Shown here: in pieces, positions 1-64,000 of the stretch
How positions within the stretch are numbered: the first letter of the stretch is position 1
Layout of the letters: each line of letters begins with the position of its first letter
Origin: Candidatus Iainarchaeum sp.
GTDB taxonomy: Archaea; Iainarchaeota; Iainarchaeia; Iainarchaeales; VGJJ01
Length of the DNA: 64,000 bases
Reading direction: 5' to 3'
Assembly: GCA_043803765.1 (NCBI GenBank)
Contig: JAZDJQ010000012.1
Location: 109,194-173,193 of the forward strand
Program-made: the position numbers and the translations under genes
Notes under the pieces: generated by a model
Seen by the model: the letters and a program-made list of their open reading frames with translations, nothing else
What the model was told of the DNA's origin: nothing
Databases searched by the model: none

Positions 1-4
1 AAAA

Positions 5-478
5 ATGAATAACAAAGGACAGGCGTTTGAGGCCTACCGTGTTCTCATTGCGATGGTTATTTCTCTTGCCATCCTTACCATTATTCTTTCCGCGGTAACG
101 TATTTTGACACGTTGCGTGAAAAAGTAAGCATTGATACATTGTATTCCTCGTGGAAGAGTGCGGTTGATTCTCCTAATGGAAAAGTCGTGTTGGCTAAGG
201 ACTTGTATTTTACCTCTCAAACCACTTTTGGCAAACGCCAGTTTGCATTACAAGCGGGGTTGGATGAGGCCTGCATTGGTTTTGATGCGGAAAAGGCGGC
301 CGGATTCATTTTGAATGATGCTAATCCCGATAAGCCGGTTGTGACGTTAACGCGCGGAGTAGTAGGAAACGTGTACATGGAGTGCCAGACTGAAAACTTC
401 CTCCTTGAGCCGGCTCCCCCTGATTGTTATGCGTACTGCCTGATTTCTTTTGGAAAGCTCATTGCCGGACCTATCTAA
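5..478 (+). CDS. class III signal peptide (pilin-like) protein
   Basis: MNNKG|QAFEAYRVLIAMVISLAILTII: KG-Q cleavage site followed by a hydrophobic helix. Confidence 0.75.
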   Translation: MNNKGQAFEAYRVLIAMVISLAILTIILSAVTYFDTLREKVSIDTLYSSWKSAVDSPNGKVVLAKDLYFTSQTTFGKRQFALQAGLDEACIGFDAEKAAGFILNDANPDKPVVTLTRGVVGNVYMECQTENFLLEPAPPDCYAYCLISFGKLIAGPI

Positions 479-654
479 TCAAGGGATGCTGGCATAAACA
501 GGCTTTGCCCATATGTGAATAAAAAAAATTAATGGGATATTTGGGCATCCCGCCATTGTTTTAGTTATTTTGTCCATACTTTACAGGCAAGCCGGGCAAA
601 CGTGAACCTTTTTATAGACCCAGACTCTCGTTAAACGCTATAGGTGATGCATGC

Positions 655-1176
655 ATGAATACTCGAGGACAGGCCTTTTCCACATTCCAGTTGCTTATTG
701 CCGCAGTAGTAGCGTTGGCAATACTAGTATTATTGTTGAATATTATTGGTAGTCTCCCTAATTTGGGTGGGCAGAAACCCAACAAGGTAGCATCGGATTT
801 GGTTGCAAGTCAAGTGAATGCTCCTTCTGAATTGCGTACGAGCAACTCGGTTACGTTTACTCGGGAGGATTCCCTCAATGCTCAGGCGATTGCATCCGCT
901 TCTCAAGTAGTAACACAGGGACAATTATGCTTGTCGTTGGGTGATTTTCCTGAAGATGGGGATTTTACTACGAATGATAGCGGGAATATTATCAAGTATG
1001 CCGGCTCGTCCAATTTGCGCGTGCGGTTATCCGTTATTTGCGACACGGGAACCGAATTAATAGATGATTTGACTGATAATGGAATTGTGGATGATTGGAC
1101 ATCCAGTAATTCGGCATGCGGTGATGTCACCAGTTTGAGTCAAACCGCGTGTATTGTTGCACTCCGCTTTGCGTAG
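655..1176 (+). CDS. class III signal peptide (pilin-like) protein
   Basis: MNTRG|QAFSTFQLLIAAVVALAIL; GGTGA SD upstream; similar N-terminus and Cys pattern to the previous ORF. Confidence 0.75.
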   Translation: MNTRGQAFSTFQLLIAAVVALAILVLLLNIIGSLPNLGGQKPNKVASDLVASQVNAPSELRTSNSVTFTREDSLNAQAIASASQVVTQGQLCLSLGDFPEDGDFTTNDSGNIIKYAGSSNLRVRLSVICDTGTELIDDLTDNGIVDDWTSSNSACGDVTSLSQTACIVALRFA

Positions 1177-1190
1177 GATTGAGAGAGGGT

Positions 1191-1358
1191 ATGATTTCCA
1201 TCTGGAATGAAACAAGAGCGCAAGGGGAATTCAATTCCCTGTATATGATTCTAGTCCTAATTATTGCCGCATTGTTGCTCATTACGGTCGTGAAGCCCAT
1301 GTTTCGCCAGTCACAGCAATTAGGAAGCAAGGTTCCTGTGGTAGGCGCAAGCAGTTAG
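1191..1358 (+). CDS. small pilin-like protein
   Basis: MISIWNETRA|QGEFNSLYMILVLIIAALLL; GAGGGT directly before ATG 1191. Confidence 0.6.
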   Translation: MISIWNETRAQGEFNSLYMILVLIIAALLLITVVKPMFRQSQQLGSKVPVVGASS

Positions 1359-1390
1359 GAACAACAGACGAATTCATTATAAAAAAAATA

Positions 1391-1422
1391 AAAAGGCGGG
1401 ACATTTTATTCCTGTCCCTTTC
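1391..1422. terminator. hairpin between convergent genes
   Basis: GGGACA/TGTCCC stem flanked by A-run and T-run. Confidence 0.35.
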
Positions 1423-1454
1423 CTTATACTATTATTCGATGTGTAACATCACAT

Positions 1455-1712
1455 TTAGTAGTACGTGTTGCAGCATGTCTTGTTTGACCACACCTTTCCA
1501 TACCAGATGAGGGCAATTCCCACAACATACCATAATGCGACCCACCAGTCGAATGTTCTACCAGTCACATTGAATTGGGTTACAAATCCTCCAATCAGGA
1601 ACCAGAGACCTAATGCTTTTAACACAACGGAAATAATAGCAGATGTCCAATCGATCCCCATTCCTCCCATCATGTCCATTTCCATTAATTTGCTTGTTTT
1701 TGCTCGCGCCAT
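1455..1712 (-). CDS. small membrane protein
   Basis: two hydrophobic segments, AGGAGG SD. Confidence 0.6.
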   Translation of the reverse strand: MARAKTSKLMEMDMMGGMGIDWTSAIISVVLKALGLWFLIGGFVTQFNVTGRTFDWWVALWYVVGIALIWYGKVWSNKTCCNTYY

Positions 1713-1918
1713 ACTTGAGTATTCCTCCTTTTCACCAATTGGCGGTTTATGGAGTGAGGCAACCGTTTCGGGTTTATTAAGGAAACGGATTTTCCAGATT
1801 TTCCAATAAAGTGAATTTAAAAAAAATAAACGTGGAATTGGGCTAACACCCTTTTTTTGGTTCTTTTTTCCAATGCATTGCAGGCAAAGCCGGTTTTTTC
1901 TCTGGAGAAAAAAAGTAT

Positions 1919-2374
1919 TTATTTTTCTTGGAATGCCCCAAGATAGTGCAATGTAAAAAATAATAGTAAAATGCTCCCCGCGTTCAACCAGATCGTATAT
2001 TCATATAGAAAAGTGAGTGCGCTCACGGGGAGGAATAATGCTCCTAATGAAGCACAGGCAGGACACTGTGCTACAAGGAATATGCTTAATGCGCCAATAC
2101 CTCCAATACTGCGACCCTTTGTTTTTTTAGCTGGAGTGCACACGGCAGGGGAACGCCATAAATAGGTTTGATAGGCAAAAGTAATCCCGAATAGTGCGAG
2201 AAAAATAACCAGTAGGATTGCATTAATGAGTGGAGTGTTCGCCACCCACACGTGAATATTGTTTAGGTTTCCCAATACTTGCGTGTACAAATATAGTAAA
2301 AAAAAGAATATTGCGGAGAAAAATGCAATAATAGGATAGGAACGATTTTCTTTGAAAACGAGAAGGAGGCGCAT
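1919..2374 (-). CDS. membrane protein with CxxC (CPAC) motif
   Basis: about 4 TM segments, AQCPACASLG. Confidence 0.6.
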   Translation of the reverse strand: MRLLLVFKENRSYPIIAFFSAIFFFLLYLYTQVLGNLNNIHVWVANTPLINAILLVIFLALFGITFAYQTYLWRSPAVCTPAKKTKGRSIGGIGALSIFLVAQCPACASLGALFLPVSALTFLYEYTIWLNAGSILLLFFTLHYLGAFQEK

Positions 2375-2613
2375 CCAATGAAGCGAAACACGAACATTGT
2401 TTTAAGGATTGTCCTCATGGGACGGTAAACGCCCACATTACCCCTTCAATCTAAACTAAGTTGAGCGGGTTGATAATGGTATTATTGGGTGAGTGTTTCA
2501 ACCAGTGCAATTTGATGGTATTTTTCTAGCTTCTTGGCCAAGGATGAAAAATCATTTTTAATGCGTAAGACAAATTGGCTCATTCCTGTGTTTCGTAATG
2601 TAGAGAAGGAGGG

Positions 2614-3078
2614 TCATTCTAATTTTATTTCAAATACTTTTTCCCACTCTTCGTATTCTTTCTTGTTCATCTCCCTATATGCAAGTTTGTCGATTGCCTT
2701 TCCAATGAGTTCCATTCTTTCCCGTATGACGCTTCGTTCTTCATTCACTTTTCTACATGTGATAAAATTTTTCATCAATCGTTCATATTCCTTGGAAAGG
2801 GCTTTGTAAACAGGATCGTTTAACGTGGCTTTATCTCGCATTAATTGTCCTAGACCGGAGGGACGATAATCAGTATGCGGGGGGCGTTTTTCTGGGCGCA
2901 TTTCTTTCATTTTACGTTGACTTACAAACAACTCAATCTTTCGTAACATGTCTCTTGTTTCCCATAATTTGAAACGTTCTTCTTCTCTAATTACTTCAAT
3001 GGTTCGTCTTCGATTCTTTGCAGAAAGAACTTTTTTAGCTAATCGCTTAAAGGGAGAGGCCTGCGGTTTTCCAACCAT
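2614..3078 (-). CDS. hypothetical basic protein
   Basis: 154-aa ORF, K/R-rich N-terminus, helical C-terminus. Confidence 0.55.
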   Translation of the reverse strand: MVGKPQASPFKRLAKKVLSAKNRRRTIEVIREEERFKLWETRDMLRKIELFVSQRKMKEMRPEKRPPHTDYRPSGLGQLMRDKATLNDPVYKALSKEYERLMKNFITCRKVNEERSVIRERMELIGKAIDKLAYREMNKKEYEEWEKVFEIKLE

Positions 3079-3255
3079 AAGTCTCTAAACGTTCTTGTAT
3101 TTTTTAATGTTCCGTCTTGCCGATGTAACACTCGCTGGTATTGGTGTGAAAAGTTGTATAGGGTATCTTCATCTTTTTAGTGTTGGTGCATTTCATAATT
3201 CATACGTGTTTACCTATCCTAAAAAGAAATAGGGGGCGTTGAACCCAGCACCTTA

Positions 3256-3327
3256 CGCCCACTGCGGGAATCGAACCCGCGCCTCCACCGTGACAGGGTG
3301 GAATCCTAACCGCTAGACGAAGTGGGC
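3256..3327 (-). tRNA. tRNA-Asp(GTC)
   Basis: GCCCACT/AGTGGGC acceptor stem, CCACC-CT GTC AC-GGTGG anticodon arm, GGTTCGATTCC T-loop. Confidence 0.95.
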
Positions 3328-3380
3328 ATCCGCAAACGTATTTCGCGTGAAAAAGCATTAAAAACACGCCGTCCAGCCCG

Positions 3381-3845
3381 CTAGTTTCCAAGTGCCTGAA
3401 TCACTTCTTCCGCGTGCCCTTCCGGTGAGACGCGGGGAAAGACTTTCATTATTTTTCCATCTTCATCGATGATAAATGTTGAACGGATGATTCCCATGAA
3501 TTTTTTACCATAGAGTGATTTTTCACCCCATGCCCCGTACTTTTCTAACACGATACATTGGGGGTCGGAAAGGATGGGGAAATTTAATTGGTATTTTTCA
3601 GTAAACCGTTGATGACTTTTTTCATCGTCTTTTGAAATCCCGAAAACCAATGCTCCTTTTCGTTTTACTCGTTCTAAGTTATCCCGAAACTCACATGCTT
3701 CTTTAGTACAGCCGGGCGTGTCATCCTTGGGATAGAAATACAACACTATTTTTTTCCCCTTGAAATGGGAAAGAGTAACATTATTTCCATTCGTATCCTT
3801 CAATGTAAAATCGGGTGCTTTTGTTCCTTCTTTTGGCATCGGCAT
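3381..3845 (-). CDS. bcp: thioredoxin-dependent peroxiredoxin BCP
   Basis: [21 protein letters not shown] motif. Confidence 0.95.
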
Positions 3846-3914
3846 TTTAGTCCACTATCCCATCGTTTTCTTTTTTGACTGCGAACTACTTTTTTCTTTT
3901 GCAAAAAAAAAAGC

Positions 3915-4322
3915 TCAGCTCCAGCTCTTCCCGCACCCGCAAACCGAATGCGTATTGGGGTTCCGCAGTTTGAATCCGGTTCCCTGTGGTGATTCCATAA
4001 AATCAATCACGCTTCCCCGTAATAACGATTCGGATTCCTTATCAATATACAATGTAATTCCATTGGATTCTATTTTCATGTCATCTTCCTCTTTCCGATT
4101 GTTCAACGTGATGGAGTACGTGTACCCGCAACACCCACCGGATACTACCCGCACGCGCAGTCCAATGTTTTCTTCCCCTTTCTTCAGAATGAATTCCTTT
4201 ATTTTAACAGCAGCCTTCATGGTGAGGGAAATCGTTTTCTCATTAATTTCTTTCTTCTCCATCTTTTCAGCCCAAACGGTTCCGCTCGCGTTGCATGTAT
4301 CCTCCATATCCTTTTCCTCCAA
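3915..4322 (-). CDS. HesB/IscA family Fe-S cluster carrier
   Basis: GGCCGYTY and CGCGKSW motifs; true start may lie downstream of 4322. Confidence 0.9.
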   Translation of the reverse strand: MEEKDMEDTCNASGTVWAEKMEKKEINEKTISLTMKAAVKIKEFILKKGEENIGLRVRVVSGGCCGYTYSITLNNRKEEDDMKIESNGITLYIDKESESLLRGSVIDFMESPQGTGFKLRNPNTHSVCGCGKSWS

Positions 4323-4434
4323 TCATAATCAACAATTACTATTCCGTTCCACGTAATCCAAAAAAAAATTATGGAATTCTAAAAAAAAAAAGAAAAATGG
4401 GATTGTTGATTAAACGCCCCCATTTCATTCATTG

Positions 4435-4593
4435 TTATTTGCTTGACAAGTTGTTTTTCTTGACGTATTCCCAAATCTTTTTGGTCATCATGGAAGGTGC
4501 GATGGGCTTGCTTCCCATAATACTTTCAATCGTATCCTTTTTACCGGAAAAACTGATGCTGTAGCCACCGAAGGCGGGTTTCTTTCCTAGCAT
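4435..4593 (-). CDS. SWIB/MDM2-like microprotein (52 aa)
   Basis: IMGSKPIAPSMMTKKIWEYVKKNNL resembles the SWIB core; GAGGAG SD before ATG 4593. Confidence 0.65.
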   Translation of the reverse strand: MLGKKPAFGGYSISFSGKKDTIESIMGSKPIAPSMMTKKIWEYVKKNNLSSK

Positions 4594-4759
4594 AATCTCC
4601 TCATTACTCCCTTGCGCGGTTCGCGCAAACTCGTTAATGCCAACCAAACCCAGAAGCCTTTTTAATGCTCGCGCCTCAAAAACGGGATTTTCCCTTAGGA
4701 AAAAATCATTTCTCCTTTCCCGCACTCATTTTTAAGGGTGTTTTGACTTGGGAGTAGGT

Positions 4760-6082
4760 ATGGAAAAATTCCATGATGTTGGTTCTTTTCTCTCGCAGTA
4801 TGGCTTATCGAATGGTTCTCGTGTTCGTGTGAATTGGAAAGACCAAACGTTAAATGGATTAATTATTCCCCAATCTAAAGTAGGAGATGTGCTCACGTTG
4901 AAATTAGATAGCGGGTATAATGTTGGATTGCGTCTGGTGCACATTCGTGATGTAGAGAAGATAGGAGAAGCCATTCCGTGTGAGTCGGTTCCCAATCCTC
5001 GTATTGAGGAAAAGCATCATTCTTCTACTAGGCCCGGATTTGTATTGATTGGAGTGGGCGGAACGATTGCAAGTAAAGTGAATTATGAAACGGGCGGGGT
5101 TATTGCTAGAATGACTCCTGATGAATTATCTGGAATGGTTCCGGAGATTAATGATTTTTCTCATATTGTGAGGATTCGTTCTCCTTTTACTAAGATGAGT
5201 GAGGACTTGCTTCCTGAGGATTGGATTAGTATTGCTAAGATTTGTCATGAGGAATTAAACAAGAGTGATGTGGAAGGAATTATTCTTACGCATGGGACGG
5301 ACACGTTGCATTATACGGCGGCTGCTCTTTCATTCATGTTGCAGGATGTTTCGAAACCGATTGTATTGGTTGGGTCGCAGCGTTCGAGTGACCGTGGAAG
5401 CAGTGATGCGGTAATGAATCTTGTGTGTGCGGCACGAGTTGCTATTAGTGATATCGCCGAAGTTGGGATTTGCATGCATGGAACAACGTCGGATGATTAT
5501 TGTTTGTTTAACAAAGGAACCCATGTGAGAAAAATGCATACAACCCGTCGAGATGCTTTCCGTCCGATTAACCGGGTGCCTATTGCTCGTGTTTGGAGTG
5601 ATGGAAAAATAGAGAAACTGAGCCCTCATGTCCACCGCACGAGTAAGCCGGTGGTGTTGGATGCCGTTTTTGAGGAAAAAGTTGCCCTTGTTAAAATGCA
5701 TCCCGGATTAACACCGGATGTTTTTCACTTTTATGCGGATAAAGGATACAAGGGAGTAGTGATTGAGGCAACAGGATTAGGGCATGTTCATACAACACGT
5801 ATTATTCCTGTGGTTAAGGCATTGACCGAGAAGGGAATATTTGTTTTTATCACATCTCAAACGATTTATGGGAGGGTTGATTTGAACGTATATACTAATC
5901 TTCGTCTCCTTCAGAATGCGGGAGCAATAGGATTAGGGGACATGACGACGGAAACTGCTTTTGTTAAACTGGGTTGGGTTCTTGCGCATACGCAGGATAG
6001 GAAAAAAGTCATTGAGCGGATGACCCAGTCGATAGTGGGAGAGATAACCGAGTACAGTGACCCTTCTACTTTCCTGTATTGA
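4760..6082 (+). CDS. gatD: Glu-tRNA(Gln) amidotransferase subunit D
   Basis: LKLDSGYNVG N-domain, GGTIASKVNYETG, HGTDT, SQRSSDRGSSD. Confidence 0.95.
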   Translation: MEKFHDVGSFLSQYGLSNGSRVRVNWKDQTLNGLIIPQSKVGDVLTLKLDSGYNVGLRLVHIRDVEKIGEAIPCESVPNPRIEEKHHSSTRPGFVLIGVGGTIASKVNYETGGVIARMTPDELSGMVPEINDFSHIVRIRSPFTKMSEDLLPEDWISIAKICHEELNKSDVEGIILTHGTDTLHYTAAALSFMLQDVSKPIVLVGSQRSSDRGSSDAVMNLVCAARVAISDIAEVGICMHGTTSDDYCLFNKGTHVRKMHTTRRDAFRPINRVPIARVWSDGKIEKLSPHVHRTSKPVVLDAVFEEKVALVKMHPGLTPDVFHFYADKGYKGVVIEATGLGHVHTTRIIPVVKALTEKGIFVFITSQTIYGRVDLNVYTNLRLLQNAGAIGLGDMTTETAFVKLGWVLAHTQDRKKVIERMTQSIVGEITEYSDPSTFLY

Positions 6083-6106
6083 TTTTTATAGGGATAATAC
6101 ATCCCT

Positions 6107-6754
6107 TTGAGAATGGAACCATTACTCTCGATTGACCGGATGGTTATCAATTCGCTGCATTCTTTTTCATGGCAGGATGTAGGAGTGTGGTTTTCGTATG
6201 CGATTATTCTTGCTGTTTATGTTATTCTTATTTGGAATTTTTATCGTTCGGTTGCGCGCCGGGATATTTTTGCTCGAACGTTTACCTTTCATCATCCGGG
6301 AATCGTTGGTTTTCTTGAGGATTTCATCTTGGCGGTTCTGCGTTTGGTAAAATACGGGGTGTTCTTTCCCGTGTTTTCCTTTCTTTGGTTTGGAGGATTT
6401 GTAGTATTATTATTGGTCGTCGCGCAAAATCAAACGGTTTCCCAAGTTGTTTTGCTTTCCATCGCCATTGTTTCAGGGGCGCGCATTCTTTCTTACTACA
6501 ATCAGGATACTGCTCAAGAGTTGGCTAAGATTATTCCAATGGTTGTTTTGGGTATCGCACTGGTTGAACCGGACTTTTTTGAATTAAATAAAGTCGTTTC
6601 CCGTTTGGAAACCATCCCAACATTGTGGAATAGTCTTCTTCCGTTCATTCTGTATCTTTCATTGCTTGAGCTCACATTGCGTATTTTGCTTTACACGAAG
6701 TGGATGATACTGGGAAAGAGTGTGAATGAAGATAGGATTGTTAAACAAAAATAA
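6107..6754 (+). CDS. multi-pass membrane protein
   Basis: 5-6 hydrophobic segments; ATG at 6113 is an alternative start. Confidence 0.65.
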   Translation: MRMEPLLSIDRMVINSLHSFSWQDVGVWFSYAIILAVYVILIWNFYRSVARRDIFARTFTFHHPGIVGFLEDFILAVLRLVKYGVFFPVFSFLWFGGFVVLLLVVAQNQTVSQVVLLSIAIVSGARILSYYNQDTAQELAKIIPMVVLGIALVEPDFFELNKVVSRLETIPTLWNSLLPFILYLSLLELTLRILLYTKWMILGKSVNEDRIVKQK

Positions 6755-6820
6755 AGGTATCATGACAGCATTCTTTCTTTTCATATGGAAATGACAGGGT
6801 AGTAGAATAACGTGATTGAT

Positions 6821-9800
6821 TTAGAATCCAATCAATCGGAGGAAGAATTGGAATAATAGGATGAGTGGATTCAGTGCCGCAATGAAAAAAAGTGAAGTCG
6901 ATTCAGGAATAGGTAGGTAACATGATTGACTGCATACGCCTCCGCAATCAATTCCAAGTTCTCCCCTATCATATTGTCCATTCTCGCATGGAGACAAACT
7001 TTGAACAATACACCCTTCGTCTATTTCCAAATCGCAGTCATCATCTATTCCATTGCATAACTCAATAGATGGAACGCACGATAGAGAAGGATTGTCTCCA
7101 CCCCCTCCGCTGTTGCCGCTTCCACTATCTCCATCTCCGCCACCGTTTCCGCCATCTCCTTCTCCTGAATCAGAGTAATCGAAATCATCCTCATCGTCAT
7201 CATCCTCATTTCCGCTATCGGGTGAAGTGACTTCGAAATTCAATAAAACGAAGTTGTCGGTGATGTCGGTTTCGACTATGTTTGAATTTCCACCAGAAAA
7301 ATCATAGATAATGGGGAAAAGAGACCCGATAAAGCGGTAGGTTCCCTTGCTTAGATTGAGTGCAGTCGGTTCTACCGTGATGGCGAGTGATGTGGTTCCT
7401 TCTGGAATGTCTATTCCCTTTTCCACGGAGGTAACGGGAAGCAATGGTTGTGGATAAATGGAATTGTAGTTGTATGTCCGGGCGTTAAAGAAACTTCCAA
7501 GAACGAACGGGTCGGGAGACAAGTAGAAAACTTCTGCCATTTTCCAGAAATCATCCAGTTCCTGGCAGTGGAACGCCCGTTGAGGATCCGGATGGTCGAT
7601 TCGGCAGAATACCCCAAATATCATACTGCGTGAGTGCGTGTACCCTTCTCCTGCACTGTGTAGTTTTTGGATAATAAGTTGGAGAGTGGCTTTTTGTCCT
7701 AGGGATACGCTGTCAAAGGCCGTGTTTGTTGTGAGGCTTCCTACATTAGGTTCTATGTTCGTGGATCCTCCTATAGTGATGCTGGCAACATTGGAATAGG
7801 GGGATAATCCAATGACGGATCGGGCGGCGATGCGGTAATAATAGGTTCCTTGTTGCACCGTGCCATCTGCATACGTAATCGTTCCGGGTGGCAACCCGTT
7901 TTTGATAATGCTCCAATTGAAGTTGTCCGTGCTCCGCTCTACAATGTATTCGATTTCATCATCCGCATTGTCATTCCAAATTAGTGTCACGATTCCTCCT
8001 TGGATGGTAGCAGTCAAATTGGATGGGGCATTAGGTAAGGGGTCGTTTATCTGCAAAAACAATGATCCTGATTTCATTCCATTGGGGTGAATCACATACA
8101 CTTCATGCTGTCCGTTTCCTAGGGAATTTATTTGATTTAGGGAAAGAGTATACGTGAGTTGTCCGGATGTAACCCATAATGGAGTAATATCTCCCAGACT
8201 TCCTATGTGAACTTTGGCGCTCATCTTGAAATTGGTTCCAGTAAATGCGAGCAAGGAAGCAGTGTCGGATTCGATATTGTTGGGGGTTATCGCATTCAAT
8301 GTGGGGGAAATATCTGCAAATAATACTGGAAGGGAATTGCTGTATTCTGTTCCTTGTTTTATTCTCACGTTGTGCGTTCCGAGTCCCAGTTGTTGCTGGA
8401 ACGATGCGGATAATCCTGCCTTGACTTGGGTGGAGTTGACAAAGGAGCTGAGCGCGAGAACTTTTCCATCGATATCCACTTGATCGGTTGCCGTAAAATT
8501 GGACCCATTCAACGTGAGCGTGGTGCCAATCTCATAGGCAATCGTTGTAGGAGAAAGGGAAGTGAGTGCTAATGTTTGGTCGACTCCCTGCACTGGAACA
8601 GCGTTTGAATTCTGTCCACTTTGCGTAACCTGAACAAAGTGGGTTCCTATTCCAAGCGAGTTGGTTTGGGAAATTGATAGGTTTACCGTGAGAGTAGTTG
8701 AATCCACAAAAACGGGAGTCAGAGTCAAACTTCCAATTTTTACTGTAGCACTGGGTGTGAATCCTACTCCTTTGAGAGTAAGAGAAGCTGTTTTTCCTAC
8801 TCCAAATTCAGATGGAATGACTTGTCCAAGATAAAAAGTAGCGCTTGAGGAATATTGGCATCCTTGATAGAAGCTAGTGAAAGCAGGAACACACGTGTAA
8901 GGGGGAATAGGATTGATAGCGGTTCCATAGGATTGTAATGGAACCACATCGCATGTTTCCCCTGAGTCCAAAACGGAATTTCCGCAATAGGGTTTTCCCG
9001 AACAGGAAGCGGAATCAATCACCCAAGAAGATGTAGCCCAGTGATAAGTACCGCATCCGATATCTTGGCAATCGGTTAAGAGATTGCAATTGTCATCCGT
9101 TCCATTATTGCATGACTCTGCCACGTTGGGATTGATGTTGGGATTCCCATCATGGCAATCCCCTGCACAAGTAGTAACGCCATCTCCATCTGCATCCGTA
9201 CAGGATGGAGTATAATTGGTTGAAAAATAACCATTAAGAAAACCCTGATTGGCGGCATTGGGAACCCCCATGAAATAAGTGATTCCGCACACTTCATCAT
9301 CATTCAGCGATTGGATTTGAATTCCTTTTTCGCTCGTCCGGGTGCGTTGATTGTGAATAGCTTGAAAGCTTTCGGCAAAATCTTGGAAATATTGGTCATA
9401 CTCTGGAATGAAAGACGGGTCTGTTTTGCGGATGGATTCCGCTAACGCCAATGTGGGGCATAGCCCTATTTGCTCCTGCGAGTCGGAGCCTTTCTCTCCA
9501 TCAAAAAGGGTGTATTTTTCTCCTTGCGTGGAAGTAGCCGCCTTGTAAACGAACATGTAATAATCGGAGTCGAATCCCTTCCCTTCATTCAACGGATAAT
9601 CATTGTAGAGAATTCCATTCCGCACAGCAGTAGGATTCTTGTAGAGATAATGATACACAAAATAGAGTCCATCCTGCACATACTGCCGAATAGTGGCATA
9701 TTGGGCATCCGTAGTACGGAACACGTCTTCCCCTGCCGCGGCAATACCCATCATGACAAGATAGTGATGAAACGGGTGAAGGGTGTTATACTCATATGTT

Positions 9801-11782
9801 CCAACTAGGGATGGAAAGTATTTCACAGGAAAGTTTTCTCCCGTGTACGGATTCACTCCTTGGGATCCTTCTTCTCCTTTGTTCCGGGCTAAATCAATCC
9901 AATCGAGTACTGCACTTGCAATCTGCTTGTATTCCGGATTCAGTGTAAGGGAATACGCCATGCTTGCCTGCTTGAGTGAACGGCCATCACTTCTTCCTTG
10001 GGAAGACCCTCCAGTAACCCCTCCTCCATTTTTCCAAAACCAGTAAAAGGAAAGAGAGCCCGTCTGGGCTTTGGCATCCCCTATGTACCACGCCATTTGG
10101 TCATCGGTTAGCATGTACCGATACCATAATACCCCATTAGAAAAGTGGGCAGTCTCCCATGCGTTCCAACCATGATGATACGGATTCTGACCGCTGGCCT
10201 GAGCATAATCCCAAATGTTTTGTCCATAAGCATCAATGCGATGCGAAAGAGGAGTTCCCTTCGTTGGATGACAAAAACCAAGAATATCAGGAGCATTATA
10301 GGTTTGGCCGCACTTCGTTGGACTGGTGGGACCTGTTCCTACTCCTTCGATAAGGGGAGCGGCATACGCATTGGGAAGAGCTTTAGGATTCTTGATCGTG
10401 GAATACCCTACTACGTAATTGGAACCATATGTTTCACTATACATTTGGAACCGCATGGCATCCACTGCTCTTTTTTGGCAATGGTCCTGGCAACTGTAAA
10501 GGTAAGCCACCAATTGGGGTGGTTCAGCTTGGTAGTAGTCATAGTATCCTCCCGAGCGGAGGTCCTTATTCAATAAATTGGGGGAAAAACGATAACCTTT
10601 GTTCCCGTTGATCGTGTCCGTGTAGATAGTAGTATATTGTGATGTAGCCAGTCCTTTCACATCAAGGGATGGATTCACTTTCAAAGGGTTGGGGACTTCC
10701 GAAAAGAAATAACCGCTTATTTTGTTCCAGCGGGAAAGAGTTTGACCCGAATTAATCACATATTCTTCTATTGGATGCTGGACGAATGGCACGCCAAACG
10801 TTATCACAAATCGGGTTAGGAAACCCTGTCCGGATCCAATGAAGTTGCTTTGCTGGGCTAGACTCGGCCCCTCATTATGAGTGTCTTTCAATAATTGTTG
10901 TCCATTTGCAGGCATGATTACTAATTCGGTGTGCGTAGAAGTGGTCTCCACCTCATTGATGGCCGTAGGAAAAATGAATGATTCATCCATCAAATAGGTA
11001 GTGTGCGCGTCGCCAGGAGTATCCACTACTATTTTTGCATCCGTGTAAAAAATAGCCCCATAATTTGGATTCTCATACAAGTAGCCATTATTGAATCCTC
11101 CTGTTGGCTGCGGCTCGGGGTCTTCATCCAAGTTATTTGAATTGACTAGGAAATGGTCCACCGTAACATAGGGTTTTCCCGAGTAGGCGGTGATGAGGAA
11201 AACGGAAGAAAAAAGATGAGTCAACTCTTCGCTACCAGTTGCCGGGTCATGCCGTTTAACGATACGCCATGTTTTTTCCACGGGACCATTACGCACCAGC
11301 GTAACATTCCCAGAATAGGATGGACTGTCCACATCCACAAAAGTAGTATATAACCCTCCTTTGATATCATGCACTTCTACTTTCATTTTGCCATTTGTAA
11401 GAAAGGAATTAACCCTCGAATCCATCACAAAAGAAGGAGGGCTTCCTGAGTAAGTACCAATAGTGAAAATCTTTTCTTGATTTGGATTTAGTGTGACTAA
11501 AACTTTGGCAACGGCCGTTTTGACATAGCCGCTCTTATAGAAACTCGTGGCATCTGCTTGCGTGATAAGATTCCCCGTTCCGCTCTGCAATTGGATTCCT
11601 GAAATTTGATCGGGTGTTTTTTCCCCATCCGAAAAGGATAGAGGAACGTGCACGGGATGATCGGTTACTAATCCCCCGGCGTTTTGAATAAACACCTCGG
11701 AGTCGGTTAAGGCCGAAACAGAAATGCTCCAACAGAACCAAAAAAATAAGACGATCCAAAAAAAATGGGGAAACGTTTTCAT
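6821..11782 (-). CDS. very large secreted/surface multidomain protein (1653 aa)
   Basis: signal peptide; about 850-aa aromatic-rich region; DCHDGNPNINPNVAESCNNGTDDNC and ELCNGIDDDCD repeats; 3 IPT/TIG-like repeats; FN3; D/G-rich linker; C-terminal hydrophobic anchor. Confidence 0.85.
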   Translation of the reverse strand: MKTFPHFFWIVLFFWFCWSISVSALTDSEVFIQNAGGLVTDHPVHVPLSFSDGEKTPDQISGIQLQSGTGNLITQADATSFYKSGYVKTAVAKVLVTLNPNQEKIFTIGTYSGSPPSFVMDSRVNSFLTNGKMKVEVHDIKGGLYTTFVDVDSPSYSGNVTLVRNGPVEKTWRIVKRHDPATGSEELTHLFSSVFLITAYSGKPYVTVDHFLVNSNNLDEDPEPQPTGGFNNGYLYENPNYGAIFYTDAKIVVDTPGDAHTTYLMDESFIFPTAINEVETTSTHTELVIMPANGQQLLKDTHNEGPSLAQQSNFIGSGQGFLTRFVITFGVPFVQHPIEEYVINSGQTLSRWNKISGYFFSEVPNPLKVNPSLDVKGLATSQYTTIYTDTINGNKGYRFSPNLLNKDLRSGGYYDYYQAEPPQLVAYLYSCQDHCQKRAVDAMRFQMYSETYGSNYVVGYSTIKNPKALPNAYAAPLIEGVGTGPTSPTKCGQTYNAPDILGFCHPTKGTPLSHRIDAYGQNIWDYAQASGQNPYHHGWNAWETAHFSNGVLWYRYMLTDDQMAWYIGDAKAQTGSLSFYWFWKNGGGVTGGSSQGRSDGRSLKQASMAYSLTLNPEYKQIASAVLDWIDLARNKGEEGSQGVNPYTGENFPVKYFPSLVGTYEYNTLHPFHHYLVMMGIAAAGEDVFRTTDAQYATIRQYVQDGLYFVYHYLYKNPTAVRNGILYNDYPLNEGKGFDSDYYMFVYKAATSTQGEKYTLFDGEKGSDSQEQIGLCPTLALAESIRKTDPSFIPEYDQYFQDFAESFQAIHNQRTRTSEKGIQIQSLNDDEVCGITYFMGVPNAANQGFLNGYFSTNYTPSCTDADGDGVTTCAGDCHDGNPNINPNVAESCNNGTDDNCNLLTDCQDIGCGTYHWATSSWVIDSASCSGKPYCGNSVLDSGETCDVVPLQSYGTAINPIPPYTCVPAFTSFYQGCQYSSSATFYLGQVIPSEFGVGKTASLTLKGVGFTPSATVKIGSLTLTPVFVDSTTLTVNLSISQTNSLGIGTHFVQVTQSGQNSNAVPVQGVDQTLALTSLSPTTIAYEIGTTLTLNGSNFTATDQVDIDGKVLALSSFVNSTQVKAGLSASFQQQLGLGTHNVRIKQGTEYSNSLPVLFADISPTLNAITPNNIESDTASLLAFTGTNFKMSAKVHIGSLGDITPLWVTSGQLTYTLSLNQINSLGNGQHEVYVIHPNGMKSGSLFLQINDPLPNAPSNLTATIQGGIVTLIWNDNADDEIEYIVERSTDNFNWSIIKNGLPPGTITYADGTVQQGTYYYRIAARSVIGLSPYSNVASITIGGSTNIEPNVGSLTTNTAFDSVSLGQKATLQLIIQKLHSAGEGYTHSRSMIFGVFCRIDHPDPQRAFHCQELDDFWKMAEVFYLSPDPFVLGSFFNARTYNYNSIYPQPLLPVTSVEKGIDIPEGTTSLAITVEPTALNLSKGTYRFIGSLFPIIYDFSGGNSNIVETDITDNFVLLNFEVTSPDSGNEDDDDEDDFDYSDSGEGDGGNGGGDGDSGSGNSGGGGDNPSLSCVPSIELCNGIDDDCDLEIDEGCIVQSLSPCENGQYDRGELGIDCGGVCSQSCYLPIPESTSLFFIAALNPLILLFQFFLRLIGF

Positions 11783-12032
11783 GGGCAGGAAAACGATCTT
11801 CTTTTAGAATATAAACAAATGCAGTATTCCGGCTTTCCCCGCAACATATTAAAAAAAAGAACTTAAAAAAAAGGCATTAGCCCAATACTGCATTTAATTT
11901 TTTTTAATTCACTTTTATGGACAAATCGCGGTATTCCAGAGGCTTCCAATACCCAGTATAATCCAACGATACGTTAAGAATTAACACATGAAAAACACCC
12001 CTTCTTAAAAAGAAAGAAAATTCCCCTTGCCT

Positions 12033-12548
12033 ATGCAGAAAAAAAATGGGCAGGGAAGTATCGAATACTTACTCTTGATTGGAGGCGTAATATTAGTAGG
12101 AGTCATTATCCTCGTGATGGTGTTCGACGTTGCAGGGAAGGGAAAAGACATTTTACAATACAACTTGTACGCCAGCACTAAAATCACCGACACAACATTT
12201 GATAATACTTTTATTCCTCTCACGGATTTGTTTTTTGACGCGATGGGTGCCCCGGCATCCGTGATTTTCACATATTCCGCTCCGGGGGCGAATGAGTTTT
12301 TACTTGTAGTGGAAAAAGGAGAACATGGAAAAATTGATGTATATGATACTTCCATCGCGTTCACAGAAAATGCAGATGAACTCATCATGTATTCGCTCCC
12401 ATTTTTTGAAACAAGCGCCACGTTGGGAGGATTAGAAGACTGCACTCAATATTATTTCCGTCTACGCGCTTGCAGCAGCAGTGGCATTTGCAAAGTATCC
12501 GAAGTGGTATCGGCGACCCCTGCGTCAATAGGATATCCCTGCTCATGA
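12033..12548 (+). CDS. class III signal peptide protein with FN3-like C-terminus
   Basis: KKNG|QGSIEYLLLIGGVILV; LEDCTQYYFRLRAC. Confidence 0.8.
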   Translation: MQKKNGQGSIEYLLLIGGVILVGVIILVMVFDVAGKGKDILQYNLYASTKITDTTFDNTFIPLTDLFFDAMGAPASVIFTYSAPGANEFLLVVEKGEHGKIDVYDTSIAFTENADELIMYSLPFFETSATLGGLEDCTQYYFRLRACSSSGICKVSEVVSATPASIGYPCS

Positions 12549-12551
12549 TAA

Positions 12552-13283
12552 TCAATCAATCATGCGAAAAAATAATACGAATCCTACTAAAATGGGTTGG
12601 TGAATGAGATAGATGAGAAGTGATTTTCTTCCCAACCATGCAATAATGGAAGCGCTCTGTCGAGTAAGAAAAAAACATTCTCCCACCCTACCATATCGTT
12701 TATACCAATAATGACCAAACCCCATTCCAAGCAACATCAATCCAAACCATGGCAGTAAGGGAAAATAATCAAACGTGGTAAAAATGAAAGGAAAAATTCC
12801 AATCCAGTGGGGAAAAGAAAAAAGAGAAGGAGTAAGTGATAATCCTATTCCAATAAGTAAGACTATTGTTCCTATTCCTATTGCAACGCGAGGATGTTGC
12901 GCAAAAGGAATGGATAATATCATTCCTGCTCCTAAAAAGTGAAGAATGCCAAACCAGATAGTATACGCAGGGAATAGAAAGTATGTTACAAGGGTGATAA
13001 TTCCTCCTAATCCAATCAAAAATAGTCCTCTTCTCAAAAGATAGGTTGTTACATTTTTTCCTTTTCGATTAAAAGCAAGCGGAATCGTTATTCCTGCAAG
13101 AAAAACAAACATTCCTGCAATGATGCGTGCAAACCAAAACCATGCACCCGTATGGATGCTTATTTCCAACACGTTAAAATAATTCAAATCAAAAAAAAAA
13201 TGAAATAGTATCATCCCTAGCACCGCAAGACCGCGAAGAAAATCAAAAAAAACGATTCGTCCCAGAAAAATACCTACCGGCAT
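12552..13283 (-). CDS. DUF1624/HGSNAT-like membrane acyltransferase
   Basis: DFLRGLAVLGMILFHFFFD, FGILHFLG, DYFPLLPW, GRKSLLIYLIHQP. Confidence 0.85.
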   Translation of the reverse strand: MPVGIFLGRIVFFDFLRGLAVLGMILFHFFFDLNYFNVLEISIHTGAWFWFARIIAGMFVFLAGITIPLAFNRKGKNVTTYLLRRGLFLIGLGGIITLVTYFLFPAYTIWFGILHFLGAGMILSIPFAQHPRVAIGIGTIVLLIGIGLSLTPSLFSFPHWIGIFPFIFTTFDYFPLLPWFGLMLLGMGFGHYWYKRYGRVGECFFLTRQSASIIAWLGRKSLLIYLIHQPILVGFVLFFRMID

Positions 13284-13290
13284 AACTTTC

Positions 13291-13593
13291 TCACACAACA
13301 CCCATGAATATCCACACAAACCGTTGTCGTGCTACTTTATACACGCGCTTCTCCTCATCTGTGAGAGAATACACAACTTTTTTTCCCTCTTTTTCCTCGT
13401 GAATAAGACCTATTTCTTTGAGTGACTTTAATGCAGGGTAAATGGTTCCCGGGCTGGGTCGTTCTCCTTTTCTTTTTTCCAGTTCAATGGCAATTTCCTG
13501 TCCGTGCATCGACTTTTTAGAAAGGAGAAAAAGAATAAGGAAAGAGAGCAATCCCCGCATGTCGCAGCAAGTCTTTTCTTTTGTTTTCACCAT
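13291..13593 (-). CDS. PadR family regulator
   Basis: HGQEIAIEL...SPGTIYPALKSL...YSLT. Confidence 0.9.
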   Translation of the reverse strand: MVKTKEKTCCDMRGLLSFLILFLLSKKSMHGQEIAIELEKRKGERPSPGTIYPALKSLKEIGLIHEEKEGKKVVYSLTDEEKRVYKVARQRFVWIFMGVV

Positions 13594-13654
13594 GCTGTCT
13601 ATCGGGCACCCGACTTATATAAAGGGGATTGTTGCAAACAATCAGTTGCTCAGA

Positions 13655-14803
13655 CTAATTTATTTTCTTCCCATTTTCATAAACAGTCATTTTGCGTTTG
13701 CGTAATTCTTTGAAAAAGTACACTGGAGGAACCACTGCTTCTGGAGCAAAACTTCCTCTTTCAGAAATTACTTTTTCCTTTATCATTTGAGCGATAATAC
13801 TTGCTGGCATGCCCGTGTCAATGTTACACCCGGCATCCATCCAACCAGGAAGCGTATTTACAATACACTCAATCAGCAACATTTTTCGTTCGTGGTTTTT
13901 CTTTCCGTAGATACGAAGCCACAAGTTTTCCTTTTCTTTATAACCTTTTGGAAATTCAATATCTTTGAATGTTTGAGTTACAACATCGATTGGACGAACG
14001 TATTTCCCATCAACTAAAACTTTATCTTGGCGGCCTAATCCAACGTCAATTATTTTCTTGATGACGTCAAATGAATGTGGTGGAAATTCAGCAAAAAAAC
14101 GGACATTTTTCAATCCCTTATGCTTAAAATAGTGATAAAACGTATACGTTTCCGGATGTCGAACATAAAAACAATACTCTTTTCCTACGAATGGTTCTTT
14201 TGTTCGTTTCAATGAATCCATTGGGCGGGATTTAACGAATTTTCCACCCTCAACATTAGTAGAGGGTTCGGTAAACTCCTCGATTATACTTTCCATCGAA
14301 AATGGAACAACAAATTTCTTTATGTTCGAATTCCATGCAAAACCGACTTCAATCTAATAAAGTGAGTCAAATTTTTGTGCAGCATGATTGAGCATAACGT
14401 TACCGATGCCCGGAACCGAACCGCACCCCGTAATATGGGTGAGGCCTTTACGTTTCAACGTGCCGTGAAGTGCAAATTGTTTTCGTGTCATGGGTATTTC
14501 AGAACCCAAATCAATGGAATGAATTCCTGCTTTGACGCTTGCCTTCAGGATGTTTAAATTCCAATCTCCTTCAACACAGTTTACAACCACACTCGCTCCA
14601 GATTGACGAAATGTTTTAACCATTTTTGGAATGTTACGAGCATCAAGATACTCAAATTTTGTTTTTTTATAACGACCTAATAAATGCTTGACTCTTTCCT
14701 TATCGCGTCCGCATAATAAAACTGCACACCCATTTTCTAAAAGGTCACGTGCAACAATACGTCCTTGTATCCCGGTCGCTCCAATCACAACGAAATCAAA
14801 CAT
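13655..14803 (-). pseudogene. saccharopine dehydrogenase-like oxidoreductase interrupted by an in-frame TAG (14354-14356)
   Basis: GATGIQG, GCGSVPG and HPETYT motifs; the two ORFs share a frame: ...DSLY*IEVGFAWNSNIKKFVVPFSMESIIEEF. Confidence 0.8.
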
Positions 14804-14963
14804 TACCACCAGGCGATAGTTTACTAGAATATAAAAATATGTTTAGAAAATGAAGACGGATACCTATAAACGGGTTGTTGGCATACTCATCCTGCCTATT
14901 AGAATCAAAAATAATGACCGGAAAGACAAACCTTTTTACAACTGCCTATTATGGAAATACATT

Positions 14964-15857
14964 ATGCCTTTGATTGAGGGTTTCGATATTGGTGGAACTT
15001 CTATTCGTGCAGCACTTATTAGAAATGAAAAAATGATTGCAAAAAAAACCATTCCAAGCACAAAAGAGGGACATGAAAAACTTTTTTCGACCATCCAAAT
15101 CCTTTCAAAGGAAATTAGAAGCAGCCTTGTTGATGAGAAAGTAGACTATACCGTGATTGGCCTTCCGGGCCCAACGCAAGATAGGGTGTTGCTTAATTCT
15201 GCAACACTTGGAATTGCCTCTCCTGTCTCGCTCGAACCGCTCTTTCATTTTTTTCCTAATCCCCTGCGTTTTGAAAATGATATGAAACTAGCAGTAAAAG
15301 CCGAGTATTTTCATGAACAAGGAAAGAAACAGGACTCATTTTATGTCCTAACATTTAGCACAGGGATTGGTGCTGGACTCGTATGGAATAAGAAAGTATT
15401 GGAAGGAACCATGGGAGAATTTGGCCATATCATATTGAACACTCACACAAAGTCTCCTGCATGTTCATTAGGGCACACGGGTTGCTGGTTTGCATATTCT
15501 TCTGGGTTTGGAATCCAGAAACGTGCTGAAAAAGAAATGAATCAGTCACTTTCCACGATCGATGTTTTTTCGTTAGCCAAAGAAGGAAATGCGATCGCTT
15601 CATCAATCATTTCAGATGCACGAAGAGCAAACGCTCAAGGGATTGGCACCATGTTGAATGTATTTGCAGTTGAACGGATAGTCGTGATGGGAAGTATTGG
15701 ATTGTCCCAATTTACTGAAATTATTCCAACGGTAAAAGAAATCCAGCCCTACACGATTCACCCTATTCCCTCCATCATTCCTACGAGTCTAGGAGATGAC
15801 ATTGGATTGTGGGGGGCATACTATTCGGGTGTTTCTTCTCTTTTAAAAAAAAGTTAA
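14964..15857 (+). CDS. ROK family sugar kinase
   Basis: GFDIGGT, GLPG, END, STGIGAG, GEFGH, CxxGHxGC. Confidence 0.9.
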   Translation: MPLIEGFDIGGTSIRAALIRNEKMIAKKTIPSTKEGHEKLFSTIQILSKEIRSSLVDEKVDYTVIGLPGPTQDRVLLNSATLGIASPVSLEPLFHFFPNPLRFENDMKLAVKAEYFHEQGKKQDSFYVLTFSTGIGAGLVWNKKVLEGTMGEFGHIILNTHTKSPACSLGHTGCWFAYSSGFGIQKRAEKEMNQSLSTIDVFSLAKEGNAIASSIISDARRANAQGIGTMLNVFAVERIVVMGSIGLSQFTEIIPTVKEIQPYTIHPIPSIIPTSLGDDIGLWGAYYSGVSSLLKKS

Positions 15858-15882
15858 AGGTAATGAAAAAAGCATAGAAATG

Positions 15883-16467
15883 TTATTTTAGGCATTGAAA
15901 ACGATAATACCCATATCCTTTCATTCCTAGGTATTTTACGTTGTCAAGTTTGAACCCTGCTTTTTGAAAAATAGATTTAATGTCTTTATCAAAAAACATT
16001 CGTGGATGCTCATCATATTGAACATTGTGAGTAGTCATAAAAAGTAATGAGAGATAGTTTCGCCAATTATTCAATAATGGAATTCCAATCACAATTACCG
16101 CACCCTTTTTACTTACACGGGTTAATTCTTTCAAAAATCCGTTTACTTGCCCCAAGTGTTCAAAAACATCAATAGCAATAATTTGCTCAAAAGAATTGTC
16201 GGGAAAAGGCCATTCATTGCGGGCATCAAAGCACACCGCTTCAATTCCTTCGGACTGAAGCAGCTTGACGGACGCACTCGAAATATCTCCACAAACTAAC
16301 TTGTGTATATGGGGTGTCTGTAATCGAGTCGTGATGCCCGAACCGATATTTAAAGTCGGAACATCGGCCAATCCGCTAAGAAATTTTTCATCGATTTTAG
16401 CTTTTCGCAACGCATGTTCCCGCTTTTCAGGACGATCAAAGTACTTCTCATAATCATAGTCCAGCAT
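15883..16467 (-). CDS. class I SAM-dependent methyltransferase
   Basis: LNIGSG, PFPDNSFE, DVFEHL. Confidence 0.85.
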   Translation of the reverse strand: MLDYDYEKYFDRPEKREHALRKAKIDEKFLSGLADVPTLNIGSGITTRLQTPHIHKLVCGDISSASVKLLQSEGIEAVCFDARNEWPFPDNSFEQIIAIDVFEHLGQVNGFLKELTRVSKKGAVIVIGIPLLNNWRNYLSLLFMTTHNVQYDEHPRMFFDKDIKSIFQKAGFKLDNVKYLGMKGYGYYRFQCLK

Positions 16468-16569
16468 ACTCTACGTAGACGCACTATCTTTTTTACACTA
16501 TCGATAACCCCAAAAAAATCGAATAACGATCGTATTCTCTAGCGATTCCCATGCAATAGAAAAATAAGG

Positions 16570-16589
16570 AGTCCCGCCTCCGGGACTTC
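16570..16589 (-). repeat. tRNA-Tyr 3'-end copy (att-like site, distal end of array)
   Basis: AGTCCCGCCTCCGGGACTTC. Confidence 0.8.
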
Positions 16590-16610
16590 ATCTCTAAAAA
16601 TACTCATTTT

Positions 16611-16769
16611 TCAAAATAAGGCATACACAAATGAGGAAACAGCTGCTGATTGTCCAATAAAAATAAGCAGTGCCACCAGCATAAGCAATACCACAATAGG
16701 CACTAACCACCATACTTTTCGCTTCCACAAAAACTGAAGTAGCCCATTTAAAACAGTTAGTCTGCCCAT
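16611..16769 (-). CDS. DUF5989 (SxtK-like) small membrane protein
   Basis: FLWKRKVWWLVPIVVLL...SSFVYALF. Confidence 0.85.
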   Translation of the reverse strand: MGRLTVLNGLLQFLWKRKVWWLVPIVVLLMLVALLIFIGQSAAVSSFVYALF

Positions 16770-16781
16770 AATGAAGATAGT

Positions 16782-17165
16782 ATGTCCTCCCATTTTAAAA
16801 ATCTAGGGATTTTGCTTGGATTTCTCCCCATTGGGATAATCATTTATGGATTTGTTTTTTCTTCCCCCTCTTTGGTTTTGCCATTCCTTTTGAGTGCCGT
16901 GGCAGTAAATATCCTGCTATTAGTTATTGCGCCGCGAATTTGGAAAAATCCTGCTTTATCCAAAATTAAAATGGGTGCGATGAGTGTTTTTAGTCTATTG
17001 AATAACATTATTGTTTCAGCGGTACTAGCAGTGGCATACGTTTTCAGCGTAGGCATCGTTTTTATTTTCTCCCGCATTATCGGAAAAAAATTCATGAATC
17101 TTTATCCAAAAAAAACGAGCTGGGTGAAAATTGAAAAAGCAAAAGAAGACTATTTGGAGATGTAG
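16782..17165 (+). CDS. SxtJ-like membrane protein
   Basis: hydrophobic, RIIGKKFM...TSWV tail, next to a carbamoyltransferase. Confidence 0.6.
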   Translation: MSSHFKNLGILLGFLPIGIIIYGFVFSSPSLVLPFLLSAVAVNILLLVIAPRIWKNPALSKIKMGAMSVFSLLNNIIVSAVLAVAYVFSVGIVFIFSRIIGKKFMNLYPKKTSWVKIEKAKEDYLEM

Positions 17166-17173
17166 GTGGCGCA

Positions 17174-18916
17174 ATGTACATACTTGGAGTTTCTGCATTT
17201 TATCATGATTCGGCTGCCTGCCTGATTAAAGACGGTGAGATTGTCGCCGCCGCTCAAGAAGAACGTTTCACGAGAAAAAAACACGATAACTCATTCCCAA
17301 AAAACGCAATTGCATATTGCCTCCGGCAGGCAGGCATTTCTCCCAAGGAGGTGAATAAAATTAGTTTTTATGAAAAACCTTATGTCAAATTTGAACGCCT
17401 TCTCTATCAATTTATTGAAACCTATCCAAAATCTTTCTCCACATTCATTGAAACCATCCCTATTTGGCTGAATGAACGGTTAAATGTACCCCAGCATTTT
17501 GAAAAAGAAGGTTTTCGTGCACCCATTCAATATGTGAGTCATCATCTTTCGCATGCAGCAGCCAGTTATTACACTTCCAAATTTGATAATGCGGCCATTC
17601 TCACTATGGATGGTGTAGGAGAATGGGCTACCACCACGATGGGTTTTGCAGAAGGAAATAATATCACACTCACCCATGAAATCCATTTTCCCCATTCGCT
17701 GGGATTGTTATATAGTGCCATTACTGCATATCTTGGTTTTTCAGTGAATAATTCCGAATACAAAGTCATGGGCTTAGCCCCTTATGGAAAACCCAAATAT
17801 AAGAGTGAATTTGACAAGCTCGTTCATGTGTATCCGGATGGCAGTTTCTCCCTCGATATGGATTATTTTGCCTTTACGTATGAAAAAAAAATGAATTCAA
17901 AAAAAATGGAGGAATTATTCAACCATCCCGCTCGAAAAAAAGAATCCGAAGTCACCCAATTCCACAAAGATGTGGCAGCCTCTCTCCAAACCAAAACTGA
18001 AGAAATCGTCATCAAGTTATGCAATGAATTATTTCATCAGACTAAAAAAGAAAATATTTGTTTGGGCGGGGGCGTGGCGCTAAATTCGGTTATTAATGGA
18101 AAAATTTTGACGCAAACGCCTTTCAAAAAAATATGCATCCAGCCCGCAGCAGGAGATGCCGGCAGCGCTATGGGCGCCGCGCTGCATGTATGGCACCATT
18201 ATTCTCCTCAGTCCCTGCGCCTTCCTTTCTCACACGCTTTCTGGGGACCGGGTTTCTCACAGGAAGAAGTAAAAAAATTTCTGGACCAGAAAAAAATAAA
18301 TTATTCCATGCTCAAAAATACACGGGAAATTGCTTCGCATACCGCTAAATTGATTCACGAAGGAAATATTGTGGGTTTTTTCCAAGGGAGAATGGAATGG
18401 GGCCCCCGCGCATTAGGGGCGCGAAGTATTTTGGCCAATCCTACAGACCCAAATATTAAAGATATATTGAACCAGAAAGTCAAGCACCGTGAACATTTTC
18501 GGCCGTTTGCACCGGTGATTCCTGTAGAGGATGCAAAAAATTGGTTTGATTGTGATTTGCCTCTCCCTGAGCCCGCTGATTACATGCTTATGGTGTACCC
18601 TGTCAAAAAATCCAAGCGCGAAAAAATTTTGGGAGTAGTCCACGTGGACGGCTCTGGAAGGTTACAAACCATTCGCAAAAACCAACACGCATTGTATTAT
18701 CAGACCATCCGCGAATTCGAAAAATTATCGGGGGTGCCGATTCTCATTAATACTTCTTTCAATATCCGTGGTGAACCCATTGTGTGCACTCCTGAGGATG
18801 CCTATCGCTGCATGATGGGAACAGGCATTGATTATTTGATGATTGAAAACTTCCTCGTGGCACGAAAAGACAACCTTCAAGATGCTTGGGATAGTGAAAA
18901 ACTAGCAAATGATTAA
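17174..18916 (+). CDS. NodU/CmcH family O-carbamoyltransferase
   Basis: YHDSAA, EERFTRKKH, HHLSHA, EYKVMGLAPYG, GPRALGARS, LINTSFN. Confidence 0.95.
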   Translation: MYILGVSAFYHDSAACLIKDGEIVAAAQEERFTRKKHDNSFPKNAIAYCLRQAGISPKEVNKISFYEKPYVKFERLLYQFIETYPKSFSTFIETIPIWLNERLNVPQHFEKEGFRAPIQYVSHHLSHAAASYYTSKFDNAAILTMDGVGEWATTTMGFAEGNNITLTHEIHFPHSLGLLYSAITAYLGFSVNNSEYKVMGLAPYGKPKYKSEFDKLVHVYPDGSFSLDMDYFAFTYEKKMNSKKMEELFNHPARKKESEVTQFHKDVAASLQTKTEEIVIKLCNELFHQTKKENICLGGGVALNSVINGKILTQTPFKKICIQPAAGDAGSAMGAALHVWHHYSPQSLRLPFSHAFWGPGFSQEEVKKFLDQKKINYSMLKNTREIASHTAKLIHEGNIVGFFQGRMEWGPRALGARSILANPTDPNIKDILNQKVKHREHFRPFAPVIPVEDAKNWFDCDLPLPEPADYMLMVYPVKKSKREKILGVVHVDGSGRLQTIRKNQHALYYQTIREFEKLSGVPILINTSFNIRGEPIVCTPEDAYRCMMGTGIDYLMIENFLVARKDNLQDAWDSEKLAND

Positions 18917-19012
18917 CTATCAAATACGGAGATTCCTTCTCTTGGAAAAAAAGTTGACAGATTAAAAATCCAAAAGCCACCCATTATAAAATTATAGATT
19001 TTTATAGGGTTT

Positions 19013-20113
19013 ATGCGCTCATCTGAGTATCCTACTCTTGTCATGGTAGTGCTTTTTTCATTTATTATTGGATTGTTTCTCGCCGAAGGACTGTTGATCG
19101 TTCTCAACATAGAACCTGCTCCCAATTTACTTTGCACATATATATCGGATGAAACACGCGGTCACGCATTATACCCAAATCTTTCCGGTCATTTTGTTTA
19201 TGAACCTGAAATCGACATGAACTTCACTATCAATAAATTAGGTATGCGCGGAAGTGAACCAGACGAAAAACTAAAAAAAATATTTTTGGCAGGAGATTCC
19301 GTTTCTTTCGGATACAGTGTGGATCAAAATGAATCGTTTGCCGCAAAAACAAATCAAGAAATAAAGAAATTCGGATATGAACTGCTCAACTTGGGAACCC
19401 CCGGTTATGGTTTGACACAATCACTTATTACCATTAAAAAAAATCTTGTGTTTAATAATCCCGAAATTGTAGTATTGGAAATAACTACTCCGAATGATTG
19501 GTCGGATGATTATACCTTCACCACTGTTGGACCTACTAACTGGGTGGATGAACAGCACTGTATGGTCAGCAAGCGCCCTGCTGGAGTCATTACCACAATC
19601 AAATCAATCGCTTACCGGAATTCAAGGCTGGCGCGGCTTATTAACAAAAACTTTCGCCAGGAAAATCTGATAGAATCCAACAATGTGATATCTGACAGCC
19701 TGTTGAAAGACCCAACCCAAATTGTGGTTCAGGCAAGACAGATACAACGCCAGCGTCTGAACGAATTTCGCGAGTTACAATCGCAATATCATTTCAAATC
19801 ACTCATCTTGCTTATTCCAAGTCGTATTGAAACCGATGAGGTTTTTTTTAATCAGACCATCCAGAATACTCGCCCGGCCAATGAATACAATCGTCGAGAA
19901 CAGATTGAATTTTATCTTGGGATTTGCAAGGAGATGGGTTTTGAATGCATTGACATGGGAAAGGCATTTGAGGAAGAATACCAATCCGAATCCGCATCAA
20001 CCGAATATTATAACCATAAAATTGACCATCATCCCAACAAAAAAGGAAACCTGTTCATTGCCGAAACACTGATACCGGAAATTGTCCAAAAAATTCAAGA
20101 AGATACAAATTAG
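19013..20113 (+). CDS. membrane-anchored SGNH/GDSL hydrolase
   Basis: N-terminal TM, GDSVSFG, NLGTPGY, ND, DHHPNKKG. Confidence 0.85.
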   Translation: MRSSEYPTLVMVVLFSFIIGLFLAEGLLIVLNIEPAPNLLCTYISDETRGHALYPNLSGHFVYEPEIDMNFTINKLGMRGSEPDEKLKKIFLAGDSVSFGYSVDQNESFAAKTNQEIKKFGYELLNLGTPGYGLTQSLITIKKNLVFNNPEIVVLEITTPNDWSDDYTFTTVGPTNWVDEQHCMVSKRPAGVITTIKSIAYRNSRLARLINKNFRQENLIESNNVISDSLLKDPTQIVVQARQIQRQRLNEFRELQSQYHFKSLILLIPSRIETDEVFFNQTIQNTRPANEYNRREQIEFYLGICKEMGFECIDMGKAFEEEYQSESASTEYYNHKIDHHPNKKGNLFIAETLIPEIVQKIQEDTN

Positions 20114-20167
20114 AATGGTTCATTTCTCAATAGCGTCATGCGTCATTCGTCAATAGCATAAAAGAGA

Positions 20168-20206
20168 TAGTCCCGCCTCCCGGACTCGCACACGGGTATC
20201 TTCCGG
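20168..20206 (-). repeat. tRNA-Tyr 3'-half copy (att-like site)
   Basis: TAGTCCCGCCTCCCGGACTCGCACACGGGTATCTTCCGG, matches tRNA 26606-26643. Confidence 0.9.
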
Positions 20207-20310
20207 CTTTATTCAAAGGTTCGGCTGTGGCCTCACAATTAGTGAAGTTAGTGCACATAGTGAATAATGGGATAGGCAAGCTCTTTATATGAAAATAATG
20301 CAATAGGGCT

Positions 20311-20937
20311 ATGTTTGAAAAATATCGCCCATTTTTACTGGGAGTTTCTCATTCTAAGGAAATGCTGTGGGATGTTTTTCAAGAGATTGACAAGGTAAAG
20401 CCAAAATCAATTGGAATAGAAGAATCAAAATGGTCTGTTGAGAACTGGAGACAAATTGGGTTGAACCCCCACCACGCTGGATTTTGGCGAGTATTGATTA
20501 GAGAGTGTAGAGCGCGAGGTATTGAAATAACGTACCTTACTCCTGATAGAGTTGCCCAACAAAATATCCGAGAACAACTTCGGTTGAAAAAACTGGGAAT
20601 TACCGCACAAAAGGTTCTTGAAAATCCACAAGGGCACACAGAAGGAAAGGAACTGTTACGACATATGCGCGATAAAACTACGGATGTCGTTGAAATGACT
20701 GCTCGGAAAAGACGTCCACAGATGCTTGTTTTGGGCTTATTTCATTCTGCTATTTTACGAAAAAACTTGGGCATTCCAAAAGCTCGATTTAGTGTCCATG
20801 TAGTCCCTTCGCCACGTGCGATAAGAGAGATGGGTGTTCGCGTTCCAAGAAGAAAATTAGAAGCGAGAAAAAAACAATTAATTGAAGGAATGCTTTTTCA
20901 TGTCAAAGGATACCGAAGAGCCGCTCGAAAAAGATAG
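20311..20937 (+). CDS. hypothetical protein, weak TraB/GumN-like N-terminus
   Basis: LLGVSH...KPKSIGIE, LGLFH; TTTATA 27 nt upstream. Confidence 0.6.
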   Translation: MFEKYRPFLLGVSHSKEMLWDVFQEIDKVKPKSIGIEESKWSVENWRQIGLNPHHAGFWRVLIRECRARGIEITYLTPDRVAQQNIREQLRLKKLGITAQKVLENPQGHTEGKELLRHMRDKTTDVVEMTARKRRPQMLVLGLFHSAILRKNLGIPKARFSVHVVPSPRAIREMGVRVPRRKLEARKKQLIEGMLFHVKGYRRAARKR

Positions 20938-20949
20938 AATTATTCTCAA

Positions 20950-21022
20950 TCCGGTCGTCGGGACGAAAGCGAAGCTTGAGTGTGTGAATGGATTAGTCCC
21001 GCCTCCCGGACTCGCAACCGGG
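20950..21022 (-). repeat. att-like site, near-identical to tRNA-Tyr 3' end plus trailer
   Basis: differs from 26562-26633 by 3 substitutions and 1 indel. Confidence 0.95.
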
Positions 21023-21029
21023 CTTTTAC

Positions 21030-21353
21030 TCACTTTCTCACCGGCGGGTTCGATTCGGCAATGAGGTCTATGCTGGCGAGTACTATCATCTTTTCCAAAA
21101 ACTTCTCATGCTCTTTCAGAATGACGTCTCCATTTGGAAGTTTTGTGATTTCGGCCATCGCACGGTCTCGACATGGCTTACTTTCCCAATCTGCAATAGC
21201 ATACAAAATGGATGGATTCTCCAAACTGCGGAACAGTTTTGTTCCCCTTGCACCCGGGTAAGTTTGAATAATGTCACTCCCCCACTGCCACTGCCGGATA
21301 AAGTCGGTTTCCTTGCCAGGAATGGGATGGTGCTCAAAAATAACGCGATACAT
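21030..21353 (-). CDS. ABM (antibiotic biosynthesis monooxygenase) domain protein
   Basis: PGKETDF...YPGARGTKLFRSLENP...ADWES. Confidence 0.8.
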   Translation of the reverse strand: MYRVIFEHHPIPGKETDFIRQWQWGSDIIQTYPGARGTKLFRSLENPSILYAIADWESKPCRDRAMAEITKLPNGDVILKEHEKFLEKMIVLASIDLIAESNPPVRK

Positions 21354-21369
21354 AGGTTCCTTCGCTTAA

Positions 21370-21594
21370 CTAAGCCATTTTCATAAACTCGTCTCGCTCC
21401 ATCTTGAGTTCGAACTTAATGATTTTGTTTAACAATCCAGGCGGAATGGGCTTGTTCGAATGAAAGGCAACTGTTAGAATTCGCCCATCCAAATGTTCAA
21501 ATGTTTTGTGTGACCCTTTTTGTCGCACTTCCAAAAAACCAAGTTTGTGCAGAATTTTGATTAAGTCTTGGGGATACAGAACGGATAATTTCAT
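21370..21594 (-). CDS. hicA: HicA toxin
   Basis: KLGFLEVRQKGSH...GLLNKIIK. Confidence 0.9.
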   Translation of the reverse strand: MKLSVLYPQDLIKILHKLGFLEVRQKGSHKTFEHLDGRILTVAFHSNKPIPPGLLNKIIKFELKMERDEFMKMA

Positions 21595-21608
21595 TTGAAA
21601 TCACCTAT

Positions 21609-21830
21609 TTACACAACCACTTTAACCATTCCAATAACCGATTCAACATCCACTTTGACTTTCTTTTTGACAAGCGTTTCTAAGTGCAAGGAAATTGCTT
21701 CCTTCATATTTTCTAACAATTCTTCAACAGTATCCGCATAGGAATAGCAACCGGGCAAAGCAGGGACTGAACCATAGTATTGTCCAGTTTCTGCATCTTT
21801 TTCGATAACCACATCGTAAGGTCTTGTCAT
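21609..21830 (-). CDS. hicB: HicB antitoxin (short form)
   Basis: VPALPGCYSYADTVEELLENMKEAI. Confidence 0.9.
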   Translation of the reverse strand: MTRPYDVVIEKDAETGQYYGSVPALPGCYSYADTVEELLENMKEAISLHLETLVKKKVKVDVESVIGMVKVVV

Positions 21831-21903
21831 AATACTACCCATACTACTATGAGAATAAAACCTTGCTTCCAGTAAACCGCCAAAAAGTGCTATTCATCCA
21901 TTC

Positions 21904-21960
21904 GGCGGGACGATTCATAAGCCTCAGGTGGTGATGGATTAGTCCCGCCTCCCGGGACTT
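21904..21960 (-). repeat. att-like site with inverted left arm
   Basis: GGCGGGACGATTCAT...ATGGATTAGTCCCGCCTCCCGGGACTT. Confidence 0.9.
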
Positions 21961-22085
21961 CAATGGAAAATATTCAGTATTATTCTTTTCCTCGCCTAAA
22001 ATATGTGCAGTGTACATCGTCCGCCGAATTTGACTGATGATCCCATCCATATATCTCTTTTATACCCAGAAACAATTGATTGGCC

Positions 22086-22835
22086 ATGGATTGGGTATTA
22101 TTGTTCATTGTTTTTCTAGTGGGACTCGGAACAACTTTCATCGGCGCGATTAGTGGGGGAGGGGGGCTTCTCATGCGACCCATTCTAATTTTTTTAGGTG
22201 TGCCCACCATCACTCTGATCGGCACTCCACGCGTGGCAGGAATATTGGGCGATTGGCCTGGATTGTTTTTGTTTCACAAGCATAAAAAAATCGATTGGAA
22301 TCTGGCCATATTCCTGACCATCCCTAACTTGATTGGAACCATCATCGCGGGGATGGTAGTCATAAGCTTGCCGACAGAGGCATTGGAATTATTTTTAGGA
22401 ATACTGCTCATCGTCTCGGGAGTGGTATTTTCGTTCAATAAAAATTTCGGATTGCTTGAACAAAAATCTCCCTTTTCCAAAATTGGACAAAACATCCTCG
22501 GATTTATCGGGACGAATGTCATATCCTTCGTTGGAACCATTACCGGTGGACTTGGCACACTCTACATCTCGTTCTACACGTTGATTTATGGTAAAAATTA
22601 CATCAACGCGGCTGGGTTGTGGCGCATCTCTTCCTATTTCGGAGGATTGGGCAGTTCGGTGGTATTTATCTGGAGTGGAATTGTCGACTGGCAACTCTGT
22701 CTGGTGCTGAGTGCAGGATTTTTGATCGGCTCCTATTTTGGGACGATTTACGGATTAAAAAAAGGGGTCGCGCGGGTCCGCTACCTTGTGATAGCACTCG
22801 CATTTGGCGCTGGAATAAAACTAATCCTATTTTAG
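22086..22835 (+). CDS. TauE/SafE (TSUP) transporter
   Basis: GAISGGGGLL, about 8 TM segments, GSYFG. Confidence 0.9.
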   Translation: MDWVLLFIVFLVGLGTTFIGAISGGGGLLMRPILIFLGVPTITLIGTPRVAGILGDWPGLFLFHKHKKIDWNLAIFLTIPNLIGTIIAGMVVISLPTEALELFLGILLIVSGVVFSFNKNFGLLEQKSPFSKIGQNILGFIGTNVISFVGTITGGLGTLYISFYTLIYGKNYINAAGLWRISSYFGGLGSSVVFIWSGIVDWQLCLVLSAGFLIGSYFGTIYGLKKGVARVRYLVIALAFGAGIKLILF

Positions 22836-22870
22836 GGAAAACGCCCAACCATAGATCAACGTATATTCAT

Positions 22871-22945
22871 CTCCCAAACCAGCACGCGAGGATTCTTTGT
22901 TCGAGGCCTCGCCTGAGGGCTCGCTGACGTTAGTGTAGTTAGTGC
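22871..22945 (-). repeat. degenerate att-like site plus shared cassette-end motif
   Basis: CTCCCaaACcaGCAC, then TTTGTTCGAGGCCTCGCCTGAGGGCTCG...TTAGTGTAGTTAGTGC (cf. 20208-20254). Confidence 0.6.
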
Positions 22946-22966
22946 TGTTCAACGAATGCATCTGTC

Positions 22967-23320
22967 TTACCTTTTCTTTATCTTGAACCGTTTATCATAA
23001 TCGGGGTGCGACTCAATAACTAACACGAAGCAAATGACTTCGATTTCTTGGCGGCGAATGGTAAAAAGCATTCGCCAGTATTGAGCGAGTCGAATTTTGA
23101 ATAGATTATCTACATCCAATTCTTTTGGAATATCTTTTTTGGAGACTACTTCTCCGCGCAGAGGGTCTTCTTTCAACCATTCAATCTTTTCATTAATCGA
23201 ACGCCAGAGGGTTTGATTTTCTGAACTCTTGATTCCTTTAGATTCTTCTTCAGTTACAAGTTTCTTCAGGCGTTCGTACTCTTCGAGAGCCTGACCAGTA
23301 AGGCGGACGCGTGCTTTCAT
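22967..23320 (-). CDS. RelE-like toxin
   Basis: LKEDPLRG...NLFKIRLAQYWRMLFTI...HPDYDKRF; ATGA overlap with upstream gene. Confidence 0.7.
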   Translation of the reverse strand: MKARVRLTGQALEEYERLKKLVTEEESKGIKSSENQTLWRSINEKIEWLKEDPLRGEVVSKKDIPKELDVDNLFKIRLAQYWRMLFTIRRQEIEVICFVLVIESHPDYDKRFKIKKR

Positions 23321-23583
23321 ACTTCCACGCTCGCATCCATCAATCGCTTCATTTTGTCTTTCGGAACATACACCCAAATAATGCCTTTGGGAGTGTCTAA
23401 AATCATAAAGCGCTTCTCCAAGTAATCTAAAATAACATCAAGAGTTGGGCGCATAATACGATTACCCGCTCGCTTTAGCAATTCATAACGGGAAAGAGGC
23501 TCTTTCGCCTCTTTGAGAATCTCTTCGACTAAAAGAACGGTTTTGAGAGTAGGGTAGTGTAGGACCTGCATAAACGTCACCAA
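23317..23583 (-). CDS. putative antitoxin / small winged-helix protein
   Basis: PTLKTVLLVEE...TLDVILDYLE; coupled to the RelE-like gene; ATG at 23571 is an alternative start. Confidence 0.65.
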   Translation of the reverse strand: MVTFMQVLHYPTLKTVLLVEEILKEAKEPLSRYELLKRAGNRIMRPTLDVILDYLEKRFMILDTPKGIIWVYVPKDKMKRLMDASVEV

Positions 23584-23644
23584 CTACACTACGATAGACA
23601 TATAACGCATATAAAGATATACCCTTAAACTCGCATTTCCAGTA

Positions 23645-24325
23645 TTACTTTATTGCCTTTAGCATTTCCACTGCACGTTTAGGGTCTCCCCTTCCTACTG
23701 GGAAATAACACGGGACCACATTGGTTTGATGATTGCCCACTTTTAATGGATAAGTTGCTAGTTTGCGTGATTGAACGAATTTATCATAATAGTCCTGTAA
23801 CCTGATTGTTTCTTGTGTGAGAAATGTAAATGGAATCAGCCCAAATGTGACAATGGTTTTGGGTTGAACTATCTCAATCTCCCTTCTCAAAATAGGTAGA
23901 AATAACTTAACTTTCTGTGCATCTGGCAATGTGGCGTCAGCTCCTGTCCATTTTACAATGTTAGTAAAGTAAAACGATTTTGAATCCAAGAAAGACCTAA
24001 CTTTTTCAGTAAATTCCAATGACCAATTAGGTTCTTTCTCAATTTGTTTCATCAGTTCGTCGTCAAATAATTCTGCACGATTAAAAATTCGCCAGACGGG
24101 CTTGGTTCCAATAAAAGGAAAACGAGGACCTTTCCATAAAGGACTTGAGCTAATATTATGGTGCGTTGGATTAATGAAAACAAACATGTAATTCGGACTC
24201 TCAACATGGCCGTTTCCTACAATGGGCATCAACCGATTTTCTGGAAAAAACGGTGTATGTGTGTCATTCACTATTTTCCATAAATCGTCTAACGAATGGC
24301 AATCTTCAGGACTCATAGGATACAA
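23645..24325 (-). CDS. uracil-DNA glycosylase superfamily protein (atypical)
   Basis: FVFINP, YFTNIVK, REIEIVQPKTIVTFG, CYFP. Confidence 0.75.
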   Translation of the reverse strand: MYPMSPEDCHSLDDLWKIVNDTHTPFFPENRLMPIVGNGHVESPNYMFVFINPTHHNISSSPLWKGPRFPFIGTKPVWRIFNRAELFDDELMKQIEKEPNWSLEFTEKVRSFLDSKSFYFTNIVKWTGADATLPDAQKVKLFLPILRREIEIVQPKTIVTFGLIPFTFLTQETIRLQDYYDKFVQSRKLATYPLKVGNHQTNVVPCYFPVGRGDPKRAVEMLKAIK

Positions 24326-24344
24326 ACCGTTCTTTGATATTTAA

Positions 24345-24410
24345 TCCGTCCGGCGGGACAAGTCTGAAGTGTGAAAGTTTGAGGTAATAGTCCCGCCTCC
24401 CGGTCCTGCA
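24345..24410 (-). repeat. att-like site with inverted left arm
   Basis: TCCGTCCGGCGGGACAA...TAGTCCCGCCTCCCGGTCCTGCA. Confidence 0.9.
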
Positions 24411-24419
24411 GTTATTTCT

Positions 24420-25394
24420 CTATTCAATGGATTCACCCAGCTTTTTGACAATAATCTCTTTATTTTCCTCAATAATTTGATGAATTTCTTTTCCACGATT
24501 CTCAAGGCACAAGTAAATGAATTTGGAGAACTTTGCATACTCTTTGGAAAGCTGAACCCGTTCAAGCAATGTAATGTAGCTCGCGCGATTGGAAAGGTTC
24601 ACAATCGCACGTGGAAAACCTTTTTTTTGGAGCATTCGATTGAGGATTTCCCTTCCTGTGCGTCCATTTCCATCCTCAAACGGGTGAATAAACTCAAAGC
24701 GGGCGTGAAATTCGGATGCTAATTCAAGCGGGTGCACTCTTTCGCTATTTTTCTCCATCCAATCTAACAATTTTTTTATTCCGCTTTCGACTTTATCAGC
24801 TGGAACTGGCCTTACTTTTGATGCAGTAATGAACATCGGCCCTGTTCGATACTTTCCAGGATGTTTCTCCGGAAATCCATCTAAAATAGCCGCATTGATT
24901 TTTTTGATGTTACGTTCATTGATTTCATTAATTTTCTTGGAAACCATTGCCGCTTTTTTCATATTTTCAATTTCTCTTATCTCATCTACTTTCTTTCCGG
25001 CAACGGAAGCCCCTTTCGTCAAAACTAACAGTGCTTCCTGCAAACTGAGCGAGTTTCCTTCCACAGAAGCACTTCCCTGTGCGTAACGCACGAATTCGTC
25101 TTCTTTAAATGATTCAAATCCGCTGGGAAAAAAATCCTCTAGGATAGAATAGTCTACTTTCAGTCGTTCCAAAGATAGAATTTCAGGAAAAGAGAGGATG
25201 TGCGACCGAAACTGTTCATGTGTTTGCTTAGCCCGTTCCAGTGCCTTCTTTTGAATGAACGTTTCAAGTCCTTCTTTCATTCTTCCGAAAGCCAGCCCCT
25301 TGTTTCCAAGAAGGACACTTATCCTCTTCTTTTCTACTCGGTCTTCTAAATAGAAGTAAGCCGTCCCCTTGATTGTGCGCTTTGAAATGAACAT
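24420..25394 (-). CDS. Fic family protein with N-terminal beta-rich domain
   Basis: HPFEDGNGRTGR; SASVEG inhibitory helix; KRTIKGTAYFYL N-terminus. Confidence 0.92.
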   Translation of the reverse strand: MFISKRTIKGTAYFYLEDRVEKKRISVLLGNKGLAFGRMKEGLETFIQKKALERAKQTHEQFRSHILSFPEILSLERLKVDYSILEDFFPSGFESFKEDEFVRYAQGSASVEGNSLSLQEALLVLTKGASVAGKKVDEIREIENMKKAAMVSKKINEINERNIKKINAAILDGFPEKHPGKYRTGPMFITASKVRPVPADKVESGIKKLLDWMEKNSERVHPLELASEFHARFEFIHPFEDGNGRTGREILNRMLQKKGFPRAIVNLSNRASYITLLERVQLSKEYAKFSKFIYLCLENRGKEIHQIIEENKEIIVKKLGESIE

Positions 25395-25459
25395 AGAACA
25401 AGTTAACACCAAAAAGGTTAAAAAATGGTATTTTTAGTAAATATGGTGTTAACCCACAA

Positions 25460-25609
25460 TTAGTTTTCCAAACCTAATTTGACGCCCTCTCTGATAATAC
25501 CATAAACGTGCCAAATATCACAGACTCCACAGGACGGAAAATAATCCGGGCAACGTTTTCCCCAGTATTTTCGAATATGTTTATTCAATTCAAGCAGAAC
25601 TTTCTTCAT
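25460..25609 (-). CDS. small Cys-containing protein
   Basis: MKKVLLEL...KRCPDYFPSCGVC; GGGAG SD. Confidence 0.45.
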   Translation of the reverse strand: MKKVLLELNKHIRKYWGKRCPDYFPSCGVCDIWHVYGIIREGVKLGLEN

Positions 25610-25904
25610 CTTCCTTAACTCCCTCGTCGAAGCACTTGTTGCATTCCCAATACTCAACCTTTCTCACCTTCCCAGTCCACCTGACTACATTGTGGCTTTT
25701 TCCACCCATTCGAAAAGTTCCAACTTTCACATGCTCACCCGTTCCCTCAATGGGAAATTTTAGTTTACTAAAGAAATGTCCTTTATCATAATGACCTGAT
25801 TTTGTTAGTCGAACCCACATCCACTTTCCACAAATCAAACATTTACGACGAATTTTTCGGACAAATTTAGCATTCTCGCGCGCATGAAAATGTTTTTCAG
25901 ACAC
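25590..25904 (-). CDS. small Zn-ribbon-like protein
   Basis: CLIC...WECNKC. Confidence 0.55.
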   Translation of the reverse strand: MSEKHFHARENAKFVRKIRRKCLICGKWMWVRLTKSGHYDKGHFFSKLKFPIEGTGEHVKVGTFRMGGKSHNVVRWTGKVRKVEYWECNKCFDEGVKEDEESSA

Positions 25905-25988
25905 CTTTTAAAAAGACCCCATTCAAAATAAAATCATATGCAAATTAATACACTATAGACGAATACCAGTTCGACAGTTAGACGGTTA

Positions 25989-26045
25989 TTATACTTCCAC
26001 GCTTCCATGGATCAGCTTCTTCATCTTATCGTTCGGAGCATACAA
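25989..26045 (-). pseudogene. 3' remnant of a paralogue of the 23317-23583 gene
   Basis: LYAPNDKMKKLIHGSVEV* vs VYVPKDKMKRLMDASVEV*, 11/18 identical. Confidence 0.75.
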
Positions 26046-26100
26046 CCTCCTGATACTCGCAACCGGGAAATTATATCCGAAGCCTCGTCTGCGGACTCGG
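26046..26100 (-). repeat. degenerate att-like site plus shared cassette-end motif
   Basis: CCTCCtgatACTCGCAACCGGG then TATATCCGAAGCCTCGTCTGCGGACTCGG. Confidence 0.7.
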
Positions 26101-26107
26101 AGGGCAT

Positions 26108-26530
26108 TTAATTATCCATCTTAAGCGCTTTAAGTTCAGTTTCAAGTTTTTTTACAAGGTCATTTAAGTCAGTATATTGGATGATTTTGTGTAAATTAGG
26201 AATACCCAAAACCATAGTTGATTTTGATAAATCAACAGTGTCTTTGGCAATGAGAATGAGTGGAATATCATTTTCGTATCCCATTTGAAGTTCCATTCCA
26301 ACACCATGAGAAGGACTACTTACTTCGGCGATAAATAAGTCGCATTTTGTAATGGTGTCAATTGTTCGCGTGTAAAACTGTTTTGGAGTTTCTTTTGAAT
26401 CCCAAAAATCGGGATAAGTACCTATAACTTTGTCATAGTATTTGCTACAAAGTTTAGCTATTCTTTTGTAAATAGGGAGATAATCCTGCCCAAAAAGAAA
26501 GATTGGTCCGAACACGTAAACGCTCGTCAT
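26108..26530 (-). CDS. nucleoside 2-deoxyribosyltransferase-like (Rcl/DNPH1-type) protein
   Basis: VYVFGPI, CDLFIAEVSSPSHGVGMEL. Confidence 0.85.
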   Translation of the reverse strand: MTSVYVFGPIFLFGQDYLPIYKRIAKLCSKYYDKVIGTYPDFWDSKETPKQFYTRTIDTITKCDLFIAEVSSPSHGVGMELQMGYENDIPLILIAKDTVDLSKSTMVLGIPNLHKIIQYTDLNDLVKKLETELKALKMDN

Positions 26531-26608
26531 AGTACTGCCACCTCAACCATGTATTTAACTGTCCGGTCGTCGGGACGAAAGCGAAGCTTGAGTCGGTGAA
26601 TGGATTAG

Positions 26609-26681
26609 TCCCGCCTCCCGGACTTGCACCGGGGATCTTCCGGTCTACAGCCGGACGCATTAGCTACTATGCTAAGGCGGG
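26609..26681 (-). tRNA. tRNA-Tyr(GTA), intronless
   Basis: CCCGCCT/AGGCGGG-A acceptor, TCCGG-CT GTA GA-CCGGA anticodon arm. Confidence 0.93.
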
Positions 26682-26850
26682 GACGATTTTATGTGGTTCG
26701 CCTCCCCGTTTGGTTATTTTTTCCCAAAAAGGGGGGGTATAGTCCGGCAGACTATTTGTTTCGGGATAGGCTTTTTAAGCCTCCGAATGGGGGGCGTTTT
26801 GAGTCATTCCCCACGCGTCTTTAAAATGATTTTTCCCAGTAGGAGTCCAC

Positions 26851-27465
26851 ATGCCTGTTGAAAAAATCACCATTTGGTATGCCCCATCTAAGTGTATTGG
26901 TGCAGGGGAGTGTGTGAAGAACAATCCTGCCGTATTCGGGTTTGATGACCGTACAAAAAAGGCGATGCTGATTGGTGGAAAAATAAATGATAAAAAGGAA
27001 TTCACTCGTGAAATTACGGGCGATTCTACACATATTGGGTATGCGATTACGGCTGCTGCTTCTTGTCCGGTAAATGCGTTCATCGTAAAAGATTCTGCCG
27101 GAATAGTTCGTGTGGGAAATAAAATAGAAATTGCTGAAGCAAAAGAATTGCATCCGGTTTATGATGATGCAAAGGATTTTGTGTTAGACCCGAAAGGTTA
27201 TTTTCTCATTCGCGTGAATGCACAAAAAAAAGAAATCGAAGTTGGTTTTTGTAATACTAAAAACATTGTTGTGTTGAAAGTAATAGGAAAAAAGCCTATT
27301 GATATTTACACAGCAGTTGCTCGTAAAGAACCGTGTTTGCGTCCTGAGCATTATGCGTATCTTGGAAGAGAGTTGGAGAAAGCATATCATTGTATTCAAA
27401 CAGGATTAGTGTATGTTCAGGATGGTGAATTGCACGAAATGAAGTTAGTAGGAAAAAAAGAATAA
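26851..27465 (+). CDS. ferredoxin-DUF4346 fusion protein
   Basis: CIGAGEC...SCP N-terminus; DPKGYFLI...HYAYLGRELEKA C-terminus. Confidence 0.8.
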   Translation: MPVEKITIWYAPSKCIGAGECVKNNPAVFGFDDRTKKAMLIGGKINDKKEFTREITGDSTHIGYAITAAASCPVNAFIVKDSAGIVRVGNKIEIAEAKELHPVYDDAKDFVLDPKGYFLIRVNAQKKEIEVGFCNTKNIVVLKVIGKKPIDIYTAVARKEPCLRPEHYAYLGRELEKAYHCIQTGLVYVQDGELHEMKLVGKKE

Positions 27466-27630
27466 TTCGGCTTTTTCCTAGTGGCTTGTTAATGGTTCAA
27501 ATGCTTAGGCTTTTTGCTATAAATCGCTTGGGAAATGGTTTTTCGATTGTCATACTTTTCTTATTTTATTATTCCTTTTTTTTAAGATAGGTTGAAACAA
27601 ATCCCTTTTTTGTATTGAAAAACACGCAAT

Positions 27631-27755
27631 CTAAACTACGGCGGGCTTCAGCCCGCCGGGTTCACTTCCCGCGAACGACTTGTCGAGAACCCAACACAAA
27701 GCCGATTCATCCACCCGCTAAAAGCAGGCGGGGTTCTCGGCAAGGGGTTCCTAAA
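27631..27755. mobile_element. probable non-autonomous IS200/IS605-type miniature element
   Basis: GC-rich island with hairpins CGGCGGGC-TTCA-GCCCGCCG and CCCGC-TAAAAGCAG-GCGGG; no ORF. Confidence 0.55.
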
Positions 27756-27781
27756 TTAAGTGGTTCATTCTAAAGAGTAGA

Positions 27782-28810
27782 ATGGATTCTTTTCAAGTAA
27801 GTAAGTTGTTGGAATGGTTTTCTCATGCTCAACGAAAATTGCCTTGGAGGGAGAATTATTCCCCGTATGAAGTGTGGTTGTCCGAAGTCATGGCTCAACA
27901 AACCCGTATTGAGCAGATGCTTCCCTATTATGCTCGTTTTCTTAAAAAATTTCCGACCGTGAAAGTGCTGGCGGATGCAGATGAGGAAAAAGTATTGAAG
28001 GAATGGGAAGGATTAGGGTATTATTCTAGGGCACGGAATGTGCAGGCGGCGGCTAAACAAATAGTGAATGAAAAAAGTGGAAAGATTCCTACAACAAAGG
28101 AAGAATTGGGAACATTGCGTGGTTTTGGTCCTTATATTTCAAGCGCGGTAGCAAGTATTGCCTTTAATCAGGATGAAGTAGTGGTGGATGGAAATGTTTT
28201 CCGTGTGATGAGTCGTTTTTGGGGGAATAAGGAAGATGTTTCTCTTCCTAAAACACGCCGATTGTTTGAAAAAAAACTACTAAAAATTCTTCCGAGAGGA
28301 AAAGCAAGGGATTTTAATCAGGCATTGATGGAGTTAGGTGCATTAGTATGCGTTCCGGAAAAGCCGTTGTGTGAAAAGTGTCCTCTTTCTAAAGCGTGTT
28401 TTGCAAATATAGAGAGTAAACAATCCTTTTTTCCAGTGAAAAAGAAGAAAGGAAAAATTCCCTTGCGTCACTTTGCTGCGATTCATGTAGAAAATGATGC
28501 GCGTATTCTTCTCTTTCCGAGGAAAGAGAAATTGTTGAATGGAATGTATGAGTTTCCGATGGTGGAATACAATCCATTATCGGATAGCGTGAAGGATATT
28601 GAAAAGAAAATAGGAGAAAAATTTGGTTGGCGTGTGCATTTGTCTAAAAAAATAGGGGATGCGACACAGCAGTACTCTCATTTCAAACAGCACGTATGCT
28701 TGTTTGATGCGGTGATTGAAAAAAAGGATAGTATTCCTTGGGTGAGAAAGGAAAGCGTTTCTTCCCTTCCATTATCGCGTATTCAGCAGAAATTGTTGCG
28801 TGATTTTTAG
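27782..28810 (+). CDS. mutY: A/G-specific adenine glycosylase
   Basis: RKLPWR, SEVMAQQT, WEGLGYYSRARN, VDGNV, CX6CX2CX5C. Confidence 0.95.
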   Translation: MDSFQVSKLLEWFSHAQRKLPWRENYSPYEVWLSEVMAQQTRIEQMLPYYARFLKKFPTVKVLADADEEKVLKEWEGLGYYSRARNVQAAAKQIVNEKSGKIPTTKEELGTLRGFGPYISSAVASIAFNQDEVVVDGNVFRVMSRFWGNKEDVSLPKTRRLFEKKLLKILPRGKARDFNQALMELGALVCVPEKPLCEKCPLSKACFANIESKQSFFPVKKKKGKIPLRHFAAIHVENDARILLFPRKEKLLNGMYEFPMVEYNPLSDSVKDIEKKIGEKFGWRVHLSKKIGDATQQYSHFKQHVCLFDAVIEKKDSIPWVRKESVSSLPLSRIQQKLLRDF

Positions 28811-29112
28811 CGTTTCTGTGATGCGTCTTCTTTCATGATGAGTTTCACGATCCAGAAAACCACTAATGCGATAATGAGAAAGTCGATTACCGCTCCAGCA
28901 AAGTCCCCGATTAGAAACTTGACGGGCCCCACATCGAGTGTAGCAAGGCGCCATTCTCCTCCCGGGGTGAGTGCTCCCACAATGGGCATGACTAAATCAT
29001 TCACAATGGCCGTTACCAGTTTGGTGGATGCTGCTCCAATGATGAATGCAACCGCTAATCCTAATACTTGGTATTTTTTCAAAAACGCTGAGAACTCTTG
29101 GATAATCGACAT
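28807..29112 (-). CDS. mscL: large-conductance mechanosensitive channel
   Basis: EFSAFL...LAVAFIIG...VNDLVMP...IDFLII. Confidence 0.9.
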   Translation of the reverse strand: MSIIQEFSAFLKKYQVLGLAVAFIIGAASTKLVTAIVNDLVMPIVGALTPGGEWRLATLDVGPVKFLIGDFAGAVIDFLIIALVVFWIVKLIMKEDASQKR

Positions 29113-29227
29113 GCTGTTTTCTCTCCTAGGATGCTATACTATCATCCCTATCATCCATTGTTTTTTAATCCTCTTCATTAAAACATGGTAGAAAGGAAAA
29201 AAAAGAAAAAAATAGGCCAGTGATTAC

Positions 29228-29464
29228 TCACTGACCGTATCTCTCAAAAAAATCGCTTACTGAAATAGGTTGTTCATGAGGAAACTTGTTCAATTCCCGT
29301 CCACCCACAACAGTCCGAAAATCTTGGTTAAGTATTTGTCCTCGCCCAGCAGGATCAACTACTTTACCTATTACTTGCCCGGTATTGGATGGTTCAGAGG
29401 TTGTTCCAATGCAGCCAAGCAATAAGAGTAGACCCAATATGCCAATGATGGTTAGCATTTTCAT
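29228..29464 (-). CDS. small putative lipoprotein
   Basis: LLLLLGC lipobox-like; GGAGG SD. Confidence 0.55.
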   Translation of the reverse strand: MKMLTIIGILGLLLLLGCIGTTSEPSNTGQVIGKVVDPAGRGQILNQDFRTVVGGRELNKFPHEQPISVSDFFERYGQ

Positions 29465-29476
29465 TTTTTATACCTC

Positions 29477-29905
29477 CTAACCACACTTGGCAGCAATCGG
29501 ATTACAATACGACTGTGCGTTTATGTCGTTGCAGTTGTATTTTGCTGCAATTATATAATTGTAGTACTGTTTTCCATTTATTTTGAAATCTCTTGTGCAG
29601 CCCAATTCAATCAAAGTAGTATTGGTATCACAAAAGTCGGAATACACATACGTGTTCTGGTCGGTTGGGTCGGTCCACGTCATGGTTCCTTTTGCAAATG
29701 GATTAAACCCATTATCCGTGTCAAAACATCCACCGTTTTCATCTCCATATGCTAATAATGATGCGTTTCCATCTCCTCCAATATAATTATTTTTCCACAT
29801 GAATGGAAAATCATTTCCTAGATAAAAATTACTGAATACGAATGGCAGAGTCATCAAGAATGTGATTCCCAATACCAGCAACCATCGTGTTATTTTTGGT
29901 TTCAT
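29477..29905 (-). CDS. secreted Cys-rich protein
   Basis: signal/TM then CFDTDNGFNP...DFC...LIELGC; GGAGG SD. Confidence 0.7.
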   Translation of the reverse strand: MKPKITRWLLVLGITFLMTLPFVFSNFYLGNDFPFMWKNNYIGGDGNASLLAYGDENGGCFDTDNGFNPFAKGTMTWTDPTDQNTYVYSDFCDTNTTLIELGCTRDFKINGKQYYNYIIAAKYNCNDINAQSYCNPIAAKCG

Positions 29906-29951
29906 ATACAACCCTCCTGCCGTACTACGTCCTGTGGAGGTATATAATGCT

Positions 29952-31211
29952 TTATTCGTTTTGTTTCCACACATAATAGCCCAGCATTCCAACAAACACG
30001 AAGGCGATACCGAATAATAGCGCGTTCACTTCCACGAAGAATAGCATTCCTGCATTGAGGATACTTCCAACAACAGCGGGGATGGGTATTTTTCCCCAGC
30101 GTAATGGTATTTTGAATCCAGTGAATGTTTTCTTGTCATCTAAACTAATTTTGATGATAGCCGCATTCATGATGGCAAACACGGCAAATAGTAGTCCATC
30201 CGTTACATGGGCCACAAACATAATGTCTTGGTATAGTACGAGCAATCCTACTCCTATCGTAGAAATAATAAGAGCATTCCTCGGTTGCGAGTGATGCGTT
30301 TCTCCTAGAATGCGGGGGAGTGTTTTTTCAGAGGATAATCCATACACTAAACGGGAGGTTGCAAGCAAGAGCAATAATACCGTGTTTCCTGTGGAGAACA
30401 ATGCCACGATGGCCAGCACCCAAAATGCGTCTCCTCCAAATCCGCGTGCCGCTACTTCAGCGAGAGGAGCATGGCTTTGTCCTAGGGCTTCTCCTCCTAG
30501 TATGGAAACCGCAGAGGCCGCGACTAGAATATACAAAATAGTTGAAATAACAATGGCCAGCAGTAATGCGATGGGCATTATTTTTTGGCTGTTTTTGGTA
30601 TCTTCACTCAACCTGACTAAATCCTCGAACCCCAAAAAGGCAAAAAAGATGAGTGCTGCAGCGGATAATATTCCGGGAACGATAACAAAGTTAGGAATAG
30701 GAAAACCGTTTGAGATAGTGGGAATTCCAATGAAAATAATAGCAAGAAGTCCTCCAATTTCAACAATGGAAAGCAATCCTGCAATGGATGTGCTTATTTT
30801 TGCCCCAAACCAGATGACGGCAAAAGAGAGAAGCAGAATAAGCATCGTTCCTATAATAGAAGGAAGATGAAAAATAGCAGAAAAGTATCCTCCGAATCCT
30901 AATGCAACGGTAGCACTCGAAGCAATTCCAACTAAAAGCAAAGCAAATCCTATTCCAAATGCCCATTTTTTTCCAAAAGCAGATTTACCATACACATACT
31001 CGGCTCCTGCCTTTGGAAAGCGCGCACTCAACTCGGCATAGCTTAATCCAGTAAGAATGGCAATGAGTCCTGCTGCTGCAAAGGAAACCCAAATGTAGTC
31101 TCCTGCGATTCCTGCCGCCTTTCCTACTAATACGTATATTCCTGCTCCCAAGATAACGCCGATTCCCGCAAGGGTTAACTCAAGCAATCCTACTTCTTTT
31201 TTCAGCCCCAA
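29952..31211 (-). CDS. APC family amino acid permease
   Basis: ILGAGIY, SYAELSARFPKAG, FFAFLGFE. Confidence 0.92.
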   Translation of the reverse strand: MGLKKEVGLLELTLAGIGVILGAGIYVLVGKAAGIAGDYIWVSFAAAGLIAILTGLSYAELSARFPKAGAEYVYGKSAFGKKWAFGIGFALLLVGIASSATVALGFGGYFSAIFHLPSIIGTMLILLLSFAVIWFGAKISTSIAGLLSIVEIGGLLAIIFIGIPTISNGFPIPNFVIVPGILSAAALIFFAFLGFEDLVRLSEDTKNSQKIMPIALLLAIVISTILYILVAASAVSILGGEALGQSHAPLAEVAARGFGGDAFWVLAIVALFSTGNTVLLLLLATSRLVYGLSSEKTLPRILGETHHSQPRNALIISTIGVGLLVLYQDIMFVAHVTDGLLFAVFAIMNAAIIKISLDDKKTFTGFKIPLRWGKIPIPAVVGSILNAGMLFFVEVNALLFGIAFVFVGMLGYYVWKQNE

Positions 31212-31217
31212 TCTGCA

Positions 31218-31613
31218 TCACATCCTTTTCCATGAAAAATAGGCGATGAGGGCATACATGACAAGCCCGTAGATGCATGTTGGAACAATCAGAGAATAGG
31301 TGCAGGGCGGCAATAAACAAGAGGGATTCATCAATTCATTTAGGGTATATCCTCCTGAGAACAATACTCCAAAAATGGAAACGTAGCGGATGATTTTCAC
31401 ATTTTGTTTTGTATGAGTAAATTGTTCCATGAGGCTCACAATAAACAAAATACCAAACATGAGCAATCCATACGCGCAGATGGGCCAACCTAGCAAATAG
31501 GAACACCCCTCTGTTAGTGGACATGCTCCCTCAATCAGCTTTCCATAGGTCAACCAACCCGAAAAGAGGACGCCGGCGAGGGATAATAGTAGAATGATTT
31601 TTTTGGATTCCAT
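31218..31613 (-). CDS. VKOR-like membrane thiol-disulfide protein
   Basis: 4 TM segments, paired Cys in loops (CPLTEGC, CLLPPC). Confidence 0.55.
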   Translation of the reverse strand: MESKKIILLLSLAGVLFSGWLTYGKLIEGACPLTEGCSYLLGWPICAYGLLMFGILFIVSLMEQFTHTKQNVKIIRYVSIFGVLFSGGYTLNELMNPSCLLPPCTYSLIVPTCIYGLVMYALIAYFSWKRM

Positions 31614-31703
31614 ATTCGATATAATCCAAATAGGAGAATATAAAACAGGGGGCGCATCCCACGACATTTCCATACGAATGGAATACATGGAAACGGTTGC
31701 GAG

Positions 31704-31776
31704 TGGGCTCGCTCGGATTTGAACCGAGGTCGACAGCTCCCAAAGCTGCCATCCTACCAGGCTAGACGACGAGCCC
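31704..31776 (-). tRNA. tRNA-Pro(TGG)
   Basis: GGGCTCG/CGAGCCC acceptor, GCAGC-TT TGG GA-GCTGT arm, GGTTCAAATCC. Confidence 0.95.
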
Positions 31777-31808
31777 CGTCGCATATATTCATGGGTTAGG
31801 AGACTTTC

Positions 31809-32327
31809 TTAAACCAAAGCCGTTCTTTCGCCTAGTTGGGCGTGGTGGGACTGGATTTTTTCAACAATAAGGGCGGGGTTTTCTACTCCCACAATGGATA
31901 TTTTCTTCGTGTTGTTTTCTTTCATATAGGTGATTTCTATTTCATCCACGTGTAACCATTTCTGCATCCAGTCCTCTTTTACTTTAACGTTCGAAATGGA
32001 AAGATAGGAGACAAAAATTTCTCCGCTGGGAGATTGAATCCATATTCCTAAATTGGTTAACCATGTATTTCGTTGGGATACATCCACGCGCCACAACCAC
32101 CTTGTTATCACTCCTATTAGCATGGCAAACCCTGCAAGCGCAAGTGCTTGCAGAATAAGCATGGCGGGTTTTCCATTGTTTTGTTTGAATGAATATATGA
32201 GAAAAACGAGTAATCCAACAAACCATACTCCAAACAATGGGGCGGCTTTCAGTGCGTAATAGGATAGGGTGTTTTGAGAAGGCGGAACTTCCAACTCGAT
32301 CCGCTCGTCCAGTGCAAGGGAAAGCAT
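31809..32327 (-). CDS. membrane protein with bacterial PH-like domain
   Basis: 2 TM segments then WLTN...ISNVKVKEDWMQKWL...I.GVENP. Confidence 0.65.
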   Translation of the reverse strand: MLSLALDERIELEVPPSQNTLSYYALKAAPLFGVWFVGLLVFLIYSFKQNNGKPAMLILQALALAGFAMLIGVITRWLWRVDVSQRNTWLTNLGIWIQSPSGEIFVSYLSISNVKVKEDWMQKWLHVDEIEITYMKENNTKKISIVGVENPALIVEKIQSHHAQLGERTALV

Positions 32328-32382
32328 GGGGGAGGAAGGGAGTCCACCCTATAAATGACGGGTGGATGGAAAGGAAATGGTA

Positions 32383-32889
32383 TTACCATCCTTTCGCACG
32401 GCTAATACACCCGTTGACGTAGTCCTCGAACAATGCGGGATTGTGCAATAGGCGGTCTACCATCGCTTCCCGTTCTTCATAGCTTTTCAGGATTTTTGCT
32501 ATTTTCCCCCAAACACGCTCTTCTTCATTAGGGGATGGAAAAGTAGTGTAAACGGTATGATAGACTTGTAGGATGGCCCACTTCCTGAAAATGGGGTAGC
32601 GTCTTTTATCGGCAATTAATAATCTGCGCATGAGACGGGCAGCCTGTCTCTTCATTTCGGGTGAACGCATGGAATGGGATTGTACATAGAAAGCGAATTC
32701 TGTTTCGCATTGCTTCTCCATGTCCAGCCACTTTGTCAGGTTTTTTTGTACGTGATGGAACTGATGATTGATTTCATCGACTCGCTCGAGAGGATTCGTT
32801 TTACGCGGGCGAACCTCATCAATAAGTCGGGAACGCCGGACAAATCCTTTTCGTCTCCGTCGAATTTCATTCGGGGCCATGGTAACCAA
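32383..32889 (-). CDS. hypothetical protein, Arg-rich N-terminus
   Basis: ORF of about 165 aa, TATA upstream; ATG 32880 is the likely start. Confidence 0.55.
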   Translation of the reverse strand: MVTMAPNEIRRRRKGFVRRSRLIDEVRPRKTNPLERVDEINHQFHHVQKNLTKWLDMEKQCETEFAFYVQSHSMRSPEMKRQAARLMRRLLIADKRRYPIFRKWAILQVYHTVYTTFPSPNEEERVWGKIAKILKSYEEREAMVDRLLHNPALFEDYVNGCISRAKGW

Positions 32890-32919
32890 TTCGGAAGGAA
32901 ACAGGACTATAAAATGGGT

Positions 32920-33219
32920 CTACTTCTTTCCCCTTCTTTTAGCGAGCGCATCTCGAAATAATTTTTGTTGCTCGGGAGGAAGGCTTGAGAGGCGCACCCA
33001 TTTTCCCCTGCCGAGACCATGTCCGCTCACGCGAACCCAAGGGTCGGTGATATCATCAACGGTTTTAGGGATAGTGACTTTGGGCAAGCGTTTGCGGATG
33101 CGGATTCCTTTTCCCTTAGAGAGAACGCCATCATCGTGAAAAGCACGGTACAACCGCAAGAAAGGTCGAGAAAACATGCGGTAAAGAAAACGAGGAATGC
33201 GCCGTCGTGGTTTCATCAC
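32920..33219 (-). CDS. hypothetical very basic protein
   Basis: 99 aa, R/K-rich, TATA upstream. Confidence 0.5.
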   Translation of the reverse strand: MMKPRRRIPRFLYRMFSRPFLRLYRAFHDDGVLSKGKGIRIRKRLPKVTIPKTVDDITDPWVRVSGHGLGRGKWVRLSSLPPEQQKLFRDALAKRRGKK

Positions 33220-33259
33220 AAAAAGGAAACCGTTTCCCTCTATATATTCTTTGGCTATC

Positions 33260-34126
33260 CTACTTCTTTTTCAATAATCGTTTCAGCCCGGGTATTTCCA
33301 CTTGAGAGTATAGACAAAATAGTTTGCATGGTTCCAGGAGTTTTCGTGCCGTGTACACGTAGAGGGTGCTTTCAATCTTTCCTTTTTCTTTTGCAGTGGA
33401 AGCAAGGGCTATTTCCCTAATCGTGTTTTTCGTTTCATCAGAGGCATAGAATTGGGATAGTTTTTCTAAATCATTTGCTGTTTTTCCTTTTGGCGCGTTT
33501 GCAATAAAAGAATCCAGTTTTTTTATGTCAGCGGTTTCACGCAAATAGGACTCTAGTTTTTTTTCCATGCTTACCGAGAACGATCCCAAAAATTCCATGA
33601 ATGTGCGGGGTTGCGTTTGACTCGTTACCACATATTTTTTTACGCATTGCCACCCAGAATAGTTGGCGATTAATTGTATTTTTCCTTCTTCGAATTTTTT
33701 TATTTCAGAAAAATGAGCAGCATAATTGAGATGCACGTGATAGTTGGAAAGTATTTTGCGTGTGGCGTATAATCGAATAAATTGTCCTAGTTCTCCCTGC
33801 TCTTTTTTTTGCAATCCTTCTATTGAGGAAACCGTATTCACGAGTTGGGAAAACTTTCGAGTGTTGAGGAATGCAAGCGTTTGACCAAAATTCCTTGTTT
33901 CACTTGAGTGGGGGGCTTCTTTCAATGCTTCGTTGATAGGAGTAATATCAATCCATGCGGCGAGGGAACTTTCGATGAGCCCGTCTATTTCTTTTGTTGT
34001 TTGGGATAACCATTCGATGAATTCCCAAGGAGAAGTGGCAGAGGTTACCTCTCGTGTGAGGGTAGATTTCCATCCCGGAAAGTCGGCTTGAAAGAAAAAG
34101 GTGTTTTCATTAGGCATATTCTCCAT
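33260..34126 (-). CDS. protein with two DUF2666-like repeats
   Basis: internal duplication: ADFPGWKST...PWEFIEWLS and ANYSGWQCV...PRTFMEFLG. Confidence 0.6.
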   Translation of the reverse strand: MENMPNENTFFFQADFPGWKSTLTREVTSATSPWEFIEWLSQTTKEIDGLIESSLAAWIDITPINEALKEAPHSSETRNFGQTLAFLNTRKFSQLVNTVSSIEGLQKKEQGELGQFIRLYATRKILSNYHVHLNYAAHFSEIKKFEEGKIQLIANYSGWQCVKKYVVTSQTQPRTFMEFLGSFSVSMEKKLESYLRETADIKKLDSFIANAPKGKTANDLEKLSQFYASDETKNTIREIALASTAKEKGKIESTLYVYTARKLLEPCKLFCLYSQVEIPGLKRLLKKK

Positions 34127-34209
34127 TCCTTCATTCGTGTATGTTATAAACCTTCGGAGGGTGGGACACCTATTCATTTATAGGGGAGTTCGGGGTTCAA
34201 CCATTTAGT

Positions 34210-34488
34210 ATGAGTGCGCGGATGAATCCTTTGGAAAAGTTCAAGCATTATGAGCACCAAGTGTTAACGTTTGAGAATAAGAGAGGGTGGTCGCTTGGCA
34301 GGCATACGCTCTCTGAATATGTGTTTCTTGTGATAGTAGGATTTTGGTTTGCTTTTATTGGACCCCAATTTATTGGGGCGAATATTCTACTGGCGATTGC
34401 TATAGTACTTACTATTCTATACGTGTTGTATATGCTCGTCCTCTTTTTTTTATCCGGTGGGTTAGGAAGACCCGTGGATGTAATGTAA
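34210..34488 (+). CDS. small membrane protein
   Basis: 2 TM segments. Confidence 0.55.
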   Translation: MSARMNPLEKFKHYEHQVLTFENKRGWSLGRHTLSEYVFLVIVGFWFAFIGPQFIGANILLAIAIVLTILYVLYMLVLFFLSGGLGRPVDVM

Positions 34489-34745
34489 AAAAAAGCATTA
34501 TTTCGTGTTTAGTCGTATTCTTGTTAAGTGCAAGGAGAGGGTTTTTATTAGAGAGACGCAGTTGTAGAGGTGTATGTATCAAAGTGTTTCCCTCATTTGC
34601 TCTTCTTCTTTCACTTTGATTAATAATACGAATATGCACTAATTTTCCCCTATCCCAAGCCAATTGGCATGGTAGTGGTGATGGGCCTATTTTTGAATTT
34701 TAAAAAAAAAGCGCGCAATGCGCTAAAACAAGGAGGTAGAACAGT

Positions 34746-34925
34746 ATGCGATTAAGCAAAGAAAAAAGAACCCAATTACGAAGCAGGATTCGCACCAAAT
34801 CGGATAGATTGGTTCGCAATATTAGTGTAGATGATATTGCCCCTGAATATTTTTATCGAATGCGCAAGAAAGAAATGAATAACGATCCTTATTGGCAGGA
34901 ATATTCTACTCCCATCAATGGGTAG
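34746..34925 (+). CDS. 59-aa protein absent from the ORF track
   Basis: AGGAGGT SD 8 nt before ATG; MRLSKEKRTQ...STPING*. Confidence 0.55.
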   Translation: MRLSKEKRTQLRSRIRTKSDRLVRNISVDDIAPEYFYRMRKKEMNNDPYWQEYSTPING

Positions 34926-34972
34926 GGAGGAATTGCCTCCCTGTTCGTTTTGGTATATGGAATAATTATCCC

Positions 34973-35674
34973 TTATGCGGTGCCTAGAAGGTATTTTTCT
35001 CTCTTGTTTTTTGGAAATCGTTCAATGGAGTATCGCAGCATGGTGCGGGGCATTTTCAAGTGGTGTTTTTTCAAAAATGTTTCCAGCGCCTTTTCATCCC
35101 GCTTTCCTATTTCTCGCAGCATCCAACCGCACGCTTTGTGCATCAAATCCTCTTTATCGGAAAGGAATTTTTCACACAATAGGAACGTATCATTAAACTG
35201 GTCTTCTTGAATGGATGCATACGTGGATAGGATGGCAATTCGTCTGTCCCAAAGAGAAGGGGATTTTGCTAACGTGTGTAGTATTTTTTTGTCTTGGTGC
35301 AACAAATAGTTTCCAAGTATTTTATATGCGGATAAATCCACTAAATCCCAATTATTCACTTTTTCTTTGTTTTTCAAATAGAAGTCCACTATTTTTTTCT
35401 TTTCTTTTTCAGTAATCGCTTTTCTGTATTTTTCCACGAGAATGAATAATCCCACTAATCGTTCCTCGTGCAGAGGAGAGTGTAGTGTTTTTTTTAGTTG
35501 GATAATAGGAGTGTCCAAGAATGTGCTCGCTACTTTTCGGCATTCCGGCACGGTGACCCCGATGAATTGGTCTCCTTCTCCATACTCTCCTTTTCCTGTT
35601 TTGAAGAAGCGGATGTTGACTTTTCGTCTTTCCTCGGAAGCATACTTTTTCAATTCTTCTCGTAGTGCGTTCAT
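34973..35674 (-). CDS. DNA alkylation repair protein (AlkD-like)
   Basis: FFKTGKGEYGEGD, NNWDLVD, KACGWMLREIGK, RTMLRYSIE. Confidence 0.93.
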   Translation of the reverse strand: MNALREELKKYASEERRKVNIRFFKTGKGEYGEGDQFIGVTVPECRKVASTFLDTPIIQLKKTLHSPLHEERLVGLFILVEKYRKAITEKEKKKIVDFYLKNKEKVNNWDLVDLSAYKILGNYLLHQDKKILHTLAKSPSLWDRRIAILSTYASIQEDQFNDTFLLCEKFLSDKEDLMHKACGWMLREIGKRDEKALETFLKKHHLKMPRTMLRYSIERFPKNKREKYLLGTA

Positions 35675-35787
35675 TATTCCTATTAATTCCTCTTTCTGGA
35701 ATTAAAAATGCCCCTACCTTTCATTTTTAGGGGAATGATTTATTAGGAGAAGGGGAACTCTTGATAGCAATAAGGGGAGGTTATTCC

Positions 35788-36360
35788 ATGGATCGAATTA
35801 TTCCAGTTATTGCGATTGGTGTCGTCGTGATACTCGTCGCCGGCTTATTGGTGATGGGCATTTACAATGGGGAGGTTTCCCGTGATCAAGGCGTTCAATC
35901 GCAATGGTCCAACGTAGAAACCGAATACCAGAAACGGTTTGATTTGGTTCCTCAGCTCGTAAGTGTGGTAAAAGGTGCAGCGTCATTCGAGCAGGAGACG
36001 CTCAACCAATTAACAGCTCTGCGTTCCCAATGGCAGACCCAAACAAGCGTGAGTGACCGGATGGATACGGCAAACCAGTTTGAGTCCACGTTATCAAAAC
36101 TCTTGCTGATTACGGAGAATTATCCCGAGTTGAAGTCGAATGAACAATTCCAAACATTGCAAATCCAATTAGAGGGAATTGAAAACCGTGTCTCCGTTGA
36201 GCGCAAAAAATACAATGATTCTGCACGAGAATACAATACCTATATTCGTGTATTTCCTAATACGTTTTTCTTAGGAGGAAAAGAATTGAAGATATTCTTT
36301 GAATCAACTGCGGGATCGGAAGTTGCCCCTATTGTGCCGGACGACTTTACGAATAATTAA
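35788..36360 (+). CDS. lemA: LemA family protein
   Basis: QKRFDLVPQLV, ENYPELKSN, ENRVSVERKKYN. Confidence 0.95.
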   Translation: MDRIIPVIAIGVVVILVAGLLVMGIYNGEVSRDQGVQSQWSNVETEYQKRFDLVPQLVSVVKGAASFEQETLNQLTALRSQWQTQTSVSDRMDTANQFESTLSKLLLITENYPELKSNEQFQTLQIQLEGIENRVSVERKKYNDSAREYNTYIRVFPNTFFLGGKELKIFFESTAGSEVAPIVPDDFTNN

Positions 36361-36372
36361 AGGAGACGCATC

Positions 36373-37308
36373 ATGCGTGCGTTTCCTTTCCTTCTTTTTT
36401 TTCTTCTTCTTTCTTCGATTACATGGGCACAGGCAGTTCCTCCTTCTCCAATTGGATATGTACTTGATACGGCAGGTGTTCTAACTTCTGCACAAATAGG
36501 AGACATCGAATCACGATTAAATGCATTGGAACAATCCGCTACGGTAGAGATTGCCGTCTACATTTTTCCTTCTCTTGAGGGAGGAGACATGTTTGAGTAT
36601 ACGCAGCGTGTTTTCGATACATGGAAAATTGGTCAGAGTGGAAAAAACAACGGCCTCCTCATTACGATAGCAACGCAGGATAGAGCGTGGCGCATTCATA
36701 CAGGGTATGGGGTTGAAGGAGCCGTTCCAGATGCATTGGCATACAAAATAGGGCAAAAGAAAATGGTCCCCTTTCTTGCAGAAGGAAAATACTACGATGG
36801 CATAATGGCAGCATTGGATGATATCGAAGGAATCGTGAAAGAAAACCCTGAAGTGGTAGCGGAATACACGGATGCGCCTGTTGAATTCGAGTTGTTCGAT
36901 TTGGGTTTCCGTATGGCCATACTCGCAGTTCTCCTGCTGGTAGGTATTGTATGGAAAATAAGGAAGCAGATACCAAGTAAGAATTGGGTCACAGTAGGAA
37001 CCCCCAATTTCATTTTGCTCCTCCTCATAGGCTTCGTCATTTCCTTTTTTCTCACAGCTTGGGGATTTTTCCTTTTCAATGGATTATACCCATTCACATT
37101 CCTATCTGGAATTTACGCATACTGGTTGCTCTTCTCTTCATTCCCATGGAAGATGATTAGTGGTAAAAATACGGGAATGGGCAGTGGAATGTTCATTGGT
37201 GGAATGGGTGGTCGGCGTGGAAGCGGAGGATTTGGTGGAGGAAGTTTTGGCGGGGGAGGATTTGGCGGCGGAATGAGTGGCGGCGGTGGCGCGGGTGGAC
37301 GTTTTTAG
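36373..37308 (+). CDS. TPM-domain (YgcG-like) membrane protein
   Basis: WKIGQSGKNNG, TGYGVEG, Gly-rich tail GGGMSGGGGAGGRF. Confidence 0.93.
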   Translation: MRAFPFLLFFLLLSSITWAQAVPPSPIGYVLDTAGVLTSAQIGDIESRLNALEQSATVEIAVYIFPSLEGGDMFEYTQRVFDTWKIGQSGKNNGLLITIATQDRAWRIHTGYGVEGAVPDALAYKIGQKKMVPFLAEGKYYDGIMAALDDIEGIVKENPEVVAEYTDAPVEFELFDLGFRMAILAVLLLVGIVWKIRKQIPSKNWVTVGTPNFILLLLIGFVISFFLTAWGFFLFNGLYPFTFLSGIYAYWLLFSSFPWKMISGKNTGMGSGMFIGGMGGRRGSGGFGGGSFGGGGFGGGMSGGGGAGGRF

Positions 37309-37485
37309 ATTTTAGAGTAAAAACTTTTTTTTTTATTCGCTCAAATTCCCAATATGAAAAGCAGATAGGGTTTCACGTGCACAAAATAAATGCAGTACTC
37401 CTTCTCCCATGAGTCAGAGATAATTCTTTGCTATACTCGTTTTGGAAACCGATGAAAAAAGAAAGTAATTTCCACCTAAAAAATA

Positions 37486-37557
37486 AGCCCTCGGTGGGAT
37501 TCGAACCCACGGCCTGCGGTTTACAAAACCGCTGCTCTACCACTGAGCCACGAGGGC
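37486..37557 (-). tRNA. tRNA-Thr(TGT)
   Basis: GCCCTCG/CGAGGGC acceptor, GCGGT-TT TGT AA-ACCGC arm. Confidence 0.95.
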
Positions 37558-37571
37558 GGTATTTATTTTTT

Positions 37572-37650
37572 CAACGACCTTTCTGTAAAAGGTCGAGGTG
37601 GCTACATTGCGGGGTTTCCTTTCGTCAACCCGGCGGTAGGCCTACTCATG
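37572..37650 (-). ncRNA. candidate structured RNA upstream of tRNA-Thr
   Basis: GC-rich; long imperfect hairpin plus perfect 8-bp hairpin; TTTAATA about 25 nt upstream. Confidence 0.3.
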
Positions 37651-37707
37651 ACAAGATTGAGAAATCAATATTAAAGCAAGTGGTTGTGTTGTTCAAAAAA
37701 TAGGGAA

Positions 37708-37730
37708 AAGCGGTCTCCGGAAGACCGCTT
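37708..37730 (-). terminator. hairpin terminator
   Basis: AAGCGGTCT/AGACCGCTT 9-bp stem followed by T-runs on the minus strand. Confidence 0.6.
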
Positions 37731-37742
37731 AGGTTCAGTTAC

Positions 37743-37925
37743 TTATTTTCGGCGGATTTTACGCTTGGTTGAGCGTCTTTTCACCGAACGCACTTTTCGC
37801 GCGACTTTTCGAACAGCTTTCACTGTTTTTGTAGTGCGCGTAGCGCGGATGGTTTTACGGCTTGTCTTTCGACGAGTCGTTTTACGAGTGCTTTTATGCA
37901 CGCGTACTTTTGTTTTTGTTTTCAC
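37743..37925 (-). CDS. histone H1/protamine-like basic protein (60 aa)
   Basis: almost only K/R/T/V; GGAGGT SD; own terminator. Confidence 0.7.
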   Translation of the reverse strand: MKTKTKVRVHKSTRKTTRRKTSRKTIRATRTTKTVKAVRKVARKVRSVKRRSTKRKIRRK

Positions 37926-38064
37926 GTTGTTTTACCTCCAACGTATGTTATGTATATACATTATGTTGACATTTCGTATTTAAACGTTACGAATCCCTAA
38001 ATGTTCGCAAAATAACGTATTTTAGCACAAAATAAAAGAAAAAAACAGGTAATGGAAAAATAAT

Positions 38065-38736
38065 ATGCCACTCGCATCTGCTGAAAAAATTACGGCATGT
38101 CAAAAGTGTGGAGAGTGTTGTAGGCGCTATGCCATTTCTGTTCTTCCCAATGAAGTGCGTAAGCAAGCAAAGGCATTGAACATTTCGAAAGAACAATTCC
38201 TGCGCATTTACACCCAGCTTTTGTTGCAAATCACATCGGCTCACTCGGGAGAGCATCCGTTATCCATTCATACCAGTATGCTTCCTAAAGATTTTGTAGA
38301 AATATTACAAAAAAGAGGCATTGATACAGAATATGTAATGCTGCTTCCCATGATTGGATTCAAGAAAAAAGAATACTGCGTTTTTTTTGACCATGATTCT
38401 TTTGGTTGTGCGATTCATCCGGTGAAACCATTGCAGTGTTCTCTCTTTCCTTTTGTCGGGATTAATGTGGATGATTATGCTAAAGAGTATACTTTCTGCG
38501 AGATGGCGCGCATCACCAGTCCAACTAAATATACGTATGCCCAAGTTGGATTGCATGGAAAGAATATGAAAGAGTATTTTGATACAGTTGCGAGTGAAGG
38601 AATGGAAAAAGTATGGCCTTTTATTCCAGCAAAAGGAGTATTATTAGTGAAGGGAAATCCCATTGGGACTATTTATTGGGCTGCTCTCAAAGAATGGTTG
38701 GATGCGGCGCGCACCAAAAAAAAGAATGATGCCTAA
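38065..38736 (+). CDS. YkgJ family cysteine-cluster protein
   Basis: CQKCGECC...CVFF...CAIHPVKPLQCSLFPF. Confidence 0.9.
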   Translation: MPLASAEKITACQKCGECCRRYAISVLPNEVRKQAKALNISKEQFLRIYTQLLLQITSAHSGEHPLSIHTSMLPKDFVEILQKRGIDTEYVMLLPMIGFKKKEYCVFFDHDSFGCAIHPVKPLQCSLFPFVGINVDDYAKEYTFCEMARITSPTKYTYAQVGLHGKNMKEYFDTVASEGMEKVWPFIPAKGVLLVKGNPIGTIYWAALKEWLDAARTKKKNDA

Positions 38737-38870
38737 ATGGCGCATCTGCTATCATGATCTTGCTCCCATCGTAGTGTGAAGAAGACTCGTATTTGGGTAT
38801 ATTTCAACCAAACCATTCCTAAAGGAATATAACTTCTTCATCTTGATTATTCTGGAGGGAGGATAATACT

Positions 38871-39488
38871 ATGAAAAAAAATTTGGTTCTAATAAAAGTC
38901 TTTATGCTCGCGCTGGTAGTCATGGGAGTGGCTCCTTCGGCGGCTGCGGCGCCCGAGGCGATTTTCGGATGGAATGCACACGTTGATGACATCGTGTTTG
39001 CGGCGGCACCCGGCGGAGCCCCTTCGACGGTCGGCTTCGAAATAGGATACAATAAGGGGAACACAATCGATAAGTTCACCATCACCGAAACAGGGGAGTA
39101 CACCCATAGTATCACCGAGGGTGATGGGGATACCCTCAAAGTGGTGATAAAGGAAACGAATGATAAACTGAAGAATGCGAATGGCATTCTTATCAAGAAA
39201 AACGAGTTCACGGTTCGCCGTCTAATTTACAACGGTGAAAGAGTTGATATCGACAAGAAAATCCTCAAAGTGAGGATACGGATGGGCATAGATGGTAAAA
39301 AAGATGAAATCGTCCAAAGACTTGTCAGGAAAGCGAATGGAAGGGAATTAGTGAGAATGGAATATAATGTCAAAAAAGACCAGACTAAGGTCTTTGAAGA
39401 CGATGAACTGGTTGCCACAATCAATCATTATTATCCATTGTATGTAACCACCAGTAATGGGAAAATAAAATGGGCCGGAATCATCTAA
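38871..39488 (+). CDS. secreted hypothetical protein
   Basis: Sec signal ending AAA; GGAGG SD. Confidence 0.7.
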   Translation: MKKNLVLIKVFMLALVVMGVAPSAAAAPEAIFGWNAHVDDIVFAAAPGGAPSTVGFEIGYNKGNTIDKFTITETGEYTHSITEGDGDTLKVVIKETNDKLKNANGILIKKNEFTVRRLIYNGERVDIDKKILKVRIRMGIDGKKDEIVQRLVRKANGRELVRMEYNVKKDQTKVFEDDELVATINHYYPLYVTTSNGKIKWAGII

Positions 39489-39644
39489 CGGCCTTATTCT
39501 TCCTTTCCTGGAATGGTTTCCATTGGAAGTAGTAATCGATTCAGACGGTCTTATGAATTTTTCTTTTTCCGGATGACGAATCGATTCGTTTTTTCATTTT
39601 TTTTATCTACCTATTCAAACAGGCAGAATTCTAAGCGAGCGAAT

Positions 39645-40070
39645 CTAATACTGGACGCTGCCGAGTCCTTGGTCCGTTCCAGGAGATATCGGCTGGTTAA
39701 ACTTTAGCGTGAGTTGGAATCCATTTTTGGCAATGGCTTTAACAAGCGTCCCGTCCCACATCTGCATTCCTAACAAAAATCCAACGTGCAAGTCACCATA
39801 AATTCCTTCCTTGAGATTCATGAACCGTCCTGAGCAGGAAACGATGCGCCCATTCTTTAGTTCGGTTGAATTAAATCGGTTTCTTGTGAAGTAATTAATC
39901 GTGGCTTCCTTTAATTGTCCATCCGCTCTCACGGCCGAGGCTTCGCGTAATCCATGTTGTCGCATGGCATCTTTCAAACCTGATAATACGTTATCTCCTT
40001 CATCAAAAACAAGTGTTAACTCTCTTTCGACACTTTTTCCCGTAAAAACCGTTGTGTCAACCTGACTCAT
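39645..40070 (-). CDS. PPC/DUF296 domain protein
   Basis: LVFDEGDNVL...IVSCSG...LHV...DGTL. Confidence 0.75.
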   Translation of the reverse strand: MSQVDTTVFTGKSVERELTLVFDEGDNVLSGLKDAMRQHGLREASAVRADGQLKEATINYFTRNRFNSTELKNGRIVSCSGRFMNLKEGIYGDLHVGFLLGMQMWDGTLVKAIAKNGFQLTLKFNQPISPGTDQGLGSVQY

Positions 40071-40189
40071 GATGGTATTCCCCCTGCGCCAAACTCATTA
40101 GTTTACCCATACACGCTTGAACTTTATAGACTCTCCGCGCATAATGTAGAAACAATTGTTTTTAGAGGAGAAACTCCCTTCCTGCTAGT

Positions 40190-40741
40190 ATGTCCATTAT
40201 TGCCCTTCACGAAAAGTGCTCCACGTGTCAATTATGTCCGCTTGGAAAAACGCGTAGTCATGCCGTTCCGGGAGAGGGCCCCTCTACTCCTTCTGTTATG
40301 CTTATTGGTGAAGCACCCGGTCGTAATGAGGATGAGCAGGGAAGACCATTTTGCGGTGCTGCTGGAAAAAAATTGGATATGTTGCTTGAAAACGCGGGTC
40401 TTCAACGGAGCAATGTGTTTATTACTTCGGTTGTAAAATGTCGTCCTCCCAATAATCGTGTTCCAACAGAAAACGAGGCGTTTACATGCAAATCAACTTT
40501 TTTACTTCCCCAAATCCAATTACTTAAGCCAGTGGTTATTGGTCTTATGGGTAGAACCGCTATTCAACATGTGTTAGGTGAGGATGTTTCCCTCACGCAG
40601 ATGCATGGAAAAATAATAACCCACAACGGGCAACAGTATGTAATATTATACCACCCTGCCGCGATGATTTATAATGCATCGTTACAGTCCGTACTAGAGA
40701 AGGACTTCAAGGAACTTGGGGTGTTCTTGCGCACGATGTAA
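40190..40741 (+). CDS. family 4 uracil-DNA glycosylase
   Basis: CxxC, GEAPG, PFCGAAG, KCRPPNNR, YHPAA. Confidence 0.93.
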   Translation: MSIIALHEKCSTCQLCPLGKTRSHAVPGEGPSTPSVMLIGEAPGRNEDEQGRPFCGAAGKKLDMLLENAGLQRSNVFITSVVKCRPPNNRVPTENEAFTCKSTFLLPQIQLLKPVVIGLMGRTAIQHVLGEDVSLTQMHGKIITHNGQQYVILYHPAAMIYNASLQSVLEKDFKELGVFLRTM

Positions 40742-40851
40742 AAAAAATAAAGCAAATAAAATATTGTATAAAATAACAAGGAACGTGCCCTTTTTTCTCT
40801 TCTTTTCCTAACGAATAATGGGAACGTTTTTAGGCAGAGGAAATACTCCTT

Positions 40852-41489
40852 ATGCCTATGACTTCAAGACGACGAATCTTCAATCAGGGTGTAGGAAGGT
40901 GGTTGCGTCTCTTGCAAGCGCGGCCGAAAAGCCGAATTCCTGAAAAGGGCCGGTATTCCCTCCAATACCCTTTCATGCTCATCCAGTAAGTCCGGCAGAA
41001 AAGGTTTACGCGGCGCAGGTGCATCAAAACACGCTGGCATTTTTGCGCAAGGAAAAAGAAAGAAATCCATATAACTTAAACGAACTCCGTTGGGATGTTT
41101 CATCGGCGGATCGAACGAATTTTAATTTACAGAAAGGAAACGTAATTAAATTCATGGCAAGGGAAATAGCCAAAAGGAGGTTTCATTCTATTCTACAAAG
41201 AAATCTGATAAAAACAATTGAGTATGCAATCAGTATCGGCGCTTTCAGTGGGAATGTTGATACGATGTGGAAGACAATCGAACAAAATAGGGAAAGAATT
41301 CAACAAAACACGATTAGTATTCCGACGGAACAATGGCAGGCAATACGCCGTCAGCTTGCATCTATTTTTCATCCACTTGAAGCAGATTCAAGGCTTCGTA
41401 AAGACCAGACTGCGTGGCACACGTATGTTTGGTCAGTCGTTCTCTTTGGTGGATTTATAGAAGTATTTGCATCCCAAGAAAAAAAGTGA
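40852..41489 (+). pseudogene. hypothetical protein with probable frameshift near 40943-40946
   Basis: ATG 40852 frame closes at 40989; the 41019 frame opens just after TGA 40941-40943; one extra A fuses them. Confidence 0.45.
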
Positions 41490-41608
41490 TAAGTGATTCG
41501 TCGAGTATTTTATTGTATTGAAACGCGGGCAGGAATCTTCCAAAAAAAATCTTCACTAGAAGAAAAAAAAATGGGGAGTTCATTCCCCCCATGAAAAATA
41601 AAAGATAA

Positions 41609-42031
41609 TTATACGCATTTCCCGAATGAACATACTTTATTCTGGTCACCACAATTGTAAGTGAACGCGTATACGTTCAAATCGGAGATGAACGGACCGG
41701 AAATATCCGCACCGCACGCAAACTCAACGAGGGTATTGGCATCCGCACAGTAGTCGAATTTGTTTGCCTTCGTCATGTTGGCATCCGTAAAGGTCACATT
41801 TAAATCTCCCATCAATAGTGGATTAAATCCATCATCGGAATCCACGCATAAGGAAGCATTGGTATCGCCTACCGCTACAATAACAGCAGAATACGACTGA
41901 TTATTGTCCGTCACGGTCGTAGGAATCCCTGGAACGACTCGATTAAAGCCGGCCAATACCATTGGAACCATCACCAGGGCTATTAGTGTAAGACTACCTA
42001 AAAGGTAGAAAAAATTATTTCTTTTCAACAT
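41609..42031 (-). CDS. secreted Cys-rich protein (paralogue of 29477-29905)
   Basis: CVDSDDGFNP...DYC...LVEFAC. Confidence 0.75.
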   Translation of the reverse strand: MLKRNNFFYLLGSLTLIALVMVPMVLAGFNRVVPGIPTTVTDNNQSYSAVIVAVGDTNASLCVDSDDGFNPLLMGDLNVTFTDANMTKANKFDYCADANTLVEFACGADISGPFISDLNVYAFTYNCGDQNKVCSFGKCV

Positions 42032-42117
42032 ATTTAATCATCACTCCTCACTCCCAAAAGGGTAGTACATTCATCTAATCCAAATTGATATAATAATGTT
42101 CCTATAAAAAAACAATC

Positions 42118-42807
42118 TTATGCACGTGACACAAGTTGAATAACGTTCAAATCGCTTCCGTTTTTAACAGAATATTTTCCTTTTGCTGCGTTCACGATTA
42201 TGTTTCCTACTTTGCTTGGTTTCATTCCCTTGTAGTGTGTCATTCGTGTAGCCGTATAATCCGGATTTACTGCATACCACCTAATTTGCGGATAATCAAT
42301 CGCCATTCCTTTTGTGAAACCCCGTACGCCGAATTTTGTAGCACAATACACGGACATTTTGGGATATGCATTCCTTCCCGCTTCGCTTGCAACATTCACA
42401 ATACATTCTTTTACAAATGGAAGAAATATTTTTGTTACACGTATGGGGCCAAGCAGATTTACGAAAACTTCTTCTTCTATGCTTTCCATGGGATGTTCCA
42501 ATAATGGTTTGTGCACAAATATTCCGGCATTATTCACTAACACGTCGATTTTTTTCCTTTTTTTCAACACATTTCGTTTTAATTGTTGAATGCTTCCTTC
42601 TTTTTTCACGTCTAATGAAAAAATATGCGCGCTTTTTGCTCCTTTTTTTAGGCATTCTTCTTTTGCTTGCCGTGCCTCCTCTTCATCTTGGTAATAAGTT
42701 AACAGCACGTGACATTTCTGTCGTGCAAACGCAAGAGCGGTAGCCCTTCCTATTCCTAACGAAGAACCGGTAATGAGAACGGTCTTTCCTTCGAGTGCAG
42801 ATGCCAT
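42118..42807 (-). CDS. short-chain dehydrogenase/reductase
   Basis: TGSSLGIG, NNAG, YCATK. Confidence 0.93.
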   Translation of the reverse strand: MASALEGKTVLITGSSLGIGRATALAFARQKCHVLLTYYQDEEEARQAKEECLKKGAKSAHIFSLDVKKEGSIQQLKRNVLKKRKKIDVLVNNAGIFVHKPLLEHPMESIEEEVFVNLLGPIRVTKIFLPFVKECIVNVASEAGRNAYPKMSVYCATKFGVRGFTKGMAIDYPQIRWYAVNPDYTATRMTHYKGMKPSKVGNIIVNAAKGKYSVKNGSDLNVIQLVSRA

Positions 42808-42885
42808 AAAAAAAGCAGTGTTCCCTCCTTTATTACTATTTCCCTGCCCCCTCCTTTTTCTACTTGAAACACGTTCAAAAGATGC

Positions 42886-43203
42886 ATGCACGAACAACGT
42901 ATTATCAACAAAGTCATCCAGCTAGGAAAACTAGCCGGTGCCAAACGAAAAGTTCGGATAGAAGTAGGCGAATTATGTGATATTTCCCCTGAACATCTAA
43001 AGGAACACCTCAAAGGGCAAATTGTTGAATGGGAAATAGAAACCATTTACAGAAAAGCCAAAGTAAAATGTTCGTGCGGTTATAGTGGAACGCCTCGCAT
43101 TATTGAACGCGGGCATGATTTTGTGTTGTTCAATTGTCCTTCTTGTGGGGAAAAACCTATTGTAGTAGAAGGTGGAGAAATTAAGATTGTTGGAGTGGAG
43201 TGA
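42886..43203 (+). CDS. hypA: hydrogenase nickel metallochaperone HypA
   Basis: MHE start, VGEL, CxC and CxxC, GGE. Confidence 0.9.
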   Translation: MHEQRIINKVIQLGKLAGAKRKVRIEVGELCDISPEHLKEHLKGQIVEWEIETIYRKAKVKCSCGYSGTPRIIERGHDFVLFNCPSCGEKPIVVEGGEIKIVGVE

Positions 43204-43210
43204 GCGTAAT

Positions 43211-43420
43211 ATGTGTCTTGCCGTTCCGGGAAAAATCATTTCGATTGAGAATAGCATTGCCACGGTAGACTATGGAAGTGAAAAACGCCGGGCTAAAATC
43301 GTGGTGGGCGATTACCATATTGGGGATTTTGTCCTCGTACAAGCCAAATTAGTTGTAGAAAAGATTCCTCGCGAGCAGGTGCAGGCGTGGTTGGATGTAG
43401 TGAGACAAAATGAAACCTGA
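43211..43420 (+). CDS. hypC: hydrogenase chaperone HypC
   Basis: MCLAVPG start, GDFVLV. Confidence 0.92.
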   Translation: MCLAVPGKIISIENSIATVDYGSEKRRAKIVVGDYHIGDFVLVQAKLVVEKIPREQVQAWLDVVRQNET

Positions 43421-43883
43421 AATTCTTTTTGTAAAGTATGCTTTCCCTTGTGCATTCATTCTTCGTGAGCGGAATGAAATAACAGAAGAAGAATTATCCA
43501 TGATTGAACAGGCGGCGTTGCACGAAAAAATACTCCCGCGTGATTTTCTTGAACGTGTTTTTTTTCGTGCGTTTAATAGAATCGATAGACTTGCAAACGA
43601 AATGAAGAAAAGAAGATGGGACTATGAAGTGATTCATTCCTATTTTGTTTCTCGTCATAATGAGATTATTTCGAATGGTAGCGAAGCGTATGAACATGCC
43701 CCTGACTCCTTGCGTGAACTATGTAAGGTATATTCTGCCAAAATTCAATCTATTCAGGATACCACTCTTGTGGTAAAATATGGGGATAAAATCCGTCCTG
43801 TGTGCGGAGAGATGATTCCTTTCCCAAAAATTGGGGAAAACGTCACGATTCATTACGGGTATGCAATTGAGCGGGTGAAATAA
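43410..43883 (+). CDS. hydrogenase-associated protein (DUF6390-like) with HypC-like tail
   Basis: FVKYAFPC N-terminus; GENVTIHYGYAIERV C-terminus. Confidence 0.6.
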   Translation: MKPEILFVKYAFPCAFILRERNEITEEELSMIEQAALHEKILPRDFLERVFFRAFNRIDRLANEMKKRRWDYEVIHSYFVSRHNEIISNGSEAYEHAPDSLRELCKVYSAKIQSIQDTTLVVKYGDKIRPVCGEMIPFPKIGENVTIHYGYAIERVK

Positions 43884-44763
43884 CAGGGAAGGAATGGGCA
43901 TGCGCCTGTAAGGCGAGCACTATTCCTATTCCCACTAATAAAATGCCAATCACCTGCGAAAGAGAAATAGTAGTTCCTCCGACAAGAGTAGACAAAAGCA
44001 GGGTGATAGGTGATCCTAATAACAAGATACTGGTGGCGACGGAAACCGGAACGAGTTTGAGTCCATTATAGTACGTGTACACGTACAGGAAAAGCATTCC
44101 GGATGTGAATGCGACCCACATCCATGCATCCGCCGTTAAAGAAAAAATACCGGATATTCCGCCAGTGTACAGCAAATACAACAAAATGAATCCCCCTCCT
44201 AATGTCATACGTGCTGCCCCAACGATGTTCCCCGAAAGAGTCTGCAATGCGTGTTTTGAAATTATGTTTTCCAATGCCCAAAATAATGTAGCTAGGAGAA
44301 TCAACCATTCTCCTTCCCCAAAAGTAAAAGAAGATATATTCAATAACAAAAAGTTTCCTGCTAATAATGCTGAAGCGGCTCCGACCATTTTCAAATTCAT
44401 CTTTTCACGCAGTAATACAACGGCAAGTATGGATGAAAAAAGAAAGAGTGTTTTTTGAATAAATGCACCGGATGCTGCTGTTGCAATAGCTAATCCCTGA
44501 AAAAAAAGAACAAAGGGAATCGCCCCTCCTACTAATCCAATCAATACTAATTGCCCCCATTTTCTTGGAGAAAGAGTCCGGACTTCTTTCCATTCTTTTA
44601 GAAAAAGTATCAAACCGATGAGTAATATCCCCACTATTGCATTCTTGAGAAATGTGAAAAGGGTCGGGTTGATAGTAGCGAGGGCAAATTTGTTTAGAAA
44701 CACAGCAAACCCGCTCAGTAATGCAGTAGTAAAAACGAGGAGAATTCCTTTTTGTTCCGACAT
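43843..44763 (-). CDS. DMT/EamA transporter
   Basis: 10 TM segments in two EamA repeats, LLREK. Confidence 0.9.
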   Translation of the reverse strand: MSEQKGILLVFTTALLSGFAVFLNKFALATINPTLFTFLKNAIVGILLIGLILFLKEWKEVRTLSPRKWGQLVLIGLVGGAIPFVLFFQGLAIATAASGAFIQKTLFLFSSILAVVLLREKMNLKMVGAASALLAGNFLLLNISSFTFGEGEWLILLATLFWALENIISKHALQTLSGNIVGAARMTLGGGFILLYLLYTGGISGIFSLTADAWMWVAFTSGMLFLYVYTYYNGLKLVPVSVATSILLLGSPITLLLSTLVGGTTISLSQVIGILLVGIGIVLALQAHAHSFPVISPAQLHTRNES

Positions 44764-44812
44764 ACCCTGAACAACAGAATAGTCATATATATGCGTTCAC
44801 ATTCCATTCCGC

Positions 44813-45292
44813 ATGCCCCATAAGCTTGCGATAGGGTGGTTTTCCTTTTCCTGCTGCGAGGATTCAACCATTGTTTTTACGGAGTTGCTAAACGACCATT
44901 TTGACGAATGGTCCAAGGTCGTGGACTTCCAGCATGTCCGCATTCTAAAGAAGAACAACAAAATCCACAACTTGGACGTGGCCTTCGTTGAAGGGGCCAT
45001 TGCCTCGGATGAGGATGCTCTTAAGCTTAAGGAAATTAGGAAAAACTGCAAGAAGCTTATTGCCATTGGTTCCTGTGCTATTAATGGAATGCCTTCTGCT
45101 CAACGGAATACGTTTGATGAGGGGAAATTGAAAGAGATTGAGTTTCTCATTGAAAAATTTCATCAAGCAAAAAAAGTGCGTACGATTGGGGAAATTGTTA
45201 AAGTGGATGACCATGTTCCCGGATGCCCGATGAGTGAGACCGCTTTTTTGGATGTGTTGAATAAAACGTTGAAGGAGTTCAAAATAGTATGA
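44813..45292 (+). CDS. [NiFe]-hydrogenase small subunit, short form
   Basis: SCCED, VEGAI, IGSCA, VPGCP; ends before the medial/distal cluster ligands. Confidence 0.88.
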   Translation: MPHKLAIGWFSFSCCEDSTIVFTELLNDHFDEWSKVVDFQHVRILKKNNKIHNLDVAFVEGAIASDEDALKLKEIRKNCKKLIAIGSCAINGMPSAQRNTFDEGKLKEIEFLIEKFHQAKKVRTIGEIVKVDDHVPGCPMSETAFLDVLNKTLKEFKIV

Positions 45293-46566
45293 AGGACGTT
45301 GATATTGGGATTCAGAATATTTCCAAGATTGAAGGACATGCCTCGCTTGATATTAAAGTGAGAAACCGAGAAGTGAAGCATGTCAAATTAATGTTTACGG
45401 AGAACAAGCGTTTTTTTACACAGGCGATTAAGGGAAGAAGTATTGATGTGTTGTCTCAGTCCGTTGCGCGTATTTGCGGTACGTGCAGTATTGCCCACAC
45501 CATGTGTTGCATTGAGGCAATTGAGAAAGCCATGAATATTGAAGTGAGCGAGCAGACTCAATTGCTGAAAAAACTCACCATGTATGGTTTGATGATTCGC
45601 GACCATGCACTGCATATCTATCTTTTTTCCCTTCCTGATGTTTTTAGTGTTGATTCCGTCCTTGATTTTACTCCTGAACATGCTCATTTTTTGCACGATT
45701 CTTTTGATATTAAGCGGGCGGGAAACAAATTGGATACGGTAGTTGCTGGTCGTGCCGTTCATGCTCCTTTTCCCCAAGTGGGGGGATTTGCTCAAGTTCC
45801 AACAAATCAGGCATTGAAAGCCATTATCCCTGATTTGAAGAAAGCGCGTGAAAAACTCTTTCCTGTTTTAGAGGAATATTATAATTGTCCGGTGGATTAT
45901 TCTCGTTCAACTGATTTTGTTTCCCTTGTTGCGCGTGATTTTGATTTTTTGGAAGGAGACATTCGAAGCAGTGATGGGGACGTGATTAAGGAAAAGGAGT
46001 ATTATTCTCACCTTCAGCGGAATGTTATTCCTTATTCCCAATCAGTAGGATACAAGTTTGGCGGGAACACGTATATGGTGGGGGCATTGGCTCGGTTGAA
46101 TTTGAACAAAAATGGGTTGCATAAAGATACGCGGAGGGATGCGAAAAAATTTCTAGGGTTGTTTCCCTCTCATAATATTTTTCATAACAATTTAGCCCAA
46201 GGGATTGAAATTCTTCATTCGATTGACCATGCATTGGAAATTATCGAGTCGCACGATTTCAAGCCGGAGGAAAGACATATCATCGATAAGAAAGCCTGTG
46301 ATGGAGTAGGCGTGATTGAGGCTCCTCGCGGAACGTTATACTATCATTTGGATATTGATGATGAAGGGATGATTAAGGAGGGAAATATTATTGTTCCCAC
46401 GCAGCAAAACCAAATCAACATGGAACAGGATATCAAGGCGCTCGTGGAAAAAATAATCGAAACGCATTCAAAAGAACAGATTAAGTATGAGATTGAGAAG
46501 CTCATTCGAGCGTATGACCCTTGTATTAGTTGTGCGACTCATTTTTTGGAAGTGAATTGGAAATAG
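45289..46566 (+). CDS. [NiFe]-hydrogenase large subunit (group 3b-like)
   Basis: KIEGH, RICGTCSIAH, EAPRG, DPCISCATH plus 7-aa extension. Confidence 0.93.
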   Translation: MKDVDIGIQNISKIEGHASLDIKVRNREVKHVKLMFTENKRFFTQAIKGRSIDVLSQSVARICGTCSIAHTMCCIEAIEKAMNIEVSEQTQLLKKLTMYGLMIRDHALHIYLFSLPDVFSVDSVLDFTPEHAHFLHDSFDIKRAGNKLDTVVAGRAVHAPFPQVGGFAQVPTNQALKAIIPDLKKAREKLFPVLEEYYNCPVDYSRSTDFVSLVARDFDFLEGDIRSSDGDVIKEKEYYSHLQRNVIPYSQSVGYKFGGNTYMVGALARLNLNKNGLHKDTRRDAKKFLGLFPSHNIFHNNLAQGIEILHSIDHALEIIESHDFKPEERHIIDKKACDGVGVIEAPRGTLYYHLDIDDEGMIKEGNIIVPTQQNQINMEQDIKALVEKIIETHSKEQIKYEIEKLIRAYDPCISCATHFLEVNWK

Positions 46567-46942
46567 CATTCCTTAATTCACTCAAAATTTCTTCTTCATC
46601 CCCATTGGAAGGGGTTCCAAAAATAGTTACTCGTTCTATTTTTCCTAATTTTTTCATTAGTTTGAGTGCCATTCCTAAATCAAAATCGTGCAAGGAATAA
46701 TTCGGGGATGTTTGAATGGATTCGATGTCCTCCCATACGACAACGTTAGTAGCGTTCCGAATCGTGTCGATGATAAAGAGGTGTTTTTCTTCTGGAAAAT
46801 TCTCTGCAGGGTCAATCTCAATAAATTGGATAAATGGAAATGCTGATTCTAATTTTGGAATCAGCCGAATGGGGATGGAATCCTCTTCGATGAATGGATT
46901 TCCGAGCACGTAAATGTTATACGATGGGTTTCCCTTTTTCAT
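46526..46942 (-). CDS. hydrogenase maturation protease-like protein
   Basis: VLGNPFIEED, IIDT, SLHDFDL. Confidence 0.75.
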   Translation of the reverse strand: MKKGNPSYNIYVLGNPFIEEDSIPIRLIPKLESAFPFIQFIEIDPAENFPEEKHLFIIDTIRNATNVVVWEDIESIQTSPNYSLHDFDLGMALKLMKKLGKIERVTIFGTPSNGDEEEILSELRNAISNSLPKNESHN

Positions 46943-47138
46943 CTTTAATCACAATCGCATGAGTAGGACATCCTGTTGCGGCGTCCACGTTCTTTTGTAA
47001 GTCTTTTTCGTCGAATGTTTTGATTCTACAATCCGCCAGCCCGTCTGCCGCAATCACCCATGTTTCGGGGGCAATTGCCGCACAGTTAGCTGCTCCGATG
47101 CATTTGCTCCGATCATACTCAATCGTGTATTTTCCCAT
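46917..47138 (-). CDS. monocluster ferredoxin
   Basis: CIGAANC...GCP. Confidence 0.9.
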   Translation of the reverse strand: MGKYTIEYDRSKCIGAANCAAIAPETWVIAADGLADCRIKTFDEKDLQKNVDAATGCPTHAIVIKDEKGKPIV

Positions 47139-47201
47139 CGTTCGATACCCCCCCTTCCATCCTCGTTCACACAGAAATCTTTTATGATTAAAAATATGCC
47201 C

Positions 47202-47441
47202 CTATTTGGTTGGTTTTTCACTATCGCTGTCACTCATGTCTTCTTCATCGAACACCACTCCTTCCTTGATGATAAAGTCCCCTAACACGTTTTCGCAAAC
47301 GCTGCAATACATTATTTTCGGGAAGTCTGATTCTTCGGCAGGTGTAAGAAAAATGTCTTCTTTTTTGTGCGAAATGTTCATCTCATTCAGTTCTTTTATT
47401 ATTTCTTCTTTTGTTCGATGGCAAATCCAGCATTTTTCCAT
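47202..47441 (-). CDS. small Zn-finger-like protein
   Basis: CWIC...CSVC, acidic tail. Confidence 0.6.
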   Translation of the reverse strand: MEKCWICHRTKEEIIKELNEMNISHKKEDIFLTPAEESDFPKIMYCSVCENVLGDFIIKEGVVFDEEDMSDSDSEKPTK

Positions 47442-47463
47442 AACGAGCAACTCCTTTCATTTT

Positions 47464-48672
47464 TTACAAGAGTACCGATGCCAGTCCCAAAAAAGTGAAG
47501 AAGCCGAAAACATCCGTCGCAGTGGTGATGAAAACGGCAGCGGAGGAAGCAGGGTCTTTTCCAAGCCCTTTCATAATAAGCGGGATAATGGTCCCAAAAA
47601 ACCCAGCCATGACCAGGTTCACGACCATGGCAACCCCTACAATTAGTCCCAGCAAGATGTTTTGGTTCCACATGATTGAGATTAATGTTACCACGATCCC
47701 TACAATAATTCCATTAACTGCCCCGGCCGTCACTTCGTTCACCAATACGGATCTTCCCCTTTTCCAATCTAGTTCACCCAATGCAATCCCCCGAACGGCC
47801 ACTGCTAATGTTTGGGTTCCCGCATTCCCTGCCATTCCGGCAATAACCGGCATGTAGATTGCCAGGAGGGTGAACGCGGCAATCGTGTCCTCAAACAATC
47901 CAACTACGGCGGCCACTATAAACGCCGTTCCCAGATTGAGAATCAGCCACTTGTACCGGTTGCGCACCTTGTCCAAAAATGAATCTAATATATCCTCCTC
48001 ATGGGAGACGCCTGCAAAATTATACAGCCGGCGATTTGTTTGTTCGTGCAGCATATGTAAGACGTCTGCGGAATAAATTACTCCTAAAATGCTTTCATCG
48101 TTATCTAATACGATTACTTTGTTGTGTCTTCGATTCCTTAATATTTCAACCAGTTTGTGTGTTGAATCGGTATATTGTATGGTAGACACTTTCCGAGTGA
48201 AATTTCCTACTTTTTCCCTTGCTCGGCGATGCACGATATCGGTTCCTTCTATTTCTCCTATGGGAAACCCTTTTTCGATAACAATGATGGTGGGAAATCT
48301 TCCCAATGCTTTCTCGTGCTTTGCAATCATTTCTTCTAATTCTCCAAATGGAGTGTCATATTCCACTTCAATGAAATCAAAGCTCATCATGGATGAAATG
48401 GATTTGTGGTGAATCCTTAGAATCGTTTCTACTTTTTCTTTTACATCATCTTCGAGTCTCCGTGTTACTCTCCTTCGTTGTGTTTCGGGAAGGAAAAGAA
48501 GTAGTTTGGCAATCGTATCCGTGTCTAGGAAGTGAAAAAGGTGCACGATATCCGAAATGGACATCTTCCGCAGGAGGATGCCTTGTTTCCTCCTAGACAT
48601 ATGAAGTAATGCGAATGCTTGTTCTTGCAGGGGGAGCAATTCAAAGTCTACTTCTTTTTTTGGAATAGGCAT
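47464..48672 (-). CDS. mgtE: magnesium transporter MgtE
   Basis: CBS pair, GNAGTQT, DPASSAAVFITTATD. Confidence 0.93.
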   Translation of the reverse strand: MPIPKKEVDFELLPLQEQAFALLHMSRRKQGILLRKMSISDIVHLFHFLDTDTIAKLLLFLPETQRRRVTRRLEDDVKEKVETILRIHHKSISSMMSFDFIEVEYDTPFGELEEMIAKHEKALGRFPTIIVIEKGFPIGEIEGTDIVHRRAREKVGNFTRKVSTIQYTDSTHKLVEILRNRRHNKVIVLDNDESILGVIYSADVLHMLHEQTNRRLYNFAGVSHEEDILDSFLDKVRNRYKWLILNLGTAFIVAAVVGLFEDTIAAFTLLAIYMPVIAGMAGNAGTQTLAVAVRGIALGELDWKRGRSVLVNEVTAGAVNGIIVGIVVTLISIMWNQNILLGLIVGVAMVVNLVMAGFFGTIIPLIMKGLGKDPASSAAVFITTATDVFGFFTFLGLASVLL

Positions 48673-48787
48673 CCTTCGAATAAACAGGGGTTGTTTTTAT
48701 TCTTCCCTGCGCGCCGCAGGATATTTTCCCTCTTTGAAAGAAAAAATACTGTTTTGGGCGAAAACCGCATCGTGAGTATTAATGCCT

Positions 48788-49753
48788 TTATTCAAATAAT
48801 TGGCTCAAACTGCTTCCTTCATTTGTCCGATAAATGGCTTCGGCGAATAGGTTTTCTAATGGAATTACTTCCACGTTTCCACTAGGCTGTTGAGGAATAG
48901 AATTGGTTACAAACATTCCATCTACGACTCGTGCAATGTTTTCACGTCCACTGCTGAACAACCCGTGCGTACAATACACATACACGCGTTTTGCCCCCAT
49001 TGCTCGCACTCCTTTCACGGCTTCAATAATCGTTCCCCCTGAATCAACCATATCATCAATAATTAACACGTTTTCTCCTTTCACTTCTCCTACTACTTTG
49101 AATTCGTGAATTTCTCCTTCTTTTTTCCTATACTTGTACCCAATCACGATATTTTCAATACCCAGTTTGGTGGCAAATCCTTTTGCACGAGATGTTCCTC
49201 CTGCGTCGGGTGACATGATAATGGCATTCTCCAAAAGAGTGGGGTGGTTTTTCTTTAGGTATTCGTACAGCATTCTTGAACTATACAAATTGTCAAATGG
49301 AATACGGTAAAAGCTGGGCAATAATGATGAGTGCGTGTCAATCGTAAGAATGCGGTTAGTATAGAGTGATAATATGTCCGATACGGCACGTGCGTTTACC
49401 GCAACTCTGGATTCGTCTTTCCTGTCTTGTCTGGAAAATTTCATGTACGGCAAAACGTCAATGAGTTCGTTAGCCGAAGATGAGTGCACGGCCTCGTTCA
49501 CCAATGCAAGCTGTAAAAACCAGTCGGCTGGTTTGAGTGATGAATCATGAATGAAGAAGCAGTTTTTTCTCCTGATGTTTTCCTTAATTTTGACTTTAAT
49601 TTCGTGGTCTCGGAACTCTTTGATGCTTATTTCATTCAGCTCGAATGTCCCATTCCGCTTGCATAGGTTTTCATAAATCTTTTTTGCGAATTCCCATGCC
49701 CCTCCGTTTGGATCAGCCAGAATAGAACATGGATTGTCAATGTGATTTGGCAT
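48788..49753 (-). CDS. prs: ribose-phosphate pyrophosphokinase
   Basis: PYMKFSRQDR, SPDAGG, IIDDMVDSGGT, THG. Confidence 0.95.
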   Translation of the reverse strand: MPNHIDNPCSILADPNGGAWEFAKKIYENLCKRNGTFELNEISIKEFRDHEIKVKIKENIRRKNCFFIHDSSLKPADWFLQLALVNEAVHSSSANELIDVLPYMKFSRQDRKDESRVAVNARAVSDILSLYTNRILTIDTHSSLLPSFYRIPFDNLYSSRMLYEYLKKNHPTLLENAIIMSPDAGGTSRAKGFATKLGIENIVIGYKYRKKEGEIHEFKVVGEVKGENVLIIDDMVDSGGTIIEAVKGVRAMGAKRVYVYCTHGLFSSGRENIARVVDGMFVTNSIPQQPSGNVEVIPLENLFAEAIYRTNEGSSLSQLFE

Positions 49754-49867
49754 GAATTACCCTCTCCAAACTAACCATGTGTAAAGAGGAATATAATGCA
49801 GGTGGTAGCAATCCAATTAGCCAGAAAAATGATACCCCATTATAAACAAGGAGGGAATCCTTCACCC

Positions 49868-52800
49868 ATGCTCCCTTCCTATATAAGGCTGCTTTGGATT
49901 GGTTTTTTTCTCCTTATTTTTTTCTCGCAGGCGTGGGCGGCCACCTCTTCTCTCACAGTAACTACCTGTTCTCAAGAGTTAGGAACAGTCATCATTGCCA
50001 ACTGTAGTGGATTGAATACAAGTAACGATACTTCCGACGTCACAATAGCCAAAAACGCAAGTCTGGGATTGGCTTGGAGTGATACCACTTTTTCTGGAAC
50101 TATTAGCAGTGTTACCATAACGATTCGGCACAGTGGGGCATCGGGCATTTCAGGAAGGGTGGGGCTTATTCTGTATGATGGTCAAAATAGTAGTGTGAGC
50201 AGCCCATTTTGTACCGAAAACACGAGCATATCAAACACGACTTCGTATACAACGCATACGATAACCGCATGCACTCCCACAGGAGGGTGGGACACAACAA
50301 AACTCAATAATTTGAAAATAAATGTGAATAATAATGATATAGGCATGCCGCAGAATATGTTTGTTTCCTATGTTTCCGTAGGCGTGACGTACACTCCTAT
50401 TGTCTGTGGAAATAGTATAGTTGAGAGTGGTGAAACATGTGATGATGGGGGTACGACCAGCAATGACGGTTGTTCTTCCACATGTCAAACGGAAACAGGA
50501 TGGACCTGTTCGGGAACCCCTAGTTCATGCACTCCTATTTGTGGGGATACCCTCATCAAAGGAAGCGAGGCATGCGATGGTGCCAATTTGAATTCCGCAA
50601 CATGCGTCACTCAGGGTTTTTCAGGAGGCACGCTCACGTGTAATGGAACATGCACTGGGTTTGTTACGAGTTCCTGTTATACGTGTGGAAATGTTACCAT
50701 TGAACTAGGGGAAACGTGTGATGGAACCTCATTAAATGGACAAACATGCAGTTCCCAAGGATACACGGGGGGAACACTCACATGCGCGGCTAATTGTTTG
50801 TCGTTTAATACGTCCGCGTGTACCTCCGCAACGTGCGGTAATAATATTATTGAAGGAAGTGAAACATGTGATGGAACCTCATTAAACAGTCAAACATGTT
50901 TCTCGCAAGGATACTTGAGTGGAACACTAGCATGTGCGGCAAACTGCAGTTCATTTGACACGAGTGCATGTGTTGCTATGGTCTGTGGAAACAATATAAT
51001 AGAAGGAAGCGAGGTCTGTGATGGAACCGCGTTAAACAGCGAGACGTGCACATCATTAGGTTTTGACTCGGGTTCCCTTGCATGTGAAAGCGATTGTTCC
51101 GCATACCAAACATCTTCCTGTGTAACAAGTGAAATATGTGGGAATAGCACTATCGCCGGTCCTGAAGTATGTGATGGATCTAATTTGGACAGCGAGACAT
51201 GCGTTTCTCAAGGATTTGAGTCAGGAACATTGACATGTGAAAGCGATTGCTTGAATTTTGATACGAGTTCGTGCGCCGCACCTATTACGACTACCACTCC
51301 AACATGCGGGTATGGTTGCTGTGGCTCTAGAACGTGTGATATTCCAACAGGTGAGGACTATTACACATGTCGAATTGATTGTTCATCTCCCTATTTGATT
51401 GTAATTCACTCTCTCTTACCCTCTTCTCTAGATGAGTTTTCTGTTGGTGACCAGGTTATTATTCGTATTTCTATTGATGCCGATTCGCAGCAGAATGTTC
51501 GTGCAGATAGCATTAAGATGATTGGCGAATTTGGAGAATTAGAATTGTTGGATGATGGCCAGCATGGCGATTTGGCAGCAGGAGATTTTATTTACGGAAA
51601 CTTTCTCACGGCGGAAAAGAGCAATACGCCTATTCTTTACCCTTTTACCATAAAGGCAACCATTGCTCAAACCACGCAAACATTAGAAAGCGGATATCAA
51701 ATTGTTCCATTGTTATACGTGAATGTGACGACTCCTCGCAAAAAGTATTCGCAGGGGGACATTATTACTTTTTCCGGCCGCCTTACTCAGAAAATGAAGC
51801 CCGTGCAGTACCCGGTAGATATTATTCTTGAAGCAGGAGACAAAATTTTGTTCACAAAGCAGATTATCCCAGACCAACAGGGAAAATTTTCATTTGACTA
51901 TCAAATATCTACAATTGACCCATTGGGAGAATGGAAACTTACCGCTACATCAAGGGATGATGGAGGCAATTTTGGATTCATCATTAAAAAATTGCAGATT
52001 TTTGAGCCTCAAACATTTGTTAATTTGGGTATTGAATTATTAACGAATAGTCAGACGATTTGGGAGCGAGGAAGCATACAAACAATCGTTGTGCGTGTTC
52101 GTGACCAATTAGATGAACTGGTTGAAAATGCAACCGTACAATTTATCCCCCCAGTAGGAAATCCCATTCCACTCATCGAGACGGAGTATGGCAATTATTC
52201 AGCAAAGTATTCCATTCCACAGTCCATTCCTAAAGGAAAACAACCCTTCATTGTTCGTGCGACACAGCAGACAGCTTTTTCAACAAAGCAGGGATCTAAA
52301 ACATTTGACATTCCTATTGGAGAAGCCTCCTTGACTATTCTCCTGCTTGAACCATCTTCATTCCTTACACAGGTGGGAGAAGAACTCTCTATTAGGTTGC
52401 GTGTTTCATATCCTCAGGGACAACCATTAAATGATATTGCATTCAATGCTTACCTGAATGGAAAAGAAGTTTCTTTTTTAGGGGTAGAACCCGGCATATT
52501 TGTTGGAAAATATGTAGTGGAATTAGGCGATTTGGGAAGACCTATTTTGAGCATTGCATTTGCAGACCAATATGACAACACGGGAACGCTTGACCTTCCA
52601 TTGATAGTGAATGGTATTTCCCCCCTCTATTATGTTCGCACGTACTTCCTAATCGTAGTGGGACTACTTGTAGTAATGAGTTTCCTATTCCAATCCAGTG
52701 CGAAATCATACCTTATTTCATTTCGAAGGAGAATGCTTGAAAGCAAAGAGAGACAGCTCTTGGCTAAAATAAAAGAGTTGCAGACGCAATACTATCAAAA

Positions 52801-52912
52801 AGGGGCGCTAAGTAAGGAGAGTTATCAAAAACTATATGCCCCTTATGCTATTGAATTACAGACTGTTCGTAACGAAATCATTAAAAACGCCGAAAAGGAT
52901 ACTAAAAAGTGA
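49868..52912 (+). CDS. large Cys-repeat surface protein
   Basis: signal peptide; 6 CG(N/D)xxxxxxExCD repeats; LLDDGQHGD; Ig-like beta domains; C-terminal TM and coiled-coil tail. Confidence 0.85.
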   Translation: MLPSYIRLLWIGFFLLIFFSQAWAATSSLTVTTCSQELGTVIIANCSGLNTSNDTSDVTIAKNASLGLAWSDTTFSGTISSVTITIRHSGASGISGRVGLILYDGQNSSVSSPFCTENTSISNTTSYTTHTITACTPTGGWDTTKLNNLKINVNNNDIGMPQNMFVSYVSVGVTYTPIVCGNSIVESGETCDDGGTTSNDGCSSTCQTETGWTCSGTPSSCTPICGDTLIKGSEACDGANLNSATCVTQGFSGGTLTCNGTCTGFVTSSCYTCGNVTIELGETCDGTSLNGQTCSSQGYTGGTLTCAANCLSFNTSACTSATCGNNIIEGSETCDGTSLNSQTCFSQGYLSGTLACAANCSSFDTSACVAMVCGNNIIEGSEVCDGTALNSETCTSLGFDSGSLACESDCSAYQTSSCVTSEICGNSTIAGPEVCDGSNLDSETCVSQGFESGTLTCESDCLNFDTSSCAAPITTTTPTCGYGCCGSRTCDIPTGEDYYTCRIDCSSPYLIVIHSLLPSSLDEFSVGDQVIIRISIDADSQQNVRADSIKMIGEFGELELLDDGQHGDLAAGDFIYGNFLTAEKSNTPILYPFTIKATIAQTTQTLESGYQIVPLLYVNVTTPRKKYSQGDIITFSGRLTQKMKPVQYPVDIILEAGDKILFTKQIIPDQQGKFSFDYQISTIDPLGEWKLTATSRDDGGNFGFIIKKLQIFEPQTFVNLGIELLTNSQTIWERGSIQTIVVRVRDQLDELVENATVQFIPPVGNPIPLIETEYGNYSAKYSIPQSIPKGKQPFIVRATQQTAFSTKQGSKTFDIPIGEASLTILLLEPSSFLTQVGEELSIRLRVSYPQGQPLNDIAFNAYLNGKEVSFLGVEPGIFVGKYVVELGDLGRPILSIAFADQYDNTGTLDLPLIVNGISPLYYVRTYFLIVVGLLVVMSFLFQSSAKSYLISFRRRMLESKERQLLAKIKELQTQYYQKGALSKESYQKLYAPYAIELQTVRNEIIKNAEKDTKK

Positions 52913-52916
52913 CGAT

Positions 52917-54107
52917 ATGAAAAAAATAGTGGGCATCGCACTTATTTTCTTTCTTATAGGGATTTTTCCATTTGTGAATGCAGAAATAACTCTCTCAACA
53001 AATCAAATGGAATACACGAAAGGAGAGACTATCATTTTTCATGTGGAAGGAGCCCCTTTTCAATCAACCGTCATTAATGGGAAAATGGATAATCGTATTC
53101 AATTTAGTCTAAATGTGGTGCTAGACGATGCGGGAAAAGCGGATGTGAATTACACGATCCCCTTTACAAACGTTTCAGGGGAATGGGAACTTTCTTTGAG
53201 TGGAGAAAGCAAGTCCAATTATGTGATGATTTCTCCTTCCAACGCATCATCTATTTTTATCATCACATTCAACAGTCCAACCCCATCAAAATATGCGCGG
53301 CTAGAGACGATTCCCATCTCGGTGAATGTGACGAATGCAGGAATAGGGGTGAATAATGCAGTCGTACATGCATGGACTCCTGAAGGAAAAGAAATCATCC
53401 TTCAAAATATTATGGATGGACGATATGAGGGGAGTTTTCATGCTCCTCCATCGCAACTATTAGAAAACTGGCTCTTTTTCGTTACCGCAGAAGCAGAAAC
53501 GGAAAATGGGTTGCGCGGTGGAGAGAATTCTATTGCATTAGAGTTCAAGCCTGCCATATTACAATTAGATGTTCTCACTCCCCTTCCTTCTGTTATTGGT
53601 TTTCAGGAAACCATTTCTATCACTTTCCAGTTTTCTTACCCTGAAGGAAAAACGATTGATGTTGTTTCCGATATTACATTTGGAGAAGAAAAGTTAACAG
53701 CTACTCCAATTGGAAATGGAAAATACACGGTTGAGTTTTCTCCTAAAAAAGATGGACTAAACATATTGAAAGTAAGTGCTTTTGATGAGTTTGGAAACAG
53801 TGTGTTGCGGGATTTTCCATTCCAGGTTCGTTCACAACTTGAAACGATTTGGGAACAAAATAAAATGCTTATTTTTGTCGTTGGGAGTGCATTAATTCTG
53901 TTGCTCATCTTTGTAGGATACCGCAGGGAAAAATCCATTGCTAAAAACAAAAACAATGAACAAATACAAAAGTTACAGAAAGAACTTCAAATATTGCAAA
54001 AAGCATACTACAAGGAGCAGACGGTCGACCGTAAAACGTTTGAGAGTGAATCATCTCGAATACAGAATGAAAAAAAAGCTCTCGAAACCAGGATACAAAA
54101 GGAATAA
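52917..54107 (+). CDS. surface protein with Ig-like domains, TM and cytoplasmic tail
   Basis: same architecture as the C-terminal half of the previous gene. Confidence 0.8.
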   Translation: MKKIVGIALIFFLIGIFPFVNAEITLSTNQMEYTKGETIIFHVEGAPFQSTVINGKMDNRIQFSLNVVLDDAGKADVNYTIPFTNVSGEWELSLSGESKSNYVMISPSNASSIFIITFNSPTPSKYARLETIPISVNVTNAGIGVNNAVVHAWTPEGKEIILQNIMDGRYEGSFHAPPSQLLENWLFFVTAEAETENGLRGGENSIALEFKPAILQLDVLTPLPSVIGFQETISITFQFSYPEGKTIDVVSDITFGEEKLTATPIGNGKYTVEFSPKKDGLNILKVSAFDEFGNSVLRDFPFQVRSQLETIWEQNKMLIFVVGSALILLLIFVGYRREKSIAKNKNNEQIQKLQKELQILQKAYYKEQTVDRKTFESESSRIQNEKKALETRIQKE

Positions 54108-54116
54108 ATAGCTCAA

Positions 54117-55082
54117 ATGGATGGACATGTTATGAGTTTCTTTGGAAATGCTACTAATGGACCTAAAAAAGACCCGTCCAAAAAGGCTTCCATTGGGGTG
54201 GTTATTCCTCCTGCTGAATTGAAAGAAATCGCCATGAATCGTACAAACGTTCAAGTTACTCCTCACAAGAATGCTAAAATAAGTGAGGTGAAGGCCTTTC
54301 AAAAGGAAATCCTATCTCCTTCCCTAGCAAAAAGCAGTACTCCTACACAGAATGTTCTCCCCACGTATATTCCTGGTTTAGATGAAATGATTGAGGACAA
54401 TGGATTTGAGCGCGGTTCTACTATTCTTATAACAGGTGGCGCGGGTTGTGGAAAAACAACTATTTGTTGCCAAATGCTCTATAATGCTATTAAAGATGGG
54501 GAAAAAGTAGTGTATATTTCATTAGAAGAGGAAGTGAAAAAGCTCAAGGCCCACATGAAAAAGAATTTTGGGTGGGATTTTAGTTTATATGAAAAAAACA
54601 ACCAGGCTACATTCATCCAGATGGACCCCATTGATGTGGCGAGAAAAATAGAGAGTCAAGTTGCTGCGCAGAAAGGAAAATTACTCATTGAGATGGAGGA
54701 TTTTGATTTTCCATTCAAACCAGACCGCATCGTGCTTGACTCTCTTTCCGCGCTGAGTATTGCGTTTGAAAACTCGGAGAGTTATAGAAAATTCATTCGT
54801 CATTTGTTCAAACGATTTGAAGAGACTAACTCTCTTGTTTTTATGATTGGAGAGAATGAACAAAATCCAAGGATGTATTCTCATGCGGGCGTAGAAGAGT
54901 ATTTGGTAGACGGTGTTGTTGTTTTATATAACATCAAATCAGGTTCGCAGCGAATAACAGCCCTGGAAATTCTCAAGTTGCGTTCTTCTAAACATGCCAA
55001 AAAGATTGTTCCATTCAACCTGACGAAGACCGGTATTGAAGTTTTTCCCGACCAAGAAATTTTTGAAGAGCCCAATTCTTAG
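54117..55082 (+). CDS. KaiC/RAD55-like ATPase
   Basis: GGAGCGKT, ISLEE, RIVLDSLS, EILKLR. Confidence 0.92.
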   Translation: MDGHVMSFFGNATNGPKKDPSKKASIGVVIPPAELKEIAMNRTNVQVTPHKNAKISEVKAFQKEILSPSLAKSSTPTQNVLPTYIPGLDEMIEDNGFERGSTILITGGAGCGKTTICCQMLYNAIKDGEKVVYISLEEEVKKLKAHMKKNFGWDFSLYEKNNQATFIQMDPIDVARKIESQVAAQKGKLLIEMEDFDFPFKPDRIVLDSLSALSIAFENSESYRKFIRHLFKRFEETNSLVFMIGENEQNPRMYSHAGVEEYLVDGVVVLYNIKSGSQRITALEILKLRSSKHAKKIVPFNLTKTGIEVFPDQEIFEEPNS

Positions 55083-55115
55083 AGAATGACAAAAGAATGA
55101 AAACAGAAAAAAAGA

Positions 55116-55458
55116 TTAAACCTTAATCACTTGGTCGCATAATTGGGCTATTTCAGATCGAATCTCTGGGTTTACTTGGTCGCGCAGGGAAAGTAAAACA
55201 CCCCCCATTCCTTGGATGCGGAGCTTCGTGAGAGTACCGTGAATAAATCGCCCGTTGTTATTAATGGCAGCAACATCATTGCTATTCAAATAGGCTGGAT
55301 TGACCATGGGATTAACATTACCAATGTTGCGCATGTTATTCGCATTGCCCATATTCATATTTGGATTACCACGGGCATTTCCCCTCGCAGGATAGTTACC
55401 CCCATAGTCGTTTTGCGAGTAGCCCGTTTCATACGGGGGGGCGGGGGGCGTCTTCCAT
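55116..55458 (-). pseudogene. N/G-rich protein frameshifted in a G7-C-G6 tract
   Basis: ATG 55458 reads MEDAPRPPV*; removing one G gives a 113-aa ORF MEDAPAPPYETGY... Confidence 0.55.
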
Positions 55459-55512
55459 AAATAACCTAAAAATTCCCTCTTTATATACTCTTTGCGGACG
55501 ATTTGATTCAGT

Positions 55513-57081
55513 ATGGATATCCTATTCAAACGTTTTTCTATTAGCTTGGGCAAAACCGACTTGTTCCACGATGAGAGTTTCGGCATTTCGTATGGTAGCA
55601 AAGTCGGGTTGATTGGCCGAAATGGTTCGGGGAAAACCACGATGCTTAAGGCGATTATTGGAAAGGCTGATTTTAATGGAAAAATAGAATGCGCTGGAAG
55701 AATAGGGTATTTTGCCCAGCATATTGATGTCGATTCTAATCTCACTTTTCTTGAAGAATTGGAAAGAGGAATTAATCATTCAAAGTATGCGGATAAGATT
55801 ACCCAAATCGAGTCTCAAATGGCCAATCCTATTGTATACAATGATATGACTAGACTGGCCGCTCTCACGGAGGAATATACGCTTCTCCAGTCAAAGATGG
55901 CTCGTGAAACGCAATCCTCGAATGCGGTAAACGTAAAAGAGGTATTGAAAAAACTCCGTGTGGATGAAAGTTTGTTTTCGATGAAAGTTGGGAATCTTAG
56001 CACGGGACAAAAAGCCATTCTTTCATTAGCGCGGATTTTTTGCGCCGATACGGACATTTTGCTATTGGATGAACCAACCAATCATCTTGATTTTGCACGC
56101 CTCCATATTCTGGAAGACCATATCAAACAATTCAATGGAACGGTTATAGTAGTAACCCATGATCGTTTTTTCCTCAATCGTATTGCAGACACTATTCTCA
56201 AAATAGAAAATGGAAAAGTAATAAAATATAATGGTAATTATGATGTCTACAAGCGTGCGCAATTAGAAAAATTCCACGCGCAACGAAAGGCATACGAAAA
56301 CGAGGAAAATTATCGCCGTATTCAGTTAGAAAAAATAAACAAGATTGGCACCGCGCCCAAAAATATTAGGCAGAGCGAGTATCGGAGACGTATGTTGGAT
56401 GCCCGTGAGGAAGTCGAAGCACCCGATTTGGATGAAAGCTCTTTTGAAGTGCATTTTAACGCTAAACCGATGAAAGCGCCCTATGTAGTAGAAACGAAAA
56501 ACTTGAGCGTAGGGTATGAATCTCCTCTCATTAAGGATATTGAGCTTGCTATTGGCGCACACCAGCGATTTGTTATTATTGGGGAAAATGGGTGCGGAAA
56601 AACAACACTGCTCAAGACGATTGCGAATAAAATTTATCCGCTGAAAGGAGAAATCAACCTTGCGAGTGAAGCAAAAATAGGATACATGGACCAGGATTTG
56701 AAAAATTTGAATGAGGAAAACACGCTGTATGAGGAAATTTTTGCCATGCTTCAAGACAAAGGAGTAGCCCGCCAAAATCTTTCCATGATTGGCTTTCGTA
56801 AAACGTATGAAGTGGAAAAGAAAATCTCCTCGTTGTCTATGGGGGAAAAGATGCGCCTCCAGTTGTTGAAAATCCTTCTCGACCAGCCCAACTTTTTGCT
56901 TTTAGATGAACCAACCAATCACTTGGACATTGATGCAAGGGAAATAATTGAAAACGCTTTTCTGAATTATGATGGAACCATTCTTGCCGTTTCCCACGAC
57001 CGGTATTTTATCCAAAAAGTAGCCAACCGCATTGTGAAAGTACAGAATAAGAAGCTCGTGCATATAAGAAAAATAGAATGA
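55513..57081 (+). CDS. ABC-F family ATPase
   Basis: two NBDs (GRNGSGKT, GENGCGKT), LDEPTNHLD twice, HDR, no TM. Confidence 0.95.
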   Translation: MDILFKRFSISLGKTDLFHDESFGISYGSKVGLIGRNGSGKTTMLKAIIGKADFNGKIECAGRIGYFAQHIDVDSNLTFLEELERGINHSKYADKITQIESQMANPIVYNDMTRLAALTEEYTLLQSKMARETQSSNAVNVKEVLKKLRVDESLFSMKVGNLSTGQKAILSLARIFCADTDILLLDEPTNHLDFARLHILEDHIKQFNGTVIVVTHDRFFLNRIADTILKIENGKVIKYNGNYDVYKRAQLEKFHAQRKAYENEENYRRIQLEKINKIGTAPKNIRQSEYRRRMLDAREEVEAPDLDESSFEVHFNAKPMKAPYVVETKNLSVGYESPLIKDIELAIGAHQRFVIIGENGCGKTTLLKTIANKIYPLKGEINLASEAKIGYMDQDLKNLNEENTLYEEIFAMLQDKGVARQNLSMIGFRKTYEVEKKISSLSMGEKMRLQLLKILLDQPNFLLLDEPTNHLDIDAREIIENAFLNYDGTILAVSHDRYFIQKVANRIVKVQNKKLVHIRKIE

Positions 57082-57198
57082 GCACAGCGGCTTTGCTCCC
57101 ATGACCTTGCGTTTCCCTCACTCCGCTAGTGAGAAACTAATTCGTAATCAAATTAATCATATGTATCTTGTTTGGATTTCGTATTGGACATTCCCAAC

Positions 57199-58122
57199 TT
57201 ATGAGAGGGCATCTCGGAGAAACAAAATAATCTCCTTTTCATATTTGGTGACCATTCCAATGTAACTGTGTCCGAGTAATCGGTCTAGAATGAGAGTGGA
57301 ACTCACACCATTGGACAACAATTGCTGATGGAACGCCTTACTCATCGTGTAATCCAGCGTCGAATCCGGAACACCATGCAAAATAAGGAAGGGCGAGTCT
57401 CCCCCACTCACATGAGTAACAGGACTGGCAAGAGCCCAAGCACTAGGGCAATCACGATAGGCACATCCCATGTAGGTAGTAATGGGTCCAGAACCACTAA
57501 GGGCAGGGAAATCCACGACCCCAAATAAGTCCACCACGGCCTGAACGTTACTTCTTTGTTCCAAATTTCCCCCAACCGTTCCCTCCAATTCGGATATTCC
57601 ATAACTCGTTCCTACCAGCGAGGCCAAATTTCCTCCGGAAGAACTACCAACCACAGCAATTCGGGTTGGATCTATTTTGTATTCGGCTGCGTGAGCCCTA
57701 ATCCAGCGAATGGCTCCCTTCGAATCATGAATGGCGGCAGGGAAATGATTGGAGGAAGAAGTCGATAACCGATAATTGATGCTAATGGCCACAAATCCCT
57801 CTTCCGCAAGGGCACGACAAAAATTCCCGCACAAACTCTTGTCCCCACCGGTCCAACCGCCGCCATGAATGTATACAACCGCAGGGAAAGCATTCGTTGG
57901 CTTCCCAGGAGTGACCTTTGGGATTTCACGGGTGTAAACGTCCAACTTCAAGGTCTCCGTGCCAACGGTAGCGTAGGGAATGTCGTATATCACTTTCACC
58001 CCTGAAACCCCTTTCTGAACAATCGCTTGCCCCGCTGGAACGGATTGTGCAGCCACCATAATAGCGAAGACTATCAAAAGAACACCCGCATATACCAAAA
58101 ATTGCATGCCCTTCTGCCACAT
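57199..58122 (-). CDS. secreted alpha/beta hydrolase (HGGG-type esterase)
   Basis: HGGGW, INYRL, GSSSGG, LHG..D, H. Confidence 0.9.
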   Translation of the reverse strand: MWQKGMQFLVYAGVLLIVFAIMVAAQSVPAGQAIVQKGVSGVKVIYDIPYATVGTETLKLDVYTREIPKVTPGKPTNAFPAVVYIHGGGWTGGDKSLCGNFCRALAEEGFVAISINYRLSTSSSNHFPAAIHDSKGAIRWIRAHAAEYKIDPTRIAVVGSSSGGNLASLVGTSYGISELEGTVGGNLEQRSNVQAVVDLFGVVDFPALSGSGPITTYMGCAYRDCPSAWALASPVTHVSGGDSPFLILHGVPDSTLDYTMSKAFHQQLLSNGVSSTLILDRLLGHSYIGMVTKYEKEIILFLRDALS

Positions 58123-58398
58123 GACACCGAAACATAGTCATAGGCAAATATATAAATCGTGCCCATTTATAACGAACTTTGGCCGTATTACATCGAACGA
58201 CAGTCTCATGTACATAATGGGGAAAATAGTCGTATCCTCTTTGGACGATTACTCCCTAAAAAGAAAATGAGTGCACTTTGACTTTACAGGAAAATGCTCT
58301 AAGCGGAAGCCGAAATAAAAAACATTTCAAGCCGCTTATCCAAGATATTTCTTGAACCATTGCATCATCAACTCAATCTCACACCCGTTTCAAACCGG

Positions 58399-59544
58399 TC
58401 ATGTCTTCAACAGCCAGTCGAATATTTCTTTCTCTCCGCATAGCAGAGTCGTTTTGGCCTTCTTGAATTCAGTGGAGAATTCCTTTAGCGATTCGTTTTC
58501 ACGAGCAGGGGGGGTTTTCTCCCAACAAACATTTACGGCGCGAACAGCTTCTCCTTCTTTCATCACTAAATCCACTTCATGCTTCCCCTTCCAGTAATAC
58601 AAATCATGGTTTCGGCGCTTACATTCAATAGCGACTGCATTCTCCGCCAACCGACCCGTATCAGGAGTAAACGACTTGGTGGCATACTGCTGCATCCCCA
58701 AATCATAGGCATACACTTTTCGCGGCCGCGTAAGAGATTGTTTCATGGAATAGGCGAAAAAAGGAACCTGAAAAACCAAAAAGGATGTTTCCAATGCATC
58801 TAAATACTGCCGAATCGTGTCATAGCTCAACCCCGTAAATGAACGGAGCTGTTTCAAACTGGTTTCCTTCCCCGTATTAGTCAAAAGATAATAGGCAAAA
58901 TTCCGCAATCCTGTTATGTCACGAATATTGTATCGCGACGCAATATCTTTAACCAGTGCCAGCTCAAAATAGGATTGAAACAGTTTTTGTTTTTCATCCG
59001 GATGCAACGTTACTTCAGGATAACCCCCCGCGCGCAAATAATCATCTAACTTTCTGCCCGTGACGCGTTGATACTCCTTAAATGATAAAGGCAAAACCTG
59101 AAATCCAATCCCTCTCCCACCCAAAGATGTAGCAAATTCACCACTCAACAATTTGGCGCTCGAACCGGTCACAATGACTTGACACTGGCGCGTGTCCACC
59201 GCTCGACGAACCCATTTCTCCCAACCATCAATCAATTGAATTTCATCCAAAACAATCGTATCCTTCGCACTCAAACCAAAAACAACATCATCCAGCAAGG
59301 ACACATTCAATTCACCCACCAACGAAGGATCTTCCAGATTCACATATCGGCGAGTGGTTTTGGACGGGAGTTGATCCAGAATTCTGCGCGCCAGCGTGGA
59401 TTTTCCAGCTTGCCGAGGGCCATAGAGGTAAACCACATGCCGGTTGCTCACATATCGTAAAACATCCGACTCAATATCACGAGCAAACGTGGAACCCTTC
59501 AATTTCCACTTTTCCAGCAACTTATCCAATTGGGCAGAATCCAT
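58399..59544 (-). CDS. AAA ATPase with DUF4143 domain
   Basis: GPRQAGKS, LDEIQ, TGSS, GGYP, KVYAYDLG, ENAV, EVD. Confidence 0.92.
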   Translation of the reverse strand: MDSAQLDKLLEKWKLKGSTFARDIESDVLRYVSNRHVVYLYGPRQAGKSTLARRILDQLPSKTTRRYVNLEDPSLVGELNVSLLDDVVFGLSAKDTIVLDEIQLIDGWEKWVRRAVDTRQCQVIVTGSSAKLLSGEFATSLGGRGIGFQVLPLSFKEYQRVTGRKLDDYLRAGGYPEVTLHPDEKQKLFQSYFELALVKDIASRYNIRDITGLRNFAYYLLTNTGKETSLKQLRSFTGLSYDTIRQYLDALETSFLVFQVPFFAYSMKQSLTRPRKVYAYDLGMQQYATKSFTPDTGRLAENAVAIECKRRNHDLYYWKGKHEVDLVMKEGEAVRAVNVCWEKTPPARENESLKEFSTEFKKAKTTLLCGEKEIFDWLLKT

Positions 59545-59742
59545 AGACCAAAAAGAGAGTAAAAGGACTTAAAAAAGGTTACGTTATATCGTAATCGTTT
59601 ATAAAAGAAAGAATCGCTAACATCACAAAAGAGCCACACGAAAGGGATTGATTAATGGCTATTCGGAATGAAATAACAGCATTGTCAAATCTCCAAACCA
59701 CATGCATGACGAAAAGGGGACGAGCATGTTGTTTCGCATTTT

Positions 59743-59796
59743 ATGCCCCTGGCAGGGTAAGAGTATTGGGATAGGAGCCCGCGGTTTCCTCTATGA
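59743..59796. repeat. 54-bp intergenic repeat, copy 1
   Basis: 43/54 identical to 63860-63913. Confidence 0.85.
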
Positions 59797-59843
59797 AAAA
59801 ACTACGGAAAATGAAGAGTATTAATACCTATTCTATAGACAAA

Positions 59844-60806
59844 TCAGTATGATGTCGTGCGAACCAGGTGATAGGGTCTCCAATCTGGATGCTTGATTTG
59901 GGTAGCTAACCACAAATGGTCATTCACGTGTATAGGTGTGATAGCAGGATATTTCTTCCTCACTTCATCCGCAATTTTTTCTAAGGCGTAAACGGTATTA
60001 CCCCTAATTTCATTCTCCTCTTGACTATCACGTATCAGCAACTTTTGATTATCCACTTGGTTGGCAAGTGGCTTGGAGTAAAGAAGAATTCCCTTTTCCC
60101 TGAGAATTTGAGGCACTTTGTAGTCCGCAAGTCCTGTTAGCAAGTGAAGATTCTTCAATTTTCCAATCTTTTTCTTTTGGAACACATTTGCGATGTCCGA
60201 GACAAGCAACTGAGCACGTTTATGAAAAAAACACGTTTTTCCCTTGAACGTGCTGGTATCGTTAAAAGAAGGAAATCTATTAATTATTTTTTCGAGTAAA
60301 AGCATAGCATCGTAGTTGGATTGCTCAATTATCTCTGATAAATCCCTCGATTTTGAGGCAAGGAGTCCAGCACCGCACTCACGAATGTGTTTCAGTCGTT
60401 CATCCAGGAGTGGTATCTCAACATTGCCACGCAAAATATGGGAAAACTTGGTTCGATTCAATTTCGACAGCGATTCAGGAGTGAGCTCGAATTCCTTTTC
60501 TTCGATTCTGCGGAAGAGTGCAGCCATCATACCATATGCTCCATCTAACGGTCTGCCTTGATATTGAATGGTCCACTTTGGGCGCCCCCAATAACTAAAA
60601 CTTACCGCGTTGCATACTAGAAGAAAGTTCAAGCGTTCCGACTCGGACAAGCATGAAATATCAATTGGTGCTTGATTGAACCAGTGCGCGACGTGTTCTT
60701 CGGAGAAGGTCTGGGCAAACCGTTTGGCTGCAGCATCGTCGATTTGAACTAAATCCGAATTTTCAGCAATAAATTTAGCGCTAGTCAAAACCGGATTCAT
60801 CATCAA
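59844..60806 (-). CDS. queuosine salvage (DUF2419/QNG1-like) N-glycosylase
   Basis: FHKRAQLLVSD, ADYKVPQIL, ENEIRG, DHLW, PYH.VRTTSY. Confidence 0.9.
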   Translation of the reverse strand: MMMNPVLTSAKFIAENSDLVQIDDAAAKRFAQTFSEEHVAHWFNQAPIDISCLSESERLNFLLVCNAVSFSYWGRPKWTIQYQGRPLDGAYGMMAALFRRIEEKEFELTPESLSKLNRTKFSHILRGNVEIPLLDERLKHIRECGAGLLASKSRDLSEIIEQSNYDAMLLLEKIINRFPSFNDTSTFKGKTCFFHKRAQLLVSDIANVFQKKKIGKLKNLHLLTGLADYKVPQILREKGILLYSKPLANQVDNQKLLIRDSQEENEIRGNTVYALEKIADEVRKKYPAITPIHVNDHLWLATQIKHPDWRPYHLVRTTSY

Positions 60807-60813
60807 TCATTCC

Positions 60814-61080
60814 TCAGAAGAATTGTCGATACCATCGTTCATATTCCTTGTGGTTTCCCACGAAATAGAATCGGACTTCCTTGTTCTCTTCGAACACACG
60901 ATAAATTATTCGGTCGGAACCAGATTCATCCACGAAAAACCGTGCGCCTTTCTTGAGATGACGCTTTTGAGGAAACTCCAGAATCTTCTTAATCTTCTTG
61001 GCTACACGCTCTTTGGCAGTGGAGTCCAACGTATCAAAGTATTTCGGCCATTCTTCAACAAAGGTGGGATGGTAAGAAAT
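60814..61080 (-). CDS. RelE-like toxin, start codon unclear (ATT?)
   Basis: EEWPKYFDTLD...RIIYRV...FVGNHKEYERWY. Confidence 0.75.
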   Translation of the reverse strand: MSYHPTFVEEWPKYFDTLDSTAKERVAKKIKKILEFPQKRHLKKGARFFVDESGSDRIIYRVFEENKEVRFYFVGNHKEYERWYRQFF

Positions 61081-61086
61081 GCAGCA

Positions 61087-61329
61087 TCACTTCACGTGTT
61101 TCGAATACTTACCCAATGCTTCATCTGCATTTAGAAGCTTTCGCTTTCCTGCCTTGATGTCTGCGTCAATTTGGTCCAGCTTCCGATTAACCAACTCGAC
61201 CTCACCCAAATGATGCTCTCCAAAATTGATTAAGGCCAATCTCACGGCTTCAGATTGTGTATTGGCATACCCCTCTTCCACCATCGTTTCCGCAATCGCC
61301 TTGGTTTTCCCTTTCAAAATAACATTCAT
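61087..61329 (-). CDS. ribbon-helix-helix antitoxin-like protein
   Basis: MVEEGYANTQSEAVRLAL; GGTGA SD. Confidence 0.8.
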   Translation of the reverse strand: MNVILKGKTKAIAETMVEEGYANTQSEAVRLALINFGEHHLGEVELVNRKLDQIDADIKAGKRKLLNADEALGKYSKHVK

Positions 61330-61396
61330 ACAGTCACCAATATTCATAACCGATTAAATGATTTAAATATGTATCGATTATGATTCAAAATGAATT

Positions 61397-61423
61397 ATGC
61401 CCTATTCGGGATTTGAACCTGCA
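61397..61423 (-). repeat. degenerate tRNA 3'-end fragment
   Basis: minus strand reads GCAGGTTCAAATCCCGAATAGGGCA (T-loop plus acceptor 3' strand). Confidence 0.65.
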
Positions 61424-61465
61424 TTTCGCAGTAGGTGCCATTTTATGGGCTACTTATCCGCTAAA

Positions 61466-61633
61466 TTAGTCAAAAAATCGATCTTTTGGCTTTCGTAAAA
61501 AGTTCTCCACATCCAACGGATAGTAATCAATAGACCCATCCTTATTCTTCCCAACTGTTTGACCATACATAAATTTTTGGAAAGCATTCCAACGATTTTT
61601 GCCAATTCGTGCAATGACTTCTTTTTTGTCCAT
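61466..61633 (-). CDS. 55-aa protein absent from the ORF track
   Basis: GGAGTGGTGAT SD; MDKKEVIARIGKNRWNAFQKFMYGQT...DRFFD*. Confidence 0.65.
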   Translation of the reverse strand: MDKKEVIARIGKNRWNAFQKFMYGQTVGKNKDGSIDYYPLDVENFLRKPKDRFFD

Positions 61634-61646
61634 ATCACCACTCCTT

Positions 61647-62624
61647 TCAATTGAGTCTCCGATGCTTTATCTGACTAAGGAATTCTTCATAGCAAAATTT
61701 AACAAAAAACGATTCGTTTCCCGATTCAACCGATCGAATAAGTTCTTTGAAGTAAGCCGCGGTATTCTTTGAAATATTCAGGATAGGATAGCCCGCATCT
61801 TGGAGAACTTTATTGAACAACAATCGGCACATGCGCTTGTTCCCATCCTTAAATGGGTGAATGAGATATAATTTCAAATGCACAAGCCCGGCCAGTTCTA
61901 ACGGATGAATATTCTTATTTTTATCCAACCATACAAAAAAAGTATCCAGCTCCTTCTCCACTTTGGCAGGAGCAGGCGGACGATAATCAATCTCCTCGCT
62001 TTTCATTGTCAATGGATTAAATCTGGCGATTATGCGTTGGTCGTCACGCAGCTGCCCAGGACTTTTGTCTTCGAAAGTTGTCATTACGATTCCATGTAAG
62101 CGCAGAATATCTTTCTTGTTCCATTGAATACTGGGTAAATAGTTGAATCCTGTAATCATCGAACTCGAAATAATAACTTTACTATCCATGGTTAGTTTCT
62201 TTTTTCGCTTATCAATAATTTCAAACGCGGTCTCGACATCGGCATAATCGACGTCCACTCCTTCCGTACGAAGAGTGGTAAAAACAAAATGAACGACTTG
62301 ATTCTTATCATATTCTTCTCTTTGTTTCTTGCTTAGTTTTTGAAAACGAGAAATAAAGTTATCCTTTACTTGCTCAACTCCGGCCAGTTCTTTTCTTGAA
62401 AGAATATAAAATTGATATTGATCAAGAATTTTATCGTATAGAGAAGTAAGAGTTTGTTTTACTTTCTCTTGCAGCTCTTTTTCTTTTTTCTTAAATTCAG
62501 TTTCAGAAGGCTTCGTTCTCCCAAGATAGAGACGAACCTTACGAACTTTTTTCCCGATACGATAACTTTTTCCCAAATAATAGTATTTGTTTCCTTTCAC
62601 CGTTCTTTCGATTATTTTACCCAT
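61647..62624 (-). CDS. Fic family protein with N-terminal beta-rich domain
   Basis: HPFKDGNKRMCR; ERTVKGNKYYYL. Confidence 0.92.
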   Translation of the reverse strand: MGKIIERTVKGNKYYYLGKSYRIGKKVRKVRLYLGRTKPSETEFKKKEKELQEKVKQTLTSLYDKILDQYQFYILSRKELAGVEQVKDNFISRFQKLSKKQREEYDKNQVVHFVFTTLRTEGVDVDYADVETAFEIIDKRKKKLTMDSKVIISSSMITGFNYLPSIQWNKKDILRLHGIVMTTFEDKSPGQLRDDQRIIARFNPLTMKSEEIDYRPPAPAKVEKELDTFFVWLDKNKNIHPLELAGLVHLKLYLIHPFKDGNKRMCRLLFNKVLQDAGYPILNISKNTAAYFKELIRSVESGNESFFVKFCYEEFLSQIKHRRLN

Positions 62625-62631
62625 AACAATA

Positions 62632-62704
62632 TGACTACATTTAAGTATATAAAATGTAGTCACAACTTGGAGACTACGTCATTTGAAACAAGTTGTAGTC
62701 ACAA
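62632..62704 (-). promoter_or_regulatory. TATA box flanked by inverted-repeat operator
   Basis: TGACTACATTT-9-AAATGTAGTCA; second TGTAGTCACAA at 62694. Confidence 0.7.
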
Positions 62705-62824
62705 TTGCCCCAAGCGTGGGATGTTCTATCTTGTTCATTAGTAATGCACACTATTGTATAAGGTTGAATTTGTAGATAGTATTAGCGCATAAAGTCTAAC
62801 ATCGTAAAACAAATTGTTATCCGC

Positions 62825-63775
62825 CTAGTTTTCTTTTTTCATTTGAGCATAGTTTTCTTTTAGCTGTTCGACCAGAAAGTGAGTAAACGGGCCATATTCA
62901 GTACGATGCCCCTTTTCTTGGGTTTCAAAATAGGGATCACGTTTCAATACGGGAATATTGGTAAAGGGAAATCCATTGAACTGCAAAATATAGTTCATGA
63001 TTAATCGTGCCATTCGTCCGTTTCCATCCGCAAAGGGGTGAATAGTAGTGAACATGCAATGGGTCATGGCTGCGAGTTCAACAGGGTGTATTAAATCATT
63101 ATTTTTCTGATAATCTTCCATCATTTCTTTCATCATTTTGGGAACTTGAGAATGGGGAGGAAAATGAAACGAGCTCACACGAAGGAAAACGTTAACCGGA
63201 CGCCAGATTCCTTTGTATTGGTCGTAATCCGGAATTTTGTTTAGCAGAGTCGTATGCCATTCCAAAATGAGTTTTTCGTCTAACTCTCGTTTTTGAGTCA
63301 AGCTTTCTTCAAATTGAACGAGACACCGCTCCATGTTCAATACTTCCAAGCGTTCACGTTGGCTCCCCAACCGCGCCCCCAACCGAAGTATTCGCTGGGT
63401 TTCATCTAACGAGAGAGTGCTTCCCTCAATCGCATTCGTGTTAGTTATAAATTTATCTCGTTCGCGCTCAACCCATTGCTTCTTTTGTTTAGCACTTAAT
63501 TGATCGAGAAACAATTGTGTTTCTTGCTTAATGGCTTCCAGCTTGACTGCAGTCTTGACATCAATAAAACGAGTTTTGGATTTTAATAATTGTTCTCGAT
63601 AAAAAGATTTAACTTTTTGGTCGAGCTTTTTTCTAAACGACGCTAATTTTGATTTAGCCGGATTAATAGCCCCTAAATAGAGATACACCTTTCGAACTTT
63701 TTTCCCGATGCGGATACTCCGTTCCAGATAGTAGTATGGTTTCCCTTTCACGGTTCGCTGAATGACCTTTCCCAT
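62825..63775 (-). CDS. Fic family protein with N-terminal beta-rich domain
   Basis: HPFADGNGRMAR; TNAIEG; QRTVKGKPYYYL. Confidence 0.92.
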   Translation of the reverse strand: MGKVIQRTVKGKPYYYLERSIRIGKKVRKVYLYLGAINPAKSKLASFRKKLDQKVKSFYREQLLKSKTRFIDVKTAVKLEAIKQETQLFLDQLSAKQKKQWVERERDKFITNTNAIEGSTLSLDETQRILRLGARLGSQRERLEVLNMERCLVQFEESLTQKRELDEKLILEWHTTLLNKIPDYDQYKGIWRPVNVFLRVSSFHFPPHSQVPKMMKEMMEDYQKNNDLIHPVELAAMTHCMFTTIHPFADGNGRMARLIMNYILQFNGFPFTNIPVLKRDPYFETQEKGHRTEYGPFTHFLVEQLKENYAQMKKEN

Positions 63776-63778
63776 AAT

Positions 63779-63858
63779 AGTTATACCCACAAAGAAGTAT
63801 ATAAAATGTGGTTATAACTTTTGTAACTACAATTCTTCTTCTATTTTATAGTTATAAC
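63779..63858 (-). promoter_or_regulatory. TATA box flanked by inverted-repeat operator
   Basis: AGTTATACCCACA / TGTGGTTATAACT (12/13) plus a second weaker pair. Confidence 0.65.
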
Positions 63859-63859
63859 G

Positions 63860-63913
63860 ATGCCCCGAGCGGGGTAGGCACATTGGGAAAGGAGCCCGCG
63901 TATTACTCTATGA
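63860..63913. repeat. 54-bp intergenic repeat, copy 2
   Basis: ATGCCCCGAGCGGGG...AGGAGCCCGCG...CTCTATGA. Confidence 0.85.
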
Positions 63914-64000
63914 TTCCATTAAGACGCACGAGGTAAATAACCCTTTCGTGATGTCCGTTAGTGTCCGATTTCTCAAACCCGTCAGGGACGTCAACCATTT

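Follow-up and report, generated by a model that had tools for sequence, protein, structure and literature searches.

A probable tRNA-Glu(CTC) integration hotspot, with small Fic and other gene modules, in a Candidatus Iainarchaeum genome

In Archaea, tRNA genes are targeted by integrative elements whose tyrosine integrases are of the non-partitioning (pNOB8) type. Integrons, which consist of an IntI integrase, an attI site and attC cassettes, have been reported also in Archaea. Tandem accretion at one tRNA or tmRNA gene has been described for the ssrA islands of Dehalococcoides (PMC3146451), and accretion of ICEs, IMEs and CIMEs is described in streptococci (PMC5704250). Prochlorococcus offers tRNA-anchored islands and tycheposons, the latter defined by a recombinase and replication modules of their own (bioRxiv 10.1101/2020.12.28.424599).

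The window analyzed here is a 64,000-nucleotide stretch of a Candidatus Iainarchaeum genome, a tiny DPANN archaeon of a little-studied lineage. The contig (C12) ends at position 64000, with nothing of it beyond the window, and its last 4 kb (59743-64000) form an array of small gene modules. This segment is probably the distal portion of an integration hotspot whose anchor is the 3' end of tRNA-Glu(CTC), with integrase-driven stacking and integrase-less remnants. The phenomenon is a known one, the ordinary tRNA genomic island, here in a DPANN lineage.

As in the accretion arrays (PMC3146451, PMC5704250), direct repeats of the RNA gene 3' end divide successive inserts, a tyrosine integrase lies by the RNA-gene-proximal junction of intact elements (here in the relative G007), and presumably older inserts lack an integrase and would have been pushed outward. 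Content varies among close relatives. Unlike those arrays (PMC3146451, PMC5704250), the present one belongs to a DPANN archaeon of ~1 Mb, many of its units consist of just one gene of ~1 kb (Fic, TA-like), the same cores also bound inserts at non-tRNA look-alike sites, and no transfer machinery was seen. With the Prochlorococcus islands (bioRxiv 10.1101/2020.12.28.424599) the locus shares a streamlined genome, several tRNA genes as anchors, partial tRNA copies that flank elements, newcomers that would push older ones inward, and degenerate remnants with extra partial tRNAs scattered. Unlike in tycheposons, no replication module was seen in the window, and the array genes annotated here include no replication gene; so far as tested, neither the organisms nor their integrases are related (bioRxiv 10.1101/2020.12.28.424599).

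Sites and genes of the array

Four co-oriented intergenic sites listed by the first-pass annotation were recovered on the + strand: TGCCCCTGGCAGGG at 59744, TGCCCTATTCGGGATTTGAACCTGC at 61398, TGCCCCAAGCGTGGGAT at 62706 and TGCCCCGAGCGGG at 63861. All lie between open reading frames, spaced 1654, 1308 and 1155 nt site to site. The sites and genes are as follows.

59743..59797, minus strand: site 1, distal long-form attachment-site copy, 43/54 identical to 63860-63913
59844..60806, minus strand: queuosine-salvage family gene, 320 aa (Pfam PF10343, Q_salvage, E 8e-61)
60814..61074, minus strand: small ORF, weakly ParE/RelE-like (Pfam ParE-like_toxin, E 0.26, below cut-off)
61087..61347, minus strand: small ORF, 86 aa, weakly ParD-like antitoxin (NCBIfam TIGR02606, E 0.049, below cut-off)
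61398..61422, minus strand: site 2, minus strand GCAGGTTCAAATCCCGAATAGGGCA, core 9/13
61450..61650, minus strand: small ORF, 66 aa, no family match
61647..62663, minus strand: Fic-domain protein, 338 aa (Pfam PF02661, E 2e-19)
62706..62722, minus strand: site 3, minus strand CACGCTTGGGGCA, core 11/13
62825..63790, minus strand: Fic-domain protein, 321 aa (Pfam PF02661, E 1e-22)
63860..63914, minus strand: site 4, long form, core CCCGCTCGGGGCA 13/13
63903..64000, minus strand: unknown gene 'X', last 31 codons, running off the contig end

On its minus strand site 1 reads TCATAGAGG..GCGGGCTCC..TACCCTGCCAGGGGCAT, with an element-derived arm 5' of the core. The 43 of 54 identities between 59743-59796 and 63860-63913, noted at first pass, were reproduced, and BLAST also aligns site 1 with the distal site in a relative, G005, at 81% identity across 53 nt. 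Site 2 retains the T-arm part of tRNA-Glu. The arm of site 4 retains ACGCGGG and CCCGC of the tRNA T stem, with the 7-nt T loop replaced by 21 nt. Since the long-form copies at 63860 and 59743 keep an element-side arm, they mark element right ends.

The unit labels first proposed were upheld for queuosine salvage (PF10343) and Fic (PF02661), but 'toxin-antitoxin' is a weak label, its two matches (E 0.049 and 0.26) being far below the cut-offs; the ORF at 60814..61074 has no ATG, GTG or TTG start before 61029. Profile searches with the ORF at 61450..61650 gave no match in Pfam or NCBIfam. The Fic protein at 61647..62663 carries the motif HPFKDGNKRMCR and an internal TLRTEG motif, that at 62825..63790 has HPFADGNGRMAR, the canonical motif, along with an internal TNAIEG, and the Fic genes share a TATA-like upstream block of their own. 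No integrase gene lies in the window's array, and the intergenic regions of 48673-59843 hold no further site.

A pattern derived post hoc from the same four sites, TGCCCYN{4,6}GGG, was scanned on both strands of the 64-kb window and matched four times, exactly at the four sites. Shuffled windows gave a mean of 1.79 matches, and because at least four were reached in 14 of 100 shuffles the count by itself is not significant. What stands out is rather the clustering of the sites on one strand inside 4.2 kb.

The tRNA gene behind the sites

The sites had been taken for copies of a tRNA 3' end, and comparison with related genomes bears this out. The 22-nt sequence predicted from the site 4 core and T loop, GGTTCAAATCCCGCTCGGGGCA, was matched with 0 mismatches in 11 of 61 genomes. 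Twelve loci were fetched from relatives and their tRNAs called by ARAGORN. Ten carry tRNA-Glu(CTC), nine of them ending exactly in GGTTCAAATCCCGCTCGGGGCA and the tenth (G003) with 1 mismatch. The G017 locus has tRNA-Glu(TTC) instead, and at G002:C2 no tRNA was called, the locus holding array copies only, three of them perfect. The inserts in the window are thus bounded by direct repeats of the congeners' tRNA-Glu(CTC) end, matched at 13/13 core positions by site 4, 11/13 by site 3, 9/13 by site 2 and 10/13 by site 1. Sites 1-3, with 3, 4 and 2 mismatches to the 13 positions of the tRNA core, may be decayed copies or copies of foreign tRNAs; a search of 196 genomes of the order yielded no tRNA with an end like that of site 1.

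The assembly has 45 distinct tRNAs, and the sole expected species absent from it is tRNA-Glu(CTC). A search of this genome for the matching gene accordingly found none, in an assembly that is incomplete and on a contig that stops at 64000. As the end of the window is the end of the contig, the predicted tRNA cannot be seen.

Module borders, integrases and a second island

Blocks held in common with other genomes end at the cores. Window positions 62733-63873 are 92% identical to G004:C48:1065-2206. The homology begins 11 nt past site 3 and ends exactly after ATGCCCCGAGCGGG, beyond which G004 has the true tRNA and the window the long-form arm. The encoded Fic protein (62825..63790) shares 94% identity with the product of the Fic gene that immediately follows tRNA-Glu(CTC) in G004. 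Positions 60816-61402 share 86% DNA identity with G001:C10:4148-4734, and site 2 is the TA-like module border at which G001 carries a perfect CCCGCTCGGGGCA. The TA-like block of G001 (~0.7 kb) sits between a short and a long-form perfect 13-nt CCCGCTCGGGGCA, with RpoK and another core gene flanking. The queuosine-salvage gene is missing from this otherwise homologous module, the TA-like module there being followed directly by the long-form site. The orthologous 79-nt spacer is empty in the present genome. Occupied and empty sites with borders at the core were found for the G004 Fic module, the G001 TA-like module and the gene pair split described below.

Module order and content vary among congeners, and Fic modules occur in either orientation relative to the tRNA. 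In G005 the tRNA is followed by Fic and a copy, then by two ATP-grasp genes and a long-form copy whose arm is the same, and the stretches fetched from G013, G010 and G009 hold only the tRNA's own end. No recognizable site borders the TA-like homologues of G005, G004, G007 and G002. At three loci with more distant Fic homologues (58%, 59% and 30% identity), no tRNA occurs within ~6 kb and the flanks show no attachment-like repeats. The exact 14-mer ATGCCCCGAGCGGG was found again at C18:127 and C18:8014, a recurrence for which a simple calculation gives ~0.008 expected per 2 Mb. This recurrence and the position of the cores at the borders of blocks common to other genomes give independent support to the view that the sites exceed chance.

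C18 also carries one side of a second island. A conserved 249-aa gene and PheRS-beta lie tail to tail, at most 136 nt apart, in 13 of 16 congeners (~710 nt apart in two, and separated in one). In this genome the former is on C11 and the latter on C18, each abutting a site, and the island between them spans at least 11 kb. The sequence at the point of insertion matches the attachment core at 12/13 positions and is one G shorter. None of the spacers between the two genes in 12 relatives holds a core-like hairpin, so this secondary attachment site is reconstructed only from the two junctions in the present genome. Site 4 and gene X make up a 141-nt stretch common to the start of C11, and the 3' edge of site 4 is the exact point of the C12/C11 contig fork; an element at the second locus with the same sites accounts for the fork of the assembly graph at 63860. 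The copy at 63861, first read as an array end analogous to the distal one, is instead an internal boundary, an element right end that also occurs at a non-tRNA locus.

A 473-aa tyrosine integrase (PF00589, E 1e-22) lies directly behind tRNA-Glu(CTC) in G007, where it is the first gene of an inserted element, the only one that looks intact, which the contig end cuts at 5.6 kb. Behind the perfect site C18:127-140 the present genome has this leader again, with 24 initial codons of a homologue of the integrase that runs off the contig. Integrases of the same clade (55-61% identity) are found directly behind tRNA-Glu(TTC), tRNA-Asp and tRNA-Asn in relatives. As in pNOB8-type elements, the integrase gene of G007 stays whole next to the tRNA junction, and the attachment site takes in the 3' part of the tRNA; the integrase here is placed by Pfam PF00589 and weak XerA-like NCBIfam matches only (91.5 bits against a cut-off of 220).

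The suggestion that a cassette mechanism operates at more than one tRNA held in part. Copies do occur behind other tRNAs of this genome (five for Tyr, two for Met), and tRNA-Tyr copies enclose another Fic module in this window, as copies of the tRNA-Ile(GAT) end do in G002. Ordinary tyrosine-integrase integration with accretion of remnants explains the array most simply, and a special mechanism is improbable. Behind about ten other tRNAs, hairpin 'mini-elements' of 40-190 nt were also observed, each ending in a copy of its own tRNA 3' end.

Position of the tRNA, accretion and alternative readings

Two points indirectly suggest that the tRNA lies past the window. Deoxyhypusine synthase (DS) is the divergent neighbor of tRNA-Glu(CTC) in 5/5 annotated relatives extending that far, and in this genome it lies at C14:165-1031, at the left edge of contig C14, whose position 1 aligns ~130-150 nt from the tRNA start in relatives. 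The second is the gene order of G003 (DS, tRNA-Glu, a variable region of ~6.5 kb, MgtE and a homologue of window gene 47202-47450), which matches the window order. The left end of C14 and the right end of C12 are free ends of the expected polarity, and all four sites are oriented as for a minus-strand tRNA to the right. Synteny is not uniform, and G003 alone supports the proposed arrangement. G009, G013, G005 and G004 have the tRNA flanked by homologues of window genes 40190-40741 and 42886-43203, an interval in which the window holds no tRNA or remnant.

The array could instead occupy a secondary look-alike site with no tRNA adjacent, tRNA-Glu(CTC) lying by DS on C14, unlinked to C12. One island with the same sites stands at a non-tRNA place in this genome and another in G001, the three perfect copies of G002:C2 lack a tRNA, and in most congeners the tRNA stands at a different place with respect to the window genes. 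The order in G003, the common orientation of the four sites and the matching free contig ends nevertheless argue against such a placement, which is considered rather unlikely.

Under accretion at tRNA-Glu(CTC), the attachment site of a tyrosine-integrase element, holding a tRNA-end copy, would recombine with the terminal ~13-25 nt of the tRNA gene, each integration adding one tRNA-end copy on the far side of the insert. Repeated integration, then loss of integrases, would leave a row of small modules between tRNA-end copies, here a Fic module, a Fic gene with a small ORF, and a toxin-antitoxin-like pair with a queuosine-salvage gene. The copies would decay with distance from the tRNA (13/13, 11/13, 9/13, 10/13). 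The gap between the window end and C14 would hold the tRNA and probably a whole element (integrase ... gene X ... long-form site), and this element would be present at the second locus as well, or alternate with that locus in the population. The modules may still be mobile at present; scans for the arm motif found no free form, and no excised or circular form was seen. Among sequencing runs the source reads were not found, only two runs sharing 0.05 of the sampled words.

Rows of small, mostly single-gene units between short recombination sites also recall integrons. An integron-like platform, in which a resident integrase captures, excises and reshuffles recombinase-less cassettes singly in trans at short cores, would act at several tRNAs and at non-tRNA look-alike sites. 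It would fit units of 0.7-1.7 kb with one or two genes and no integrase, homology blocks that end at cores, the ~0.7-kb G001 TA-like unit alone between two perfect 13-nt repeats amid core genes, the differing module order and content of congeners, and Fic modules between tRNA-Ile(GAT) and tRNA-Tyr copies. Such a pattern is, however, indistinguishable from decay with occasional cis-mobilization of remnants. Unlike integrons, the sites here derive from a tRNA end, and the array sites (tRNA-end copies of 13-55 nt) show neither attC architecture nor a GTTRRRY-RYYYAAC pair. The units have their own promoters, each Fic gene with its TATA-like upstream region, and face either way relative to the tRNA, the cores of sites 2 and 3 are degenerate, and TA-like homologues in four relatives lack a border site. 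An integrase, primary site and common promoter fixed at the head of co-oriented promoterless cassettes were not found, the G007 integrase being simply the first gene of an inserted element. The platform is accordingly judged improbable, and somewhat more so than the secondary site.

That the sites are mere GC-rich hairpins, such as terminator-like gene-end palindromes with a chance likeness to a tRNA end, is scarcely credible: the cores are partly palindromic (CCCCG..CGGGG, CCCTG.CAGGG, CCCA....TGGG), 28 CCC-N(2-6)-GGGGCA strings occur in the genome and the post-hoc pattern count is not significant by itself, but this reading is contradicted by the exact match of the 22-nt prediction, T loop included, to real tRNA-Glu(CTC) genes and by inter-genome module borders at the cores, as well as by the T-arm segment kept at site 2 and the integrase behind a site.

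Beyond the accretion hotspot preferred here, a wider proposal of low probability is that the 3' ends of tRNAs (Glu, Tyr, Ile, Phe and others), together with look-alike hairpins, might be docking sites of a cassette-exchange system in this Iainarchaeum-like genus, in which recombinase-less, promoter-bearing single-gene modules (Fic, toxin-antitoxin-like, AbiE, NUDIX and others) would be captured and reshuffled singly in trans by tRNA-targeting integrases of a diversifying clade. If that were true, the 40-190-nt hairpin mini-elements would represent this system in its empty or minimal state.

Copies of the tRNA-Glu(CTC) 3' end and the modules between them

The last part of the window carries four cores resembling the end of tRNA-Glu(CTC), all on one strand and all between open reading frames (ORFs), as the first-pass annotation had described.

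Cores and intervening modules, in window coordinates (all cores on the same strand)
59743: site 1, long form (with arm)
Between sites 1 and 2: toxin-antitoxin (TA)-like pair and Q-salvage gene
61398: site 2
Between sites 2 and 3: Fic gene and small ORF
62706: site 3
Between sites 3 and 4: Fic gene
63860: site 4, long form (with arm)

The two long-form sites share a 54-nt motif with 43 identical positions, again as first described. A pattern built from the four sites matches nowhere else in the window, a count that is not significant alone (14 of 100 shuffles reach four). Rfam searches of window 58000-64000 and of four tRNA-trailer regions returned no family except tRNA. The gene content first assigned holds for the Q_salvage gene, two Fic genes and small ORFs, while the toxin-antitoxin label has behind it sub-threshold ParD/ParE hints only. 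Compensatory changes in the partly palindromic cores, which might suggest recognition as hairpins, were not counted as covariation because the palindromes are centred differently from site to site and because the end of tRNA-Glu can in part pair with itself.

Both Fic proteins contain the catalytic motif and an internal (S/T)xxxE(G/N) motif. The protein encoded at 61647-62663 reads HPFKDGNKRMCR, with K replacing the G of canonical Fic, as in Doc-type proteins, and its neighbour reads HPFADGNGRMAR; judged from these residues, the two may differ in activity. The ParE/RelE-like ORF at 60814-61074 is open in frame right from the upstream ORF's stop codon, yet its first ATG, GTG or TTG comes only at 61029; it may be truncated at its N-terminus or use an unusual start.

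The cores had been proposed to copy the 3' end of a minus-strand tRNA lying beyond position 64000. No tRNA in this assembly ends in CCCGCTCGGGGCA. ARAGORN, both allowing and disallowing introns, and Rfam RF00005 gave 46 calls representing 45 distinct genes, from which tRNA-Glu(CTC) is the sole expected species missing. The predicted 22-mer occurs with at most two mismatches in 36 of 61 genomes and perfectly in 11. When 12 of these loci were fetched, ARAGORN called tRNA-Glu(CTC) in ten, tRNA-Glu(TTC) in G017, and none in G002:C2, a locus with three array copies (G001-G017 denote related genomes). The predicted end proved to be the exact end of tRNA-Glu(CTC) in nine of the ten, with one mismatch in the tenth (G003). 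Two other readings were considered: sites 1-3 as copies of foreign tRNA-Glu variants are unsupported, no tRNA in 196 genomes of the order ending like site 1, and the long-form motif as a tRNA with a T-loop intron was rejected, neither ARAGORN nor Rfam calling a tRNA at the end of contig C12, which carries the window, or at the start of contig C11.

Comparison with relatives delimits the modules. Window 62733-63873 is 92% identical to G004:C48:1065-2206, and the match stops exactly after ATGCCCCGAGCGGG; past this point G004 continues into the tRNA T loop, whereas the window has 21 unrelated bases followed by the CCCGCGT of the T stem again. The long-form motif is therefore the 3' part of a tRNA with its T loop replaced, the structure that an attachment site should have in its element-side arm. 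In G005 the tRNA is followed by Fic, a copy, two ATP-grasp genes and then a long-form copy whose arm is the same; the fetched stretches of G013, G010 and G009 contained no additional copy. Window 60816-61402 is 86% identical to G001:C10:4148-4734, where the TA-like module lies between short and long-form perfect 13-nt cores, lacks the Q-salvage gene and is flanked by RpoK and another core gene. In the genome under study the orthologous spacer, 79 nt long, is empty. Five Fic homologue loci were found in other genomes, two of them repeats of G004 contigs and the other three without a tRNA or attachment-like repeats.

Contig ends and the placement of the missing tRNA

The window covers C12:109194-173193, and its final base is also the final base of C12, in an assembly of 1.02 Mb and 19 contigs with 141-nt overlaps between contig ends of the kind that a de Bruijn graph leaves. 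Ribosomal protein L35Ae, FtsZ and a tRNA-Tyr with a short variable arm mark the organism as an archaeon. In three relatives tRNA-Glu(CTC) lies within ~300 nt of a contig end, so the region is prone to assembly breaks. A sequencing-run search did not find the reads of the source sample; only two groundwater runs contained 0.05 of the sampled words.

In G013, G009, G012, G004 and G003, tRNA-Glu(CTC) has deoxyhypusine synthase (DS) as its divergent neighbour. The sole DS copy here is at C14:165-1031, and the first base of C14 aligns to the DS upstream region ~130-150 nt from the tRNA in relatives. The order in G003 is DS, tRNA-Glu, ~6.5 kb of other genes, MgtE and a homologue of the window gene at 47202-47450, and the window read leftward from its end has the same order. 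By contrast, in G009, G013, G005 and G004 the tRNA lies between homologues of the window genes at 40190-40741 and 42886-43203; no tRNA-Glu remnant was found in window 40680-42960, which is syntenic with G009, G013 and G004. The differing placements indicate at least two arrangements in the genus. From gene order, we propose that tRNA-Glu(CTC) would lie beyond the end of C12 near DS, an arrangement backed by a single relative (G003). Because attachment-site repeats interrupt assemblies precisely at the tRNA, the tRNA may be falsely scored as missing.

A second island and its recombinase

The end of C12 and the start of C11 share 141 nt in reverse complement, and the shared sequence breaks off exactly at the outer edge of site 4, where C12 leads into the Fic module and C11 to the stop codon of a conserved 249-aa gene. 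In 13 of 16 congeners this gene and that for PheRS-beta are convergent neighbours with no more than 136 nt between them; the gap is ~710 nt in G008 and G015, and in G002 the two genes are separate. Here an island of at least 11 kb outside the window (C18:1-11160 with C11:1-150), bounded by the same tRNA-Glu-type cores, is inserted between the two genes.

Second island, listed from its PheRS-beta end
C18:11159-12814: PheRS-beta gene, followed by GTGCCCGCTCGGGCAT, the core minus one G
C18, beyond GTGCCCGCTCGGGCAT: AbiE pair (AbiEii/AbiEi)
C18:8014-8027: site after the AbiE pair
C18, between this site and the next: HTH protein, DUF6036 nucleotidyltransferase and NUDIX hydrolase genes
C18:5883-5896: site with one mismatch
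C18, between this site and the next: two PEP-utilising/PPDK-like genes and phosphatase gene(s)
C18:127-140 and on to the contig end: perfect site and integrase start

On the chromosomal side, the bases adjoining the two junctions, GGGATGAA and TTCATCCC, form an inverted repeat. Reconstruction from these bases would give an ancestral hairpin resembling the attachment core, none being present in the spacers of 12 relatives. The chromosomal junction retains GGGCA and the element-side junction GGGGCA, from which we infer that strands are exchanged at the core's 3' edge, near GGGCAT.

In G007 a 473-aa tyrosine recombinase (PF00589) begins 54 nt past the tRNA. Past the perfect site at C18:127-140 come the same leader and MHYEMLQHKTTDESLHHFARKYEL, which matches the start of the G007 integrase, and there the contig ends. 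Relatives of this integrase lie directly behind tRNA-Glu(TTC) in G004 (61% identical), tRNA-Asn in G005 (58%) and tRNA-Asp in G008 (55%), and a more distant one (34%) behind tRNA-Met on C14, where the tRNA-Met 3' end has two downstream copies besides the adjoining integrase. Nothing tRNA-like lies near the integrase on C17.

Gene X, a partial gene running off the end of C12, occurs with the long-form site both before the C11 flank and before the Fic module of the window. This stretch is thus the end of an integrase-bearing element, which either exists twice or differs in position between variants in the population; repetition and differing coverage of the element would also explain its unbinned interior. 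A 48-nt stretch of gene X had no match in public metagenome contigs, and the long-form arm motif had none in viral contigs and one in metagenome contigs (2765 nt, the size of a G011 contig). No free or circular element was seen in these scans.

Other tRNA-linked repeats and the nature of the arrays

The tRNA-Tyr array (window 16571-26681) is robust, with five downstream copies of GTCCGGGAGGCGGGAC (24390, 21942, 20996, 20170 and 16571), each with at most two mismatches; two also repeat the native tRNA trailer, and one unit contains a third Fic gene (24420-25412). At tRNA-Phe (C1:55758-56600) a 3'-end copy lies 770 nt downstream, with a truncated Fic-like ORF (146-aa open frame) between. About ten tRNAs (Lys-CTT, Lys-TTT, Gln-CTG, Val-TAC, Ala-GGC, Arg-TCT, Arg-GCG, Arg-CCG, Leu-CAG and Pro-CGG) have a near-copy of their own last ~16 nt 40-190 nt downstream, forming mini-elements.

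Coordinates of mini-elements
C1:48906-50270
C2:10497-10560
C3:128-210
C4:39149-39260
C7:2910-2986
C14:42534-42635
C18:91776-91860
C18:92975-93085
C18:114320-114411

Each near-copy is preceded by a constant hairpin and an altered T loop, which fall into two families (..AAAAGGCCGGTTCTGAATC.. and ..AAAGGGGTGCGTTCCGAATC..); the constant part is common to different tRNAs and the 3' part is tRNA-specific. Eight of 13 genome-wide matches to the constant motif are mini-element sites behind tRNAs, Rfam has no family matching these hairpins, and relatives carry mini-elements at other tRNAs (tRNA-Ile in G002, tRNA-Gln in G007). Separately, ARAGORN calls a tRNA-Ile with anticodon TAT (C18:73429-73503) and only two CAT tRNAs, which suggests that AUA decoding relies on a UAU anticodon, not on a modified CAU tRNA. 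The RadA/Rad51 gene adjoining the G002 array (G002:C2:57375-59936) contains an intein with a LAGLIDADG domain (Pfam Intein_splicing, LAGLIDADG_3).

All observations on the tRNA-Glu array agree with ordinary site-specific integration at the 3' end of a tRNA, accompanied by accretion and decay. An integron-like system moving single modules in trans is improbable: the lone TA-like unit of G001 and the presence of Fic modules between copies of different tRNA ends (Glu, Tyr and Ile) would suit it, but module orientations are mixed, modules have their own promoters, cores are degenerate and TA-like homologues occur without sites. Bacterial tRNA/tmRNA islands and tycheposon-built islands (bioRxiv 10.1101/2020.12.28.424599) are described in the same terms, and the tRNA-Glu locus does not reveal a new kind of mechanism. 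For Iainarchaeota or Diapherotrites, full-text term searches of one literature library listed no work on tRNA-anchored arrays.

How the host-dependent DPANN archaea, with their tiny genomes, gain and lose accessory and defence genes is poorly described. In one genus, much of this traffic, comprising Fic enzymes, an AbiE pair, TA-like pairs and further small accessory genes, passes through attachment sites at tRNA genes and look-alike sites, and the locus supplies concrete sites, an integrase and pairs of empty and occupied sites amenable to bench testing.
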